DNA from: an uncultured Verrucomicrobiae bacterium
Lineage (GTDB): Bacteria; Chlamydiota; Chlamydiia; Chlamydiales; Rhabdochlamydiaceae
Direction of reading: 5' to 3'
NCBI GenBank assembly: GCA_963833965.1
Contig: CAWHZZ010000001.1
Coordinates: 520,274 to 584,273 of the forward strand
Length of the DNA stretch: 64,000 nucleotides
A program made the position numbers and the translations under genes. This document shows positions 1 through 64,000 of the stretch, in pieces; within the stretch, counting starts at the first letter, position 1, and each line of letters opens with the position of its first letter. Below the pieces are notes generated by a model. That model saw nothing but the letters and a program-made list of their open reading frames with translations. It ran no database searches and was not told where the DNA came from.

Positions 1-235
1 CGATATCACCATGCAAAAAATTTGTTGGAGGAAGATAAAGCGCTTTCGTTCCCGTGGAGATCATTGTCATGGCAATTTTTTCGGCGATGATGCCGCTCTT
101 GCCGATGCCTGTAAAGACGATGAGCCCTTTGGTGCGCAGGCATTCTTGCACAACTCTTTCCACTTCGGAGAGATCGAGGTTTTCAAAGTAGTGGTCGATG
201 TAGCGCTGTTGCGCTTGTAACAGTTCGGCGAGCAT
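1..235 (-). CDS. kdsD: Arabinose-5-phosphate isomerase (KdsD/KpsF family), N-terminal part; the gene runs off the window start
   Basis: My own minus-strand translation from the ATG at 235 gives MLAELLQAQQRYIDHYFENLDLSEVERVVQECLRTKGLIVFTGIGKSGIIAEKIAMTMISTGTKALYLPPTNFLHGDI. It carries the SIS-domain GIGKSG motif and an HGD motif. It is absent from the ORF track because it is truncated by the window edge. Confidence 0.7.
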   Translation of the reverse strand, partial: MLAELLQAQQRYIDHYFENLDLSEVERVVQECLRTKGLIVFTGIGKSGIIAEKIAMTMISTGTKALYLPPTNFLHGDI

Positions 236-350
236 AATGAGGAAGTATAAGCGAAAAACATTTTTGCGTCACCGAGGGAAAAGGAAGATTGGACAAATAA
301 GGGCGCAGAATTTATTTTATCCCTGCTTCCTTTTCTTCAGGAGAGAAATC

Positions 351-1667
351 ATGGCCTTAATCACAAATAACCCCCAAGTTAACCACATTTACCCAAAAAT
401 TAATTATTTCGTTCCCGTTTGGAGTTTATTTCCTTTTTTAAAAGATCTAGCGTTTATAGATGTGTTTAAAAGCAATATCCCACAAATAGAAAGCTCAAAA
501 GAATCAAAAATCGCCGAGATCCCTGACACTGGGATTTACCATATACTATCTTTTTTAGAAAAACCTTCGGATTTTTCATCTTTTAGCAGAACGAACAGGG
601 CCTTTTTTTCCCTTTCGGGTCAGATGCCCGCACATCAAAACGCCTCGGATTCGATGCTCTTTTTTCTCTATGGACGCCATTTATTCCACGACAAGAGCTA
701 TAGCCGCCATTCTGAGGGTCTCGTGCAGGCCGTCGCGATGCGTCCCTTAACTTCTCAAGAGTGGTTCATTTCACTGGCGTGTTTCACGGGCAGCGGAGCT
801 GTGAAATTAGCCAATGCGAGAGCGAAGAAGGCGGAACAGTGGTTTTTTGCCGCTTTTAAGCAGCGTTGCAGGGAACTTTCCGCCATCAACGACACGGCTA
901 GATTTGCCGTGTATAGGGAATGCGCATTTAACGCGCTGGAGGGAATTGCCAGGTCGAATGTCTCTTACTTTCAGAGGGCCGTATTCTCGCTCAAATTGGC
1001 TAGCGTCCGATATCAGTTCGATCGCAAGCTCTACTTGGACATGATTCTTGCCTATGTTCAACAGGATGCCAAAGTGATTTCTCAGCAAAATTTTCTTTCG
1101 ACGACTAAAAAATTCTCTGAGCTTTTCCCTGAAATCGCCATAGTTGACGTGGAACGGGATTTGAGAAATGCTCTTAGAAAAAGGCATTCCGAAGCCTTCG
1201 AGAAGTTGGCTGAATTTTTTTCTCATCCCGAATACATTTATCCAGAAATTAAGGAGATCGACGAGCAAGCGAAAAACCAATTAACGAAAATAGAAAATTT
1301 CGGCGAAATTTTGAAAGATGCAGAATCAAAAAAGCAAGAGGCATTCAAGGAGCTGTCGCGAATTTTTAAGGAGACATGTGGTTATCTGAATCAAAATGAG
1401 TTGATGCATCAATCGATGTCGGAAGATGCAAGTGTCACAGAAGCGAGAAATCAATACTATGCTGCAATGCATACTTTTTCGAATGACACAAAAAAATACG
1501 ATGCTTTGCTAAAAGGCTTAAATGCGCTTCTGCAAATAAGAGAGGATCTGAAAGAAAAGGCAGATAGGAAGGCGACTTTTTATCGGGAGCTTCAAAAAGA
1601 AGTGACAGAAAATCAGAAACTGGCGCTTTCTCATACCTTGCATCAAAATATCGGGTTTTTTCATTGA
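351..1667 (+). CDS. Hypothetical protein with a weak F-box-like motif near the N-terminus and a coiled-coil-like C-terminal half
   Basis: Long ORF. The ATG at 351 is preceded by AGGAGA 7 nt upstream, which is more credible than the 237 start. The segment IAEIPDTGIYHILSFLEKPSDFSSFSRTNRAFFSL (about nt 510-620) resembles an F-box but lacks the usual Trp. Confidence 0.55.
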   Translation: MALITNNPQVNHIYPKINYFVPVWSLFPFLKDLAFIDVFKSNIPQIESSKESKIAEIPDTGIYHILSFLEKPSDFSSFSRTNRAFFSLSGQMPAHQNASDSMLFFLYGRHLFHDKSYSRHSEGLVQAVAMRPLTSQEWFISLACFTGSGAVKLANARAKKAEQWFFAAFKQRCRELSAINDTARFAVYRECAFNALEGIARSNVSYFQRAVFSLKLASVRYQFDRKLYLDMILAYVQQDAKVISQQNFLSTTKKFSELFPEIAIVDVERDLRNALRKRHSEAFEKLAEFFSHPEYIYPEIKEIDEQAKNQLTKIENFGEILKDAESKKQEAFKELSRIFKETCGYLNQNELMHQSMSEDASVTEARNQYYAAMHTFSNDTKKYDALLKGLNALLQIREDLKEKADRKATFYRELQKEVTENQKLALSHTLHQNIGFFH

Positions 1668-1721
1668 AAAACAACAGCGCGGCCGTTTATTTAATTAATT
1701 AGTTTTAACTGGAGCCCGCTC

Positions 1722-3158
1722 ATGTCTTCTTCAAAGATTCCGATTACTGTTGCCCGAGGGGATGGCATTGGCCCGGAAATTATGTCGGCCGTATTGCATG
1801 TTTTGAATGAAGCGGGGGCGCCGCTCGAGTACCACGAGATTGAGATTGGGGAAAAGCTCTACTCGAAGGGGGTGCTCACCGGCATCGAGCCTAAATCGTG
1901 GGAGACGATTCGGAATACGAAGGCTTTTCTCAAGGCGCCGATCACCACGCCGCAAGGGGGCGGGTTTAAAAGCTTGAATGTCACGGTGCGGACGACGATG
2001 GGACTCTATGCGAATATTCGGCCATGCGTGGCTTATGCGCCTTTTGTCGGCACCAAACATCCGGGGATGGATGTGGTGATTGTCCGGGAAAATGAAGAGG
2101 ACCTTTACGCGGGAATTGAGTACCGGCAAACTCCCGATGTGTATAAATCGCTCAAGATCATTTCCCGGCCGGGCTCGGAAAAAATCATACGCTATGCGTT
2201 TGAGTATGCGCGCCAATATGGGCGTAAGAAAGTGACTTGTTTCATGAAAGACAACATCATGAAAATTTCCGATGGTCTGTTCCATAAGGTCTTCGATGAG
2301 ATTGCAAAAGAGTACGCAGACATTGTGAACGAGGCTTGGATTGTCGACATCGGTGCGGCGAAATTGGCCGATACCCCAGAAGTTTTCGATGTGATTGTCA
2401 TGCCGAATTTGTATGGCGATATCCTCTCAGATGTGGCAGCGCAGATCTCAGGCTCTGTGGGGATCGCTGGATCTGCGAATATTGGTGACCGAGGGGCGAT
2501 GTTCGAGGCGATCCATGGCTCCGCTCCTAGGCGCGCAGGGCAGAATGTCGCCAATCCTTCAGGGCTTCTTTTGGCAAGCGTGATGATGCTGGTCTATTTG
2601 GGAGAGGAGAGAGTTGCGGAAAGAATCCACAATGCATGGCTGCGTGCGATTGAAAGCGGGATTCATACCTACGACATCTTCAACGCGGGGTTAAGTAAAG
2701 AAAAGGTGGGAACTAAAGAATTTGCCAATGCGGTCGTCAAATGCCTGGGGCAAAAGCCTCAGCATTTGCCCACTGTCTTTTATCAGGTAGCGAAGAAAAT
2801 CACCGCTTTACATCCTCCCTTGGAAAGAGCTGATGTGAAGAGAGAGCTCGTCGGTGTGGATGTCTTTGTCCACTCTCGTGATTCTACGGCGAGTTTTATC
2901 AAGATCGCGACGGACAAACAGTGGACTCCTCTCTCTCTGCAGATGATCAGCAATCGCGGTGTGAGGGTTTGGCCAGAGGGCCATCCGGAAACCTTTTGCG
3001 TGGACCAGTGGCGCCTTCGCTTCATGCGCAAAGAGAAAGGATCTGCGGCGACACAGGCGGAAGTGTGGAAGACGGTGCAAGAGCTGCAGAATACCGGCTA
3101 CGACGTCACGGGGACAGAAAATCTGTATCAGTTCGACGGGTCGCCGGCGTTTTCTTAG
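1722..3158 (+). CDS. icd: Isocitrate dehydrogenase (isocitrate/isopropylmalate dehydrogenase family, long form with a C-terminal extension)
   Basis: The N-terminus IPITVARGDGIGPEIM, then NLYGDILSD and GSAPRRAGQNVANP, are typical of the beta-decarboxylating dehydrogenase family. Length is 478 aa. Confidence 0.88.
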   Translation: MSSSKIPITVARGDGIGPEIMSAVLHVLNEAGAPLEYHEIEIGEKLYSKGVLTGIEPKSWETIRNTKAFLKAPITTPQGGGFKSLNVTVRTTMGLYANIRPCVAYAPFVGTKHPGMDVVIVRENEEDLYAGIEYRQTPDVYKSLKIISRPGSEKIIRYAFEYARQYGRKKVTCFMKDNIMKISDGLFHKVFDEIAKEYADIVNEAWIVDIGAAKLADTPEVFDVIVMPNLYGDILSDVAAQISGSVGIAGSANIGDRGAMFEAIHGSAPRRAGQNVANPSGLLLASVMMLVYLGEERVAERIHNAWLRAIESGIHTYDIFNAGLSKEKVGTKEFANAVVKCLGQKPQHLPTVFYQVAKKITALHPPLERADVKRELVGVDVFVHSRDSTASFIKIATDKQWTPLSLQMISNRGVRVWPEGHPETFCVDQWRLRFMRKEKGSAATQAEVWKTVQELQNTGYDVTGTENLYQFDGSPAFS

Positions 3159-4299
3159 GGCCTGTCGTCTCTGTGATTAAATTTCGGTACCGTTTTGTGG
3201 CAAACGGGACAATTCCGCTTTTTTCGTACAAGTTGGAATCATTCATCTCGTCATTCAAATGTTCAGAGAGATATCTGGCGGCATCTTCGGCTGTCGTGCA
3301 TTGAGCGATCAGCTGTTTTTCAATGGCAAAGTGAGAGAACGGCGTTCCTGGAACATCGACGTGAACGAACCGCTTTCCCGCAAAGAGGGCTTGAATGGCC
3401 ACTGTAGAGCGATGGCAAATGCCAAGTCGGCAGATGGCGACAGCTTCAAAGGTCGAAAGGTGTCTTCCATCAGAGATGAAACATGGGGGAAATTTTTCCG
3501 AACGGAAACTCTCCAGAATTTCCTTCTCGAGCTTGCCATCAGAACGCGGATGCAATTGAATAATGACTTGAACGGGAATTTTCAACTGATTCAAGCTTTG
3601 AGCGAATACGAGAAATGACTCGCGATAGCCATTTCCTTTTTCTTCGTAGCCGCTAATGTACGTTAAAATGGGGATGCCGCTTTGAAAAGGTGTTTTGGCA
3701 AGGGCAGCGGATTTGTCGACGTTGCCGACTTTCTCTTTCCACACGTCGAGGGTCGGCTGGCCGAGCGCGATCGCCTTTGTGCTGTTAAATCGGCAGTTCA
3801 AATCTTTGGCGATATCCTGCGAGGGGACGAGGACAATGTCTGAGGCGTGCATGAACTTTTCGACATTGGCGACAAGATCGGGAGGCAGTTTATCATAAGT
3901 GGAAAAGTTGTCCCAGACGGCGATGACGCGGCTTCCCTTTTTGTGAAACAGCTCCGCGATCTGTCTTTCCGGGGTGGAATACATCCCTGTCATGAGAGTG
4001 GAAGGGGCAAGCGGAGCGATTTTTTCTAAATCGGAAGCGCTCAATTCATAAAGCCGTTGATTTGCGGGGCAGGAAACTCCTAAACTTTCGACGGTGATCG
4101 GTTGTAAAGATGCTTCGCTTGCGACTTTTGTCGCTGTCGCCATCGTCAGCAGCTTTGTTTCAGGAGCCTCTTCCCAAGACTTTAAAATTTGGGCCCAAAT
4201 GTTTGTCTCCCCTGTATCGAATCCAACCAGCAGAAGGCTCTCTTTTGCGGAAAGAGCGGAGAAAAACAATAGGAAAGCACAGAACAACTGCTTAATCAA
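3106..4299 (-). CDS. Hypothetical exported protein (N-terminal signal peptide; no catalytic motif recognised)
   Basis: 397-aa ORF with a hydrophobic N-terminus (MIKQLFCAFLLFFSALSA). Its start overlaps the stop of the upstream E2 gene by 8 nt, which suggests operon membership. Confidence 0.6.
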   Translation of the reverse strand: MIKQLFCAFLLFFSALSAKESLLLVGFDTGETNIWAQILKSWEEAPETKLLTMATATKVASEASLQPITVESLGVSCPANQRLYELSASDLEKIAPLAPSTLMTGMYSTPERQIAELFHKKGSRVIAVWDNFSTYDKLPPDLVANVEKFMHASDIVLVPSQDIAKDLNCRFNSTKAIALGQPTLDVWKEKVGNVDKSAALAKTPFQSGIPILTYISGYEEKGNGYRESFLVFAQSLNQLKIPVQVIIQLHPRSDGKLEKEILESFRSEKFPPCFISDGRHLSTFEAVAICRLGICHRSTVAIQALFAGKRFVHVDVPGTPFSHFAIEKQLIAQCTTAEDAARYLSEHLNDEMNDSNLYEKSGIVPFATKRYRNLITETTGPKKTPATRRTDTDFLSP

Positions 4300-5494
4300 T
4301 TTTCGCTTCCTCTTCGAGATGTTTTTTTAGGGCGTTGAGGTAGCCGCAGCCGTACATTCCATCGAGCACGCGATGGTCGAAAGTGAGCGAGACGTGCATC
4401 ATCGAACGGATGGCCAAAAGTTCGTTTTCGAGAGGGACAACTTTTCGATAGGTCGCTCCGACGCCGACGATTGCGACCTCCGGGAAGCGGATGATCGGGA
4501 TGCCGATTTGCACGCCGGTCATCCCAAAATTCGTGAGGGAGATCGTTCCATCGCTGACATCGTCAGGGGTGAGCTTACCACTGCGGGCTTTTGCGGAGAG
4601 TTCGCTGATCGCTTTGGCAATCTCTGTAATGCCCAGCCGTTGGCAATGCTTGACGACAGGAACAAACAGCCCTTGTTCAACGCTGACGGCGATTCCTAAA
4701 TTGAGATAGCGTTTAAGAAGGATAGTATCGCCTTCGAGGGAAGAATTGATCAACGGGTATTCCTGGAGAGCTTTGGCAATCGCTCGGGCGACAAAAGCAG
4801 TGATTGTCAGCTTGAATCCATTTCTTTTCAAAAACTCTTCCTTCTCCTTTTGGATCAGTTGAATCACGCCTGTGACATCGACCTCAGTCACTAAGGAAGC
4901 GTGCGGAGCTTCATAGAAAGACCGGACCATATTGTCGGCGATGGCTTTGCGCATGCCTGTCATTTTCAAACGCTCAACTTCGGGTCCGGATGCCACCATT
5001 GTCTTGGCGGGACAAGGTTTGGGAGGAGAAACACGTTTTTCGATGTAGATCTCGAGATCTTGTTTGGTGAGCCTTCCACTGGCGCCTGTGCGTGGGATTT
5101 TTTCCAATTCCGGAAGGGCGATCCCTTTTTCGCGGGCAAGGCGGAGGAGAGCAGGAGAAAAAAAGTCTCTCATCTCTTGGCCACTCTCCTCATGTTTGGA
5201 GTCAACAGAGGGCATTGGAGCGAATGCGTCGCCTCGGGACGCGGAACCGGCAGCAAGGCCGATCACGGCGATGAGTTCGCCGACTTGCAATTCTTGATCG
5301 GGATTGGCGTGGATTTCTTTGAGGACACCAGCAGCAGGAGACGGAATTTCGCTATTGACTTTGTCGGTAGAGACTTCGAGAAGAGGCTCATCTAGGCTGA
5401 CGGGATCGCCGATTTTTTTGAACCATTGAACAATTGTTGCGCTGTGAATGCTCTCTCCGAGTTTTGGCAAAAGTACTTTGATGTCTTCGCTCAT
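4292..5494 (-). CDS. 2-oxoacid dehydrogenase complex E2 component (dihydrolipoamide acyltransferase)
   Basis: Contains a lipoyl domain (LEVSTDKVNSEIPSPAAGVL), a peripheral-subunit-binding domain (SPALLRLAREKGIALPEL) and the catalytic motif DHRVLDG. Confidence 0.9.
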   Translation of the reverse strand: MSEDIKVLLPKLGESIHSATIVQWFKKIGDPVSLDEPLLEVSTDKVNSEIPSPAAGVLKEIHANPDQELQVGELIAVIGLAAGSASRGDAFAPMPSVDSKHEESGQEMRDFFSPALLRLAREKGIALPELEKIPRTGASGRLTKQDLEIYIEKRVSPPKPCPAKTMVASGPEVERLKMTGMRKAIADNMVRSFYEAPHASLVTEVDVTGVIQLIQKEKEEFLKRNGFKLTITAFVARAIAKALQEYPLINSSLEGDTILLKRYLNLGIAVSVEQGLFVPVVKHCQRLGITEIAKAISELSAKARSGKLTPDDVSDGTISLTNFGMTGVQIGIPIIRFPEVAIVGVGATYRKVVPLENELLAIRSMMHVSLTFDHRVLDGMYGCGYLNALKKHLEEEAKID

Positions 5495-6549
5495 TTGACA
5501 ATCTCCAAAATTTTACTGATGAGATTTTCCCAATGCTCTTTGCCTGCGATGAACCGCAACTGGATTTCGACGGGCTCGACTTCCAAGCATAAAGAAAGAT
5601 CGGGACGCAATTTTACATGATCCTTTTCCGTGCATAAAAGGATTTCGGCTCCTCGGTCGCGGCATTGCATGGCAAAGTTTTTCAGCCGGCCATCTTGCAC
5701 AGGCTCATGATCGTTAAGAAGAAGAGTGTCGACAATTTCACATTTTAAGTCACGTACGGTCTGCAAAAAGCGTTCCGGGTTGCCGATCCCGCAAAAAACG
5801 GCGACTTTGCGGGCTGAAATTTTACCGCGACTCACTACTTCGAATTGGACGGCAGCTGTCGGTGCATTGGAATGAGGGGCCATTTGCTTTTGCAACTGCG
5901 CGTAATGGTCGAGATCTTTGACATGAGTGAACACGATCAAATCCGCGCGCTCTAGCCGCTTGGGGCTGTCGCGGAGCAGGCCCCAAGGCACAAAGCGGCC
6001 TTTTGAAAAAGGGTCTAATCCATCGACGACCGCAATCTCAAAATCGCGTTTCAATCGGCGATGCTGCATACCGTCGTCTAGAAGGAGGCACTCTGCCCCT
6101 TGCTGAATGGCCAACTGTCCAGAGGCAATCCGGTCGGGGCCGGCCCAAATCGGGCTCTTAAGTTTTTGCGCGAGGAAATAGGGTTCGTCGCCGCATTCTT
6201 GCGGGGGATAAAGGGGTCCATTCCCCGAAGAGATGAGACGGCTTTCACCCAACTTTTCGATTTCGGAGCGGAAACCGCGCGTCAAAATGGCGAGTTTTAC
6301 CTGATCCTGAAGCTGTGAAGCGAGCAGGCGCACAAGGGGCGTTTTTCCCGTTCCGCCCACGGCGATGTTGCCGATGCTGATCACAGGCGCAGACAGGCGT
6401 ACGGAGGAGATCCACTCCCTATCATAGGCAAAATTCCTCGCAGAAATGGCGGCGCGGTAGGTGGAGCTTAAAAGCGCTAGAGCAGCGCTAGCAAGGGGGG
6501 CTTTTTTTTCCCCGCGGATGATTTTGAGGACTGAGCGTTCTAGATCCAT
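5491..6549 (-). CDS. lpxK: Tetraacyldisaccharide 4'-kinase
   Basis: The P-loop GNIAVGGTGKTPLV and a 352-aa length are typical of LpxK. An ATGA start/stop overlap links it to the E2 gene. Confidence 0.88.
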   Translation of the reverse strand: MDLERSVLKIIRGEKKAPLASAALALLSSTYRAAISARNFAYDREWISSVRLSAPVISIGNIAVGGTGKTPLVRLLASQLQDQVKLAILTRGFRSEIEKLGESRLISSGNGPLYPPQECGDEPYFLAQKLKSPIWAGPDRIASGQLAIQQGAECLLLDDGMQHRRLKRDFEIAVVDGLDPFSKGRFVPWGLLRDSPKRLERADLIVFTHVKDLDHYAQLQKQMAPHSNAPTAAVQFEVVSRGKISARKVAVFCGIGNPERFLQTVRDLKCEIVDTLLLNDHEPVQDGRLKNFAMQCRDRGAEILLCTEKDHVKLRPDLSLCLEVEPVEIQLRFIAGKEHWENLISKILEIVK

Positions 6550-6609
6550 AGGAAAAGGATTTTATCATAGATCCAGAATTTGGGCGAAGGCAATATATAA
6601 ACCTGAAAA

Positions 6610-7221
6610 TCAGACACTTAATTCAAGCGCCCAGGGCGCGAGGGCAAGTCTTTTTTCCACCATTTCAATAATTATGTGGATAGCGGCCATGTGGGCCTCC
6701 TGTATGCGGTCAGAATAGCCGAAGCCGGGAACGATCCATTCCAGGTCGCATTTTCCTCGCAGCCTTCCTCCGTTTTTTCCTAAAAATGCGACTGTTTTGA
6801 GCTCCATCTCCTTTGCACAGCTGGCAGCTTTGAGAATGTTCGCAGAGTTGCCACTGGTTGAGAGAAGGACCGCGATATCGCCGCGAGAGCCAAACGCTTC
6901 AATACCTCGCGAAAAGATTTCATCGAAACCCAGATCATTGGCCACACAGGAAATGTGGCCGGAATCAGAGAGAACAATCGCGGGAAGGGCTTTTCGCTTC
7001 CCGCGGAAAAATCCTGTGAGCTCTTCGGCAAAATGCATTGCATCGCACAAGCTTCCCCCGTTTCCGGCAAGCAGAATTTTACCGCCGGCTTGAAAACAAT
7101 CCGCAATCCATGCGCTCGCCGTCTCGATAAAATCCAAAGAAACAGGTTCACGCAAAAATTCCGCAGCGCGAATGACGTCACCGACGGCATGTTCGATTTG
7201 ATTTCGCGCGCTGTTGCTCAT
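6610..7221 (-). CDS. gmhA: SIS-domain phosphoheptose isomerase (GmhA/DiaA family)
   Basis: Motifs LLAGNGGSLCDAMHFAEEL and LLSTSGNS, with a length of about 200 aa. Confidence 0.8.
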   Translation of the reverse strand: MSNSARNQIEHAVGDVIRAAEFLREPVSLDFIETASAWIADCFQAGGKILLAGNGGSLCDAMHFAEELTGFFRGKRKALPAIVLSDSGHISCVANDLGFDEIFSRGIEAFGSRGDIAVLLSTSGNSANILKAASCAKEMELKTVAFLGKNGGRLRGKCDLEWIVPGFGYSDRIQEAHMAAIHIIIEMVEKRLALAPWALELSV

Positions 7222-7339
7222 GCTGGTATACTATAGTTTTGCTGTTGTTTTTAATCAATGCTTTGAATAATGTCCATACTGCGCTTGCTCTAAAATCGTG
7301 AATTTAGAGCAAAGGCAGTACACACCCCTGCCCACAAAT

Positions 7340-8347
7340 ATGGATAAGCAAATCAAATTAGCGATTGTAGGAGCCACAGGCGCTGTCGGCAGCGAACTGC
7401 TGCAAGTTCTCGAAAAACGAAATTTTCCCGCCGAAGAGCTGCGATTATTTGCTTCTCCGCGCTCGCTTGGGAAGAAAATTTCCTTTCGCGGAAGCGCGAT
7501 TGCTGTCCAAGAACTCTCCGAAGCCGCTTTTCAAGGCATAGACATTGCGATTTTCAGCGCGGGGCGCAAGGTCGCCCGGCAATGGGCCCCTATCGCGATT
7601 CAGCAGGGAGCCAAGGTAATCGACAACAGTTCTGCATTCCGCATGGACCCCAATGTTCCGCTCATCATTCCCGAGATCAATTCGCAAGCTTTGAGCGAAG
7701 ATCATTTTCTCATCTCTTGTCCAAATTGCAGCGCCGCCATCATGCTGATGGCTGCTGCTCCTTTGCACCGGCGGTTTAAGATTGTCCGCATTGTCGCCGC
7801 CACCTATCAAGCCGCCAGCGGAGCCGGTTTTCAGGCGATGAAAGAACTCGAAGATGAGACGAGGGCCGCTCTTGAAAAACGTCACTTTACTCGCACCGTA
7901 TTTCCGCATCCTTATGCGTTCAATCTTTTTCCCCACAATTCTCCGATGGATGAAAATGGCTATGCGGAAGAAGAGCTAAAAATGCTCCACGAAACGAGAA
8001 AAATTTTAAACGACGATCAGATATGGATCAACGCCACGTGCGTGCGCGTTCCCATCTTGCGCGCCCACTCGGAAGCGCTGAATATCACATTCAGCCAGCC
8101 CGTCAGCGTCGAGCAGGCTTACGATGTTTTAAAAAATGCGCCGGGACTCACTATTTTAGAGGATCGGAAGTTCAATCGCTTTCCGATGCCCTCCGATGCG
8201 AGCGGACAAGATGATGTGTATTGCGGTCGCATTCGCAAAGATTTATCGTTTCCCAATACCTTAGACCTTTGGGTCGTCGGCGACCAGCTGCTCAAAGGCG
8301 CCGCACTCAATGCGGTCCAAATCGCTGAACTCATTTTAAAAAGGTAA
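7340..8347 (+). CDS. asd: Aspartate-semialdehyde dehydrogenase
   Basis: Motifs IVGATGAVGSELL, the active-site CPNCS, and SGAG. The ATG at 7340 (MDKQIKLAIVGATG) is preferred over the GTG at 7298. Confidence 0.9.
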   Translation: MDKQIKLAIVGATGAVGSELLQVLEKRNFPAEELRLFASPRSLGKKISFRGSAIAVQELSEAAFQGIDIAIFSAGRKVARQWAPIAIQQGAKVIDNSSAFRMDPNVPLIIPEINSQALSEDHFLISCPNCSAAIMLMAAAPLHRRFKIVRIVAATYQAASGAGFQAMKELEDETRAALEKRHFTRTVFPHPYAFNLFPHNSPMDENGYAEEELKMLHETRKILNDDQIWINATCVRVPILRAHSEALNITFSQPVSVEQAYDVLKNAPGLTILEDRKFNRFPMPSDASGQDDVYCGRIRKDLSFPNTLDLWVVGDQLLKGAALNAVQIAELILKR

Positions 8348-8350
8348 TCA

Positions 8351-9406
8351 ATGTTCCGGATTTGTTATTTTCTCATTGCACTATTTTATTTACCTCTTTG
8401 CGCCAATGAAAGCCAAGGCTACAAATTATTTTCAGGAAACGCCAATCCCCAACTCGCCGAATCGATCGCTCACTGTTTAGGGATGGAGCTCAGCCGTGTC
8501 AGCATCTCTCGTTTCAATGATGGCGAGATCAAAATCAAAGTGGAGGAAAATGTCCGCAATTCCGATGTTTTTCTCATTCAACCGATGTGCGCGACGGAAA
8601 ATGGGAGCGTCAACGACAATCTCATGGAGCTTTTTTTGTTAATTCGCACGATGAGACGATCGGACGTCGGAAACATCACCGCCGTCATTCCCTATTACGG
8701 CTATGCTAGGCAGGACCGAAAAACAGAAAGCCGCGTGCCAATTTCCGCTTCAGATATTGCCATGCTTTTTGAGCTTGCCGGCGCGGACAGCATTTTGTGT
8801 GTTGACTTGCACTGCGGACAAATTCAAGGTTTTTTTCACGATGCGCCCGTCGACAATTTGTACGCCTCACCTATCTTCGTCCGCTATTTTTCGATGAAGA
8901 ACGATTTGGTCCACCCGGTGATTGTTTCCCCTGACGCTGGCGGTCTAGAACGCGCGAAAAAATTTATCGAGGGCCTTGCCTGGCACCGGATCGATGCAGG
9001 TCTTGCTGTGATTGTCAAACAAAGGACCGGCCCTGGAGTCATCGATAAAATGAATCTCGTCGGGGACGTCTATGGCTGCGATGCGATCATCATCGACGAT
9101 ATTTGCGACACCGCTGGCACTCTTGTTCAAGCGGCCACGGAGTTGAAAAACGCCGGCGCAAACCGCGTTTTTGCCTGCATCACGCACCCTGTCTTTTCGG
9201 GGCCAGCGCTCGAGCGGATCGCCGACTCCTGCCTCACCGAACTCATCGTCACCGATACAATTCCCGCCCGCACCGAGCTGCCGCCAAACATTACTCAGCT
9301 GTCGATCGCTCCCCTCATCGCCGAGGCGATCGATCGCACCTATCACGGGGAGTCGATCTCCCATCTCTTTACTTACAATGGCCATCAATTTTGCCAAGAT
9401 CAATAA
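8351..9406 (+). CDS. prs: Ribose-phosphate pyrophosphokinase (PRPP synthetase) with an unusual hydrophobic N-terminal extension
   Basis: Motifs KLFSGNANPQLAESIA, DLHCGQIQGFF and the PRPP loop IIIDDICDTAGT. The first 22 aa or so (MFRICYFLIALFYLPLCANESQ) lie upstream of the usual Prs start. Confidence 0.9.
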   Translation: MFRICYFLIALFYLPLCANESQGYKLFSGNANPQLAESIAHCLGMELSRVSISRFNDGEIKIKVEENVRNSDVFLIQPMCATENGSVNDNLMELFLLIRTMRRSDVGNITAVIPYYGYARQDRKTESRVPISASDIAMLFELAGADSILCVDLHCGQIQGFFHDAPVDNLYASPIFVRYFSMKNDLVHPVIVSPDAGGLERAKKFIEGLAWHRIDAGLAVIVKQRTGPGVIDKMNLVGDVYGCDAIIIDDICDTAGTLVQAATELKNAGANRVFACITHPVFSGPALERIADSCLTELIVTDTIPARTELPPNITQLSIAPLIAEAIDRTYHGESISHLFTYNGHQFCQDQ

Positions 9407-9476
9407 ACCCTGAAGAATTGCTGTAATTTAAGTTTTGTGTTACATGCAATTTTTATCAAAAAAATTGGAGTGGTCT

Positions 9477-10586
9477 ATGCAAATGTCAGAGCGATACCCG
9501 ATGTCGAGTTTTCCAAACGGTTGGTATGCGGTCTGCTCTCGATCCGAAATTCAAAAAGACAAAGTGATTTCGGTTAAGGCTCTTGGTAGAGAGCTTGTCG
9601 CCTTTCAAACTGAATCGGGAGCGATCAGCGTGCTCGATGCGCACTGTCCTCATCAGGGCGCCCATCTTGGCCATGGCGGAACCATTAAGGGGGAGACCAT
9701 TGAATGCCCTTTCCATAAATGGTGTTTCGACACAGCTGGAAAATGCCAAAAAATCCCCTACTGTGACTCTATCCCTAAGACAAAGAAAGCCCAAATCCAC
9801 GCGTACCCTATTCTTGAACGCCTAGGAAAAATCCTCATCTACTTTAGCAGTGACTATTCCGCTCCCACATGGGAAATTCCCCAGTTTGAAAATGACTTGA
9901 TCGGCGAGTGGACAGAGCCCACTTTCTCCGAACTGAGCTTCACCACCCATGTTCAAGAATTCGCGGAAAATGGATTTGATGTGGCCCATTTTAAGCCTGT
10001 TCATAGATCGGAAGAGAACAGCATTGAACTCGATAAAAAGCAGGCGTATGGTCCTCTTCTTTTTTTCGCCTTGAATCTGGTCTATCCCGGCAATGGCATG
10101 GGGAGGTTTGGGAGAAAAGTCTGTGTCCATGTCGAATGGAGGTTCAATGGGCTTGGAGTGTTCGACAATTTCGTCACCTTGCGCGATTACCCGATGCAGT
10201 TGCGCCAGTACTTTTTCATGACGCCAATTGATGGAGAAAAAGTGCGAGTCGAGGTCGCGCTTCGCGTCAATAAAGACAAGATCAAGCTTCCGGCGCCTTT
10301 GAGGTATTTAGTCCTTAAACTGATCGAAAAGCAAAACAGGAAGATCCTACTTCAAAACTTTGAAGAAGACCGCGCGATTTGGGAAAATAAAATTTTCCGC
10401 GGCCACCCACTGCTCGTCGACGGCGATGGACCTATCGGTTACCTCCGCACCTGGATGAAGCAGTTCTACACTCCCAGCAATGCTGTGCAAAGTGCTTTCG
10501 GGCCGAAACTGCAGACAGAAGAAATTTACTCTAACGAGAAATCGGGGATTCGAAACAAAGCGTTTCTTTTGTCACCGGATGCGTGA
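9477..10586 (+). CDS. Rieske [2Fe-2S] non-heme iron oxygenase (KshA / cholesterol 7-desaturase-like architecture)
   Basis: Rieske motif CPHQGAHLGHGGTIKGETIECPFHKW (C-X-H-X17-C-X2-H) and mononuclear iron motif DVAHFKPVH (D-X2-H-X4-H). The ATG at 9477 is preceded by GGAG. Confidence 0.8.
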   Translation: MQMSERYPMSSFPNGWYAVCSRSEIQKDKVISVKALGRELVAFQTESGAISVLDAHCPHQGAHLGHGGTIKGETIECPFHKWCFDTAGKCQKIPYCDSIPKTKKAQIHAYPILERLGKILIYFSSDYSAPTWEIPQFENDLIGEWTEPTFSELSFTTHVQEFAENGFDVAHFKPVHRSEENSIELDKKQAYGPLLFFALNLVYPGNGMGRFGRKVCVHVEWRFNGLGVFDNFVTLRDYPMQLRQYFFMTPIDGEKVRVEVALRVNKDKIKLPAPLRYLVLKLIEKQNRKILLQNFEEDRAIWENKIFRGHPLLVDGDGPIGYLRTWMKQFYTPSNAVQSAFGPKLQTEEIYSNEKSGIRNKAFLLSPDA

Positions 10587-11166
10587 ATTTCAGTTTTCCG
10601 TGGTGTAGAGCGATCTGATCTCTTTTCCAGGGCAGAGAGCTTCCATATTTTTCATCGCCTAAAATGGGATGGCCCATGGCGGCCAGTTGTGCGCGGATTT
10701 GATGGTAGCGCCCGGTTTCTAAACGAATTTCTAGAAGAGTTTTGCCATCTCTCTTGTCGATCTGCAAATAATACAAGCGGGCGAGTTTTGCCTGTGGGTG
10801 AGAAGAATTGACAACTTTTGCTTTATGCTCATCGTGGAACAAGTGGTGTTCCAGTATCGCTTCTTGCTGCAACAAATTTCCTTCCACCCAAGCAAAGTAA
10901 GTCTTCTCAATTCCTTTTTCACGCATCATTTCATTCAGGCGAGAAATAGCTTTGCTCGTCCTGGCAAAAAGCACAAGACCGCTCACCGGTTTGTCTAAGC
11001 GATGGACCGGTTCGAGAAAAACGTTGCCGGGTTTTTGAAATTCTTTTTTCAGCCAGGCTTTGGCCTGGTCGAGCAAATTGATCTGTTCGCCATCATGAGG
11101 CTGCGTGCTGACGCCTGCGGGTTTCAGAACAACGAGCAGATGATTGTCGCAAAAAACAATCTTCAT
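10531..11166 (-). CDS. RluA-family pseudouridine synthase
   Basis: Catalytic motif HRLDKPVSGLVLFARTSKA, followed by the C-terminal GRYHQIRAQLA. Confidence 0.85.
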   Translation of the reverse strand: MKIVFCDNHLLVVLKPAGVSTQPHDGEQINLLDQAKAWLKKEFQKPGNVFLEPVHRLDKPVSGLVLFARTSKAISRLNEMMREKGIEKTYFAWVEGNLLQQEAILEHHLFHDEHKAKVVNSSHPQAKLARLYYLQIDKRDGKTLLEIRLETGRYHQIRAQLAAMGHPILGDEKYGSSLPWKRDQIALHHGKLKFTHPVTKETLCFESPISR

Positions 11167-11963
11167 GTTCTTTGTCTCACCGCCTCATATAATAGAAGCG
11201 TGGTGGCAGTCGCGACATTGAGGGAATCGGCGACGCCGCGCATTGGAATGCGGACTTTAATGTCGGCGGCATTCATCCACTGCTCGGAAAGTCCAAGTTG
11301 TTCCGTGCCGACGGCAATCGCGATGCCCTCTTTAAGGTCGGCGCTTGTAAACTCCTGCTCTGCAGAGGGTGTCGCCGCGACGATTTTTATCTTTCTCTCT
11401 CTCAACCACTCCAATGTCTCTATACTCCCCGCTTCGACCACGGGAATCGTGAAGAGCGTGCCTACGCTTGCGCGCACGACGTTGGGATTATAAATATCGG
11501 TACAGCGGTCGCAGACGATGACACCGTCGACGCCTGCCGCATCGGCGGAGCGCAGGATCGTGCCCAAATTTCCTGGTTTTTCGATGGCTTCTGCGATGAT
11601 GAAGAAAGGATGCTTTTTGAAAGTAAGATCCTTCAGAGATTTTTGCATCTGCTTGGCAATGGCGAGCAACCCGTCGGGCCGGTCGCGGTAAGAAAGCTTC
11701 TGAAAAACATGGGGTTCGCATTGAAGAATTTCTGCGCCCTGGCCTTTTATTTTTTCAATCAGGGCGTTTTCATTTTCACCGAGAAAAAAATCGGGGCAAT
11801 AAAATAACATTGTGATCGTGGCCCCACAATCAGCGGCGCGTTTAAGCTCGCGGTAGCCCTCGATGAGAAAGAGGCCCGTCGTATTGCGCTCCTTGCGGTC
11901 TGTCAATTTGACAGCATGCTTGACTTTGGGGTTCTGCAGGCTAGTGATCATGAGGCCACTCAT
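11163..11963 (-). CDS. TrmH/SpoU-family RNA 2'-O-methyltransferase
   Basis: SpoU motifs GNLGTILRSADAAG, IAVGTEQLGLS and IPMRGVADSLNVATATTLLLYE. The start is set at the ATG at 11963, which forms an ATGA overlap with the stop of the upstream gene. Confidence 0.85.
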   Translation of the reverse strand: MSGLMITSLQNPKVKHAVKLTDRKERNTTGLFLIEGYRELKRAADCGATITMLFYCPDFFLGENENALIEKIKGQGAEILQCEPHVFQKLSYRDRPDGLLAIAKQMQKSLKDLTFKKHPFFIIAEAIEKPGNLGTILRSADAAGVDGVIVCDRCTDIYNPNVVRASVGTLFTIPVVEAGSIETLEWLRERKIKIVAATPSAEQEFTSADLKEGIAIAVGTEQLGLSEQWMNAADIKVRIPMRGVADSLNVATATTLLLYEAVRQRT

Positions 11964-12799
11964 TTCACAACCCATTTCACATAACTGCCGCTGGGAATCG
12001 GATTCCCGTTTTGCGACGGCAAGATCATCTCGCCCGTTTCCAGTCGTCCAGTTCGATTGCACATTGTTTGCTGCATCAGATGGCCCATCACGATGGGGGT
12101 CATTCCCGGCGTATGCGTTGTGAAATACAGAAAAAGAGGGTCTTCGGAGAGCAGTTCGCGGGATAGCTCGAGCAATTCATGGATGTCGCGCTCGATCTTA
12201 AAAACCTCTCCTTTGCTGCCGCGGCCGAAGCTCGGGGGATCGAGGATAATGCCTTCGTAACGCGTCCCCCGCTTGATCTCCCGTTTCAAAAATTTCACCG
12301 CGTCGTCAACGATCCAACGGATAGGCGCATCTTTGAGTTGATTATACGAGGCATTTTCGCGCGCCCACGCGACCATCCCCTTTGACGCATCGACGTGGCA
12401 GACGCGCGCTCCGGCCTGCGCTGCCGCCAAAGTGGCCCCGCCCGAGTAGGCGAAAAGATTGAGAATTTGAGGAGTTTTGCGGCAAGAGCGGATCGCCTGC
12501 TTCATGGAGTTCCAGAGCAAGCTGTGCTCTGGAAAAACGCCGAGATGGCCAAAATCAGTAAGAGAAATTTTGAAACGCACCCCTTCAATTTCTGAAAACC
12601 AACTTTCGGGTATTTTTTTTTTGAATTTCCAGCTGTTGCCCCCATCGCGAGAAAATGAAGCATCGGCACTATCCCAAGCAGCCTTTGAAAGGGAAGTGCG
12701 CCAAAGCGCTTGGGAACAAGGGCGTGCGATCACATACTCGCCGAATTGTTCTAATTTTAGCTGATCTCCGCTATCGAGGAGTAAATATTTCTCTTTCAT
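11960..12799 (-). CDS. Class I SAM-dependent RNA methyltransferase (RlmI/YwbD-like catalytic domain)
   Basis: Motifs LNLFAYSGGATLAAA and IILDPPSFGRG (DPPxF motif). It is the first gene of a three-gene translationally coupled operon. Confidence 0.8.
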   Translation of the reverse strand: MKEKYLLLDSGDQLKLEQFGEYVIARPCSQALWRTSLSKAAWDSADASFSRDGGNSWKFKKKIPESWFSEIEGVRFKISLTDFGHLGVFPEHSLLWNSMKQAIRSCRKTPQILNLFAYSGGATLAAAQAGARVCHVDASKGMVAWARENASYNQLKDAPIRWIVDDAVKFLKREIKRGTRYEGIILDPPSFGRGSKGEVFKIERDIHELLELSRELLSEDPLFLYFTTHTPGMTPIVMGHLMQQTMCNRTGRLETGEMILPSQNGNPIPSGSYVKWVVK

Positions 12800-12868
12800 A
12801 AGGTCACTATTTTAGCAGAAATAATCGATTATTTGATATAATTGTATGCTTTATATAGGAAAATTCAT

Positions 12869-13642
12869 ATGACAAATCCCATTCAAAGAACACAAAACAC
12901 TCAGCTCAATTACACGATGAACGTGGCTCCTTCTGTCCGTATTGCACCGAAGCAAAGGCCAACCGACTCTTTGAGGACAACGCAAAATGCCCAGGGCGGG
13001 TTTTCGTTTACCGCGATTTGGGATACTATTGTGAACTGTTTTACCTCCTGTTTTGGACGCTTTTTTAGCCGCACTCAGGCGCCAAGCAACACCCCCAAAG
13101 ATCAAATTGCGCAGATCGCCGCTCGCGATCATTTCGTGTGGTTCTATAAACAACAGGAAAATCCTCTCACCGCATTTTTAGGCAACTTTCATGCCTGCCC
13201 GGTATCTTATATGGGTTTCAATTTTCGATGCGCGGAAGCGGCTTACCAAGCAGCAAAATTTCATCCCGACCGGAGGATGATGCAGCGTTTCGAGAACCTC
13301 GATGGGGAAGCCGCGTTCCAATCCGCAAGGACCCTCACTCAGAGTTGGACACCCGTCCAAAGGAATCAATGGCAGCAAAACAGCCTTCGCATCATGCGCG
13401 AAGTTGTCCATGCGAAATTCTCCCAAAATGCCGACCTCGCAGAGCTGCTTCTTGCGACAGGGAATGCCTACCTCGTCGAACACACTCCTGTCCGAGGAAG
13501 GGATGCGTTTTGGGGAGACGATCACAACGGCACGGGACTAAATTGGCTCGGCCATATTGCGATGGAGACCCGTCGAACCTTGGGAGGGAGCCCTCCCGTC
13601 GCCAGAAATCAGCAGTACAACCAGTTTCTCTCAAGGCAATAA
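12869..13642 (+). CDS. NADAR (YbiA/DUF1768) domain protein with a roughly 90-aa N-terminal extension of unknown function
   Basis: Motifs FYKQQENPLTAFLGNFH...FNFRCAEAAYQAAKF...AELLLATGNAYLVEHTP...DAFWGDDHNGTGLNWLG match the NADAR fold signature. The ATG at 12869 is preceded by AGGAAA. Confidence 0.72.
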   Translation: MTNPIQRTQNTQLNYTMNVAPSVRIAPKQRPTDSLRTTQNAQGGFSFTAIWDTIVNCFTSCFGRFFSRTQAPSNTPKDQIAQIAARDHFVWFYKQQENPLTAFLGNFHACPVSYMGFNFRCAEAAYQAAKFHPDRRMMQRFENLDGEAAFQSARTLTQSWTPVQRNQWQQNSLRIMREVVHAKFSQNADLAELLLATGNAYLVEHTPVRGRDAFWGDDHNGTGLNWLGHIAMETRRTLGGSPPVARNQQYNQFLSRQ

Positions 13643-14869
13643 CGGAAACGCGGGAATCCCCTTCTCAACTTTTCGCCATAGAGCGCCCAAAAGTTTCTGG
13701 GAAGTCGACAGAGTGATCGTCTGGCGGCTGCCAAACGCTTGAAACGTGGCGACATCGGGAGATTTTCCCCGCTCGCCAATGGCCGCGCAGATCGTGCCCA
13801 CGGGTTTTTGCTCTGTTCCGCCGGAGGGACCCGCGATACCGGAGACCGCGATGGCAAAGTCTGCGCCGCTCTTTTGAAATACGCCCTCTAGCATTTCTCG
13901 AACGGCCTCTTCGCTGACAGCGCCATGAGAGTCGAGCGTTTTTTTGGAGACACCCAAGATTTTTTCCTTCATCGCATCGGAATAGACGACAAACGAGCCC
14001 AAAAAATAGGCCGAGGCCCCGGGAACAGAAGTGATGGCAGAGGAAATCATGCCGCCCGTGCACGATTCCGCAAAGGCCAGCGTTTTGTTGTGTTTGACGA
14101 ACCAATCTTGTACGGCCTCTTCGATTTTTCCGCTTTTTGCCGTGTAGCGGTAGTCGCTAAATTGCGAGGAGAGTTTTTTTTCAAAAGCTTCCAGCTGCTT
14201 TTTGTCGGAAGAATGCAATGCGACGCTTAGCGTTCCGTGGGCGGGATAGATGCCCGCTTCAACCGCAGGAAAACGCTCACTTAAAGCTCGCAAATGGGGA
14301 TCGATGAGGCTTTCATAGACAAGGCAGAAGAATAAGTGCGCGGATTCTTTTTTCTCTTTCACGGGAAACTTCTGCTGAGTGAGAGGCAGGATCTGGTCGA
14401 GGAACATCGGTTCCATTTCTTTGGGGACGCCGGGCATCAGGATCAGTGTTTTACCGTTGTCTGAAAAGACAAGGCCGGGCGCCGTTCCAATGCGATTGAG
14501 AAGGGGTTTGGCCTTTGTTGGAATCGTCGCCTGGTTTTCCACATCGACGCGCACATTTGCAAAGCGTCGCTTAATGTCATCGGCGACAACCTGATCAAAA
14601 TGAAAATCGGAATGGAAAAGCTCGGCGGCAATCTCTCGGGTCCGATCGTCGAGAGTGGGCCCGAGCCCGCCTGTCGCAATCATGAGGTCTGCCCGCTCCA
14701 TCGCCTCCCGAAGGCCGCGTTGAAGCGCATTGCGCTCATCAGGCAGAACGGTGTGGCGCGCGATCGCGTACCCTGCGAGCCGTAAATGGCGGCTGATAAA
14801 GGCGAGATTGGTGTTGAGGACAGAGCCTTTGAGCAACTCATCTCCGATGGAGATCAATTCTATGATCAT
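13631..14869 (-). CDS. cinA: CinA-family protein (MoCF-binding N-domain plus PncC-like nicotinamide-nucleotide amidase C-domain)
   Basis: N-terminal motif ELISIGDELLKGSVLNTN and C-terminal motifs ESCTGG and GIAGP. Confidence 0.88.
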   Translation of the reverse strand: MIIELISIGDELLKGSVLNTNLAFISRHLRLAGYAIARHTVLPDERNALQRGLREAMERADLMIATGGLGPTLDDRTREIAAELFHSDFHFDQVVADDIKRRFANVRVDVENQATIPTKAKPLLNRIGTAPGLVFSDNGKTLILMPGVPKEMEPMFLDQILPLTQQKFPVKEKKESAHLFFCLVYESLIDPHLRALSERFPAVEAGIYPAHGTLSVALHSSDKKQLEAFEKKLSSQFSDYRYTAKSGKIEEAVQDWFVKHNKTLAFAESCTGGMISSAITSVPGASAYFLGSFVVYSDAMKEKILGVSKKTLDSHGAVSEEAVREMLEGVFQKSGADFAIAVSGIAGPSGGTEQKPVGTICAAIGERGKSPDVATFQAFGSRQTITLSTSQKLLGALWRKVEKGIPAFPLLP

Positions 14870-15573
14870 GATTTTGCCAGTTCAAGAACTTCGATACCTC
14901 TCTGTTTTAACTGAGGATGATTTTTGATCCAAGCAAGAGATTGTTTGCCGATGCGGATCGGGGCGTTGACGCGGCTACCTTTCACTTGAAAGGGGGTAGG
15001 AAGTGTAAAGTTGCGCATCCATCGCAGAAGCTTCAAAAAGAGGGCGGAGTTGGGAAAATCGAGAGAATCGACCACTTTGATCACTTTTCGCGTGTGATGA
15101 TCTTGGAAGAGCTGCGGGTAAGAAATTTGGAGACCCCAAGAAATGCTCTCGGGGCTGAGCACCATCGGATGAAACTTTTTATCGAGATCGGAATAAAAGA
15201 AATGGTGGGCCTGCAGCTGAACGACAGGCCTGGTCGGTTTGATGAGAAATTTTCCCTCTCCTACGGCAATGGCGTAAAAACAATCCAGAGTGGTGGACAT
15301 AGCACAGGAAAACAAACGGCGGAATTCTTCAGAAGGAGGGACCTTCCCTTCTTTTAAAAGGGAAATGTAGTCGCTGTATTTTTCGAGGAAACCAGACGCC
15401 GAGATGACCCCTTCTTTCACGAGCTCACTGACGGGGATAAAATAAATGTTTCCCAAGCTCTCCAGCAACGCCCGCATCTCTTCGGCATCGAGCAAGACCT
15501 GCACCTTGGTCCACTTGGAAACTTGCAAGATGCCCTCTGTCTTCGGGGAGCTGATGCGGATCGGAAAACTCAT
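14866..15573 (-). CDS. Hypothetical protein (operon partner of lspA and cinA)
   Basis: 235-aa ORF with 4-nt overlaps to both neighbours. No motif recognised. Confidence 0.6.
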   Translation of the reverse strand: MSFPIRISSPKTEGILQVSKWTKVQVLLDAEEMRALLESLGNIYFIPVSELVKEGVISASGFLEKYSDYISLLKEGKVPPSEEFRRLFSCAMSTTLDCFYAIAVGEGKFLIKPTRPVVQLQAHHFFYSDLDKKFHPMVLSPESISWGLQISYPQLFQDHHTRKVIKVVDSLDFPNSALFLKLLRWMRNFTLPTPFQVKGSRVNAPIRIGKQSLAWIKNHPQLKQRGIEVLELAKS

Positions 15574-16094
15574 GTTCTGGAAGGCTCTTTTCGCCGGATC
15601 TTCCCAAGCAAAGCTTCACCGAGCAAGAGAACGATGCCCATGAAGATGGCGCTGTCGGCGATGTTGAAGACAGGATAAGAGTGCCCCCAAAATATAAAAT
15701 AGAACATATCGACGACATGGCCGTAGATAAAGTAATCGACGACATTGCCGAGCGCGCCTGTCGCAATCATCATCAGGCAAAATTTGCGGTAGCTGCTTGC
15801 TTTCACAAAGGAAAGATAGGTGAACAGACCGCCGATGATTGCGATGCGGGCATAGAGTAAATAAGTTTGAAAAGAGGAGAAGACTCCCCAGGCGGCGCCT
15901 TTATTCATCACGTGCACGATGGAAAAATCGATGCCATGCCATCCGCGGAAAACGGCAACTCCTCCATAAGGGTAGACAGGAGGGCACGCGTTGATCAGAG
16001 GAATCTGAAAATGGATATATGCCTTTAAAAAGGCATCGGCCATGAAGATGAAAATCGCGAATCCGATAAAAATGAAGGTCTTTTTCCAGTTCAC
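15570..16094 (-). CDS. lspA: Lipoprotein signal peptidase (signal peptidase II)
   Basis: Motifs NKGAAWG and FNIADSAI, with four hydrophobic segments. Confidence 0.9.
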   Translation of the reverse strand: MNWKKTFIFIGFAIFIFMADAFLKAYIHFQIPLINACPPVYPYGGVAVFRGWHGIDFSIVHVMNKGAAWGVFSSFQTYLLYARIAIIGGLFTYLSFVKASSYRKFCLMMIATGALGNVVDYFIYGHVVDMFYFIFWGHSYPVFNIADSAIFMGIVLLLGEALLGKIRRKEPSRT

Positions 16095-16095
16095 T

Positions 16096-16461
16096 TCAAA
16101 GTAGTCCCTTCTCGAGCTTTTCTTGCGCTTTGACGGTCATCGTCGCATAAGGGATCGCTTCCAAACGCGGCATGGGGATTTCCTCGCCGGTGATGTCGCA
16201 GATGCCGTAGGTCCCATCGTCGATCTTGTCCAAAGCGCGCTCGATTTGCCGAAGGATCCCGAATTCTTTGCTTGTCACTTCCAATGAAATGGTCCGGTTA
16301 AAGTCGTCCGTCCCCTCATCGGCCTGATGCTGAGAATATCCCTTGGTCTCATCGGTCGACTTGGCGTCCTCGCTTGTGTCGCGGATTAAATTGCTCATTT
16401 GGTCGCGCATCTCTTCCAACCGTTTTTTAAAACGAGCAACATCTGTCTTCTTTAATGCCAT
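16096..16461 (-). CDS. dksA: DksA/TraR-family regulator with a degenerate zinc finger
   Basis: Coiled-coil N-terminal part and a C-terminal GICDITGEEIPMPRLEAIPYATMTVKAQ. This aligns to CxxCGxxIxxxRLxAxPxAxxCxxC, but only one Cys is retained. Confidence 0.8.
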   Translation of the reverse strand: MALKKTDVARFKKRLEEMRDQMSNLIRDTSEDAKSTDETKGYSQHQADEGTDDFNRTISLEVTSKEFGILRQIERALDKIDDGTYGICDITGEEIPMPRLEAIPYATMTVKAQEKLEKGLL

Positions 16462-16470
16462 TTGTTGTTC

Positions 16471-16959
16471 CTATCCTTTATTTGAAAGTTCAATTTGCAA
16501 CTCTATTCCGTCCTTCGGATTAATATGTTCTATCGCATCCATGAGTTCATCGACGTCTTTGAAACGGCGATAGACGCACGCAAAGCGAATGTAGGCGATG
16601 GTGTCCAGCCCCTGCAAATGCTTCATCACGATTTCGCCGAGCTCTGAGGTCTTGACCTCCCTCACCTGATGCTCCATCAGATCAGAGGTGATCTTATAAG
16701 CAAGAGCCCTGACTTGATCATGGCTGATCCGCGTATGCCGGCAGGCAGCGTCAAGCCCGCGAATGAGCTTGTCCTGCCTAAAATCTTCATAGCGTCCATC
16801 CCGCTTTTGCACTTGGATCGTCAAATCGACCGTTTCAAACGTGGTGAAACGGCGCAAACATTTCAAGCATTCGCGCCGGCGCCGGACAGCGTTGCTCTCC
16901 GTGACGTTGCGCGAATCTGTGACCTTCAATTCCTCAGTGTTACAAAATGGACATCGCAT
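16471..16959 (-). CDS. nrdR: Transcriptional repressor NrdR
   Basis: The zinc ribbon MRCPFCNTEELKVTDSR...ECLKCLRRFTTFE is followed by an ATP-cone. The start is set at the MRCPFC methionine (16959). Confidence 0.9.
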   Translation of the reverse strand: MRCPFCNTEELKVTDSRNVTESNAVRRRRECLKCLRRFTTFETVDLTIQVQKRDGRYEDFRQDKLIRGLDAACRHTRISHDQVRALAYKITSDLMEHQVREVKTSELGEIVMKHLQGLDTIAYIRFACVYRRFKDVDELMDAIEHINPKDGIELQIELSNKG

Positions 16960-17059
16960 CGGGAACCTCATTGACGGAAAATTTTATATTTTCTAGTGCT
17001 TTTCTATACACTTTAAGTTTTTTTTGAAAGCAACTTCTAATTATCATAAAGTAAATTTT

Positions 17060-18214
17060 TTACTTAACATTTTTTTTCATCCTGCCAGCAAAACGGCTGA
17101 AATGGACCGCGAATGCCCCATTGCCAAAGACATTGGCGCAAGTGATGACCGGATCAAAAAGAATATAGAGGGCCGTGATCAGCGACATCATTTCGGCATT
17201 AAAGCCAAGGGAGCTCTCTAAAATCGGGAGCATCACGATGATTCCGCCTCCCGGAATCGCCGCGACAGAGAACTTCGCCATCACAAAGTAAAAGGCAAAC
17301 ACCAAATAAGCCAGAAATTCAGGTTGTGCAACCCCAAAATTCTTGAGCACGGCAAAGGCAAAAATCGGGATCGCAAAGCAATCGCCAATCAGGTGAATAT
17401 TGACCGTGGCAGGAACGACCGCACGGGCAATGTCGGGATCCTGAGAATTTTTCTCGGCACCGACGATTGTCAGCGGCATCGCTGCAGCGCTCGACATCGA
17501 ACCAAACCCCGCAATTCCCGCCGGGAGCATATTTTTGATGCTGGCGATCGTTTTCGGAAATTGGAATCGAGAGCCCAACCAATACAACAGTGCAATGTAA
17601 CCAAATAGCGCAGCCGCGATCACGAGGAAAATCTGCGCATAGTCCCGCAAAATCCCGCCAATAACCCCGTCATGGGAAAGCTTCATCGCAAATCCTGCGA
17701 TAAAAAGCGGCATGGCGAAAAGAATCCCCCGAAGCAAACATTGAACGCACTTGTCAAGAGGGCCAATAAATTTTTCCGCCAAGTTTTTTTTCATCAAAGA
17801 AAATGCCACCCCCAAAATCATCCCCCCAAACATCGCATGCGAGTTGGAGATCCATTTTGGCAGCAGAAAGTTCCAGGCGGGTTGCAGCCCCGCTTGGTCT
17901 TGCGGCATCACGATGGCAAGGTCAAAATGATGGACAAGAGCCCCAAAATGATAACTGATCATCGTCGACAAAAAGTTAGAGCAGCAGATCGCGGCCAATA
18001 AAACAAAGAGCAGCCGCGTCGCCGACTTCGCCAATTGCACAGCAGTCTTGAAAAGCAGCCCGAAAATCGCGGCGGGCAAGACAAACATGATGATCGACTT
18101 GATCGACAAGGCAATAGCGAAAAGCATCGATTGGACGTTTACAGGAATCCATGGATTCAACAACGAGGAACAGAGAATGACGCCCAATAAAATAAAAGGC
18201 ATTTTGTGAAACAT
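17060..18214 (-). CDS. Dicarboxylate/amino acid:cation symporter (DAACS family)
   Basis: Polytopic 384-aa protein with GSMSSAAAMPLT and VPATVNIHLIGD segments typical of the family. Confidence 0.82.
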   Translation of the reverse strand: MFHKMPFILLGVILCSSLLNPWIPVNVQSMLFAIALSIKSIIMFVLPAAIFGLLFKTAVQLAKSATRLLFVLLAAICCSNFLSTMISYHFGALVHHFDLAIVMPQDQAGLQPAWNFLLPKWISNSHAMFGGMILGVAFSLMKKNLAEKFIGPLDKCVQCLLRGILFAMPLFIAGFAMKLSHDGVIGGILRDYAQIFLVIAAALFGYIALLYWLGSRFQFPKTIASIKNMLPAGIAGFGSMSSAAAMPLTIVGAEKNSQDPDIARAVVPATVNIHLIGDCFAIPIFAFAVLKNFGVAQPEFLAYLVFAFYFVMAKFSVAAIPGGGIIVMLPILESSLGFNAEMMSLITALYILFDPVITCANVFGNGAFAVHFSRFAGRMKKNVK

Positions 18215-18423
18215 GAGTAGTTCTCCACGAGTTTTGGTTTAGAAAATTTAAAAAAATGAGGGAAACAAGGAGATATTACCGGCGGAAGCCGGTGGTCGTG
18301 GAGAAACGGACGGTCGTTGATACAGTCTTAACTACGAACATATATGTTCACTATAGCAAAAAACACATTTGTTGAGCATAATTATTCCTCTGTTCAAACA
18401 AATTCTTTAAAAAAGGAGCAATT

Positions 18424-19765
18424 ATGGCCGCCGGAGTAAGTAGAAAAAATGCCCCAGCTCTGATCTCCCAAAATTATATCTGCGCACTGCCCACCGATGT
18501 GACAACCCAATTCTTCATCCGCGTGCATCCCCGAGATCTCCTGAGTTGCAACAGGGTTTGCAAGCATTGGTATCAAATTTTTCAGCCGGCCTCCACTTGG
18601 CAACATTTGCTTACGAGACATTTTTCCTCGATTAAGACTCCAGAAAAGGCAGAGGAATGCCAGGCTGCTTACAAAGCGGAATACCTTCGTCGCGAATCCA
18701 ATTTCAAAGAGGGGTTGTTTTGCTTGAAACCTTATGTCTCCATCGACGGCGATGAAGTTTCTCGGAAGCCTGATGAAGATGCCCATACCATCATTTGGAA
18801 TAGCGCAATTGGCAAAGTCAAGGCCGTCTACAAAGAGCAGCCCCCCGACCCAGTCTTTGAAATCTACGATCTAACAGACAAACTTGTCCAAGCTTTTAAA
18901 ATTAAAAACATGACCCTCTTTCTCATCTCAGGCAGCTATCTCTTTGCATGTTCCCATATCGACGGAACTCTACAGATTTGCAATATAAAAACAGGCGAGG
19001 CCAAAAAATCCATTCGAGTGAGCATCCCCACCGGAAATAAACCTGCTGGGGCATTCTGTATGACCATGGATCCTTCGGCCATCGATCAACCGATTCTTTT
19101 CTTAGGATGCCACGACGGCTCGATCAAAGCTTATGACATTAAAGAAGAGAAATTTCTCAATTTCAAGCCCGAGGTTAAGCACAGCCAGGGGGTTTATGAT
19201 CTGTTGATTCGGGATCGAAAGCTCATCTCCGCTTCCGCTTATGGAGGGATGCTGATCTGGAGATTGGATGATCGGGGCAAGCCCCTCAAAGGAGAGCCGG
19301 CAAAAGAGATTGATGGGCATAAAGGCCTACTGCAGATTTTAGGCTATGCCTATGGAGATATATTCACCGTCTCGCGCGCCGGCGAAATCAAGCGTTGGGA
19401 TATCGAAACGGGCCATTGCATGACCACTTTTAAAGCCCAGCCAAATGGTCCAAAAAAAAAATTTCTCCATCGCCTACATCAATCATCAACTCTTTTTGAA
19501 CGGCAAGGACATCAACATGATCATGGATTTTCGATCCTCCGACCAGGAAATCGTCGACGAAATAGGCCAATCGATTTTTCAGTGCGTGAAAGGCCCTTCA
19601 AGAAATGATACGGAATTACTAAAAGAACTTTATGACCGGTTTGCCAAAATGTCGACAAAAGATATCGACCTCGGCTCAAAAAGTTTAGCCACGCTGCTCA
19701 AATTGCTCAACGAAGGAATCTCCCCCTTAGAAGCTATCAAACTGGCGTTCTCTCCCTCCGAGTGA
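18424..19765 (+). pseudogene. F-box / WD40-like repeat protein interrupted by a +1 frameshift in an A10 tract (19452..19461)
   Basis: F-box motif LPTDVTTQFFIRVHPRDLLSCNRVCKHWYQIF. WD-like blades include GCHDGSIKAYDI and GEIKRWDIETGHC. After the A10 run, the 18424 frame becomes low-quality sequence and stops at 19608. The +1 frame (ORF 19445..19765) continues with protein-like sequence, and removing one A fuses the two as ...AQPNGPKKNFSIAYINH... Confidence 0.65.
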
Positions 19766-19773
19766 GAGGGAAT

Positions 19774-22032
19774 TCATTTTACAAGTTTTTTTTCAAACGG
19801 CAAATTTTCAAAATAGGTTTTGTTCAAATGGTCTTGAATTGTTTCCATTTGTACCTCTGTAGCTTCAACTCCTAATTTCTGGGTGAAAAACAAATGAACG
19901 CAACGGGCAGCTTTTTGGTACAACTTCTCCTTCGCTGACATGATGCTAGTAATCTTTTCCTTCGGCAACTCCTCTTTCAACGGTTTAAAATAGAGTTGAA
20001 GATCATCAATCAATTTTTCCGTTTTGCTCCGTTTCATCATGGCATGGATGCCATTGACCATTGACTCTATTAAGGGCAGATAAATTTCTGCCTTCGTTGT
20101 CTTTAATGCCGCATTGAGAAGCGCCTTACACGGTTCAAACTGTATTGTCGGCTTGTTGGATTCATGGATATCGTCCACATCCAAGGGGGCAAGCGCGTTA
20201 GGATTTCCCTGAGTGTTACAGGCTATAATCGAGCTTAAAAGCGAGCCACCCGGCTTGTCTTCTCTATTGAACCGCATCAAAGTGTGCTTTTTTATCAGTG
20301 TCATTGTCGCGCTCTCATTTATCGAGGGATAGTAGGATGCAATGAGAGGTTCCAGTAACTTAACTTGATACCAGCCCTTGACATGTGCGATCGCCACCCC
20401 GACATGTGAAGCCGCGATGGCTTCATACACCCGTTTTTTAAATTCTTTGTCATCTTCTTGCTTCAGATAGGTTCTGATGTTCCCATCAAGAGCACGACCG
20501 TTCAGCTGCAATCCACTTTTAATCAGGGTTGCTACATGGACGGGCTCCCCATTGATCTTGATGATGGTATGCATTTCGCATCCCGTCGGGTAATTTTTTT
20601 TTAGTTTTTGATTGATCTCTATTTGAATTTCCTTGATCAAAAGAATGATCTGTTCTCGCGTCTCTTCTGCTACTTCTACTAATTTGCTGTATGTACTATT
20701 GGGGACTTGCTTAATTGTATAAAGAGAATAGGTATCAAAAGAGGTATGCGCGTTGGGAGGAGCTTGAGGAGCGAGCACTGTTTCCGCAAAAAAGCATGGA
20801 TCCTTATAGAATGTTTCTGAATCGTCATTCATGGGCTCTTGTGAAGAATCCTGGGAAAGATCAAATGACGTCGTGATCGTTCTAATGAGGATTTTTTCCC
20901 GTTCGACAATCCAACCAAAGGACACCTTACTTTCTTTTCCGGAAATCTTAGCTCCTTTCACAATGACCTGCATCGAGCCATTTGCTTCCGAAGAAAGGAT
21001 ATATTCTCTTAATCCATCTTCATAGATGTGTCTAGTGCTAAAAGTCATGTCTTTAAATTCGCCAATTCCAGCTTTTGGAACGAAAAGGCTCAAGAGAAGG
21101 GAATTGTAAATGGGAGCACCCATGAATGTTCTGCTCCAAGCAGACATCTCTTCTGAAGATTTTTGCACACCTTCGGTAAAGAAGCGAATGGCTACTTCGG
21201 CAAAAGCATCCAGCGTTGTTCGATCAAGTTCTGCTTTATCAAAAGCGGTTTCTTTAATATTCCTTACAAGACATTCTATCGGGCCAAACTGCTTTTCAAA
21301 AGTTAAACTATCCATGTATTTTTCGGTTTTTTTGGATAAAAACCTCGCAGCGAGCAACGCATCGACCAATTCAACAATACGCGCAGTATTTTTTTTGCCG
21401 GTATTCAGGGTATTCAAACGATGCAATTTGCCGGAAAAATTTGTCGCATATTCTGGCGTCCAGCGTTTTTCTCTTATAAGCATTCTAAAACTGGTCTGAA
21501 TGACATCGAAAATATATTTCTCATCTTCAGGCTTATGAGACCGATCATCACTTAACTCCAAAATTGTTAACTGCACGGTCTTCAGATCTAAAGGAACCTT
21601 TTGTAAAGGAATTTTCTCAAGGAGAGAATAAAAGGACGTTTCCTTGATAGCCTCCTCGTACTCTTTCGATCCTATCATACGGGCCACGCTGGTGCGCATC
21701 GTTTCTTTCGCGATCAATGTTTCGAATAACCATGTCGCGAGATGATCGATAGGTTTTTTTGGAGAATTTCTTCTCGGTGTAATAGCAGATGTACTGCTTG
21801 AGGTAGATGAGCTGCTTGAAGGGAGAATGATAGTACTCATTGAAGGAGGAGACGTTCTTCTTGAGGGGCTGTTTGCGGTGGTGGTAGTCGTAGTTGTTGT
21901 TGTCGTGGTCGAAATGCTTGATGTAGTCGTTGAAGAAAGAGATGTTCTCCTTGGGACGGAGTTGCTTGAAGAGAAAGGTCCCGGTTCTTCAAACGACACT
22001 TGTTTACCGATACTGCCTAAAGGTTGAGCCAT
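19774..22032 (-). CDS. Large hypothetical protein with a Ser/Thr-rich low-complexity N-terminus (candidate secreted effector)
   Basis: The ATG at 22032 is preceded by AAGGAGG 6 nt upstream. The N-terminal 90 aa or so include STTTTTTTTTTTANS and SSSSSTSSSTS runs. The rest has no recognised motif. Confidence 0.7.
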   Translation of the reverse strand: MAQPLGSIGKQVSFEEPGPFSSSNSVPRRTSLSSTTTSSISTTTTTTTTTTTANSPSRRTSPPSMSTIILPSSSSSTSSSTSAITPRRNSPKKPIDHLATWLFETLIAKETMRTSVARMIGSKEYEEAIKETSFYSLLEKIPLQKVPLDLKTVQLTILELSDDRSHKPEDEKYIFDVIQTSFRMLIREKRWTPEYATNFSGKLHRLNTLNTGKKNTARIVELVDALLAARFLSKKTEKYMDSLTFEKQFGPIECLVRNIKETAFDKAELDRTTLDAFAEVAIRFFTEGVQKSSEEMSAWSRTFMGAPIYNSLLLSLFVPKAGIGEFKDMTFSTRHIYEDGLREYILSSEANGSMQVIVKGAKISGKESKVSFGWIVEREKILIRTITTSFDLSQDSSQEPMNDDSETFYKDPCFFAETVLAPQAPPNAHTSFDTYSLYTIKQVPNSTYSKLVEVAEETREQIILLIKEIQIEINQKLKKNYPTGCEMHTIIKINGEPVHVATLIKSGLQLNGRALDGNIRTYLKQEDDKEFKKRVYEAIAASHVGVAIAHVKGWYQVKLLEPLIASYYPSINESATMTLIKKHTLMRFNREDKPGGSLLSSIIACNTQGNPNALAPLDVDDIHESNKPTIQFEPCKALLNAALKTTKAEIYLPLIESMVNGIHAMMKRSKTEKLIDDLQLYFKPLKEELPKEKITSIMSAKEKLYQKAARCVHLFFTQKLGVEATEVQMETIQDHLNKTYFENLPFEKKLVK

Positions 22033-22136
22033 GATGGCCTCCTTTTTGGGCAACAATTTTTTCACCAACCCATCTTTTTACGCAATATTATTTTTTTAAT
22101 TTTTTGAACGGTGTGCATAGAAACTCTTGGAAAATT

Positions 22137-22168
22137 GAACCTCTCTCGCCTGAAGGCGAAAGAGGTTC
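22137..22168 (-). terminator. Stem-loop directly downstream of the 22180..23691 gene
   Basis: Perfect nested palindrome GAACCTCT-c-TCGCC-tgaa-GGCGA-a-AGAGGTTC, followed on the minus strand by AATTTTCC. Confidence 0.5.
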
Positions 22169-22179
22169 AAGAATTTTTG

Positions 22180-23691
22180 TCACGGACCACTCGCTTCGAA
22201 GAGCCTTCGTACAGAAACAGAATGGAGCGGGGCTCTTCCTGCAAAAGTGTTATCAAAAGCAACTCGGAATGTCCCTGTTTGAGGTTCCATGACGACGCGA
22301 TGAGTAGTTTCCCAATTATTGACAAAACGAAGAGCAAGAGCCTCTTCGACAGGCCGATTTCTTCGATTTCTAAAAAACTCATCGATCAATTGTTGACGTT
22401 CAACGCTACTATGCATATGGCTCACCGGTTCCGGACTATAACGGCAATTGAGTGTCGACAACGGTTTTCCCTGTTGCCATCGCCGAATCACGTGGGAATC
22501 TCCCAAGCCCTGGTAAAAATGAATCGATTGCGCCTGATTTCGATCTGCAACAGTTAAGTGATAAGCGCCAAGCGGCGATTGACCACGAGTATAATTTTCC
22601 ACGTCTTGGACAGTTCGGCAGCCCTCTAAACAAGCTCGATTATAGAAAGATGCTGGCATGCCTCTTATTTCTTGAGTGTTGCCACTACAGACATTCATCG
22701 CCAATGATAAACCTTGATCGTTGATTCCCGTTAAAGTTCCTATGATCCCAGGAGTGCCGACCTCAACCGTGCTGCGCAATCCATTTGCATGCTTGCGATG
22801 AATGACAAGGCTATAAGCGCCCGCTAGACCGAAAGAAGGCCAATCCATATTGCGAGCAAAGACAAACCCCTTTTTAGGATCTTTATCGATAATCGCAGAA
22901 CATCCCACCACTTGCCGTTCATTGGGAATAACTTCCGTTGATCCATGCTCATAATTTCCCGCTTGAAAGTGACAAGAATCCGGAATTAGATGAAATAATA
23001 ACGCATCATCGACGGTTAATTTCGTTGGAAAATGCCACCAATGTTCTTTGGCCCACTGATTATATCCTTCTACAAGCCCCTCTAACTCGCGCAAATACTG
23101 AGGAGGGATTACTCTGCGCATTTCGGCAAGGGTGCGTTGTAGCTGATCTGCCCTAGGCATTCCCGCTACAGTGTGTAAAATGAGGCTGAATCGTTTCGTA
23201 AGTTGATTGATCGCATCCCCGCAAAGATAGCCGTGCGCGTTGCCTGCTTTAAAAGGATCGTCGGAATCGATCGAAAGAATGGGCACATCCCCTTCGTAAT
23301 AGAGCCTGCCTCCATCACATTGCGCCGGCTTGTAAACATGATTTTTCATATCGTGATGAGGAGGAACTAGGATGTCCAGGGCAAACAAAGCCACGGAAGA
23401 AGCGAGGGTCAATAAGCTTCCTGTGATAGCGAGACCAATCACACAGCCTACTCCAAGAATGGGCGCAGTAAAGGGAAGCGAAACGAGCAATCCAATTCCT
23501 AAAACAAGCCCAGCAACTTTAAAAATTTTTGTTACTGTTGGATGCTCATGAATCCAGATCCCCACTTGATCGATTCGACTTAAATCTTGATATTCATCCA
23601 GCAAAGAATTGTTTTTAGTCTCCCAAGACGGATTCATCAATATCGGAGTAATTAAATGAGCCGGAACAGTAAGAGTATAATCAATTTGCAT
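22180..23691 (-). CDS. Membrane-anchored Ntn-hydrolase (peptidase C45 / acyl-CoA:6-APA acyltransferase-like) protein
   Basis: A hydrophobic block of about 54 aa (IFKVAGLVLGIGLLVSLPFTAPILGVGCVIGLAITGSLLTLASSVALFALDILV) follows a roughly 50-aa N-terminus. The C-terminal domain carries VVGCSAII, ARNMDWPSFG and GIIGTLTGINDQGLSLAMNV, resembling C45/choloylglycine-hydrolase-type Ntn hydrolases. Confidence 0.62.
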   Translation of the reverse strand: MQIDYTLTVPAHLITPILMNPSWETKNNSLLDEYQDLSRIDQVGIWIHEHPTVTKIFKVAGLVLGIGLLVSLPFTAPILGVGCVIGLAITGSLLTLASSVALFALDILVPPHHDMKNHVYKPAQCDGGRLYYEGDVPILSIDSDDPFKAGNAHGYLCGDAINQLTKRFSLILHTVAGMPRADQLQRTLAEMRRVIPPQYLRELEGLVEGYNQWAKEHWWHFPTKLTVDDALLFHLIPDSCHFQAGNYEHGSTEVIPNERQVVGCSAIIDKDPKKGFVFARNMDWPSFGLAGAYSLVIHRKHANGLRSTVEVGTPGIIGTLTGINDQGLSLAMNVCSGNTQEIRGMPASFYNRACLEGCRTVQDVENYTRGQSPLGAYHLTVADRNQAQSIHFYQGLGDSHVIRRWQQGKPLSTLNCRYSPEPVSHMHSSVERQQLIDEFFRNRRNRPVEEALALRFVNNWETTHRVVMEPQTGTFRVAFDNTFAGRAPLHSVSVRRLFEASGP

Positions 23692-23887
23692 AACTTAAAT
23701 CCATTTTTATTAACAAATTATAATCAAAAAGCGAATTAAATCAAATGCCAAAAAAACTTAAAATATTCAATTTAAATATTTATTGACGGCAGCAAAAAAG
23801 GAAATTTTCAGATAATTGAAGGAGGTAAGATTCCCCTCAGGAGAACTGCTTCGCGACACAAGCAGTTGTGCGCTTTTTCCATAAACG

Positions 23888-23916
23888 AAAAAGGGGCCCG
23901 AGTGGGGCCCCTTTTT
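23888..23916 (-). terminator. Bidirectional rho-independent terminator downstream of tRNA-Ser
   Basis: AAAAA-GGGGCCC-gagtg-GGGCCCC-TTTTT. A and T runs flank the stem, so it reads as a terminator on both strands. Confidence 0.75.
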
Positions 23917-23923
23917 GTTTAAT

Positions 23924-24010
23924 CGGAGGAGGTGAGATTCGAACTCACGAAACGTTTTCACGTTTACACGCTTTCCAAGCGTGCTCCATCGGCCACTCGG
24001 ACACTCCTCC
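23924..24010 (-). tRNA. tRNA-Ser (anticodon GGA), no encoded CCA
   Basis: Hand-folded cloverleaf. Acceptor stem GGAGGAG/CTCCTCC and anticodon stem CACGC/GCGTG with loop TTGGAAA. The long variable arm is AAACGT-GAAA-ACGTTT and the T arm is GTGAG-TTCGAATC-CTCAC. Confidence 0.9.
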
Positions 24011-24064
24011 AATGGAACAGCAGATGAAGTGTACTTGGCGAGCCCATTCCCCTCAAGGTTAAAT

Positions 24065-24502
24065 TTATATTTTTAACCCGCGGGCCTCTCCCGCGAAGAC
24101 ATCCCCGTTCACGTAGAGCCATTTGCCTTCGGCTTTGGAAAAATAGCTCCGCTCGGTAAAGCTGACATCGACACCATTTTGCTTCAGGTGGGCGATGAAG
24201 ATCACTGTGGCATGATCGCCCTCCTCTTTGAAGTCGAAGACCTCGAGGCGTTCAAAATCTGTGTTCATCGCAAAGTGCAAGATCTCCTCTTTCCATCGCT
24301 GAAGATTTTGCGAGACGGCGGGGTTTCTCGAGTGGGTTGTTCGCACGATGTATTCAGCATTGTTGAGGGCGTAGGCGCTGTAGCGGGAGCGCATTAACAG
24401 GAGGGCGTTTTCAGGATGTTTGCCTTGATGGTATGGGCTGCAGCAGTCGCTATAGGGCTTACCGCTGCAGCAAGGGCATTTAAATTCTTTGTCCGTTGTC
24501 AT
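24065..24502 (-). CDS. YchJ-family (UPF0225) protein with a SEC-C motif
   Basis: N-terminal CPCCSGKPYSDCCSPYHQG (SEC-C metal-binding motif) followed by an NTF2-like body; 145 aa. Confidence 0.8.
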   Translation of the reverse strand: MTTDKEFKCPCCSGKPYSDCCSPYHQGKHPENALLLMRSRYSAYALNNAEYIVRTTHSRNPAVSQNLQRWKEEILHFAMNTDFERLEVFDFKEEGDHATVIFIAHLKQNGVDVSFTERSYFSKAEGKWLYVNGDVFAGEARGLKI

Positions 24503-24520
24503 TATGAAGAATGGCTCAAT

Positions 24521-25210
24521 TTAAGGTTTGGGTGCAATGGAAAACCGCTCATGGCGATTGGCGCGGATTTTTTCGATGAATTCCTGGGCGTGCTGCGTGC
24601 CGACTTGCACCATCTGAGAGTCGTTGTCGATATTCGTTGTCCACAAACTACCGTCTTGACTCGATTGACTGATGCATGTCTCGCGGTAGCGCTGGTGGCA
24701 TGTAAAAACATGGGCTTGGCCGTTTGTCCGGTCTACGGTTCTGATGGAGGAGAACTTGCGGCCGGCGGGGTCTTCCCCTTGGATGATGGACTGTCCGCGG
24801 GCAAAATAGTGTTCGTGGAGTTTGAGATAATCCTCAAAATCTGCTGGATTGAGCTGGACGACGGGAATATTTCTGCAGGCGGCCTCGCCACCCAATGCTG
24901 TGACGATTTTCATACGGGCTTCTGCGTTGCGGACAGGCCCTGTTTGGTAGTATTCGCTTTCTCTTAATTTTCCTTCAAATCCGTCGATGCCGAAACAGCA
25001 GGTCCCGAGGCCGATCGAATCGAGAAAAGCAAAAGCTTTTTTCACAAAGAAAACCAAGTTGGCCTTGAAAGTGTCATTTCTTTCGTTTAAGTCCCATTCG
25101 ACGATCGTTCCAAAGAGGCCGGATTTGCCGAGGCTTGTGTCGTCGCCGCCAAAACTAAACGTATTATATTGGACAGGCTGTTGTGTTAATGTGGTTAATG
25201 GTACTCCCAT
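24521..25210 (-). CDS. Hypothetical protein
   Basis: 229-aa ORF with non-repetitive composition. No motif recognised. Confidence 0.5.
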   Translation of the reverse strand: MGVPLTTLTQQPVQYNTFSFGGDDTSLGKSGLFGTIVEWDLNERNDTFKANLVFFVKKAFAFLDSIGLGTCCFGIDGFEGKLRESEYYQTGPVRNAEARMKIVTALGGEAACRNIPVVQLNPADFEDYLKLHEHYFARGQSIIQGEDPAGRKFSSIRTVDRTNGQAHVFTCHQRYRETCISQSSQDGSLWTTNIDNDSQMVQVGTQHAQEFIEKIRANRHERFSIAPKP

Positions 25211-25283
25211 AGAAACATCCTAAATTAATTTGAAAAAAGAAAAATTATGGCATAAATTAATAGGAATTTCAATGTAAAAAATT

Positions 25284-25308
25284 TATTTGCGAGAATGCCT
25301 TGCAAATA
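25284..25308. promoter_or_regulatory. Candidate operator palindrome upstream of the metal ABC transporter operon
   Basis: TATTTGC-N11-GCAAATA inverted repeat ending about 26 nt upstream of the ATG at 25335. Confidence 0.3.
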
Positions 25309-25334
25309 TAAGGAATGTTTACTAAATTAGTGCG

Positions 25335-26216
25335 ATGTTTCGTTATATCCTCTTTATTTTAGCTGTTTGCTGTTTCTCCTGCCAAAGAGGCAGTCCGACC
25401 AAGTCGGGGAAGCCTAGCGTGTTGGTCAGCGTTCCACCTTACGTCTATTTTGTGAAAAAGATCGCGAGCAATGCTGTAAATATCGAGACGCTCGTGCCTG
25501 CCGGGGCCAATCCGCACATCTACGAGGCGGCGCCAAAAGAGGTGCAGCGCCATCAAAACGCAGCTCTTTGGATCTATCTCGGGGAATCATTTGATAAACG
25601 TGCGCTGCAGTTTTTCAAAGATGTGAAAAATCCGATTCAAGTCGTCGACGTCTCGAAAGGGATTCACCTGCTCTCGATGTGTGAGGAGGATGAACTCGTG
25701 ACGGAGCATGCGCATTGCCATCATCACAGCCACGACGAGGGGAAGGATTTGCACATTTGGCTGAGTCCAAAGCTTGCCAAGGCCCAGGCGCAGAAGATTG
25801 CGGCGGGGCTCATCGCGCTTCTTCCCGAGCAGAAGGCGTTGTTTGAGGCCAACCTGAAAGCGCTATTGGGGGAGTTAGATGAATTGGATGGGAAAATCGC
25901 TGATATTCTCGCTCCGATGCATGGAAAAGCCATTTTGGTCTCTCATCCGGCCTTTGGTTATTTTTGCCAGGATTATCATCTGGTTCAGCTCTCGATCGAG
26001 ATCGAAGGGAAAGACCCTCTGCCCCAGCATGTGACTCAAATCTTGGAAAAGGCCAATCAGTATGCAGTTCAAGCTGTCTTGACAGAGCCGCAATACAGCA
26101 ACAAGGGAGCGGAATTGATCGCGAAGAAGTTGGAACTACCAACGCATAGCGTAGATCCGTATGCTGAAAACTATTCCGAAAATTTATTGGCCATCGCCAA
26201 AATCATCGCAGAATAA
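25335..26216 (+). CDS. Metal (Zn/Mn) ABC transporter substrate-binding lipoprotein, cluster A-I (ZnuA/TroA-like)
   Basis: Signal/lipobox-like N-terminus, His-rich loop EHAHCHHHSHDEGKDLHIW, then HPAFGYF. Confidence 0.85.
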   Translation: MFRYILFILAVCCFSCQRGSPTKSGKPSVLVSVPPYVYFVKKIASNAVNIETLVPAGANPHIYEAAPKEVQRHQNAALWIYLGESFDKRALQFFKDVKNPIQVVDVSKGIHLLSMCEEDELVTEHAHCHHHSHDEGKDLHIWLSPKLAKAQAQKIAAGLIALLPEQKALFEANLKALLGELDELDGKIADILAPMHGKAILVSHPAFGYFCQDYHLVQLSIEIEGKDPLPQHVTQILEKANQYAVQAVLTEPQYSNKGAELIAKKLELPTHSVDPYAENYSENLLAIAKIIAE

Positions 26217-26944
26217 TGGATAGTGTCATCTCGATTGAAGATCTTTACTATCAATATGACGGCGCTCCAGCCCTAGAAAACGTCAATCTGGAAATTTTGC
26301 AAGGCGAATTTGTCGGCATTTTCGGGCCGAATGGCGGCGGGAAGACGACGCTCTTAAAGCTGATGATGGGACTGCTTCGCCCTCAAAGGGGCAAAGTGCT
26401 GTTGTTCGGCCGCCCTCCGGAGGAGACGCGGCAACAGGTCGGCTATGTTCCTCAGGCGATGCATTTTGACCGCGATTTTCCCATCTCTGCGCTCGAAGTG
26501 GTGATGATGGGCATGCTGGGGAAGCTCTCGTGGCTGGGCGCTTATCCTGCCGATGCCAAGCGAAAAGCCGTGGTTGCGTTAGAGCGAGTGGGGCTAATCC
26601 ACAAGGCCAAAGCCTCGTTTGGGACCCTTTCGGGGGGAGAGGCGCAGCGGGTGCTGATCGCGCGGGCGATCGTCGACGAGCCAGGCGCTCTACTTCTCGA
26701 CGAGCCGACAGCCAATGTCGATGTGGAGGCGCAGCAAAGCATCTACGCGCAGCTTTTAGAGCTCAATAAGACGATGACGATCCTCATGGTGACCCACGAT
26801 CTTCAAACGATCGTCGACAAAGTGGGAAAACTACTCTGCGTCCAGCGGCAAGTGACTGCCTTAAAAGCAAAAGAGGTTTGCGAGCATTTCGCCCTGGGGC
26901 TGTACCATACCCCTTTAACGTCCAAGGGGCATTTTTCTTTATGA
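26216..26944 (+). CDS. Metal ABC transporter ATP-binding protein (ZnuC-like)
   Basis: Walker A GPNGGGKTT, signature LSGGEAQR and Walker B LLLDEP. Confidence 0.88.
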   Translation: MDSVISIEDLYYQYDGAPALENVNLEILQGEFVGIFGPNGGGKTTLLKLMMGLLRPQRGKVLLFGRPPEETRQQVGYVPQAMHFDRDFPISALEVVMMGMLGKLSWLGAYPADAKRKAVVALERVGLIHKAKASFGTLSGGEAQRVLIARAIVDEPGALLLDEPTANVDVEAQQSIYAQLLELNKTMTILMVTHDLQTIVDKVGKLLCVQRQVTALKAKEVCEHFALGLYHTPLTSKGHFSL

Positions 26945-27774
26945 CTTTTTTTCAGGCCCTTTTCGAAAACCCATTCCTCCTGATGGCCCTAGCCGCTGGC
27001 GTCGCCGCCTCGTTTGCCAGCGGGATCATCGGATCGTTTGTCGTGGTTAAGAGGATCGTTTCGATGAGCGGAAGCATTGCGCATTCTGTTTTGGGTGGCA
27101 TGGGCTTCTTTCTGTGGCTGAGACGCACCTATGGTCTGGAGTTTTTGACGCCGCTTCAGGGGGCGCTTGCCGCAGGGTTGCTTTCGGCCCTTTTGATGGG
27201 CTGGATTCATTTGAGATATAAAGAAAGAGAGGACACGGTGATCGCCGCGATCTGGGCGACGGGGATGTCGATCGGGGTGATCTTCATCGCCCTGACACCG
27301 GGATATAACGTCGAGCTAACGAATTTTTTATTCGGGAATATTCTTTGGGTAAGCCATAGCGACCTTGCACTGCTGCTTTCCCTCGATGTGCTGATCGCCG
27401 CGGCGGTCGCTATTTTCTACCGCCGCTTTCTGGCCATTTGCTTCGACGAGACGCAGTCGAAGCTGCAAAAAGTACCCGTCCACTCGCTTTATCTTCTTTT
27501 GCTCTGCCTTGTGGCCGTCGCTGTCGTTCTATTGATTCAAGTCGTCGGCGCCATCCTCGTCATCACCATGCTCGCGATTCCAGCGGCCATCGCAGGGACA
27601 TTCACTTCGACGCTTGTGCGCATGATGGGAATTGCGATCCTGCTGGGCGTGTTCTTTACGCTATCGGGGATGTTCCTCTCTTATGAGCTGAATTGGCCCC
27701 CAGGGGCGACCATCTCCCTCGTCGCAGCGGCCTTTTACGTCTTGAGCTTATTTAAGAGACGCCAAGCAAGATAA
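26941..27774 (+). CDS. Metal ABC transporter permease (ZnuB-like)
   Basis: Polytopic protein. The ATG at 26941 forms an ATGA overlap with the ZnuC-like stop. The longer 26878 start was rejected. Confidence 0.85.
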   Translation: MTFFQALFENPFLLMALAAGVAASFASGIIGSFVVVKRIVSMSGSIAHSVLGGMGFFLWLRRTYGLEFLTPLQGALAAGLLSALLMGWIHLRYKEREDTVIAAIWATGMSIGVIFIALTPGYNVELTNFLFGNILWVSHSDLALLLSLDVLIAAAVAIFYRRFLAICFDETQSKLQKVPVHSLYLLLLCLVAVAVVLLIQVVGAILVITMLAIPAAIAGTFTSTLVRMMGIAILLGVFFTLSGMFLSYELNWPPGATISLVAAAFYVLSLFKRRQAR

Positions 27775-27778
27775 ACTA

Positions 27779-27880
27779 TTACATGTTGCAATAGCGGTTC
27801 CAAAAGCTTTTCCAGGCGCCGTTTTTGGAAGATCTCATTGGTTTTTTCGTTTTGGACCTTTTCATTTTTCTTTTACGCAT
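27779..27880 (-). CDS. Candidate small basic protein (33 aa)
   Basis: Not in the ORF track (below its cutoff). My translation is MRKRKMKRSKTKKPMRSSKNGAWKSFWNRYCNM. The ATG is preceded by GGGAGGGG 4 nt upstream. Confidence 0.3.
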   Translation of the reverse strand: MRKRKMKRSKTKKPMRSSKNGAWKSFWNRYCNM

Positions 27881-27897
27881 AACCCCTCCCTCTAGAA

Positions 27898-36609: not shown

Positions 36610-37882
36610 GCGATAGCTGTTTGCTCTTTCTATGATAGGCAAACAGCTCTCCATAATGGCCCCAGCGAACAAGCGCGTACAGCTGTTCGCTGGCGTCTTG
36701 ATAGGGAAGCTCCTTATTTAAGAAAGTGATCAAATGCTCTCTGTCCAATGTGTGGTTCGGAGCTTTTTTCAATAGGTCGCACACCTTGACAAATAGCGGG
36801 ATCACCTGCAGCTGCTCTTTCCAGATTTTTTTGCGCTTCTCTTCATTTGCCTTCAAAAACTCTTTGCCCTTTTTTGTTAGAGAGACCGTTCGATGCAAAA
36901 TTTCAATAAAATCTAAAAGTTCTGCTGCCTGCAAGACAACAGTCACTTTGTCGAAATGCTGATGGCTCTCGGCCCCAATTTTAAAGATGTCTTTGGAGCC
37001 GCCCCGCGCACTTAAGTAGTGTAAAAGACCGACGATCTCATCGAGGCTCACCGGCAGCAGCGGACCGATCTTATCTCTTTTGGGAGCAGGTTTGGCCTTT
37101 TCCGGCGTCTTAATGCGCCCATAGGTGTCGTGCAGCTGTTCGACCAAGCTTAAAAACTCAGGGGAATGATAGTCCCTGGGTCTTGGGATTTTATTTTCAA
37201 TCACCGCATGGGCTGTCGCCGGCATTGGGCTGAGCACCAAGATCCGATCGGCCATAAAGGAGACCTCTTGCACATCGTGGGAAACGAGTACGATGGAGCT
37301 TAAATTGATTTCCTTATTCGCCCAAATTTTGATCAACTCCGTTCGCAGCGCCTCTGCAGTAAACGCATCCAGTTCGCTGAAAGGCTCATCCATGAAAAGA
37401 ATTTTAGGATTGCGCACGAGCGCCCTTGCAATCCCGACCCGCTGCTTCATGCCTCCAGAAAGCTCTTTGGGATAAGCCTCCTCAAAGCCGGCAAGCCCGA
37501 TCATCGCAATCGCCTCTTGGGTCTTTTTCTCCATCTCCTCAACAGAAAACCGCGCGGCCTTCAATACTGTCTCAATGTTTTGTTTCACCGTCATCCAAGG
37601 AAGCAGGGCAAAACTCTGAAAGACCATCGCACTATCCGGCATAAGCCCATGAAGTTCTTGGCCCTGATAGAGGATTTGACCTTTTGTTGGCGGGATCAAG
37701 CCCGCCAAAATCCGCAGAAGTGTGGACTTTCCGCCCCCAGATGCGGCGATGATCGCGACGACCTCGTCCGGATAAACCGCTAAATCGATTTTCTCCAAGA
37801 CGTGCAGCGTTTGACCGTGCGGCGAGGGAAAATCCTTACTGATCTCTTTTGCCTCAAAAAGAGGCTCATTGTGATTAGACAT
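36599..37882 (-). CDS. ABC transporter ATP-binding protein (NitT/TauT-type) with a C-terminal accessory domain
   Basis: Walker A ASGGGKST, signature LSGGMKQR and Walker B LFMDEP, plus a C-terminal extension of about 170 aa. The ATG at 37882 overlaps the permease stop. Confidence 0.85.
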   Translation of the reverse strand: MSNHNEPLFEAKEISKDFPSPHGQTLHVLEKIDLAVYPDEVVAIIAASGGGKSTLLRILAGLIPPTKGQILYQGQELHGLMPDSAMVFQSFALLPWMTVKQNIETVLKAARFSVEEMEKKTQEAIAMIGLAGFEEAYPKELSGGMKQRVGIARALVRNPKILFMDEPFSELDAFTAEALRTELIKIWANKEINLSSIVLVSHDVQEVSFMADRILVLSPMPATAHAVIENKIPRPRDYHSPEFLSLVEQLHDTYGRIKTPEKAKPAPKRDKIGPLLPVSLDEIVGLLHYLSARGGSKDIFKIGAESHQHFDKVTVVLQAAELLDFIEILHRTVSLTKKGKEFLKANEEKRKKIWKEQLQVIPLFVKVCDLLKKAPNHTLDREHLITFLNKELPYQDASEQLYALVRWGHYGELFAYHRKSKQLSLTD

Positions 37883-39551
37883 TAAGCGCAAACCGTTTTT
37901 CCGAGTAATGATAGAGCCTGAGCCAAACCTGGTAATTGATGATCACAACAACAACCATCATGACGAGAATGCTCGCCGCTAAAAGAGGATAGTCGTTGTT
38001 TTGCGCCGCCATGCTGATCGCCGAGCCAATACCCGGTGTCGTCCAAACCTGGTGCTTATAAGTCACGTACTCCGCCACAATGCTAGCATTCCAAGCCCCT
38101 CCAGAGGCCGCCACCACTCCTGTGATCAGGTAAGGCACGATCGCCGGTAGCTGCAAAGAAAAAAAGCGATGGCGGCCCGAAAATTGAAAACTGCTCGTCA
38201 TCTCTTTTAAATCCGATGGGATCGCTTTTGCTCCGGCCATGACATTGAAGAGAACATACCACTGTGTGCCCATGAGCATCAGGACAATGCTGCCGATGCC
38301 CAGCGGAATTTTAAAAAGCACAAAAATCAAGATAAAAACAGGGAAAAGCAGTGTCGCCGGAAAAGAAGCGACGATTTGCAAGATCGGCTGCAACACCCGC
38401 GCTCTTTTTTCCACGGCGCATGCGGCGATGCCGAGAGGAACCATGACAACGATGCTAATCACGACGCAGAACACAACACGGGCAAACGTCATCGCCAGCA
38501 TTTTGCCCAGGTCCAGCCACTGGTCCAAGGTGACATTTTTTATCAGTTCGAAAACATAAATAGCGGCGATGCCAAGGAGGACAAGTAGGGTGATGACAAC
38601 GATTTTGCTGATTGCTTTGATCGTGAGGCGGAAGTTGAATGTTTTTATTTCTTTGTTTTTCCTATTTTGGAGCCACCTGCCTAGACGGTGGAGTTGGCCG
38701 CGGATAAGGCCGATGAAATAGGAGTTTTTTAAAACGTTTAAAAACCAAGAATGGGTTTCAAGAGGAGCGCTTGCCTCTTCGAGACGAAATCTCTGAGACC
38801 AAACAATCAGCGGCCTCCACAGAAACTGATCGATCGCCACGATTAGCAGGACCATCGCAATGATCGCCGCTATCATGGCCGGAACATCCTCATTCGACGC
38901 CGCCACGCTCATGTAAGAACCGAGCCCAGGAAGTCGGAAATCCCTACCTCTGAGCGTAAAAGCTTCATTGACCATGAGCAAAAACCAAGCGCCCGCCATG
39001 CTGATGATGCTATTCCAAGTTAAGCTTTGTACGGTGCAAGGAAGCTCGATCCATCGCAGTCGCTGCGAAGTGCTGAAGCGATAAACGGTGCCGCAATCGT
39101 TCTTTTCCAAGGGGACAGTACGGATTGAATGATAAACGCCAAAGACCATGTTCCACACCTGTGCAGTGAACATGAGCAGGATCGCGGCGAGTTCCAATCC
39201 CATGTTGCTGTGATGGAAAATCGCCAGAAACAAGAGCACAAATCCTGGCAAAAAGCCCAAAAAGGGAATGCTTTGAAAAATATCGATGAGCGGGATAAGC
39301 ACCCTCTCCGCAAACTTATCCTTAGCCGCCAAAAAGCCGATCGCGATGGCGAAGACCAGCGACAAAATATAGGCCGCAAAGCCGCGCGCGAAGGAAAAAA
39401 ACGTGTACTGCGGCAAATGCGCCAAAGACAGATCGATATCGACCTTTTCGCGTAAAGGGCCGAAGAATTGGCCCAAATAGCTTGAAAAGCCAACACAGAG
39501 GCAAATCGCGAGCACAACTAAAAAAAGGTCGGAAGTAATTTTGCGTTTCAT
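37875..39551 (-). CDS. ABC transporter permease with a duplicated (fused) transmembrane domain
   Basis: 558-aa polytopic protein made of two permease-like halves. Confidence 0.82.
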   Translation of the reverse strand: MKRKITSDLFLVVLAICLCVGFSSYLGQFFGPLREKVDIDLSLAHLPQYTFFSFARGFAAYILSLVFAIAIGFLAAKDKFAERVLIPLIDIFQSIPFLGFLPGFVLLFLAIFHHSNMGLELAAILLMFTAQVWNMVFGVYHSIRTVPLEKNDCGTVYRFSTSQRLRWIELPCTVQSLTWNSIISMAGAWFLLMVNEAFTLRGRDFRLPGLGSYMSVAASNEDVPAMIAAIIAMVLLIVAIDQFLWRPLIVWSQRFRLEEASAPLETHSWFLNVLKNSYFIGLIRGQLHRLGRWLQNRKNKEIKTFNFRLTIKAISKIVVITLLVLLGIAAIYVFELIKNVTLDQWLDLGKMLAMTFARVVFCVVISIVVMVPLGIAACAVEKRARVLQPILQIVASFPATLLFPVFILIFVLFKIPLGIGSIVLMLMGTQWYVLFNVMAGAKAIPSDLKEMTSSFQFSGRHRFFSLQLPAIVPYLITGVVAASGGAWNASIVAEYVTYKHQVWTTPGIGSAISMAAQNNDYPLLAASILVMMVVVVIINYQVWLRLYHYSEKRFALNV

Positions 39552-40111
39552 CCTTTTTTGTTATAACGATTTTAAATATCATCGGCAAAGATATATATAC
39601 ATACAGCCCTCTTCGCGAGAATCTATTTGCGGCGCCTTGAATCAACTCGGGTATAATGTTGTTCCGATTTCCGCTCTCCAAAACTTAATCAAACTTGATC
39701 ATTTCTGATCAAAAGATCAACTTTGGTCGAGAAATATCATTTTCTCGGTTTAATTTCTTGGTGCTGCGAAGAAGTTCGCTATTTTGCCCCCGCGGTGTCT
39801 CATGGACACCACTAGGCAAAATACACCAAGCCCATCGCTCTTTAATAAAAGCGACGCACCTACTTTGCCGCGGATTGGCTCAGGCGGATGATAAGATTCT
39901 TGAGGTTTTTTTAGAGTCATCAGATTACCTCTTTCTAAAACTCACATTTATCCAAGAAGCTATTGCTTATCAATAAATTTCATTTTTAGAAAAGTTACAA
40001 ACTGAAACAGTCAATATCTGATCGATTCTCAATCACATTCAATATTAAGTAAGTTCAAACGAAATGACCTTCTTGCGATCGTCGATTATACGGGCTTTGA
40101 CGCCCAGAGCC

Positions 40112-40981
40112 CTAGGCCGTCTGATAGATCTTTTCGGCGGGGGCTGAAGCGACGCCGAGTTCAGCCGCGACCGCGTCGATTCCTTGCTGCGCGACCTTGA
40201 GGTCCACCTTACCGTCTCGGGTGTAGTACGGGCCGATGTAGCGTTCGTAATACTGCTTCGCTTCATCGCGCGTCAATCGGTTGAGGAACGACGCGATGTA
40301 GTTGACGGCCAAGTCGGGTTGTTCGGCGATCGTCAGGAGGGCCCGCTGGTTGGCCCGCACAAGCGCTTGCAACGCAGGGCTGTCCAGTGGGATATGCGCG
40401 GGGTCCACGACGATGCCCACAGTAGGGATCTGGAAGTGATCGCCGACCCAGGCCAGCAGGTGAAACCCTTCTTCCTCGGCGACCTGTTCGGGCGAGAACG
40501 TGCTGCCTACAAAGGCGGCGTCGATGGAGCCATCCCGAAGGCGTCGCAAGTCCATCTGGTAGTCACCCGGAGCTCGCGCCAGACATTCTACTTCGCGGTC
40601 GGGATCCAGGCCGTGCTTGCGCAGGACGATCCGAGCGAAACAGCCGGGAGCCGTGTGGGCGGCGTGGACCGCCAGCCGGCGCCCGCGAAGATCCGCCATG
40701 GATCTCACACCAGCGCTGCCGAGAAACCAGAATAGCGGACGATGGGTGTTGACGCTGAGCACTTTCCAGTCGATGCCATCAGTCAGCCGCGACAATAAAG
40801 TCCGGCCCAGACCGATCGTCGCGCCGCGGCGCAGACGCTCTGTTTTCCATTTGATCCCGTCGCGGATGGCGACGTGGACATCTTCATCCTCGTAATAGCC
40901 TTCCTGGTCGGCAACATAGGCGACCATTTCCTCGTGGACACCGCGGCCAACATAAGCCAGGTCGATAGTGTGCATGTTCAA
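40112..40981 (-). CDS. NMT1/THI5-like (SsuA/TauA periplasmic-binding-protein fold) protein without a signal peptide
   Basis: 289 aa with a GC-rich coding sequence. It starts MNMHTIDLAYVGRGVHEEMVAY and has no hydrophobic leader. The assignment rests on overall resemblance only. Confidence 0.5.
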   Translation of the reverse strand: MNMHTIDLAYVGRGVHEEMVAYVADQEGYYEDEDVHVAIRDGIKWKTERLRRGATIGLGRTLLSRLTDGIDWKVLSVNTHRPLFWFLGSAGVRSMADLRGRRLAVHAAHTAPGCFARIVLRKHGLDPDREVECLARAPGDYQMDLRRLRDGSIDAAFVGSTFSPEQVAEEEGFHLLAWVGDHFQIPTVGIVVDPAHIPLDSPALQALVRANQRALLTIAEQPDLAVNYIASFLNRLTRDEAKQYYERYIGPYYTRDGKVDLKVAQQGIDAVAAELGVASAPAEKIYQTA

Positions 40982-40999
40982 AACCTCTTGCTGAATGCT

Positions 41000-41746
41000 T
41001 CAATCCATGTCAAGGCCGCCATTGACTGAAAAATAATGGCCGGTGGTGAAACCAGAATCGTCACTTGCGAAAAACGACACCGTTTTGGCAACCTCTTCGG
41101 GACTGACAAGCCGCCCCATAGGATTGGTTGAGCCGAGTTTCTGAACCTCTTCAGCAGTTAACTTCTGCGTTGTCTTTGTTCCACCCACCGTACCCGGCGC
41201 GACAAGATTCGCGGTGATCCCGTGCGGCGCAAGCTCGAGGGCAATGTATCGAACAAACTGGTCTAGCGCCGCCTTGGCGGTACCCAGCGCGATCATTCCG
41301 TTGCGAGGTTTGCGCGACAACCCTGTACTCAGATACACTAGGCGGCCATAATTGCGGGACAGCATCCCTGGAACAACTGCTTTGGTCATGAGGAAAGCGG
41401 CATGAAGTTCGCGGTCCAACTTGCCGCCAAGCTGTTCCCAACTGAGATTGGCGAAAGAGGTGACATCAAAAGGGATCAAGGCGTTGTGCACGAGCACATC
41501 GACCCCACCCCACCGTTGTTCGGTTTCACGCACCATGCGGGTGACATCGTTTGGTACCGTGACATCAGCTTGTATCGCCATGGCTTCCCCACCAACCTTT
41601 CCGATAGCCGTCACTATCTCTTCTGCTTCTTTGGCACTGGAACGATAGTTGACGACCACTCGGAACCCGCTTTTGGCGAGAACCAAAACCGTCGCCGCGC
41701 CGATTCCCCGGCTGGCCCCAGTGACGATCACAACACGACGCGACAT
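41000..41746 (-). CDS. Short-chain dehydrogenase/reductase (SDR) family oxidoreductase
   Basis: Motifs VVIVTGASRGIGAA and LVHNALI, with a GC-rich coding sequence. A canonical YxxxK is not obvious; the corresponding position reads LGTAKAAL. Confidence 0.8.
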   Translation of the reverse strand: MSRRVVIVTGASRGIGAATVLVLAKSGFRVVVNYRSSAKEAEEIVTAIGKVGGEAMAIQADVTVPNDVTRMVRETEQRWGGVDVLVHNALIPFDVTSFANLSWEQLGGKLDRELHAAFLMTKAVVPGMLSRNYGRLVYLSTGLSRKPRNGMIALGTAKAALDQFVRYIALELAPHGITANLVAPGTVGGTKTTQKLTAEEVQKLGSTNPMGRLVSPEEVAKTVSFFASDDSGFTTGHYFSVNGGLDMD

Positions 41747-41842
41747 TGTTTACCTCCTTCTGAACAACAAACCTAACCGTAGCCAGACAATATATATTGA
41801 TCAATGCTATATGTAAGACCGAAACAACAGAAAGGAGTTTTC

Positions 41843-42781
41843 ATGGCTGCATCTTCCGATCTTCGGCTAACTAGAATTGCGCTCAACAACGGAAGCGGCT
41901 CTATACCCGCACTCGGCTGCGGCACCCTGATTCCCGGCGCAGCCGAGACCAAGGCCGCGACCAAAGCCGCGCTCGAGGCCGGGTTTCGACATTTCGATTG
42001 TGCAGAGCGTTACAAGAATGAGCGCGAGGTAGGCGAGGCGTTGCGAGCAGGGCTTGCCGCTGGGGGAATCTCGCGCGCAGACATTTTTGTTACCACAAAG
42101 TTGTGGAACACCAATCATCGGCCCGAGCGTGTCGAACCCGCCTTCAATGCGAGTCTCGACAGACTCGGTCTCAGTTATCTGGATCTCTATCTCATTCACA
42201 CTCCTTTTGCATTTCAACCGGGGGACGATCAGGACCCACGAGATAAAAACGGCAATGTCATCTACGACAAAGGAGTGACATTGATCGATACCTGGAGAGC
42301 AATGGAAAGTCTTGTGGACCACGGCAGATGCCGGGCCATCGGACTGTCGGACATGAGCTTGGACGAACTGCTGCCCATCTACGAATCTGCACGAATCAAG
42401 CCATCCGTGGTCCAGGTCGAAGCCCATCCGTATCTGCCGGAAACGGAGCTTTTGGAATTCTGCAAGAAAAAAGGTATAGTGTTATTGGCCTTCGCGCCAT
42501 TAGGTCATGGAATGCACCCAGGGCTGCTCGAAGATCCAGTCATTTTGAAGATCGCCGCACGAGTTGGAAAGACGCCAGCACAAGTGCTGCTAGCATGGGC
42601 AGTGCAGCGCGGCACCGCTGTGCTTACCACACCCAAAACTGTGGCTCGTGCGAGAGAGAATTTTGATATTTCCGTCCTCCCTGAAGACACGTTTAATGAA
42701 ATCAGTCGCATTCAGACTAGGGAAAGGCTCAATAAAGTGGTGAAGACGGGTGTCCCAGGTTTCATCGCGCAAGGGGAATGA
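41843..42781 (+). CDS. Aldo/keto reductase
   Basis: AKR tetrad context FDCAERYKNE, TTKLW and LYLIHTP. The ATG at 41843 is preceded by AAAGGAG. Confidence 0.85.
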   Translation: MAASSDLRLTRIALNNGSGSIPALGCGTLIPGAAETKAATKAALEAGFRHFDCAERYKNEREVGEALRAGLAAGGISRADIFVTTKLWNTNHRPERVEPAFNASLDRLGLSYLDLYLIHTPFAFQPGDDQDPRDKNGNVIYDKGVTLIDTWRAMESLVDHGRCRAIGLSDMSLDELLPIYESARIKPSVVQVEAHPYLPETELLEFCKKKGIVLLAFAPLGHGMHPGLLEDPVILKIAARVGKTPAQVLLAWAVQRGTAVLTTPKTVARARENFDISVLPEDTFNEISRIQTRERLNKVVKTGVPGFIAQGE

Positions 42782-42869
42782 ATTGGAAAGATATACCCTT
42801 CATGCATTTCCCTGGCGAGGACACACTCTAAGCTTGCCCTGATAATCAGAAAATTTTATTGTCACCGGG

Positions 42870-43859
42870 ATGAAATCTTCCCTTAAAACATCGATTTATC
42901 TAGAATCTTTAGTCTTATGCATTCATCTCATCTTTTTATCTAGCTGCGCCGATCTTTTCGCTTTCGATGTTAGAACAGACCTCGAACTCAACACCGGTTA
43001 TCGCAATGACAGCCTGCAGCGCAAAAACACCTTAGAATTAGTGCCTCCTGAAGTGGATCAAACAGATGAAATCAAAATCAATAATATTTCGATTTGGCAA
43101 GTCGGGATGAATGCCCGTTTTTTGATGTCGCCTTTCTCTCACAAACATTTCCAGGGAGGTTCGCGTTTTCATAACTTTTATCTCTCCGGATTTGCCTTTT
43201 GGGGCTGGAACATAGCCAACCCCCATCTACGCGAAACCATCCAAGGCTATTCCCAAAAACAAATTGGCAGGGCGGAGGTCAACGATGTCCACACCTACGA
43301 CTTTCAGATTGGTGCAGGATATCTTGTCGATTGGAAACATTGGAACTTTAGTTTTTCTGGCGGCTACGCCTTCGACAAGCAAAAAATAGATACAAGCCAC
43401 GGCCAAATATCATATCCCAGCGGCGCACCCTTTGAAGACGCTCCCCTTTATGGAAATGGCTATATGACGACTACGATATGGAAAGGGGCTTGGATAGGAA
43501 TCGATTTGGCTTATATTTGGCGCCATTGGAAAGCCAAAACTGGATACGAATTCCATTTTGCCCACTACACTGCAAATCATTCTATCCCCGTAGGCTACAT
43601 CGCAGGGGTAGAAGGATACAAGACTTATACAAAAGCTAATGGTGCCCACGGCAATGTCTTTTTCTTAAATGGAGCCTACTTGTTTTGCACTCGATGGGAA
43701 CTGGGGGCTTGGTTCAAATATCAGCATTGGAACGCAAGGGATGGCCATCTGACCAGTCCTTTCTTTTCTGCAAATGGATTTCCTTCTACAACTAAGGTGA
43801 TAGCTTCTGGAAAGTGGATTTCATATAGCATCAATCTCGGCATAGGTTGCGCATTTTAA
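42870..43859 (+). CDS. Putative outer-membrane beta-barrel protein
   Basis: Signal peptide, alternating aromatic/Gly-rich strands, and a C-terminal ...LGIGCAF ending in Phe. Confidence 0.55.
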   Translation: MKSSLKTSIYLESLVLCIHLIFLSSCADLFAFDVRTDLELNTGYRNDSLQRKNTLELVPPEVDQTDEIKINNISIWQVGMNARFLMSPFSHKHFQGGSRFHNFYLSGFAFWGWNIANPHLRETIQGYSQKQIGRAEVNDVHTYDFQIGAGYLVDWKHWNFSFSGGYAFDKQKIDTSHGQISYPSGAPFEDAPLYGNGYMTTTIWKGAWIGIDLAYIWRHWKAKTGYEFHFAHYTANHSIPVGYIAGVEGYKTYTKANGAHGNVFFLNGAYLFCTRWELGAWFKYQHWNARDGHLTSPFFSANGFPSTTKVIASGKWISYSINLGIGCAF

Positions 43860-43900
43860 TATTCAAAAATCAAACCTTCCTAATTGAGAGAACCTCTCTT

Positions 43901-45445
43901 ATGTATAACCAACTGATAAAAAACACTTATGCCGAAGATGATTCAAAAGTTGGGAATTGGGCAAGGCGGTTGCGCAAATTCCCAACTTTAGAATCATTTT
44001 CGGTATATATAGGAACAATCTTTTATTTGCTTTTCCACACGTGTGCACTCTGGGGTGACATTCCTCCCTCGCTACAAGGATTGCCTTACGGAATATACCC
44101 AACAAGTCCTACATATAATACTGAGCGTCTGAACTACAATAAACGCTTTGTCGTCTTTCCTCAGGCAATTTTTGCCCCTACAACAAATGATGAAGTCGTC
44201 TATGTCCTGACTCAATTGAAACAATATAACCTACCTTTTGCGGTCCGATCCGGAGGTCATTGCTTTGAACCGGGATCTCTATCCCCAGACTATGTGATCG
44301 ATGTTTCGAATTTTAACTCTATAATACCCAATATAGGAACTGGAGAAGTTTATATCGGAGCAGGTTGCCTTCTCTTGGATGTACTCAATGCCCTTGGTCT
44401 CATCGATTATGCTATCCCTTCCGGCGAATGCCCAACAGTAGGCATTACAGGGCTGACATTGGGGGGCGGCATAGGATTGCTAACCCGCCCCTACGGCCTG
44501 ACTTGCGATTCGGTAAAGAGCATTACTTTAGTCAATGCCGCATGCGAAGTGATCGAAGTTAATGAATCCAGCTACCCAGATCTATTTTGGGCTCTCCGTG
44601 GAGGTGGAAACGGATCTTATGGAATCGTCCTTGGCTTTACGTTTCAAATGCAATACATTCCAACGGTTACATACTATGAGCTTCTCTGGGAGTATGATGT
44701 GGACCTGATCGCTCCTTTGATGAAAGCCTGGCAATCCTGGGTTGGCACATTGCCCGATACGATTTCTTCAATATTGGGAATCCGACATCCAGGAAGTCTC
44801 GCTGCCTCACCTGCAACATCTCCACCGCTAACGATTCGTATATCTGGACTTAAATTAGGTTCAGCACCTTTCACGGAATGGCAAAGTGCTTTCTTTCGCT
44901 TTAACCCCACCATTACCCTGTTCACCGGGAGTTACCTCGATTCCTCAGCGTATTGGGCGAGGGAGAGCACAAAGCCTTTCAATAAGGCAAAGTCCAGAAT
45001 TTTGATGAACCCCATCACTTCGAAAACGACAAAGAAGATAACCAAGTTCTTTAAAAAAATCGATGCGACCAATCCAGATTATACGGTTTATTTTGAGTTC
45101 GATGCTTTAGGAGGAAAAACACCGGATAATCAAACCGCATTTTTCCCTCGCAATGCATTTGGATGGTGGTATCAGGCCTACTTTTGGGATTTTGAAGAGG
45201 AGACGCCACAAATATTAGCGCTTAGCAGAAACTTTTTCGCAAACATTCCTAATGAAGTGTCCAATTACTGCTATGCAAATGTCGTCGATTACGACCTTGG
45301 AAAATATTATCTTTGGGCCTACTACGGCAATCTTGCAGGACACCTAATCAAAATAAAGCAAAAATACGATCCGGCAAATTTTTTTAACTGGGAACAAAGC
45401 ATTCCCGTTATCAATTCCGTGCCAGGCAGTTTAATTGCTCAATAG
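43901..45445 (+). CDS. FAD-linked oxidase (FAD_binding_4 / berberine-bridge-enzyme-like)
   Basis: Motifs VRSGGHCFEPGS, GLTLGGGIG and LFWALRGGGNGSYGIV, with a C-terminal BBE-like YDPANFF. The ATG at 43901 is preferred over the overlapping TTG at 43847. Confidence 0.82.
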   Translation: MYNQLIKNTYAEDDSKVGNWARRLRKFPTLESFSVYIGTIFYLLFHTCALWGDIPPSLQGLPYGIYPTSPTYNTERLNYNKRFVVFPQAIFAPTTNDEVVYVLTQLKQYNLPFAVRSGGHCFEPGSLSPDYVIDVSNFNSIIPNIGTGEVYIGAGCLLLDVLNALGLIDYAIPSGECPTVGITGLTLGGGIGLLTRPYGLTCDSVKSITLVNAACEVIEVNESSYPDLFWALRGGGNGSYGIVLGFTFQMQYIPTVTYYELLWEYDVDLIAPLMKAWQSWVGTLPDTISSILGIRHPGSLAASPATSPPLTIRISGLKLGSAPFTEWQSAFFRFNPTITLFTGSYLDSSAYWARESTKPFNKAKSRILMNPITSKTTKKITKFFKKIDATNPDYTVYFEFDALGGKTPDNQTAFFPRNAFGWWYQAYFWDFEEETPQILALSRNFFANIPNEVSNYCYANVVDYDLGKYYLWAYYGNLAGHLIKIKQKYDPANFFNWEQSIPVINSVPGSLIAQ

Positions 45446-45465
45446 ATTGAGCTCTCTGTACTTGA

Positions 45466-45497
45466 CCGGTTCGCGGCATGCAGGCCGCTTCACTTCG
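45466..45497 (+). repeat. Isolated 32-nt fragment of the 148-bp repeat core, with its hairpin loop inverted
   Basis: CCGGTTCGCGGC-ATGCAG-GCCGCTTCACTTCG here versus CCGGTTCGCGGC-CTGCAT-GCCGCTTCACTTCG in the array units. The two are identical except that the 6-nt loop is reverse-complemented. Confidence 0.8.
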
Positions 45498-45839
45498 CCC
45501 TCCGGGCCAGTTCAAGCGATGCTTCGCACGCTTCCTTGGAACTTTCAATCGCATTTGCAGGCTTTCCTTACAATACAGACGGTAGATTCTTTTGTGGTTC
45601 ACGGACCACCCTTCCCGCTGCAACAAAGTGTGAATCCGACGATAACCATAGCGTACACGGATTGATGCGATTTCTTTGACCCGTTTAACTAAAAATGCCT
45701 GATCTCCTCGAATTGACTTGTAACGGTGCATAGATCGGCGAATATGCAGCACTGCACAAGCTCTTCTTTCGCTCACTCGATGAACGAGAACTAGCTCTTT
45801 GACTAGTTCGCGTTGGAGAGCAGGCTTTAAAGCTTTTTT
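45498..45839 (-). pseudogene. IS3-family transposase OrfB, N-terminal fragment only
   Basis: The -1 frame from the slippery site reads KKALKPALQRELVKELVLVHRVSERRACAVLHIRRS...YGYRRIHTLLQREGWSVNHKRIYRLYCKESLQMRLK. Similarity then ends where the repeat fragment begins. Confidence 0.75.
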
Positions 45840-46093
45840 GAAAGCACCTCTTGCAGCATGTGTTTGTCTAGATTCAAATCAGCTACAAGCTGCTTTAATC
45901 GACGATTTTCCTCTTCCAATTGTTTTAACCGTCGAAGTTCGGAAGGCATCAGCCCACCATATTTCTTCTTCCATTGGTAAAATGTTGCCTGCGAAATGCC
46001 AAGCTTGCGACAAATTTCGTCGATAATGGTTCCGTTTTCTGCCTGTTTCAAAGCGAAAACTATTTGCTCTTCCGTAAATTTGCTTTTCTTCAT
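45827..46093 (-). CDS. IS3-family transposase OrfA (HTH)
   Basis: MKKSKFTEEQIVFALKQAENGTIIDEICRKLGISQATFYQWKKKYGG...LEEENRRLKQLVADL. Confidence 0.85.
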   Translation of the reverse strand: MKKSKFTEEQIVFALKQAENGTIIDEICRKLGISQATFYQWKKKYGGLMPSELRRLKQLEEENRRLKQLVADLNLDKHMLQEVLSKKL

Positions 46094-46343
46094 CGAAAAT
46101 CCCTTTGTTTCTAAAAACTTCTAGAATGGGATTTTTCGCATTATTTTTGGACCATTTTTTGGGGAGCAGGTCAACCAACCTAAGTTCACCCAAGACAGCT
46201 CGAGTCTATAGGAAACCTTCGATCTTTTTTCTATGATTTGTTGGCGATCAAAGGTGAACAACGGCAACCCTTGGGAATCAGCAACTACGGCTATATTACG
46301 GCAATTTTTTTCAGGGATACTACAAGAAGGCCCAGATGCCTAG

Positions 46344-46369
46344 TTGACAGAATGTATCAGTTTTGATAC
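46344..46369 (+). promoter_or_regulatory. Candidate higBA promoter with an operator palindrome
   Basis: TTGACA at 46344..46349 is followed by the perfect inverted repeat GTATCA-gttt-TGATAC (46354..46369), about 20 nt upstream of higB. Confidence 0.4.
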
Positions 46370-46390
46370 GCTCAAGAAAAAAGGCTCGAT

Positions 46391-46750
46391 ATGTTGCTAG
46401 TCCCGAAACTGAGGGTGCGCTTTTTTGCTACTGAAAACGGAAAAGAACCGGTCAAAGAATGGCTAAAAGAATTAACGAAAATTGAACGAAAAACCATTGG
46501 GGATGATATCAAAACTGTTCAGTTTGGTTGGCCCTTAGGAATGCCTCTTGTAAAAAATATAGGACAAGGCCTTTGGGAGGTAAGGAGCACCATTCCGAAT
46601 GGAATAGCTCGGGTGCTCTTTGTAGCTAAATCGGGCGAAATGATTCTTTTGCACGGGATCATCAAGAAAACTAATAAACTGCTTCCTCAAGAGAAGGCAC
46701 TAGCTCTAAAAAGATTAAAGCTATGGGAGAATCAAAATGAAAAAAAATAA
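46391..46750 (+). CDS. higB: Type II toxin, RelE/ParE superfamily, HigB / phage Gp49-like
   Basis: 119 aa with motifs FFATENGKEPVKEWLKEL, LWEVRS, ARVLFV and LLHGIIKKT. A 14-nt overlap with a downstream HTH gene gives the toxin-first order typical of Hig systems. Confidence 0.75.
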   Translation: MLLVPKLRVRFFATENGKEPVKEWLKELTKIERKTIGDDIKTVQFGWPLGMPLVKNIGQGLWEVRSTIPNGIARVLFVAKSGEMILLHGIIKKTNKLLPQEKALALKRLKLWENQNEKK

Positions 46751-47018
46751 ACACACCGGATCAGATTTTGATGATTTCCTCAAAGAAGAGGGAATCCTCG
46801 AAGAATGCACAGCTGAGGCTATCAAAAGGGTCATTGCATTTCAATTAGAGCAAGAAATGAAAAAGCAGAAAATTACAAAGTCTCAATTTGCAAAAATGCT
46901 CAAAACAAGCAGAGCAGCCATCGATCGCATTTTAGATCCCAACAAAAGCTGTAGTTTGAAATCGCTTGTGATGGCAGTTACCGCACTGGGTAAGCATTTA
47001 GAGATTAGGATTGCTTAA
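46737..47018 (+). CDS. higA: HTH (XRE-like) antitoxin, HigA-like
   Basis: 93 aa with the helix-turn-helix segment ITKSQFAKMLKTSRAAIDRILDP. Confidence 0.72.
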   Translation: MKKNKHTGSDFDDFLKEEGILEECTAEAIKRVIAFQLEQEMKKQKITKSQFAKMLKTSRAAIDRILDPNKSCSLKSLVMAVTALGKHLEIRIA

Positions 47019-47123
47019 GTTTGTCTGTAGAAGCACTCACTGGCCATATTACGGCATTTTTGCCTGACCTGATCTATATTGTAATTGAATATTTACACAT
47101 GGTTGACATAACCTTCACAGCAT

Positions 47124-48167
47124 ATGACAATCTGTGCAATGAAGTGTTTTTCTATCATCGGTGTATTCTTCTTTCTTTCCTGCCTATCAGCAGCAGAGTG
47201 TGAAAGTCGAGAAAAATTATGCGAGAAAATCATGAAAGGATTGCTAAAGGTCGAAGAGAGTGTACAGATCAGAAAAATGCAAGGAGGACTTAATGGAGCA
47301 GAGTTATTTTTTTCACACTTCGATGATAAAAATTATGTAATTCGCTTTCAGGCTCAAGATACATTACAAGAACGCAAAAGGGAAATCCTTGCTTGTACAA
47401 TTGCTTCTGAGGAGAAGTATGGGCCTAAAGTTTACCTTGCTGATGCAGACCAAGGCTTCATTGTAATGGAGCATTTAAAAAACGAACTGCCTCAGGAAGA
47501 TGAAATTCTGATGGCTTTAGCAAATTTGGCAAAACGAATCCATTCCAGCCTCCAGTTTCCATATAGCAAAAATTTCTTCGACCAAATAACAGGCAAGATT
47601 GACGAATATCTAGGCACGCAAAAAGCTCAAATGGAGTGTATCCCAAAAGACTGGCTGGAGAGATTAACTTCTGCATTACAAGAGATTCGTCAAGCCGCAG
47701 ACTATTATCCCCACACGGCCTTATGTCATCGAGACCTGCACGAGCAAAATTTATTTTTCTCAAATGGGCGCTTTATTGCGATCGACTACGAAATGGCAGC
47801 TCAAGACGACCCTTTTGTAGATTTAGCCATGATAACAGTTTCCCACGATCTCAACTTAGAGCAAGCAAAATTCTTCCTCGCTTCATACCTAGGTCATAAG
47901 CCTAATGTGCAGGAAGAGTCTAAACTCTTCCTGTATGAACAAGCGGTGCGGATATTTTGGGGATTTTGCCTGATTGCGTTGGTCCCAGATGGAACTCCGG
48001 AGATTCAGCAATCCTTAGCCACACGCGAGGCAAAGATGGCTAGCTATAGAACCCCTGACGGTCAACTAACTAACGCTGCCGTTCGCATGCGCCATGCGCT
48101 CTCGAATTTCAACTCGCAAGAATACCAAGAAGCACTCAAAGTACTCGGATATCCACAAAACCATTAA
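47124..48167 (+). CDS. Phosphotransferase of the APH/choline-ethanolamine kinase family with a signal-peptide-like N-terminus
   Basis: Brenner motif HRDLHEQNLFF followed by IAIDYEMAAQDDPFVDLA. Hydrophobic N-terminus MKCFSIIGVFFFLSCLSA. Confidence 0.72.
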   Translation: MTICAMKCFSIIGVFFFLSCLSAAECESREKLCEKIMKGLLKVEESVQIRKMQGGLNGAELFFSHFDDKNYVIRFQAQDTLQERKREILACTIASEEKYGPKVYLADADQGFIVMEHLKNELPQEDEILMALANLAKRIHSSLQFPYSKNFFDQITGKIDEYLGTQKAQMECIPKDWLERLTSALQEIRQAADYYPHTALCHRDLHEQNLFFSNGRFIAIDYEMAAQDDPFVDLAMITVSHDLNLEQAKFFLASYLGHKPNVQEESKLFLYEQAVRIFWGFCLIALVPDGTPEIQQSLATREAKMASYRTPDGQLTNAAVRMRHALSNFNSQEYQEALKVLGYPQNH

Positions 48168-48416
48168 AGCCTATTTGTCCCCTATTAATCGAACTTCTGC
48201 TTGGTAGCGGACAGCACCGTTTTTGGTTTTCCTTTCTCTGATAAATCCGATTCGGGGCTCGAGTTAATATTTAAAAGGAGGACTCGTCTTTGCCGTAAAT
48301 CCAAAGGAATCGACACTCAAAAGCGATCAGCAAAACTATTTTGATGACCATGTTCGGGTGATTTAAGGAAATCTAGCACTACGGCTATATTACGGCATTC
48401 TCCGGCAAGAGAAATG

Positions 48417-48579
48417 TGGCCAGAACTGGAATCCCCTCGCCGCGGGCAGCTTCGCTGTCCCGTCAGGTCGGGTCCGGTTGCGGGCGGTTTTTTGCGAAGC
48501 AAAAAGCATCGCTCCTCACTTCGATTCCAGACAAAAGCCACGCAGGTGGCTTTTTTCTGGCATATTTTCTTTGAAAATA
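48417..48579 (+). repeat. B-type repeat unit (163 bp) opening the tandem array
   Basis: Starts with TGGCCAGAACTGGAATC (tRNA-Phe 3' end, reverse complement). Contains hairpins GGGCAGC-ttc-GCTGTCCC and TTTTTTGC-gaa-GCAAAAA. Ends with the shared module TTCGATTCCAGAC-AAAAGCCACGCAGGTGGCTTTTTT-CTGGCATATTTTCTTTGAAAATA. A second copy lies at 51494..51648. Confidence 0.85.
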
Positions 48580-49467
48580 TGGCCAGAACTGGAATCCTTT
48601 CAGGCGATGCGCGCTACCCGCGCGTCGTCGTCCTGAAAGCCGGTTCGCGGCCTGCATGCCGCTTCACTTCGATTCCAGACAAAAGCCACGCAGGTGGCTT
48701 TTTTCTGGCATATTTTCTTTGAAAATATGGCCAGAACTGGAATCCTTTCAGGCGATGCGCGCTACCCGCGCGTCGTCGTCCTGAAAGCCGGTTCGCGGCC
48801 TGCATGCCGCTTCACTTCGATTCCAGACAAAAGCCACGCAGGTGGCTTTTTTCTGGCATATTTTCTTTGAAAATATGGCCAGAACTGGAATCCTTTCAGG
48901 CGATGCGCGCTACCCGCGCGTCGTCGTCCTGAAAGCCGGTTCGCGGCCTGCATGCCGCTTCACTTCGATTCCAGACAAAAGCCACGCAGGTGGCTTTTTT
49001 CTGGCATATTTTCTTTGAAAATATGGCCAGAACTGGAATCCTTTCAGGCGATGCGCGCTACCCGCGCGTCGTCGTCCTGAAAGCCGGTTCGCGGCCTGCA
49101 TGCCGCTTCACTTCGATTCCAGACAAAAGCCACGCAGGTGGCTTTTTTCTGGCATATTTTCTTTGAAAATATGGCCAGAACTGGAATCCTTTCAGGCGAT
49201 GCGCGCTACCCGCGCGTCGTCGTCCTGAAAGCCGGTTCGCGGCCTGCATGCCGCTTCACTTCGATTCCAGACAAAAGCCACGCAGGTGGCTTTTTTCTGG
49301 CATATTTTCTTTGAAAATATGGCCAGAACTGGAATCCTTTCAGGCGATGCGCGCTACCCGCGCGTCGTCGTCCTGAAAGCCGGTTCGCGGCCTGCATGCC
49401 GCTTCACTTCGATTCCAGACAAAAGCCACGCAGGTGGCTTTTTTCTGGCATATTTTCTTTGAAAATA
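48580..49467 (+). repeat. Six identical 148-bp tandem repeat units (A-type)
   Basis: Unit starts fall at 48580, 48728, 48876, 49024, 49172 and 49320. Identical phantom ORFs appear every 148 nt in the ORF track, and I compared two units base by base. Confidence 0.95.
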
Positions 49468-49511
49468 TGGCCAGAACTGGAATCGAACCAGCGACACAAG
49501 GATTTTCAGTC
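49468..49511 (-). repeat. Partial copy of tRNA-Phe (3'-terminal 44 nt, from the anticodon loop to the discriminator); att-like direct repeat
   Basis: Identical to 51649..51692. It diverges at 49512 and lacks the 5' half, so it is not a functional tRNA. Confidence 0.9.
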
Positions 49512-49744
49512 TTGAAAATCCGCTTCCGAACCTTGCCTTGGATTTCCTTTAATCAACTAAGATTCCCAAATTCTATAGAGGAATCCAGATTTTTTCCAGA
49601 AAATATTGGTAATCGAAAGCAATCCAAGTCAACTTTAGGAAACTGGCAACTCCGTTGAATTTCCGTTATTTTTCTATCTAGGACTGCTGGCTTTATATCC
49701 ACCTCTGGCCGGAGCTTCTGGCTATGCCTTTTTCGATTTTTTTA

Positions 49745-49771
49745 TTGACATTCCTTTTATTTTGGTACAAT
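49745..49771 (+). promoter_or_regulatory. Candidate abiE promoter
   Basis: TTGACA (49745..49750), a 15-nt spacer, then TACAAT (49766..49771). The inverted repeat GGTACAA...TTGTACC spans from the -10 element to the start codon. Confidence 0.35.
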
Positions 49772-49809
49772 ATTACGGATATAGATGAGAAAATCCGCTA
49801 TTTTGTACC

Positions 49810-50424
49810 ATGAAGAAAAAATCAAAGCTTGAATTAGCTATTGCCGCATTTAGAGAAGCAGGTGGGATTCTTACCATGTCTGAGGCTATAAAAGTTGGCA
49901 TCCATCGTCGAGAGCTTTATACCCTTCGAGATAAAGGAGACCTAGAAGTCATTAGCAGAGGCCTATATCGATTGGTTGATATGCCTGATCCCTCATTGCC
50001 CGACTTTATCCCTGTGGCAAAAAAAATTCCTCATGGAGTTATTTGCCTCATTTCTGCGCTCGCCTTTCACGAAATAACAACTCAAATCCCTCATTTCGTT
50101 TATGTTGCATTGCCAAGTCAAGCACACAAGCCTACGATCTCTCATCCCCCTATGCGTTATTTTTGGTACAGCCAAAAGCTATTAAATACGGGTGTTCAGG
50201 AACATTCCATAGATGGATGTACTGTTATGATCTTTGACGTTGAGAAAACCCTCGTTGATTGCGTTAAATTTCGCAATAAAATTGGAATGGATGTCGTCCT
50301 AGAAGCTCTAAAAATGTATTGGCAAAGCAGAAAGACAAATCTCGATAAGCTTTTTGAATATGCTAAATTATTCCGTGTCGAAAAGATTTTAAAACCGATT
50401 ATGGAGACAATCGTCAGTGGGTAA
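49810..50424 (+). CDS. abiEi: Type IV toxin-antitoxin system antitoxin AbiEi
   Basis: 204 aa. The N-terminal winged-helix segment GGILTMSEAIKVGIHRRELYTLRDKGDLEVISRGLYRL, followed by GVICLISALAFHEIT, is typical of AbiEi. Confidence 0.78.
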   Translation: MKKKSKLELAIAAFREAGGILTMSEAIKVGIHRRELYTLRDKGDLEVISRGLYRLVDMPDPSLPDFIPVAKKIPHGVICLISALAFHEITTQIPHFVYVALPSQAHKPTISHPPMRYFWYSQKLLNTGVQEHSIDGCTVMIFDVEKTLVDCVKFRNKIGMDVVLEALKMYWQSRKTNLDKLFEYAKLFRVEKILKPIMETIVSG

Positions 50425-51277
50425 TACAATCGAAAAACCAAAGAAGAATCTTAGCGAATCAATACGCCAGCGTTTAAAAAATTTGTCAGAGCAGAGGAAT
50501 CGACCTTTTGATGAAATACTTCGGTATTACGCTATGGAGAGATTTTTATATCGCCTTAGCATTAGCTCCCATGCTAAGAAATTCTTCCTTAAGGGCGGCT
50601 TAATACTGAAAGTCTGGGATTCATTGGATCATAGAGCAACAATGGATATAGATTTGCTTGCAAGAACCTCCAACCAAATTGATAACTTACATCGGATCAT
50701 TACAGAGGTTTCGGAAATTGCCTGTGAGGAAGATGGCATCGCTTTCGACACGCAAAAGCTTATTCTCCGCGACACACAGACAGGTGGGGATTATAACGGC
50801 GTAAGCAGTAGCTTTTCAGCAAAATTGTTCACAACAAAAATGCCCGTTCTTATTGACATTGGCTTTAACGACATTGTCATTCCTAAACCTCAGAAAATCA
50901 AATATCCCACCCTGTTAGATATGCCAGAACCAACTTTACTGGGTTATACCTTGGAAACCGTTATAGCTGAAAAACTCGAATCGGTGGTAAAACTTGCGCT
51001 CGTTAACACCCGTATGAAAGATTTTTACGATCTATGGACCATCTTAAAGAGGTATGAGATAAAACCAGACAAGTTAAATATTGCCATCCGAGAAGTATTT
51101 GCAAATCGCAAAACCCCTCTTAAGCATCCTATAGCGTTTACGCCAGAGTTTTATGACAACAAGGAGACTCAACTACGTTGGAATAATTTTCTGTCTGCTA
51201 TGGGCAAACAACATATTAAGTTTGAAGATGTTATCTTGGAGCTATCAAAATCCATAAATGGACTTCTTGAAGACTAA
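50417..51277 (+). CDS. abiEii: Nucleotidyltransferase toxin AbiEii/AbiGii (DUF1814)
   Basis: 286 aa with motifs LKNLSEQRNRPFDEILRYYAMERFLYRLS, FFLKGGLIL and TMDIDLLAR. The GTG start overlaps the abiEi stop by 8 nt. Confidence 0.78.
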   Translation: MGNTIEKPKKNLSESIRQRLKNLSEQRNRPFDEILRYYAMERFLYRLSISSHAKKFFLKGGLILKVWDSLDHRATMDIDLLARTSNQIDNLHRIITEVSEIACEEDGIAFDTQKLILRDTQTGGDYNGVSSSFSAKLFTTKMPVLIDIGFNDIVIPKPQKIKYPTLLDMPEPTLLGYTLETVIAEKLESVVKLALVNTRMKDFYDLWTILKRYEIKPDKLNIAIREVFANRKTPLKHPIAFTPEFYDNKETQLRWNNFLSAMGKQHIKFEDVILELSKSINGLLED

Positions 51278-51351
51278 TTGAGATATTACAATCCTTTATC
51301 GTCAATGGAGGAGCGCAATATTTTGAGCGACAAATCTCAAAGCTTGCGTTT

Positions 51352-51648
51352 AATTCACTCCGATTCTAGACAAAATTTTCTCCGAAAATTTTGGAAGGAA
51401 ACTGGAATCCTTTCAGGCGATGCGCGCTACCCGCGCGTCGTCGTCCTGAAAGCCGGTTCGCGGCCTGCATGCCGCTTCACTTCGATTCCAGACTACTGGA
51501 ATCCCCTCGCCGCGGGCAGCAAGCTGTCCCGTCAGGTCGGGTCCGGTTGCGGTCGGTTTTTGCTAACGCAAAAACATCGATCCTCACTTCGATTCCAGAC
51601 AAAAGCCACGCAGGTGGCTTTTTTTCTGGCATATTTTCTTTGAAAATA
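51352..51648 (+). repeat. Degenerate junction, one A-type core (51400..51493) and one B-type unit (51494..51648) abutting tRNA-Phe
   Basis: 51400..51493 matches the array core from AACTGGAATCC to TTCGATTCCAGAC. 51494..51648 matches the unit at 48417..48579, and most of the differences fall in hairpin loops. Confidence 0.85.
51601..51625 (-). terminator. Terminator hairpin downstream of tRNA-Phe (the same hairpin recurs in every repeat unit)
   Basis: The minus strand reads AAAAAAA-GCCAC-CTGC-GTGGC-TTTTG. The plus strand reads AAAA-GCCAC-GCAG-GTGGC-TTTTTTT. Confidence 0.6.
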
Positions 51649-51721
<73 letters not shown>

Positions 51722-51775
51722 AAAAGAGATGACGAACAAGATCAATAAGATAGAAAGTCGAGTGATTTAAGGCAA

Positions 51776-53734
51776 TCACTTTTGCGCGGTTTGTTTTGAA
51801 GCGGGTTTGATGATAGCCATGTCTTTGAGGATGTTGACGGCTTCGGCCATTTGCAGATCGATGACGCCCCAATTCGCCTGGGATGTCTGCCTAAAGACAT
51901 TGACGTTCTTGTCTTCTTCGATCGCTTTGAGATAGAGTGTGAAGTCTTTATTTTGTTTGAGGCGATAGCCGCTATTGTCTAGGAGCCTGGGGAGCATTTG
52001 GGTCCAATGCGAGAGCTTTTTTTGCAGGGCGGGCAGATAATTTTTCTGAAACCACTGTCTATTGCGGGGATCGACATCGCTCAACGGATCGACATAGGCC
52101 GAGGGAATTCGGTCGTTATTTAATGGGTATTCTAGATACCGTTCGCCGAGGGCAAACCCTGAGTACGCGGTTGGGACGACGATATCGGCTTGGACGCCAT
52201 CGATTTGGGTGGACCTGCCAGACACTGTGTAATAGCGTCCTACAGTGACTTTAAAAAATGAACTTGCTGCGGAGTCTGTTACTGTTTGGTATTGAATCGT
52301 TCCCTTGCCATAGGTGCGTTCATCGCCGACGACGATGCCGGTCCCATAATCTTGAAGGGCCTGGGCGACAATCTCTGCAGCGGAGGCGGAACCTTTAGAA
52401 GTGAGGATGACAAGCGGGCCGGTATAGTAACTGCGCCCGTCCAAGGCCCTCAAGTACTGCGTTTCGCCATAGGCGTATTTTGAGACGACGATAACACCAC
52501 TCGTGACAAAAAGGCCTGCGACTTTGACGGCCTGATTGAGAAAACCACCGGAGTTTTCCCGCATATCGAGAACGAGGCCGACAAGGTTGCCCTGTTTTTT
52601 AAGGACCCGCAAAGCTTCCCTCATCTCGATTTCGCAATTCGACCCTCCGGCGCTTTCATAGAACGAGGGGAGGTTAATTTTGCCGATGATTCCATCGCCG
52701 TAATGCTCAAATGAATACTGCACGCGGTCGTCTTGCATGACGATCTTTTCGCGTTTGAGATCGACACGGTAAATCTGGAATTCTCCATCAGCATGACGGA
52801 GTCCAAGTTGGACCCTGCCTTTGCCGGCGCCCTGAAGCCGTTTCAATATATCCTCATAGGGAACATCGATGATGCTCTGACCGTCGACTTCGACAAGGAG
52901 ATCGCCAGGGTTAATCTTCCCGGAGCGCTGGGCGGGGCCCCCTTTGATCATGTCGTGAATGACCACTCCATCAATGCTTTCACGCAAAACGACGCCAATC
53001 CCGTCAAACTGCTTTTCCAAACTGGTCCGCATTTCGTGGGCCTCTTCGGGACTGTAATAAGAGGTATGGGCATCCAGGCTTTTGGCAAGGGCCTTCAAAG
53101 TATGCATGCACAAATAATGCTCCGATGCGGAGTCTTGCAAATAGGTGTTTTCGAGCCTGACAAATCGCCTCTCCCAAAGCGCAAAAATTTTTTTTCGCTG
53201 CTCTGGCGTGAGAGCGGTCAGTTTATTTGCCTGTTTTTCGACCCAGACCACTCGCTGAAGCTGCCGCCGGACCCTCTCTTTCAGTTCTTTTTCATTGCGA
53301 GGGTAGTCGACGTAGGCACCTCCAGTCCCCATCTGCACCTCATCGCCGTCTGCGATGAGCTCTACTTTAAGTTCCTCTCGATAGCCTTGGGCCCTGACGA
53401 TCGCCTCTTGGATAATTTGATTTAATTTTTGATACTCGGAAAGATCGTCCTGATAGTATTTTTGAATGACAGACTTGATTTTATCTTCTTTAGGCTCCAA
53501 ATAGGGCTTCACTTCCCCTAATAACAGATAGACTTTGTCGGGATCAAACTGTTCAATGAAAATTTTAAGAGAGCGCTTCGCGACGAGTGGAGAAAATTCT
53601 TTATATTCGACGTGGTAGCCGAAAATATCCTGCATTGTCTTCCTGACGTTTTCCTTTCTCAGCTGGAATTCGCCGGGTTGGAACGCGAAGAGAAGAAACA
53701 ACGCTGCTGGCAGAAATAGGCGAAGAAATAACAT
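51776..53734 (-). CDS. tsp: Tail-specific (C-terminal processing) protease, S41 family, with a PDZ domain
   Basis: 652 aa with a signal peptide. The PDZ segment is GGPAQRSGKINPGDLLVEVDG and the S41 core is LVILTSKGSASAAEIVAQAL. Confidence 0.88.
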   Translation of the reverse strand: MLFLRLFLPAALFLLFAFQPGEFQLRKENVRKTMQDIFGYHVEYKEFSPLVAKRSLKIFIEQFDPDKVYLLLGEVKPYLEPKEDKIKSVIQKYYQDDLSEYQKLNQIIQEAIVRAQGYREELKVELIADGDEVQMGTGGAYVDYPRNEKELKERVRRQLQRVVWVEKQANKLTALTPEQRKKIFALWERRFVRLENTYLQDSASEHYLCMHTLKALAKSLDAHTSYYSPEEAHEMRTSLEKQFDGIGVVLRESIDGVVIHDMIKGGPAQRSGKINPGDLLVEVDGQSIIDVPYEDILKRLQGAGKGRVQLGLRHADGEFQIYRVDLKREKIVMQDDRVQYSFEHYGDGIIGKINLPSFYESAGGSNCEIEMREALRVLKKQGNLVGLVLDMRENSGGFLNQAVKVAGLFVTSGVIVVSKYAYGETQYLRALDGRSYYTGPLVILTSKGSASAAEIVAQALQDYGTGIVVGDERTYGKGTIQYQTVTDSAASSFFKVTVGRYYTVSGRSTQIDGVQADIVVPTAYSGFALGERYLEYPLNNDRIPSAYVDPLSDVDPRNRQWFQKNYLPALQKKLSHWTQMLPRLLDNSGYRLKQNKDFTLYLKAIEEDKNVNVFRQTSQANWGVIDLQMAEAVNILKDMAIIKPASKQTAQK

Positions 53735-53873
53735 GGACGCTCCTCTATTCTGATATTTATCCTATATCCCGATTTTTAAAAATTTATTTTTATCGCAAGA
53801 AATTCTCCATTCGCGCTATAGTTCTCCAATGTCTTACTGAAATTAAGAACATTACGTAAGGAGAATGGCGCAA

Positions 53874-54245
53874 ATGCCGACAATTAGCCAATTAGTACGC
53901 TATGGCCGAAGAACGAAAGTGAAGAGAAAGAAATCTCCGGCCCTGCAGCAATGCCCGCAAAAGAGGGGCGTTTGCCTGCAAGTCAAAACGAAAACACCGA
54001 AGAAACCGAACTCTGCGCTCCGGAAAGTCGCATGGGTACGTCTTTCTAATGGTCAAGAAGTCATCGCCTATATCGGCGGTGAAGGGCATAACCTGCAGGA
54101 ACACAGCATCGTCCTCGTCCGAGGCGGCCGTGTGAAAGACCTTCCAGGTGTTCGCTACCATATCGTCCGCGGATCTTTGGACTGTGCTGCCGTCAAAGAT
54201 CGCAAAAAATCAAGGTCCAAATACGGGGCAAAACGTCCTAAGTAA
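53874..54245 (+). CDS. rpsL: 30S ribosomal protein S12
   Basis: [13 protein letters not shown]...[26 protein letters not shown] lies upstream. Confidence 0.95.
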
Positions 54246-54249
54246 TATT

Positions 54250-54338
54250 AGGATACCTGAAAATAGAATAGGTATCCTGGCTCACCATTGCTCTTTCATT
54301 TGAAGGAAGGTCAATCGCGGGCCGGGCATGGGATTGAC
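54250..54338 (+). promoter_or_regulatory. Two stem-loops in the rpsL-rpsG spacer (candidate S7 autoregulatory site)
   Basis: AGGATACCT-N11-AGGTATCCT (54250..54278) and GTCAATC-N15-GATTGAC (54310..54338). Confidence 0.35.
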
Positions 54339-54397
54339 GAACCATGACCCAAGTGAAGTGGATTTAAGAAATAACATTTGAAAGAGGAATATTACTC

Positions 54398-64000: not shown

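Follow-up and report, generated by a model that had tools for sequence, protein, structure and literature searches.

tRNA-linked repeats (TLRs) have been described in E. coli since Egan and Landy 1978; 22 of them lie at ten loci, downstream of a tRNA or rRNA gene and in the same orientation, with one to five copies per locus (PMC8144298). The 3′ end of a TLR is identical to that of the upstream gene over 18–19 bp, the TLRs of rRNA operons are reached by read-through, and the elements have "no known function" (PMC8144298). When checked in sequence, E. coli K-12 displayed four 178-bp RtT units, each closing with the last 19 nt of tRNA-Tyr, and in the Rfam RtT consensus GgGaaGGAU, an inverted copy to the tRNA-derived end, is paired with AUCCuuCcC. 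Our literature search returned no TLRs described outside E. coli and no chlamydial counterpart. A further class of elements at tRNA genes, the tyrosine-integrase islands, recombines by crossover in the anticodon loop.

The array studied here lies in a 64,000-nucleotide stretch of DNA (the window, referring to the whole stretch analysed) from a chlamydia-like bacterium. Tandem Repeats Finder reported a period of 148 with 6.5 copies, 100% matches and 0 indels at 48516..49484, and the A units starting at 48580, 48728, 48876, 49024, 49172 and 49320 (n=6) are identical strings, confirming at the level of the assembly the tandem array of six identical 148-bp A units and one 163-bp B unit that had been recognized from the letters alone. 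The B unit shares the frame of the A units, but its P2 and P3 hairpins are longer and contain tandem G.A pairs. As the sequence-only reading had counted, the last 17 nt of tRNA-Phe (GATTCCAGTTCTGGCCA) occur nine times on the minus strand (0 expected from shuffles); they close seven of the nine units of the window exactly, the total being the 6+1 array plus two cores (A2 and B2) at the same locus. All nine modules lie on the tRNA-Phe strand, downstream of a real or partial tRNA. Every palindrome listed earlier was found in the sequence, and the array is indeed not CRISPR-like, with whole 148-bp units identical and no unique sequence in between. Judged from its sequence, the array is real and is a counterpart of the E. 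coli tRNA-linked repeats in chlamydia-like bacteria. The earlier opinion that the arrangement belongs to no described element class was thus wrong, since E. coli TLRs share it (PMC8144298; checked on K-12). The features of the locus are collected in the table.

Table. Features of the tRNA-Phe locus and its surroundings (plus-strand coordinates of the window).
Feature	Position	Strand	Evidence
Truncated module (GAAGUGA, P2 and GAACCGG only)	45437..45520	-	R1 match 23.9 bits, E 9e-4
Conserved flank starting directly after the last tRNA-end copy	48354..48416	-	sequence comparison with related loci
B unit, 163 bp	48417..48579	-	R1 match 98.9 bits
A units (six, 148 bp each)	48580..49467	-	repeat finder, sequence, R1 matches of 127.3 bits apiece
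Direct copy of tRNA end	48580..48596	-	unit 48580..48727
Acceptor strand of direct copy	48580..48588	-	unit 48580..48727
P1 3′ strand	48589..48596	-	unit 48580..48727
P3 hairpin	48597..48639	-	unit 48580..48727
Junction GAACCGG	48640..48646	-	unit 48580..48727
P2 hairpin	48647..48662	-	unit 48580..48727
Junction GAAGUGA	48664..48670	-	unit 48580..48727
P1 5′ strand	48671..48678	-	unit 48580..48727
H1 hairpin	48681..48702	-	unit 48580..48727
Inverted acceptor copy	48703..48710	-	unit 48580..48727
Spacer hairpin H0	48711..48727	-	unit 48580..48727
44-nt tRNA-Phe 3′ half, anticodon loop to discriminator	49468..49511	-	identity with 51649..51692
AbiEi antitoxin	49810..50424	+	Pfam PF13338, 2.3e-10
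AbiEii nucleotidyltransferase toxin	50417..51277	+	Pfam PF08843, 4.7e-42
Degenerate third-core start (GTCTAGAATCGGAGTGAAT)	51353..51371	-	sequence
A2 core	51402..51491	-	R1 match 77.5 bits
B2 core, first module after the real tRNA	51496..51598	-	R1 match 51495..51624, 75 bits
Functional tRNA-Phe (GAA), CCA not encoded	51649..51721	-	ARAGORN; Rfam tRNA 73.2 bits

Read on the tRNA strand, each unit starts with the spacer hairpin H0, continues with an inverted copy of the tRNA end that is split by H1 and P2, and ends, after the variable hairpin P3, with the final 17 nt of the tRNA copied in direct orientation. The inverted copy represents the last 20–25 nt of the tRNA (UGCCAGAA...CUGGAAUCGAA...CCGG), into which H1 and P2 are inserted. 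In the predicted fold, the inverted and direct copies pair to form a helix of ~15–16 bp, whose 3′ strand is the T-stem and acceptor strand of tRNA-Phe up to the discriminator A, and this outer helix closes a three-way junction with the conserved purine-rich joints GAAGUGA and GAACCGG. P1 (CUGGAAUC paired with GAUUCCAG) is 95.7% paired across 32 sequences. Folding of one unit in its tandem context gave -79.4 kcal/mol (z = -6.9); in this context the inverted copy has two possible partners, the direct copies on its upstream and downstream sides, which makes the outer helix ambiguous in register. No unit was called as a tRNA or tmRNA by ARAGORN or Rfam, and a T-loop is lacking from the tRNA strand of the units.

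Collection scans revealed the module frame in 16 further chlamydia-like loci. A complete or partial tRNA-Phe stands directly upstream in 13 of them, always on the strand of the module, the examined sequence of the other three (L006, L007 and L017) showing no upstream tRNA. This indicates that the module is linked to tRNA-Phe rather than being a dispersed REP, an outcome named in advance as one that would undo the first reading; a REP- or MITE-type dispersed repeat is likewise disfavored within the 64-kb window, where our R1 model matches only the tRNA-Phe locus and the remnant at 45.4 kb. The invariant blocks of the module are partly due to the search patterns used, and five of the 11 matches from the metagenome pattern search were discarded as chance matches in GC-rich or coding DNA. 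Arrays are present in at least three further loci (3+1+1 and 6 copies in L005, 4 copies in L014) and single copies in L004, L008, L013 and L026. Two loci with the module are island-free: L013, with the order Tsp, tRNA-Phe, module, ribosomal protein L21, and L026, which has no integrase. The flanking Tsp proteins of the related loci range from 75% down to 41% identity to that of the window, indicating that the lineages are deeply diverged; among the 120 Tsp homologue matches listed, the lowest identity was 56%, and the Chlamydiaceae, for which RNA-seq data exist, lie beyond that listing. Where the tRNA acceptor carries CCGG instead of CUGG (L003 and L009), the inverted copy is altered accordingly, and Simkaniaceae-like loci have two mismatches in the inverted acceptor copy.

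Structural conservation among copies, which had been called for when the array was first read, is borne out by changes on both sides of pairs in H1, P2 and P3 that exceed those of shuffles. In 20 distinct units, 87.3% of the cells are paired (77.0% in shuffles) and 24 pairs are changed on both sides compared with 13.5 in shuffles, 0 of 500 of which reach 24; slid controls gave 8–15. Extending the alignment to 32 distinct model-aligned units resulted in 88.9% paired cells (74.4% in shuffles) and 30 changes on both sides (18.2 in shuffles, 7–15 in slid controls), with compensatory changes in the three hairpins and double changes in the outer acceptor-like helix too. As to the strand, 22 G.A mismatches against a single C.U are read on the tRNA strand, and the fold is more stable on that strand in 16 of 22 cores, whereas the wobble pairs pick no strand, G.U and A.C counts being equal (14 to 15). 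With a covarying stem and no U-tract on either strand in L008, L009, the second array of L005 and L019, H1 has the look of a structural stem; the plus-strand terminator hairpin that the sequence-only reading had seen there is not upheld, and helices and mismatches favor the minus strand. Scanning for consensus promoters and terminators gave no clear signal (9 and 5 found, with 5.6 and 5.1 expected, respectively) and showed no promoter-like site within the units. A hairpin resembling a strong terminator directly follows the tRNA in L001, L002, L003 and L021, and the module in such lineages would therefore need read-through. The 6+1 array itself may be silent, since oppositely facing island genes split it from the tRNA promoter and the consensus promoter upstream of it is weak.

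The tRNA-Phe gene was confirmed on the minus strand by both ARAGORN and Rfam. It is followed by B2, a diverged B core that differs in its loops and in P2, where U-A replaces G-C as a compensatory change, and then, after UAGU only, by A2, which matches the array A core exactly and has no acceptor-strand copy behind it. AbiEi and AbiEii are the cargo of a ~2.1-kb island between the real and the partial tRNA. The identity of the two tRNA copies begins sharply at the anticodon loop, and the 44-nt fragment (22.7 bits with neighboring sequence in Rfam, not reaching the gathering score of 29) is a tRNA copy presumably displaced by insertion of the AbiE island at that loop. The earlier reading had correctly seen the fragment as a copy of the tRNA 3′ half, but the repeat shared by the two sites extends over ~109 nt, not 44. 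The layout of the AbiE island is that of islands targeting tRNA genes, with the tRNA on one side of the cargo and a direct repeat of the tRNA's 3′ portion on the other. Neither tblastn over the window with the L004 integrase nor Pfam on local ORFs detected an integrase. Within the conserved flank behind the array are GCCGTA-N5-GCCGTA and ...CTAGATTTCCTTAAATCACCC; in L004 and L025 this flank is followed by a tyrosine integrase, suggesting that it is a remnant integrase-proximal arm of an older island. The truncated module lies 3 kb beyond the array and adjoins IS3-family transposase fragments identified by Pfam. A Pom domain match in the window is in keeping with a chlamydial origin.

We propose that the array is probably a tandemly amplified tRNA-Phe TLR, a small structured RNA made with tRNA-Phe whose copy number was raised by unequal recombination. 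In chlamydia-like bacteria, this structured element spans ~100–150 nt immediately behind tRNA-Phe and has the same orientation as the tRNA. Its units would be transcribed with tRNA-Phe, or through read-through of the hairpin behind the tRNA; enzymes that trim tRNA ends may recognize the acceptor/T-stem mimic and cut the units apart, each unit yielding one small stable RNA. The copies would have multiplied by slippage or unequal recombination at their identical direct repeats. The locus also serves as an integration hotspot, where insertion of the 2.1-kb AbiE island presumably took place at the anticodon loop; the island would have carried in a tRNA 3′ half of its own with B2 and A2 and displaced the older tRNA 3′ half with the 6+1 array. 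Among the three possibilities offered by the sequence-only reading, an array of small tRNA-like RNA genes comes closest to this proposal, on the minus strand and not with a plus-strand terminator; recombinational amplification is reasonable for the copy number, although what was amplified is a conserved structured element and not a bare attachment site.

Several other explanations were weighed against the amplified TLR. It is doubtful that the units are DNA-level attachment sites, in which the 17-mer and its inverted partner are recombined by tyrosine integrases targeting tRNA-Phe and arrays form by integrase-mediated unequal exchange or serial integration of small circles, an explanation that takes in the first two possibilities of the sequence-only reading. 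The integrase-proximal flank abuts the 17-mer copy in the window, L004, L005, L008 and L019, abuts the tRNA in L025 and is followed by integrases in L004 and L025, every unit carries the tRNA end in both inverted and direct form, the array units are identical and the locus is rich in islands, all of which would fit such sites. However, single units occur in the island-free L013 and L026, the tblastn search returned no integrase from the window, and the mappable island junction is the anticodon loop rather than the 17-mer; on these same grounds the earlier suggestion of serial integration of a gene-less module finds no support. A circle of 121–148 bp is also very small for integrase synapsis. 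Taken with the 22:1 G.A bias, the compensatory base changes seen in H1, P2 and P3 are better matched by a folded single strand than by duplex protein-binding sites. The same changes, found in three hairpins and the outer helix, make it improbable that the units are functionless relics, that is, partial duplicates of the tRNA-Phe 3′ half that stem from past integrations, have decayed and were later multiplied by slippage. The architecture is kept where the neighboring Tsp is only 41–46% identical, and the inverted copy tracks the acceptor-stem change, although the unit does contain stretches similar to tRNA-Phe in either orientation, a convincing promoter is missing from the displaced array, truncated remnants lie at 45437..45520 and 51353..51371, and the E. 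coli TLRs are also recorded without a function (PMC8144298). Compensatory changes and retention of the element where Tsp is only ~41% identical suggest that the arrangement is selected rather than accidental.

A plus-strand small RNA, with units transcribed antisense to the tRNA and ending at the AAAAGCCAC...GTGGCTTTTTT hairpin, would account for the six T after H1 on the plus strand of the window and for weak isrK-like terminator matches on that strand (15–18 bits, with a gathering score of 50). It is very improbable in view of the relatives whose covarying H1 has no U-tract on either strand, the G.A to C.U ratio, the greater stability of the tRNA strand and the lack of promoter-like sites inside the units. 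Mis-assembly of the repeats, affecting the array or its copy number, is scarcely credible: independent assemblies carry arrays of this element with unit lengths of 121, 143 and 145 bp, and both edges of the array join unique sequence cleanly, even though perfectly identical tandem copies are hard to count and a short-read contig with the window's own Tsp gene (L024) breaks inside tRNA-Phe, just before the repeated half.

Other identities were considered and rejected. Apart from tRNA and chance-level matches, Rfam families searched at permissive thresholds yielded nothing in the window or in minimal or diverged relatives, ruling out known ribozymes, riboswitches, tmRNA and RtT. A hammerhead-like core in L011 (CUGAUGA...GAA) was dropped as this stretch is part of the P3 stem and is not present elsewhere. 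The plus-strand TGGCCAGAACTGGAATC resembles a retroviral primer-binding site but was rejected as one, because the stretch is complementary to the tRNA end as encoded, with the added CCA left out, and the neighborhood has no reverse transcriptase. A bridge RNA or guide RNA of IS110-type or similar elements was rejected because no such transposase was found, the only transposase sequences being the IS3-family fragments 3 kb off, and an integron attC because cassettes, an integron integrase and an R-box are all lacking. A CRISPR array was discarded for its want of unique spacers.

The element represents a second, unrelated family with TLR architecture, in a phylum distant from that of E. coli, and would give Rfam and chlamydial genome annotation an RNA family not annotated so far. 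It also makes sense of a confusing locus, at which toxin-antitoxin and phage-like islands stack up on tRNA-Phe in these bacteria, each carrying in its own tRNA 3′ half and repeat units. A bolder version, which we consider distinctly doubtful, is that the units truly mimic the "top half" of a tRNA, are freed by the enzymes trimming tRNA 5′ and 3′ ends, possibly receive CCA and act as a dosage-tunable small RNA; at the DNA level, their tRNA-like 3′ ends would double as secondary landing sites for integrases that target tRNA-Phe, with islands stacking behind the array rather than in the tRNA, and TLRs would be general and ancient, having arisen independently in two distant phyla. If the top-half mimicry were true, a chlamydial family with strong covariation could reveal what TLRs do.

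Compared with islands at tRNA genes, the locus is alike in that partial and real tRNA-Phe bracket a 2.1-kb toxin-antitoxin island with a sharp junction at the anticodon loop, and relatives have integrases at the same place (L004 and L025). It differs in that the island of the window has no integrase and the repeat runs ~65 nt beyond the tRNA end into the module; moreover, the island account covers the 44-nt fragment and the splitting of the locus, but not the 148-bp units. The likeness to RtT (RF00391, the tyrT/tyrV trailer repeat) lies in the fold: an internal inverted copy (GGGGAAGGAU) forms a closing helix with the tRNA-derived 3′ end (AUCCUUCCCC), which encloses a multi-helix junction followed by a single-stranded tRNA-type tail, and the units are in tandem. 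The Rfam RtT model gave no match in 47500..52500 even at E up to 10, while yielding four matches of 133–138 bits at the E. coli locus as a positive control, and the R1 model did not match that locus (L023). The chlamydial inverted copy is also longer, running over ~20–25 nt from the acceptor strand through the T-stem into the T-loop, and is split by inserted hairpins, and its locus has no evident small ORF comparable to tpr. With the E. coli TLRs as a whole, the chlamydial units share their place directly downstream of a tRNA in the same orientation, their occurrence in one to several tandem copies per locus, and an ending in the 3′ end of the upstream tRNA, over 17 rather than 18–19 nt because CCA is not encoded. 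They differ in host (Chlamydiota, not Enterobacteria), in the tRNA concerned (Phe), in having no detectable sequence homology to the E. coli elements, in an array of up to seven copies with two more at the locus, and in that the chlamydial element also rides integrated islands beside their tRNA 3′ half.

Tandem Repeats Finder resolved the array into 6.5 copies of a 148-bp period, with 100% matches and 0 indels at 48516..49484. The six A units proved to be string-identical and the B unit measures 163 bp. The final 17 nt of tRNA-Phe, GATTCCAGTTCTGGCCA, occurs nine times on the minus strand and 0 times in shuffles, and the 44 nt at 49468..49511 are identical to 51649..51692. The array is therefore real and beyond chance, and the sequence-only reading was right about the identical units with their longer variant, the nine tRNA ends and the copied tRNA half. 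At 49468..49537 (-) ARAGORN called a pseudo-tRNA whose anticodon has 4 bases (gaaa); it reaches 22.7 bits with Rfam tRNA, under threshold, and consists of the 44-nt tRNA half and island sequence in which an inverted repeat still flanks the anticodon loop. Such an inverted repeat is expected of an integrase core site. Elsewhere in the window, a 108-bp unit (36 codons) is repeated in tandem ~4.9 times, at 85% identity, over 58940..59520 inside an 823-aa ORF (57548..60019, -), whose product is presumably a repeat-containing protein.

Read on the tRNA strand, each unit runs through spacer hairpin H0, UGCCAGAA, hairpin H1, GU, CUGGAAUC, GAAGUGA, hairpin P2, GAACCGG, hairpin P3, GAUUCCAG and UUCUGGCCA. 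Together, UGGCCAGAA-CUGGAAUCGAA-CCGGC forms the reverse complement of approximately the last 25 nt of tRNA-Phe, with one mismatch and with H1 and P2 as interruptions, and the unit closes with a direct 17-nt copy of the tRNA end. Base pairing of this copy with the inverted one produces P1 (8 bp) and an acceptor-like helix (7-9 bp). The 3′ strand of the combined helix is the tRNA T-stem plus acceptor-stem strand, terminating in the discriminator A; H1 departs about where the D and anticodon arms branch from tRNA. In the diverged unit of L026, a locus found via a Tsp (tail-specific protease) homologue, H1 is absent and the acceptor and T-stem parts of the inverted copy are therefore contiguous. 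Minimal forms have 54-62 nt between the P1 strands and a P3 of 4 bp (loci L013, L014, L015, L019 and L021), and P2 and P3 are elaborated in the A and B forms of the window. In a tandem context the upstream direct copy is an equally good partner for the inverted copy, which leaves the P1-P2-P3 core as the sole constant part.

Scanning one genome per species with a frame common to the A and B cores yielded 11 stretches, and the MAGs that contain them bear the labels Chlamydiota, Chlamydiia, Rhabdochlamydiaceae, Simkaniaceae and "Verrucomicrobiae"; when metagenomes were scanned with a looser pattern, 6 true loci joined these, alongside 5 chance matches, giving 17 stretches on 16 contigs as relatives. 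Linkage to tRNA-Phe in other Chlamydiae, a check suggested by the sequence-only reading, held for most related loci: in 13 of 16 the module follows immediately on a complete or partial tRNA-Phe in the same orientation, and in L006, L007 and L017 the available sequence has no tRNA there. L004 shares the gene order of the window, with a Tsp 75% identical, and identity at other loci goes down to 41-46%, so that "Verrucomicrobiae" is probably a loose label. Copy number varies: L005 carries arrays of 3+1+1 and 6 copies (periods 143 and 145), L014 four copies (period 121), and L001 and L002 the beginning of another copy behind the first. L013 reads Tsp, tRNA-Phe, one minimal module and ribosomal protein L21 with no island, and L026 has a single unit and no integrase; the element is thus native to the tRNA-Phe locus and more than island cargo. 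Directly behind the L026 unit, 8333..9046 encodes a 237-aa metallo-beta-lactamase-fold protein (Apyc1-like match, weak Lactamase_B_2). RNase Z is a member of that fold superfamily.

The fold is supported by covariation. When 20 distinct units were aligned with MAFFT and a structure was written for them by hand, 87.3% of cells were paired versus 77.0% in shuffles, and 24 pairs had changed on both sides versus 13.5 ± 2.1, a count reached in 0 of 500 shuffles; sliding the partners by 1-3 columns left 8-15. With 32 distinct units, diverged ones included, a model-based alignment gave 88.9% versus 74.4% and 30 double-changed pairs versus 18.2 (slid controls 7-15), with double changes in the outer helix also, although this alignment, being fitted to the structure, is biased in its favour. 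P1 shows little or no variation, which is partly an effect of search patterns that fixed it. In L003 and L009 the tRNA acceptor stem carries CCGG and the inverted copy the matching change. Structural conservation among copies is accordingly upheld, and the reading of H1 as a terminator is not: its stem covaries, and it is without a U-tract in L008, L009, L019 and the second L005 array. Wobble pairs are uninformative on strand (G.U 14, A.C 15). Folded RNA tolerates G.A mismatches, and on the tRNA strand these outnumber C.U by 22 to 1; the more stable fold lies on that strand in 16 of 22 cores. These results lend support to the tRNA strand without settling the question, because many counted cells are inherited and not independent.

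The locus has also been a target of islands. A domain of the Protochlamydia outer membrane protein type (Pom) in the window puts its organism with the Parachlamydiaceae-like chlamydiae. The gene order reads EF-G, S7 and S12, then on the opposite strand Tsp and tRNA-Phe. Beyond the array follow a conserved flank, a kinase-like gene, a toxin-antitoxin pair, transposase fragments and a truncated module, the last two being probably the outer edge of an island stack at tRNA-Phe.

Features of the tRNA-Phe locus (window coordinates unless a related contig is named)
Feature	Position	Strand	Remark
Real tRNA-Phe	51649..51721	-	
B2 core	51496..51598		directly behind real tRNA
A2 core	51402..51491		behind real tRNA; identical to array A core
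AbiEi antitoxin and AbiEii nucleotidyltransferase toxin	49810..51277	+	2.1-kb island between real tRNA-Phe and 44-nt fragment
Conserved flank	48354..48416 (-); L004 5166..5230; L008 7251..7315; L025 8118..8180		begins directly behind last tRNA-end copy
Gp49/HTH_37 (HigB/HigA-like) toxin-antitoxin pair and APH/choline-kinase-like phosphotransferase	46391..47018 and 47124..48167	+	between array and remnant module
IS3-family transposase fragments (HTH_Tnp_1, truncated HTH_21)	45411..46093	-	beside truncated module
Truncated module	45437..45520	-	

The real-tRNA region and the array-proximal copy become identical abruptly at the anticodon loop and, one indel aside, stay so for ~109 nt, which takes in the tRNA half, H0, H1 and the beginning of P1; within P2 they part. 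Such boundaries are in keeping with an island that had its own tRNA 3′ half and modules (B2, A2) and entered by a tyrosine-integrase crossover in the anticodon loop. L021 has the same arrangement, with a Gp49/HTH_37 pair in its tRNA-Phe island. The flank carries 6-nt direct repeats 11 bp apart (GCCGTA-N5-GCCGTA; TCCGGA-N5-TCCGGA; AACGGA-N5-AACGGA), which look like integrase arm-type binding sites, and terminates in ...TTTCCTTAAATCACCC. L004, L005 and L008 share this conserved flank, and L009 and L019 share part of it; it is followed by a phage-type (tyrosine) integrase in L004 and L025, and in L025 abuts the tRNA itself with no module in between. Neither tblastn with the L004 integrase nor Pfam on local ORFs found an integrase in the window, and we interpret the flank as an older island's integrase-proximal arm, the integrase itself having been lost in the window. 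In L025 (Tsp 80% identical), the stretch 8339..13980 behind tRNA-Phe holds genes for an integrase and a DnaB-like helicase, plus a weak packaging-protein match, and looks like a phage-like or satellite-like element integrated at the same site. The simplest history would be serial insertions at tRNA-Phe, each arrival displacing older material outward, with the module at 45.4 kb as the outermost trace. Some DUF1814 nucleotidyltransferase toxins related to AbiEii act on tRNA acceptor ends; the pair's position beside tRNA-end mimics may or may not be coincidence.

What the units do is probably, with real room for doubt, best read as follows. A folded RNA would be co-transcribed with tRNA-Phe or made by read-through, be released when enzymes that process tRNA ends cut at its acceptor/T-stem mimic, and act in trans, its copies being amplified by unequal recombination or slippage between repeats. 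A role of the DNA itself as an attachment site would suit the conserved flank that leads into integrases in L004 and L025, and is unlikely beside the covarying fold, the anticodon-loop boundary and the island-free unit of L013. The 6+1 array of the window may be silent because the AbiE island cuts it off from the tRNA promoter, a situation in keeping with a functionless relic; with paired changes retained across relatives, we consider a relic distinctly improbable. The G.A bias and fold stability leave little credit to an RNA from the plus strand. Perfect repeats invite suspicion of an assembly artefact, which is scarcely credible given the arrays at L005 and L014. L024, a 2254-bp short-read contig with the window's own Tsp gene, stops inside tRNA-Phe before the part duplicated in the window, consistent with short-read assemblies being broken by the repeat.

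The sequence-only reading recognised no described element class here; the arrangement is in fact that of the tRNA-linked repeats (TLRs) of E. coli, first reported in 1978, of which 22 are spread over ten loci, with one to five at each (PMC8144298). They have "no known function", an early amino-acid starvation link of the tyrT repeat having been withdrawn, and transcription past a first terminator produces three rRNA-operon TLRs, which bind Hfq and CsrA (PMC8144298). We checked K-12, where tyrT/tyrV has four 178-bp units, each terminating in the final 19 nt of tRNA-Tyr and matching Rfam RtT (RF00391) at 133-138 bits. Membership of the RtT family itself was rejected: the RtT model has no match in the window, nor has R1, our covariance model of the chlamydial module, at the E. 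coli locus, and no other Rfam family matches. Our literature search found no description of TLRs outside E. coli or of this element in chlamydiae. The chlamydial element is not a new class; it adds a new family, from a further phylum, to a kind already known and unexplained, and is conserved as an unannotated structured element across chlamydia-like bacteria. In the RtT consensus, GgGaaGGAU pairs with AUCCuuCcC, that is, an internal inverted copy with the tRNA-derived end, enclosing a multi-helix junction; the chlamydial unit has the same design and, as a second, independent example, could help to explain TLRs.

Follow-up and report, generated by a model that had tools for sequence, protein, structure and literature searches.

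A tRNA-Phe-linked family of structured repeat units of RtT-like design in environmental Chlamydiae

The window analysed here, a 64,000-nt stretch of chlamydial DNA, contains members of one family of structured units, about 100-150 nt long, that is linked to tRNA-Phe in environmental Chlamydiae. The units have a common anatomy, occupy a fixed position and orientation behind the tRNA, contain two hairpins (H1 and H3) that covary, and have been amplified in tandem. The closest known elements are the RtT repeats of E. coli (RF00391; rttR, tpr), the 178-bp repeats distal to tyrT. We give about an even chance to the reading that the units are of RtT-like design, with arrays that may grow in place, an RNA that may be processed as a tRNA trailer, and hairpins that may form a transcription barrier.

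Anatomy of the units and organization of the tRNA-Phe locus

The tRNA-Phe (GAA) gene lies at 51649..51721 on the minus strand, with no encoded CCA (ARAGORN; Rfam tRNA, 73 bits). Its last 17 nt (51649-51665, minus strand), designated repeat X (GATTCCAGTTCTGGCCA), occur in nine exact copies, and full units terminate in this sequence. Read in the tRNA sense, the first part of a unit consists of a spacer hairpin, GGCCAGAA, H1, CUGGAAUC-GAAGUGA and H3, followed by GAACCGG, a further hairpin (H2) and GAUUCCAGUUCUGGCCA, which is the 17-nt tRNA-Phe end. The unit opens with an inverted complement of about the last 20 nt of the tRNA (GGCCAGAA ... CTGGAATCGAA), which H1 usually interrupts, and finishes with the last 17 nt in direct orientation. 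These two copies pair in a closing helix of 15-16 bp that recreates the stack of acceptor and T stems and surrounds two freely variable hairpins, which are joined by the invariant linkers GAAGUGA and GAACCGG. The acceptor-like helix tracks the local tRNA variant: at loci L008 and L028, GGCCGGA/TCCGGCC is found in both the tRNA and the unit.

The preliminary description of this DNA had defined A and B cores by their CTGGAATC...GATTCCAG ends. These are real, since the pattern CTGGAATC-N(70-100)-GATTCCAG was found nine times in the window, always on the plus strand, and never in 100 shuffles, and the coordinates given for the cores were right to within 2 nt. Seven of the nine are identical 90-nt A cores (beginning at 48589, 48737, 48885, 49033, 49181, 49329 and 51402), and two are B cores (B1, 48426-48530; B2, 51496-51598). 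The terminal 8-bp inverted repeat had been described as identical to part of the tRNA. The identity holds (TTCGATTCCAG is the T-loop plus the 3' T-stem of tRNA-Phe), but it is longer than claimed, as full units terminate with all 17 nt of X. The inverted repeat reaches about 16 bp when the acceptor-like helix is counted. Each core is enclosed by an additional helix, GCCAGAA/TTCTGGC, and a 9-bp hairpin, both of which the preliminary description had overlooked.

A and B had also been regarded as two families. They are instead subtypes of one family, as a single covariance model, R1, detects both (A at 130 bits, B at 79-98 bits) and their arms are interchangeable. The B unit of L021 combines the H3 of B2 with the H2 loop of B1, L004a and L004c have a common core and different H1 hairpins, and H3 is found as exact reverse complements between copies (flip/flop).

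All units in the window are on the minus strand, like the tRNA. Between the tRNA 3' end and the first unit is a spacer with an AT-rich hairpin (TATTTTCAAAGAAAATAT, 51631..51648, read from the sequence). The predicted fold then gives an acceptor-like 5' strand, GCCAGAA (51624-51630, within 51601..51630), and H1, AAAAGCCAC-CTGC-GTGGCTTTT (51601-51622), which is 95-100% paired across copies. The B2 core (51496..51598; R1 match 51494-51633, 79 bits) is closed by the 8-bp stem S (CTGGAATC/GATTCCAG), inside which are the linker GAAGTGA, a long H3, the linker GCAACCGG and H2. Joined to B2 without a spacer or H1 is the seventh copy of the A core (51402..51491; R1, 76 bits), in which the acceptor 3' strand is degenerate (TTTCCTTCC); the same B-A fusion is present in L021. 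The remnant of a third unit (51352..51401, read from the sequence) consists of a spacer-like hairpin and GTCTAGAATCGGAGTGAA, a degenerate 5' strand of stem S with the first linker. This remnant is truncated by the abiE cargo, and a homologous remnant is found in L004 (3843-3953).

The cargo is an abiEi-abiEii toxin-antitoxin pair on the plus strand (49810..51277; Pfam AbiEi_4, 2e-10; AbiEii, 5e-42). It belongs to a mini-island without an integrase, and is context that lies outside the unit. A conserved right arm of this island family, on the attR side (49511..49610, minus strand), is common to L004, L006 and L018 and is directly upstream of a displaced tRNA-Phe 3' half of about 43 nt (49468..49510, minus strand; ARAGORN 'tRNA-???'; Rfam tRNA, 22.7 bits), which begins in the anticodon loop and is the att repeat of the island. 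Next on the minus strand are six identical 148-nt A units in tandem, each made up of spacer, H1, A core and X (48580..49467; R1, 130 bits each). TRF reported 6.5 copies of period 148 nt with 100% identity (48516-49484), a perfect array that had escaped the preliminary description, and the junction between the 148-nt repeats was found in three independent soil metagenome runs. The last unit of the array, B1 (48417..48579, minus strand; R1, 98 bits), ends in X at 48417-48433. It is followed by the remnant of a leader of about 200 nt (48306..48410, minus strand; blastn to the flank of L003, 75% over 113 nt), which in related genomes precedes the island integrase; the integrase itself is absent from the window. 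An orphan unit fragment, CGAAGTGA-GCGGCCTGCATGCCGC-GAACCGG (45425..45499, minus strand; R1, 25 bits, E = 5e-4), adjoins a truncated IS3 transposase, and its H3 matches that of the A core exactly, but in reverse complement.

Two other identities for the units were considered and rejected. ARAGORN and the Rfam tRNA model recognised the true tRNA and the fragment of 43 nt but none of the units, which by these models are not tRNA genes or pseudogenes. Open reading frames through the arrays are not coding, as the periods are not multiples of three and the loops contain indels; no conserved ORF is possible in the units because periods of 121-148 nt and loop indels shift the frame. At gathering and permissive thresholds, Rfam returned tRNA only and no other family.

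Covariation of the hairpins and transcriptional context

Cores and full units fold better than shuffled sequences (z = -3 to -7.4, with -7.4 for the full unit), and the cloverleaf-like, multi-branch fold with a closing stem, which the preliminary description had predicted, was recovered in nearly all of 19 variants. Covariation was analysed in 34 distinct copies from about 20 genomes. Double (compensatory) changes were found in 6-7 of the 9 pairs of H1, in all 5 pairs of H3, and in 18 pairs overall, a level of covariation reached by none of 500 shuffles. Paired cells made up 91.7% of the total, compared with about 45% when partners were slid by one column. The earlier proposal that the hairpins are under structural constraint is borne out by these counts.

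B1 and B2 differ at six places, all of which preserve the fold. Two are the loop changes quoted previously, and these had been reported correctly. The others include a compensatory pair, G-C to U-A (gcggGcgg/cgCtcc to gcggTcgg/cgAtcc on the plus strand), and a paired deletion of the mismatched T and G that flank the TTTTTGC/GCAAAAA stem. A kissing contact of CUGC in the H1 loop with GCAG in the H3 loop was considered and rejected, as no covariation was apparent by inspection.

The stems are Watson-Crick only: among approximately 438 cells of H1 and H3 there were 5 G-U pairs in the tRNA sense and 10 A-C. Neither the comparison of G-U with A-C nor the folding energies of the two strands indicated a strand preference. 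Such stems are unusual for an RNA made from one strand and fit pairing at the DNA level or use of both strands.

A scan for promoters found none within the units, and a look-up of sequencing runs for the element matched only soil DNA runs and no RNA run. By eye, H1 consists of an A-run, GCCAC-CTGC-GTGGC and a T-run and is terminator-shaped in both directions, but the consensus scan did not list it, and its U-run is not conserved in the tRNA sense. At other loci the spacer position is occupied by a covarying small hairpin or by a strong two-way terminator. The spacers of L001, L002, L018 and L040 combine G+C stems with T9 runs, and those of L001, L018 and L040 appear by eye to be textbook two-way terminators. 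With a strong terminator between tRNA and unit, as at these four loci, co-transcription of the two would need read-through.

Distribution, tandem arrays and integrative islands

The search for further copies that had been suggested earlier yielded more than 50, in about 20 chlamydial metagenome genomes. All of them are directly 3' of tRNA-Phe or of its displaced 3' half, in the tRNA sense. The copies in the window are confined to 45.4-51.7 kb, and the tRNA-Ser in the same window is associated only with an ordinary terminator, with no similar unit nearby. A complete 2.28-Mb chromosome contained a single match, which indicates one locus per genome, as far as an exact-pattern scan that may miss divergent copies can show. 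No copies were found by BLAST against plasmids and phages or by a pattern scan of viral contigs. When genomes were sampled via the neighbouring tsp gene, a unit was present in four of eight, and decayed copies exist, which together indicate that the unit is dispensable. Linkers and layout were unchanged between genomes with no more than about 58-75% identity in the neighbouring Tsp protein, a divergence at which the spacers and arms have fully turned over. No earlier description of these repeat units was found in the literature on Chlamydiae.

The arrays are runs of identical units: six A units in the window, three and six units in L004, and four in L012. Such blocks fit local amplification, which predicts them, and in L001 the repeat takes in all 43 nt of the spacer, a mark of tandem duplication. 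Internal units of the L023 array have no acceptor 3' strand (no X) and lack half of H1.

The units are part of the 3' flank of the tRNA, and integrative islands, whose insertion point is the anticodon loop, take them along. Ten displaced tRNA halves of about 43-49 nt were found, and most are followed by a spacer and one or more units, although the half in L010, at least, is not. In L028 the island separates the tRNA from a displaced half of 49 nt, after which come the spacer and unit. Units are found without any island in L011, L012 and L042, and islands adjoin the tRNA without any unit in L020, L022, L027 and L030. The integrase has only a plain Phage_integrase domain; the islands also encode primase-helicase-type proteins (DnaB/AAA_25, DUF5906, DUF927), and the tRNA-Phe site is used by at least two recombinase families. 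Next to the units are AbiE, MazF or Schlafen-type genes or nothing, and the cargo genes are in mixed orientation. AbiE islands recur at the tRNA-Phe site, where the other cargo also consists of toxin-antitoxin or defence genes. No HUH, relaxase or extra recombinase gene was found to recur beside the units. The possibility that the unit is the att core of the neighbouring integrase was rejected, as the crossover repeat is 43-49 nt and starts from the anticodon loop, and so was the possibility that the linkers are integrase arm sites, as the island arms contain other repeats.

Comparison with known systems and alternative explanations

In E. coli, RtT units are directly 3' of tyrT/tyrV, as a tandem repeat of 178 nt present in 3.1 copies that ends in the last 19 nt of the tRNA. 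RttR, the RNA encoded by one tyrT repeat unit (PMC3318445, citing Bosl and Kersten 1991; see also bioRxiv 10.1101/2024.07.17.603846), is closed in the E. coli reference by GGGGAAGGAU/AUCCUUCCCC around internal hairpins. Like the chlamydial units, RtT repeats are in tandem directly 3' of a tRNA on the same strand, each finishes with the exact 3'-terminal sequence of the tRNA (19 nt in RtT, 17 nt here), and the multi-hairpin fold, about 130 nt in size, is closed in both by an inverted complement of that end lying upstream. The two differ in the tRNA (tRNA-Tyr or tRNA-Phe) and the phylum, and have no sequence similarity; the RF00391 model, which detects four E. coli units at 133-138 bits, had no match at E <= 10 in 48200-51800 of the window, nor at E <= 1 in four other loci. 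The chlamydial units further differ in a closing helix split by H1, in hypervariable arms and in their entanglement with integrative islands, and they have no conserved ORF, whereas the RtT repeat carries the small tpr ORF.

In the RtT-like reading, the arrays would expand and shrink as the tRNA-identical ends undergo unequal recombination or slippage. The unit would be transcribed as a tRNA-Phe trailer and excised by tRNA-processing enzymes, as RtT is, and H1 and the spacer hairpins may block transcription in both directions between the island genes and the single tRNA-Phe gene. By analogy, our best guess for the function is a structured tRNA trailer, released or insulating as for RtT, though the analogy offers little mechanism.

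Several other known systems share part of this design. The att repeats of P4-like, tRNA-targeting islands with a tyrosine integrase also involve direct repeats of the 3' part of a tRNA, at a tRNA-Phe integration site. Integration of elements is known to leave partial tRNA genes behind (PMC9897764), and the window contains a classical displaced half with island arms as well. However, the island att repeat is 43-49 nt from the anticodon loop, whereas a unit has 17 nt together with an inverted copy and covarying hairpins, and units occur without islands and many islands without units. Integron attC sites and the folded single-stranded attP of CTX phage resemble the units in being imperfect palindromes, 60-140 nt long, whose ends and unpaired bases are conserved and whose central structure varies, arrayed beside a tyrosine recombinase and toxin-antitoxin cassettes. 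In contrast to attC, the units have CTGGAATC/GATTCCAG ends with no R''/R' core motifs (RYYYAAC/GTTRRRY), no IntI-type integrase and cargo in mixed orientation, and the att site of the neighbouring integrase is an ordinary double-stranded one in the tRNA. Type III toxin-antitoxin repeats (in tandem, about 35-45 nt, immediately upstream of a ToxN/AbiQ-type toxin) were rejected as a match, since the units are 105-150 nt and have different neighbours.

The strongest competitor of the RtT-like reading, which we regard as possible but clearly less probable, is that the unit acts as DNA, either as a target-specific mini mobile element or as a folded single-stranded or cruciform recombination site like attC or the CTX attP. 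A recombinase acting in trans would insert it at the 3' end of tRNA-Phe and regenerate X, so that arrays build up; the invariant linkers would be motifs for protein binding or cleavage, and the hairpins variable stuffer. Watson-Crick-only stems without strand bias, the flip/flop of H3, the exact 17-nt direct repeats of the tRNA end that flank each full unit, and the two invariant linkers beside freely variable arms all favour this, as do the patchy presence, the decayed copies, the coexistence of unit types with reassorted arms (L021; L004a/L004c), the use of the site by at least two recombinase families and the integrity of units behind strong terminators. However, the only integrase seen beside the units crosses over in the anticodon loop with 43-49-nt repeats, has arm repeats unlike the linkers and is found in islands without units. 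The arrays are identical blocks rather than mixtures, as amplification in place predicts, internal units of L023 lack X, the orientation never flips, and neither a recurrent HUH, relaxase or extra recombinase gene nor copies on viral contigs, plasmids or phages were found. On these data we consider scarcely credible a lead from the preliminary description, namely that the unit is a MITE, a non-autonomous transposon bounded by 8-bp terminal inverted repeats. Like MITEs, REP/BIME and other dispersed palindromes, the units are short, non-coding, hairpin-forming and multi-copy, and the cores have terminal inverted repeats, but they are found at the tRNA-Phe locus only, in one orientation, with nothing similar at tRNA-Ser and no related transposase found. 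Target-site duplications are absent, and what flanks the copies is the 17-nt tRNA end and a repeated spacer, which is the pattern of tandem duplication.

It is rather unlikely that the units are functionless leftovers of repeated recombination at an integration hot spot, with palindromes kept perfect by template switching during replication rather than by selection. Such quasi-palindrome correction is an established mutational mechanism, and it would account for Watson-Crick-only stems; the dispensability and decay of the unit, the varying array sizes and pieces that are all tRNA-derived (about 20 nt inverted and 17 nt direct) are also consistent with debris. Against this, the linkers GAAGTGA/GAACCGG and the layout are constant over a range of Tsp divergence in which the spacers and arms have been replaced, and the GTGA and the G in CCGG are not copied from the tRNA, which rules out gene conversion from it as their explanation; in addition, the H1 loop CTGC keeps one orientation over different stems. 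An RNA mimic of the tRNA acceptor arm, serving as decoy or antidote for toxins of tRNA 3' ends, such as the adjacent AbiEii/MenT-type nucleotidyltransferase, is very improbable. MenT toxins do modify tRNA acceptor ends, the closing helix copies the acceptor/T stack and 3' end of tRNA-Phe, AbiEii adjoins units in the window, AbiE islands recur at the site and the remaining cargo is of toxin-antitoxin or defence type. However, units are also found beside quite different cargo and, in L011, L012 and L042, beside no cargo at all, AbiE is already paired with a protein antitoxin, and the unit has no anticodon arm.

RtT has remained an orphan curiosity since its description, found, as far as has been searched, only in E. 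coli and close relatives. The chlamydial family is a second, unrelated family of the same design in another phylum, which suggests that the design recurs at tRNA genes, as a solution or as a by-product, and is not an accident. With its many variants it provides far more comparative signal than RtT, and it sits where defence and toxin-antitoxin islands accumulate. The covariance model R1 is available for annotating the element, which at present is either overlooked by tRNA finders, Rfam and gene callers or mistranslated as ORFs. More speculatively, and we think this unlikely, the units may be a hitherto unrecognised class of tRNA-end mimics active in the chlamydial tRNA-Phe hot spot, either as folded single-stranded DNA sites inserted and amplified by a recombinase, an attC-like system based on a tRNA end, or as processed RNAs that imitate the acceptor arm and buffer the tRNA-targeting toxins of the accompanying defence islands. 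If either were true, the E. coli RtT would be the first described example of a widespread, convergently evolved kind of element.

Anatomy and fold of the tRNA-Phe-distal repeat

The repeat unit is derived from tRNA-Phe and bound to its locus. In the tRNA sense (the minus strand of the window), a full unit starts with a spacer hairpin, (G)GCCAGAA, a 9-bp hairpin (H1), GU and CUGGAAUC, followed by the linker GAAGUGA, hairpin H3, the linker (C)GAACCGG(C), hairpin H2, G and GAUUCCAG-UUCUGGCCA. The final 17 nt are the final 17 nt of tRNA-Phe, found as nine exact copies in the window, while at the start, GGCCAGAA...CUGGAAUCGAA corresponds to the final 20 nt of the tRNA in reverse complement, split by H1 (uninterrupted in L040, one of the compared loci and contigs, L001-L042, which are mostly from chlamydial metagenome genomes). 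Because the two ends repeat the tRNA end, one inverted and one direct, they pair as an acceptor-like 7-bp helix and an 8-bp stem, a closing helix that mirrors the tRNA's own acceptor/T-stem stack. This 8-bp stem is the terminal inverted repeat of the preliminary description, which had correctly placed the elements and matched their termini to the tRNA T arm. Its proposed multi-branch fold was recovered as well: a three-way junction with two inner hairpins had the lowest energy in almost every one of 19 variants, and the full unit had a folding energy of -74.6 kcal/mol (z = -7.4).

The pattern CTGGAATC-N(70-100)-GATTCCAG had nine matches in the window, all on the + strand, and none in 100 shuffles. 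The seven A cores were 90 nt each and mutually identical; the two B cores were 105 and 103 nt (in B1, 48417-48579, and B2, 51494-51648). Six A units and one B unit formed a head-to-tail array with a 148-nt period and 100% identical copies (48417-49484), adjoined by a tRNA-Phe 3' fragment (49468-49510). A second group, made up of B2, one A core and a third, truncated unit (51352-51648), was directly beside the intact tRNA-Phe (51649-51721, minus strand). Read in the tRNA sense, the tRNA is followed by B2, A and the remnant of a unit, then by abiEii and abiEi, the right arm of the island, the displaced half of the tRNA, six A units with B1, and the remnant of the leader. Locus L004 had the same plan, and the A-unit repeat junction was found in contigs from three independent soil runs. 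Long ORFs span the arrays (window 48414-48722, +, 102 aa; L004 5543-6716, -, up to 362 aa); gene callers would call them, and they were rejected as artefacts of the repeats.

A and B units differed in their inner arms alone, B carrying an additional AT hairpin inside H3 and differing in H2. The two kinds had been described as separate families, but a single covariance model of the unit (R1) scored both (A 130 bits, B 79-98 bits), and they are subtypes of one family. The H2 3' strand in many units (window 48589-48678 and relatives) was CCTGAAAG-GATTCC, resembling the tRNA-Phe anticodon loop CTGAAAA, and in L042 (8165-8173) the 5' strand of the 8-bp stem was CTGAAAATC, the anticodon-loop sequence itself. 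This likeness is either chance or a trace of the origin of the unit.

Structural constraint and the question of strand

In 34 distinct copies, 91.7% of cells were paired, compared with ~45% when partners were shifted one column, 18 pairs were changed on both sides, and none of 500 shuffles reached the observed covariation; a 19-sequence MAFFT alignment gave the same picture. Double changes occurred in 7 of the 9 pairs of H1 and in all 5 of H3, which bears out the structural constraint on the hairpins proposed in the preliminary description. The loop differences reported there between B1 and B2 were also correct: the six differences amounted to a compensatory pair change, a paired deletion and two changes in loops, and therefore leave the fold intact. 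The acceptor-like helix was 78% paired and matched the local tRNA variant (GGCCGGA/TCCGGCC in both tRNA and unit of L008 and L028). The 8-bp stem and both linkers were invariant across intact copies and decayed, without compensation, in old ones. H2 could be as short as a 4-bp hairpin or exceed 40 nt, and H1 can be missing (L040). The hairpins and the two linkers are under selection.

The main rival to a role in RNA is that the unit acts at the DNA level, as a recombinase substrate or a folded single strand. The ~438 cells of H1 and H3 included 5 G-U cells in the tRNA sense, 10 A-C cells (G-U in the opposite sense) and 16 other mismatches, so wobble pairs were tolerated no better than other mismatches, which is unusual for an RNA acting on one strand. 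Folding energies were similar for both strands, and H3 was found as exact reverse complements in the A core (GCGGCATGCAGGCCGC) and the 45.4-kb copy (GCGGCCTGCATGCCGC), as well as in L011 versus L018 and L042. Other features were orientation-specific: the orientation of the unit relative to the tRNA was never inverted, the H1 loop CUGC was kept in a single sense over differing stems, most H2 tips were GNA triloops in the tRNA sense, and only in that sense would tandem G-A pairs be possible in the purine-rich linkers. Look-ups in RNA runs found no unit sequence. By eye, H1 and the spacer have the shape of a two-way terminator, facing convergent abiE and kinase genes in the window, and a function on both strands would also explain why the stems contain Watson-Crick pairs only.

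Distribution and islands at tRNA-Phe

A scan for exact termini in a database of one genome per species identified 10 loci, spread over 9 metagenome-assembled genomes that carry the labels Chlamydiae, Chlamydiia, Rhabdochlamydiaceae, Simkaniaceae and 'Verrucomicrobiae', and a metagenome scan added six further true loci. No copies were found in searches of viral contigs, plasmids and phages. The gene backbone, rpsL-rpsG-fusA ... tsp - tRNA-Phe, is chlamydial; a Pom-family outer membrane protein is also encoded in the window. Every copy immediately followed a tRNA-Phe 3' end and had the orientation of the tRNA, and at least one defining feature of MITEs was absent. The preliminary description was confirmed in its observations and partly right in its interpretation, the hairpin constraint holding and the MITE lead and the two families falling away. 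With homologues of the adjacent Tsp protease as the entry point, so that sampling did not depend on the unit, the locus was examined in 8 genomes; the unit was beside tRNA-Phe in four (L021, L023, L040 and L042) and missing there in four (L020, L022, L032 and L036), indicating that it is widespread, old and dispensable. Tsp identity among unit-carrying genomes was as low as 58%.

The tRNA-Phe site is a hot spot for islands. A well-conserved tyrosine integrase family (341 proteins at E <= 1e-20, the best 120 of the 341 being 64-97% identical to the query) was found behind tRNA-Phe in many chlamydiae, preceded by a conserved leader of ~200 nt and followed by primase-helicase-type genes (DnaB/AAA_25, DUF5906, DUF927). 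An integrase 76% identical to that of the tRNA-Phe island, with the same leader motifs, was at tRNA-Asn in L025 (7717-9065), a target switch inside one integrase family. Island boundaries were marked by a displaced tRNA-Phe 3' half beside a conserved right arm. Since these halves, 43-49 nt, start in the anticodon loop, the crossover is outside the 17-nt end, and this location ruled out the unit as the att core of the integrase.

L028 ran from the tRNA through the leader and integrase ... to the right arm, the displaced half, the spacer with its unit, and the chromosome. Most of the ten displaced halves were followed by the spacer and one or more units (the L010 half, at least, was not), units occurred without any island trace (L011, L012, L042), and islands occurred without a unit (L020, L022, L027, L030). 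Units therefore belong to the tRNA 3' flank and are pushed aside by an incoming island. They can also be captured between the island tRNA half and the leader (L003, L007, L021 and, with the B2-A pair, the AbiE mini-island of the window), which explains near-identical units in different genomes. This integrase-less mini-island (49468-51647) holds abiEi/abiEii (49810-51277, +), flanked by the intact tRNA-Phe and by a displaced 3' half of 43 nt, which ARAGORN labelled 'tRNA-???' with a 4-base anticodon. Its conserved right arm is at 49511-49610, and a leader remnant (48306-48410) had 75% identity to the ~200-nt integrase leader of L003, L007 and L020. The window has lost the integrase gene itself. 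Arrays consisted of identical units in blocks, the pattern that unequal recombination or slippage between tRNA-identical ends would produce and serial insertion of different elements would not, and the L023 array was duplicated in another phase, with the acceptor strand missing. The units have been amplified in place and hitch-hike on islands.

In another chlamydial lineage (L036-L039; ~8280-13620 in L036), a large serine recombinase was directly beside tRNA-Phe (in L036 Resolvase, Recombinase and Zn ribbon, 540 aa), again in an island with AbiEii/AbiEi; two unrelated recombinase families thus use the site, and AbiE is recurrent cargo. Between successive displaced halves, L004 and L006 (one contig) and L008 carried MazF/PemK, a Schlafen AlbA_2 ATPase, Bro-N and an AAA_16/STAND-like ATPase. 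This cargo is defence or TA-like, and the tRNA-Phe flank is a defence-island accretion zone. To the left of the window array, apparent further cargo comprised a HigB-like Gp49 and HTH_37 pair (46391-47018), together with an APH/choline-kinase-like gene (47124-48167). An IS3-family element (45411-46093; OrfA 45827-46093, -; truncated OrfB with HTH_21, 45411-45776, -) has its truncated OrfB end exactly at an orphan linker-H3-linker piece of the unit. In L018, a full tRNA-Phe, terminator, unit and two-gene module (HTH protein, 142-aa protein) occurred twice in tandem, 2746 nt apart, either a mini-island duplicated with the whole tRNA gene or an assembly effect.

Comparison with known systems and proposed function

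The closest known system lies distal to tyrT/tyrV in E. coli (NC_000913.3), where 3.1 repeat units of 178 nt immediately follow the 3' end of the tRNA on its own strand. Each E. coli unit ends with the final 19 nt of tRNA-Tyr, compared with the final 17 nt of tRNA-Phe in the chlamydial unit. When folded, the annotated rttR RNA had a closing helix, GGGGAAGGAU/AUCCUUCCCC, formed by inverted and direct copies of the tRNA end and enclosing internal hairpins. The Rfam model of these RtT repeats, RF00391, detected four E. coli units (133-138 bits), and an Rfam search with the chlamydial units matched neither it nor any other family. The two share a design and are, on this evidence, probably not homologous. 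For tRNAs, att cores, attC sites and type III antitoxins, at least one defining feature was absent from the units. They form a well-supported new family of an old, poorly understood kind, the RtT-like tRNA-distal repeats.

The RtT analogy, together with position and orientation, suggests that the unit may be a structured trailer of the tRNA-Phe transcript, with a tRNA-like closing helix that would let tRNA-processing enzymes excise it. The tRNA-Phe gene would have to stay functional despite the islands, and H1 and the spacer would insulate it from island genes in both directions.
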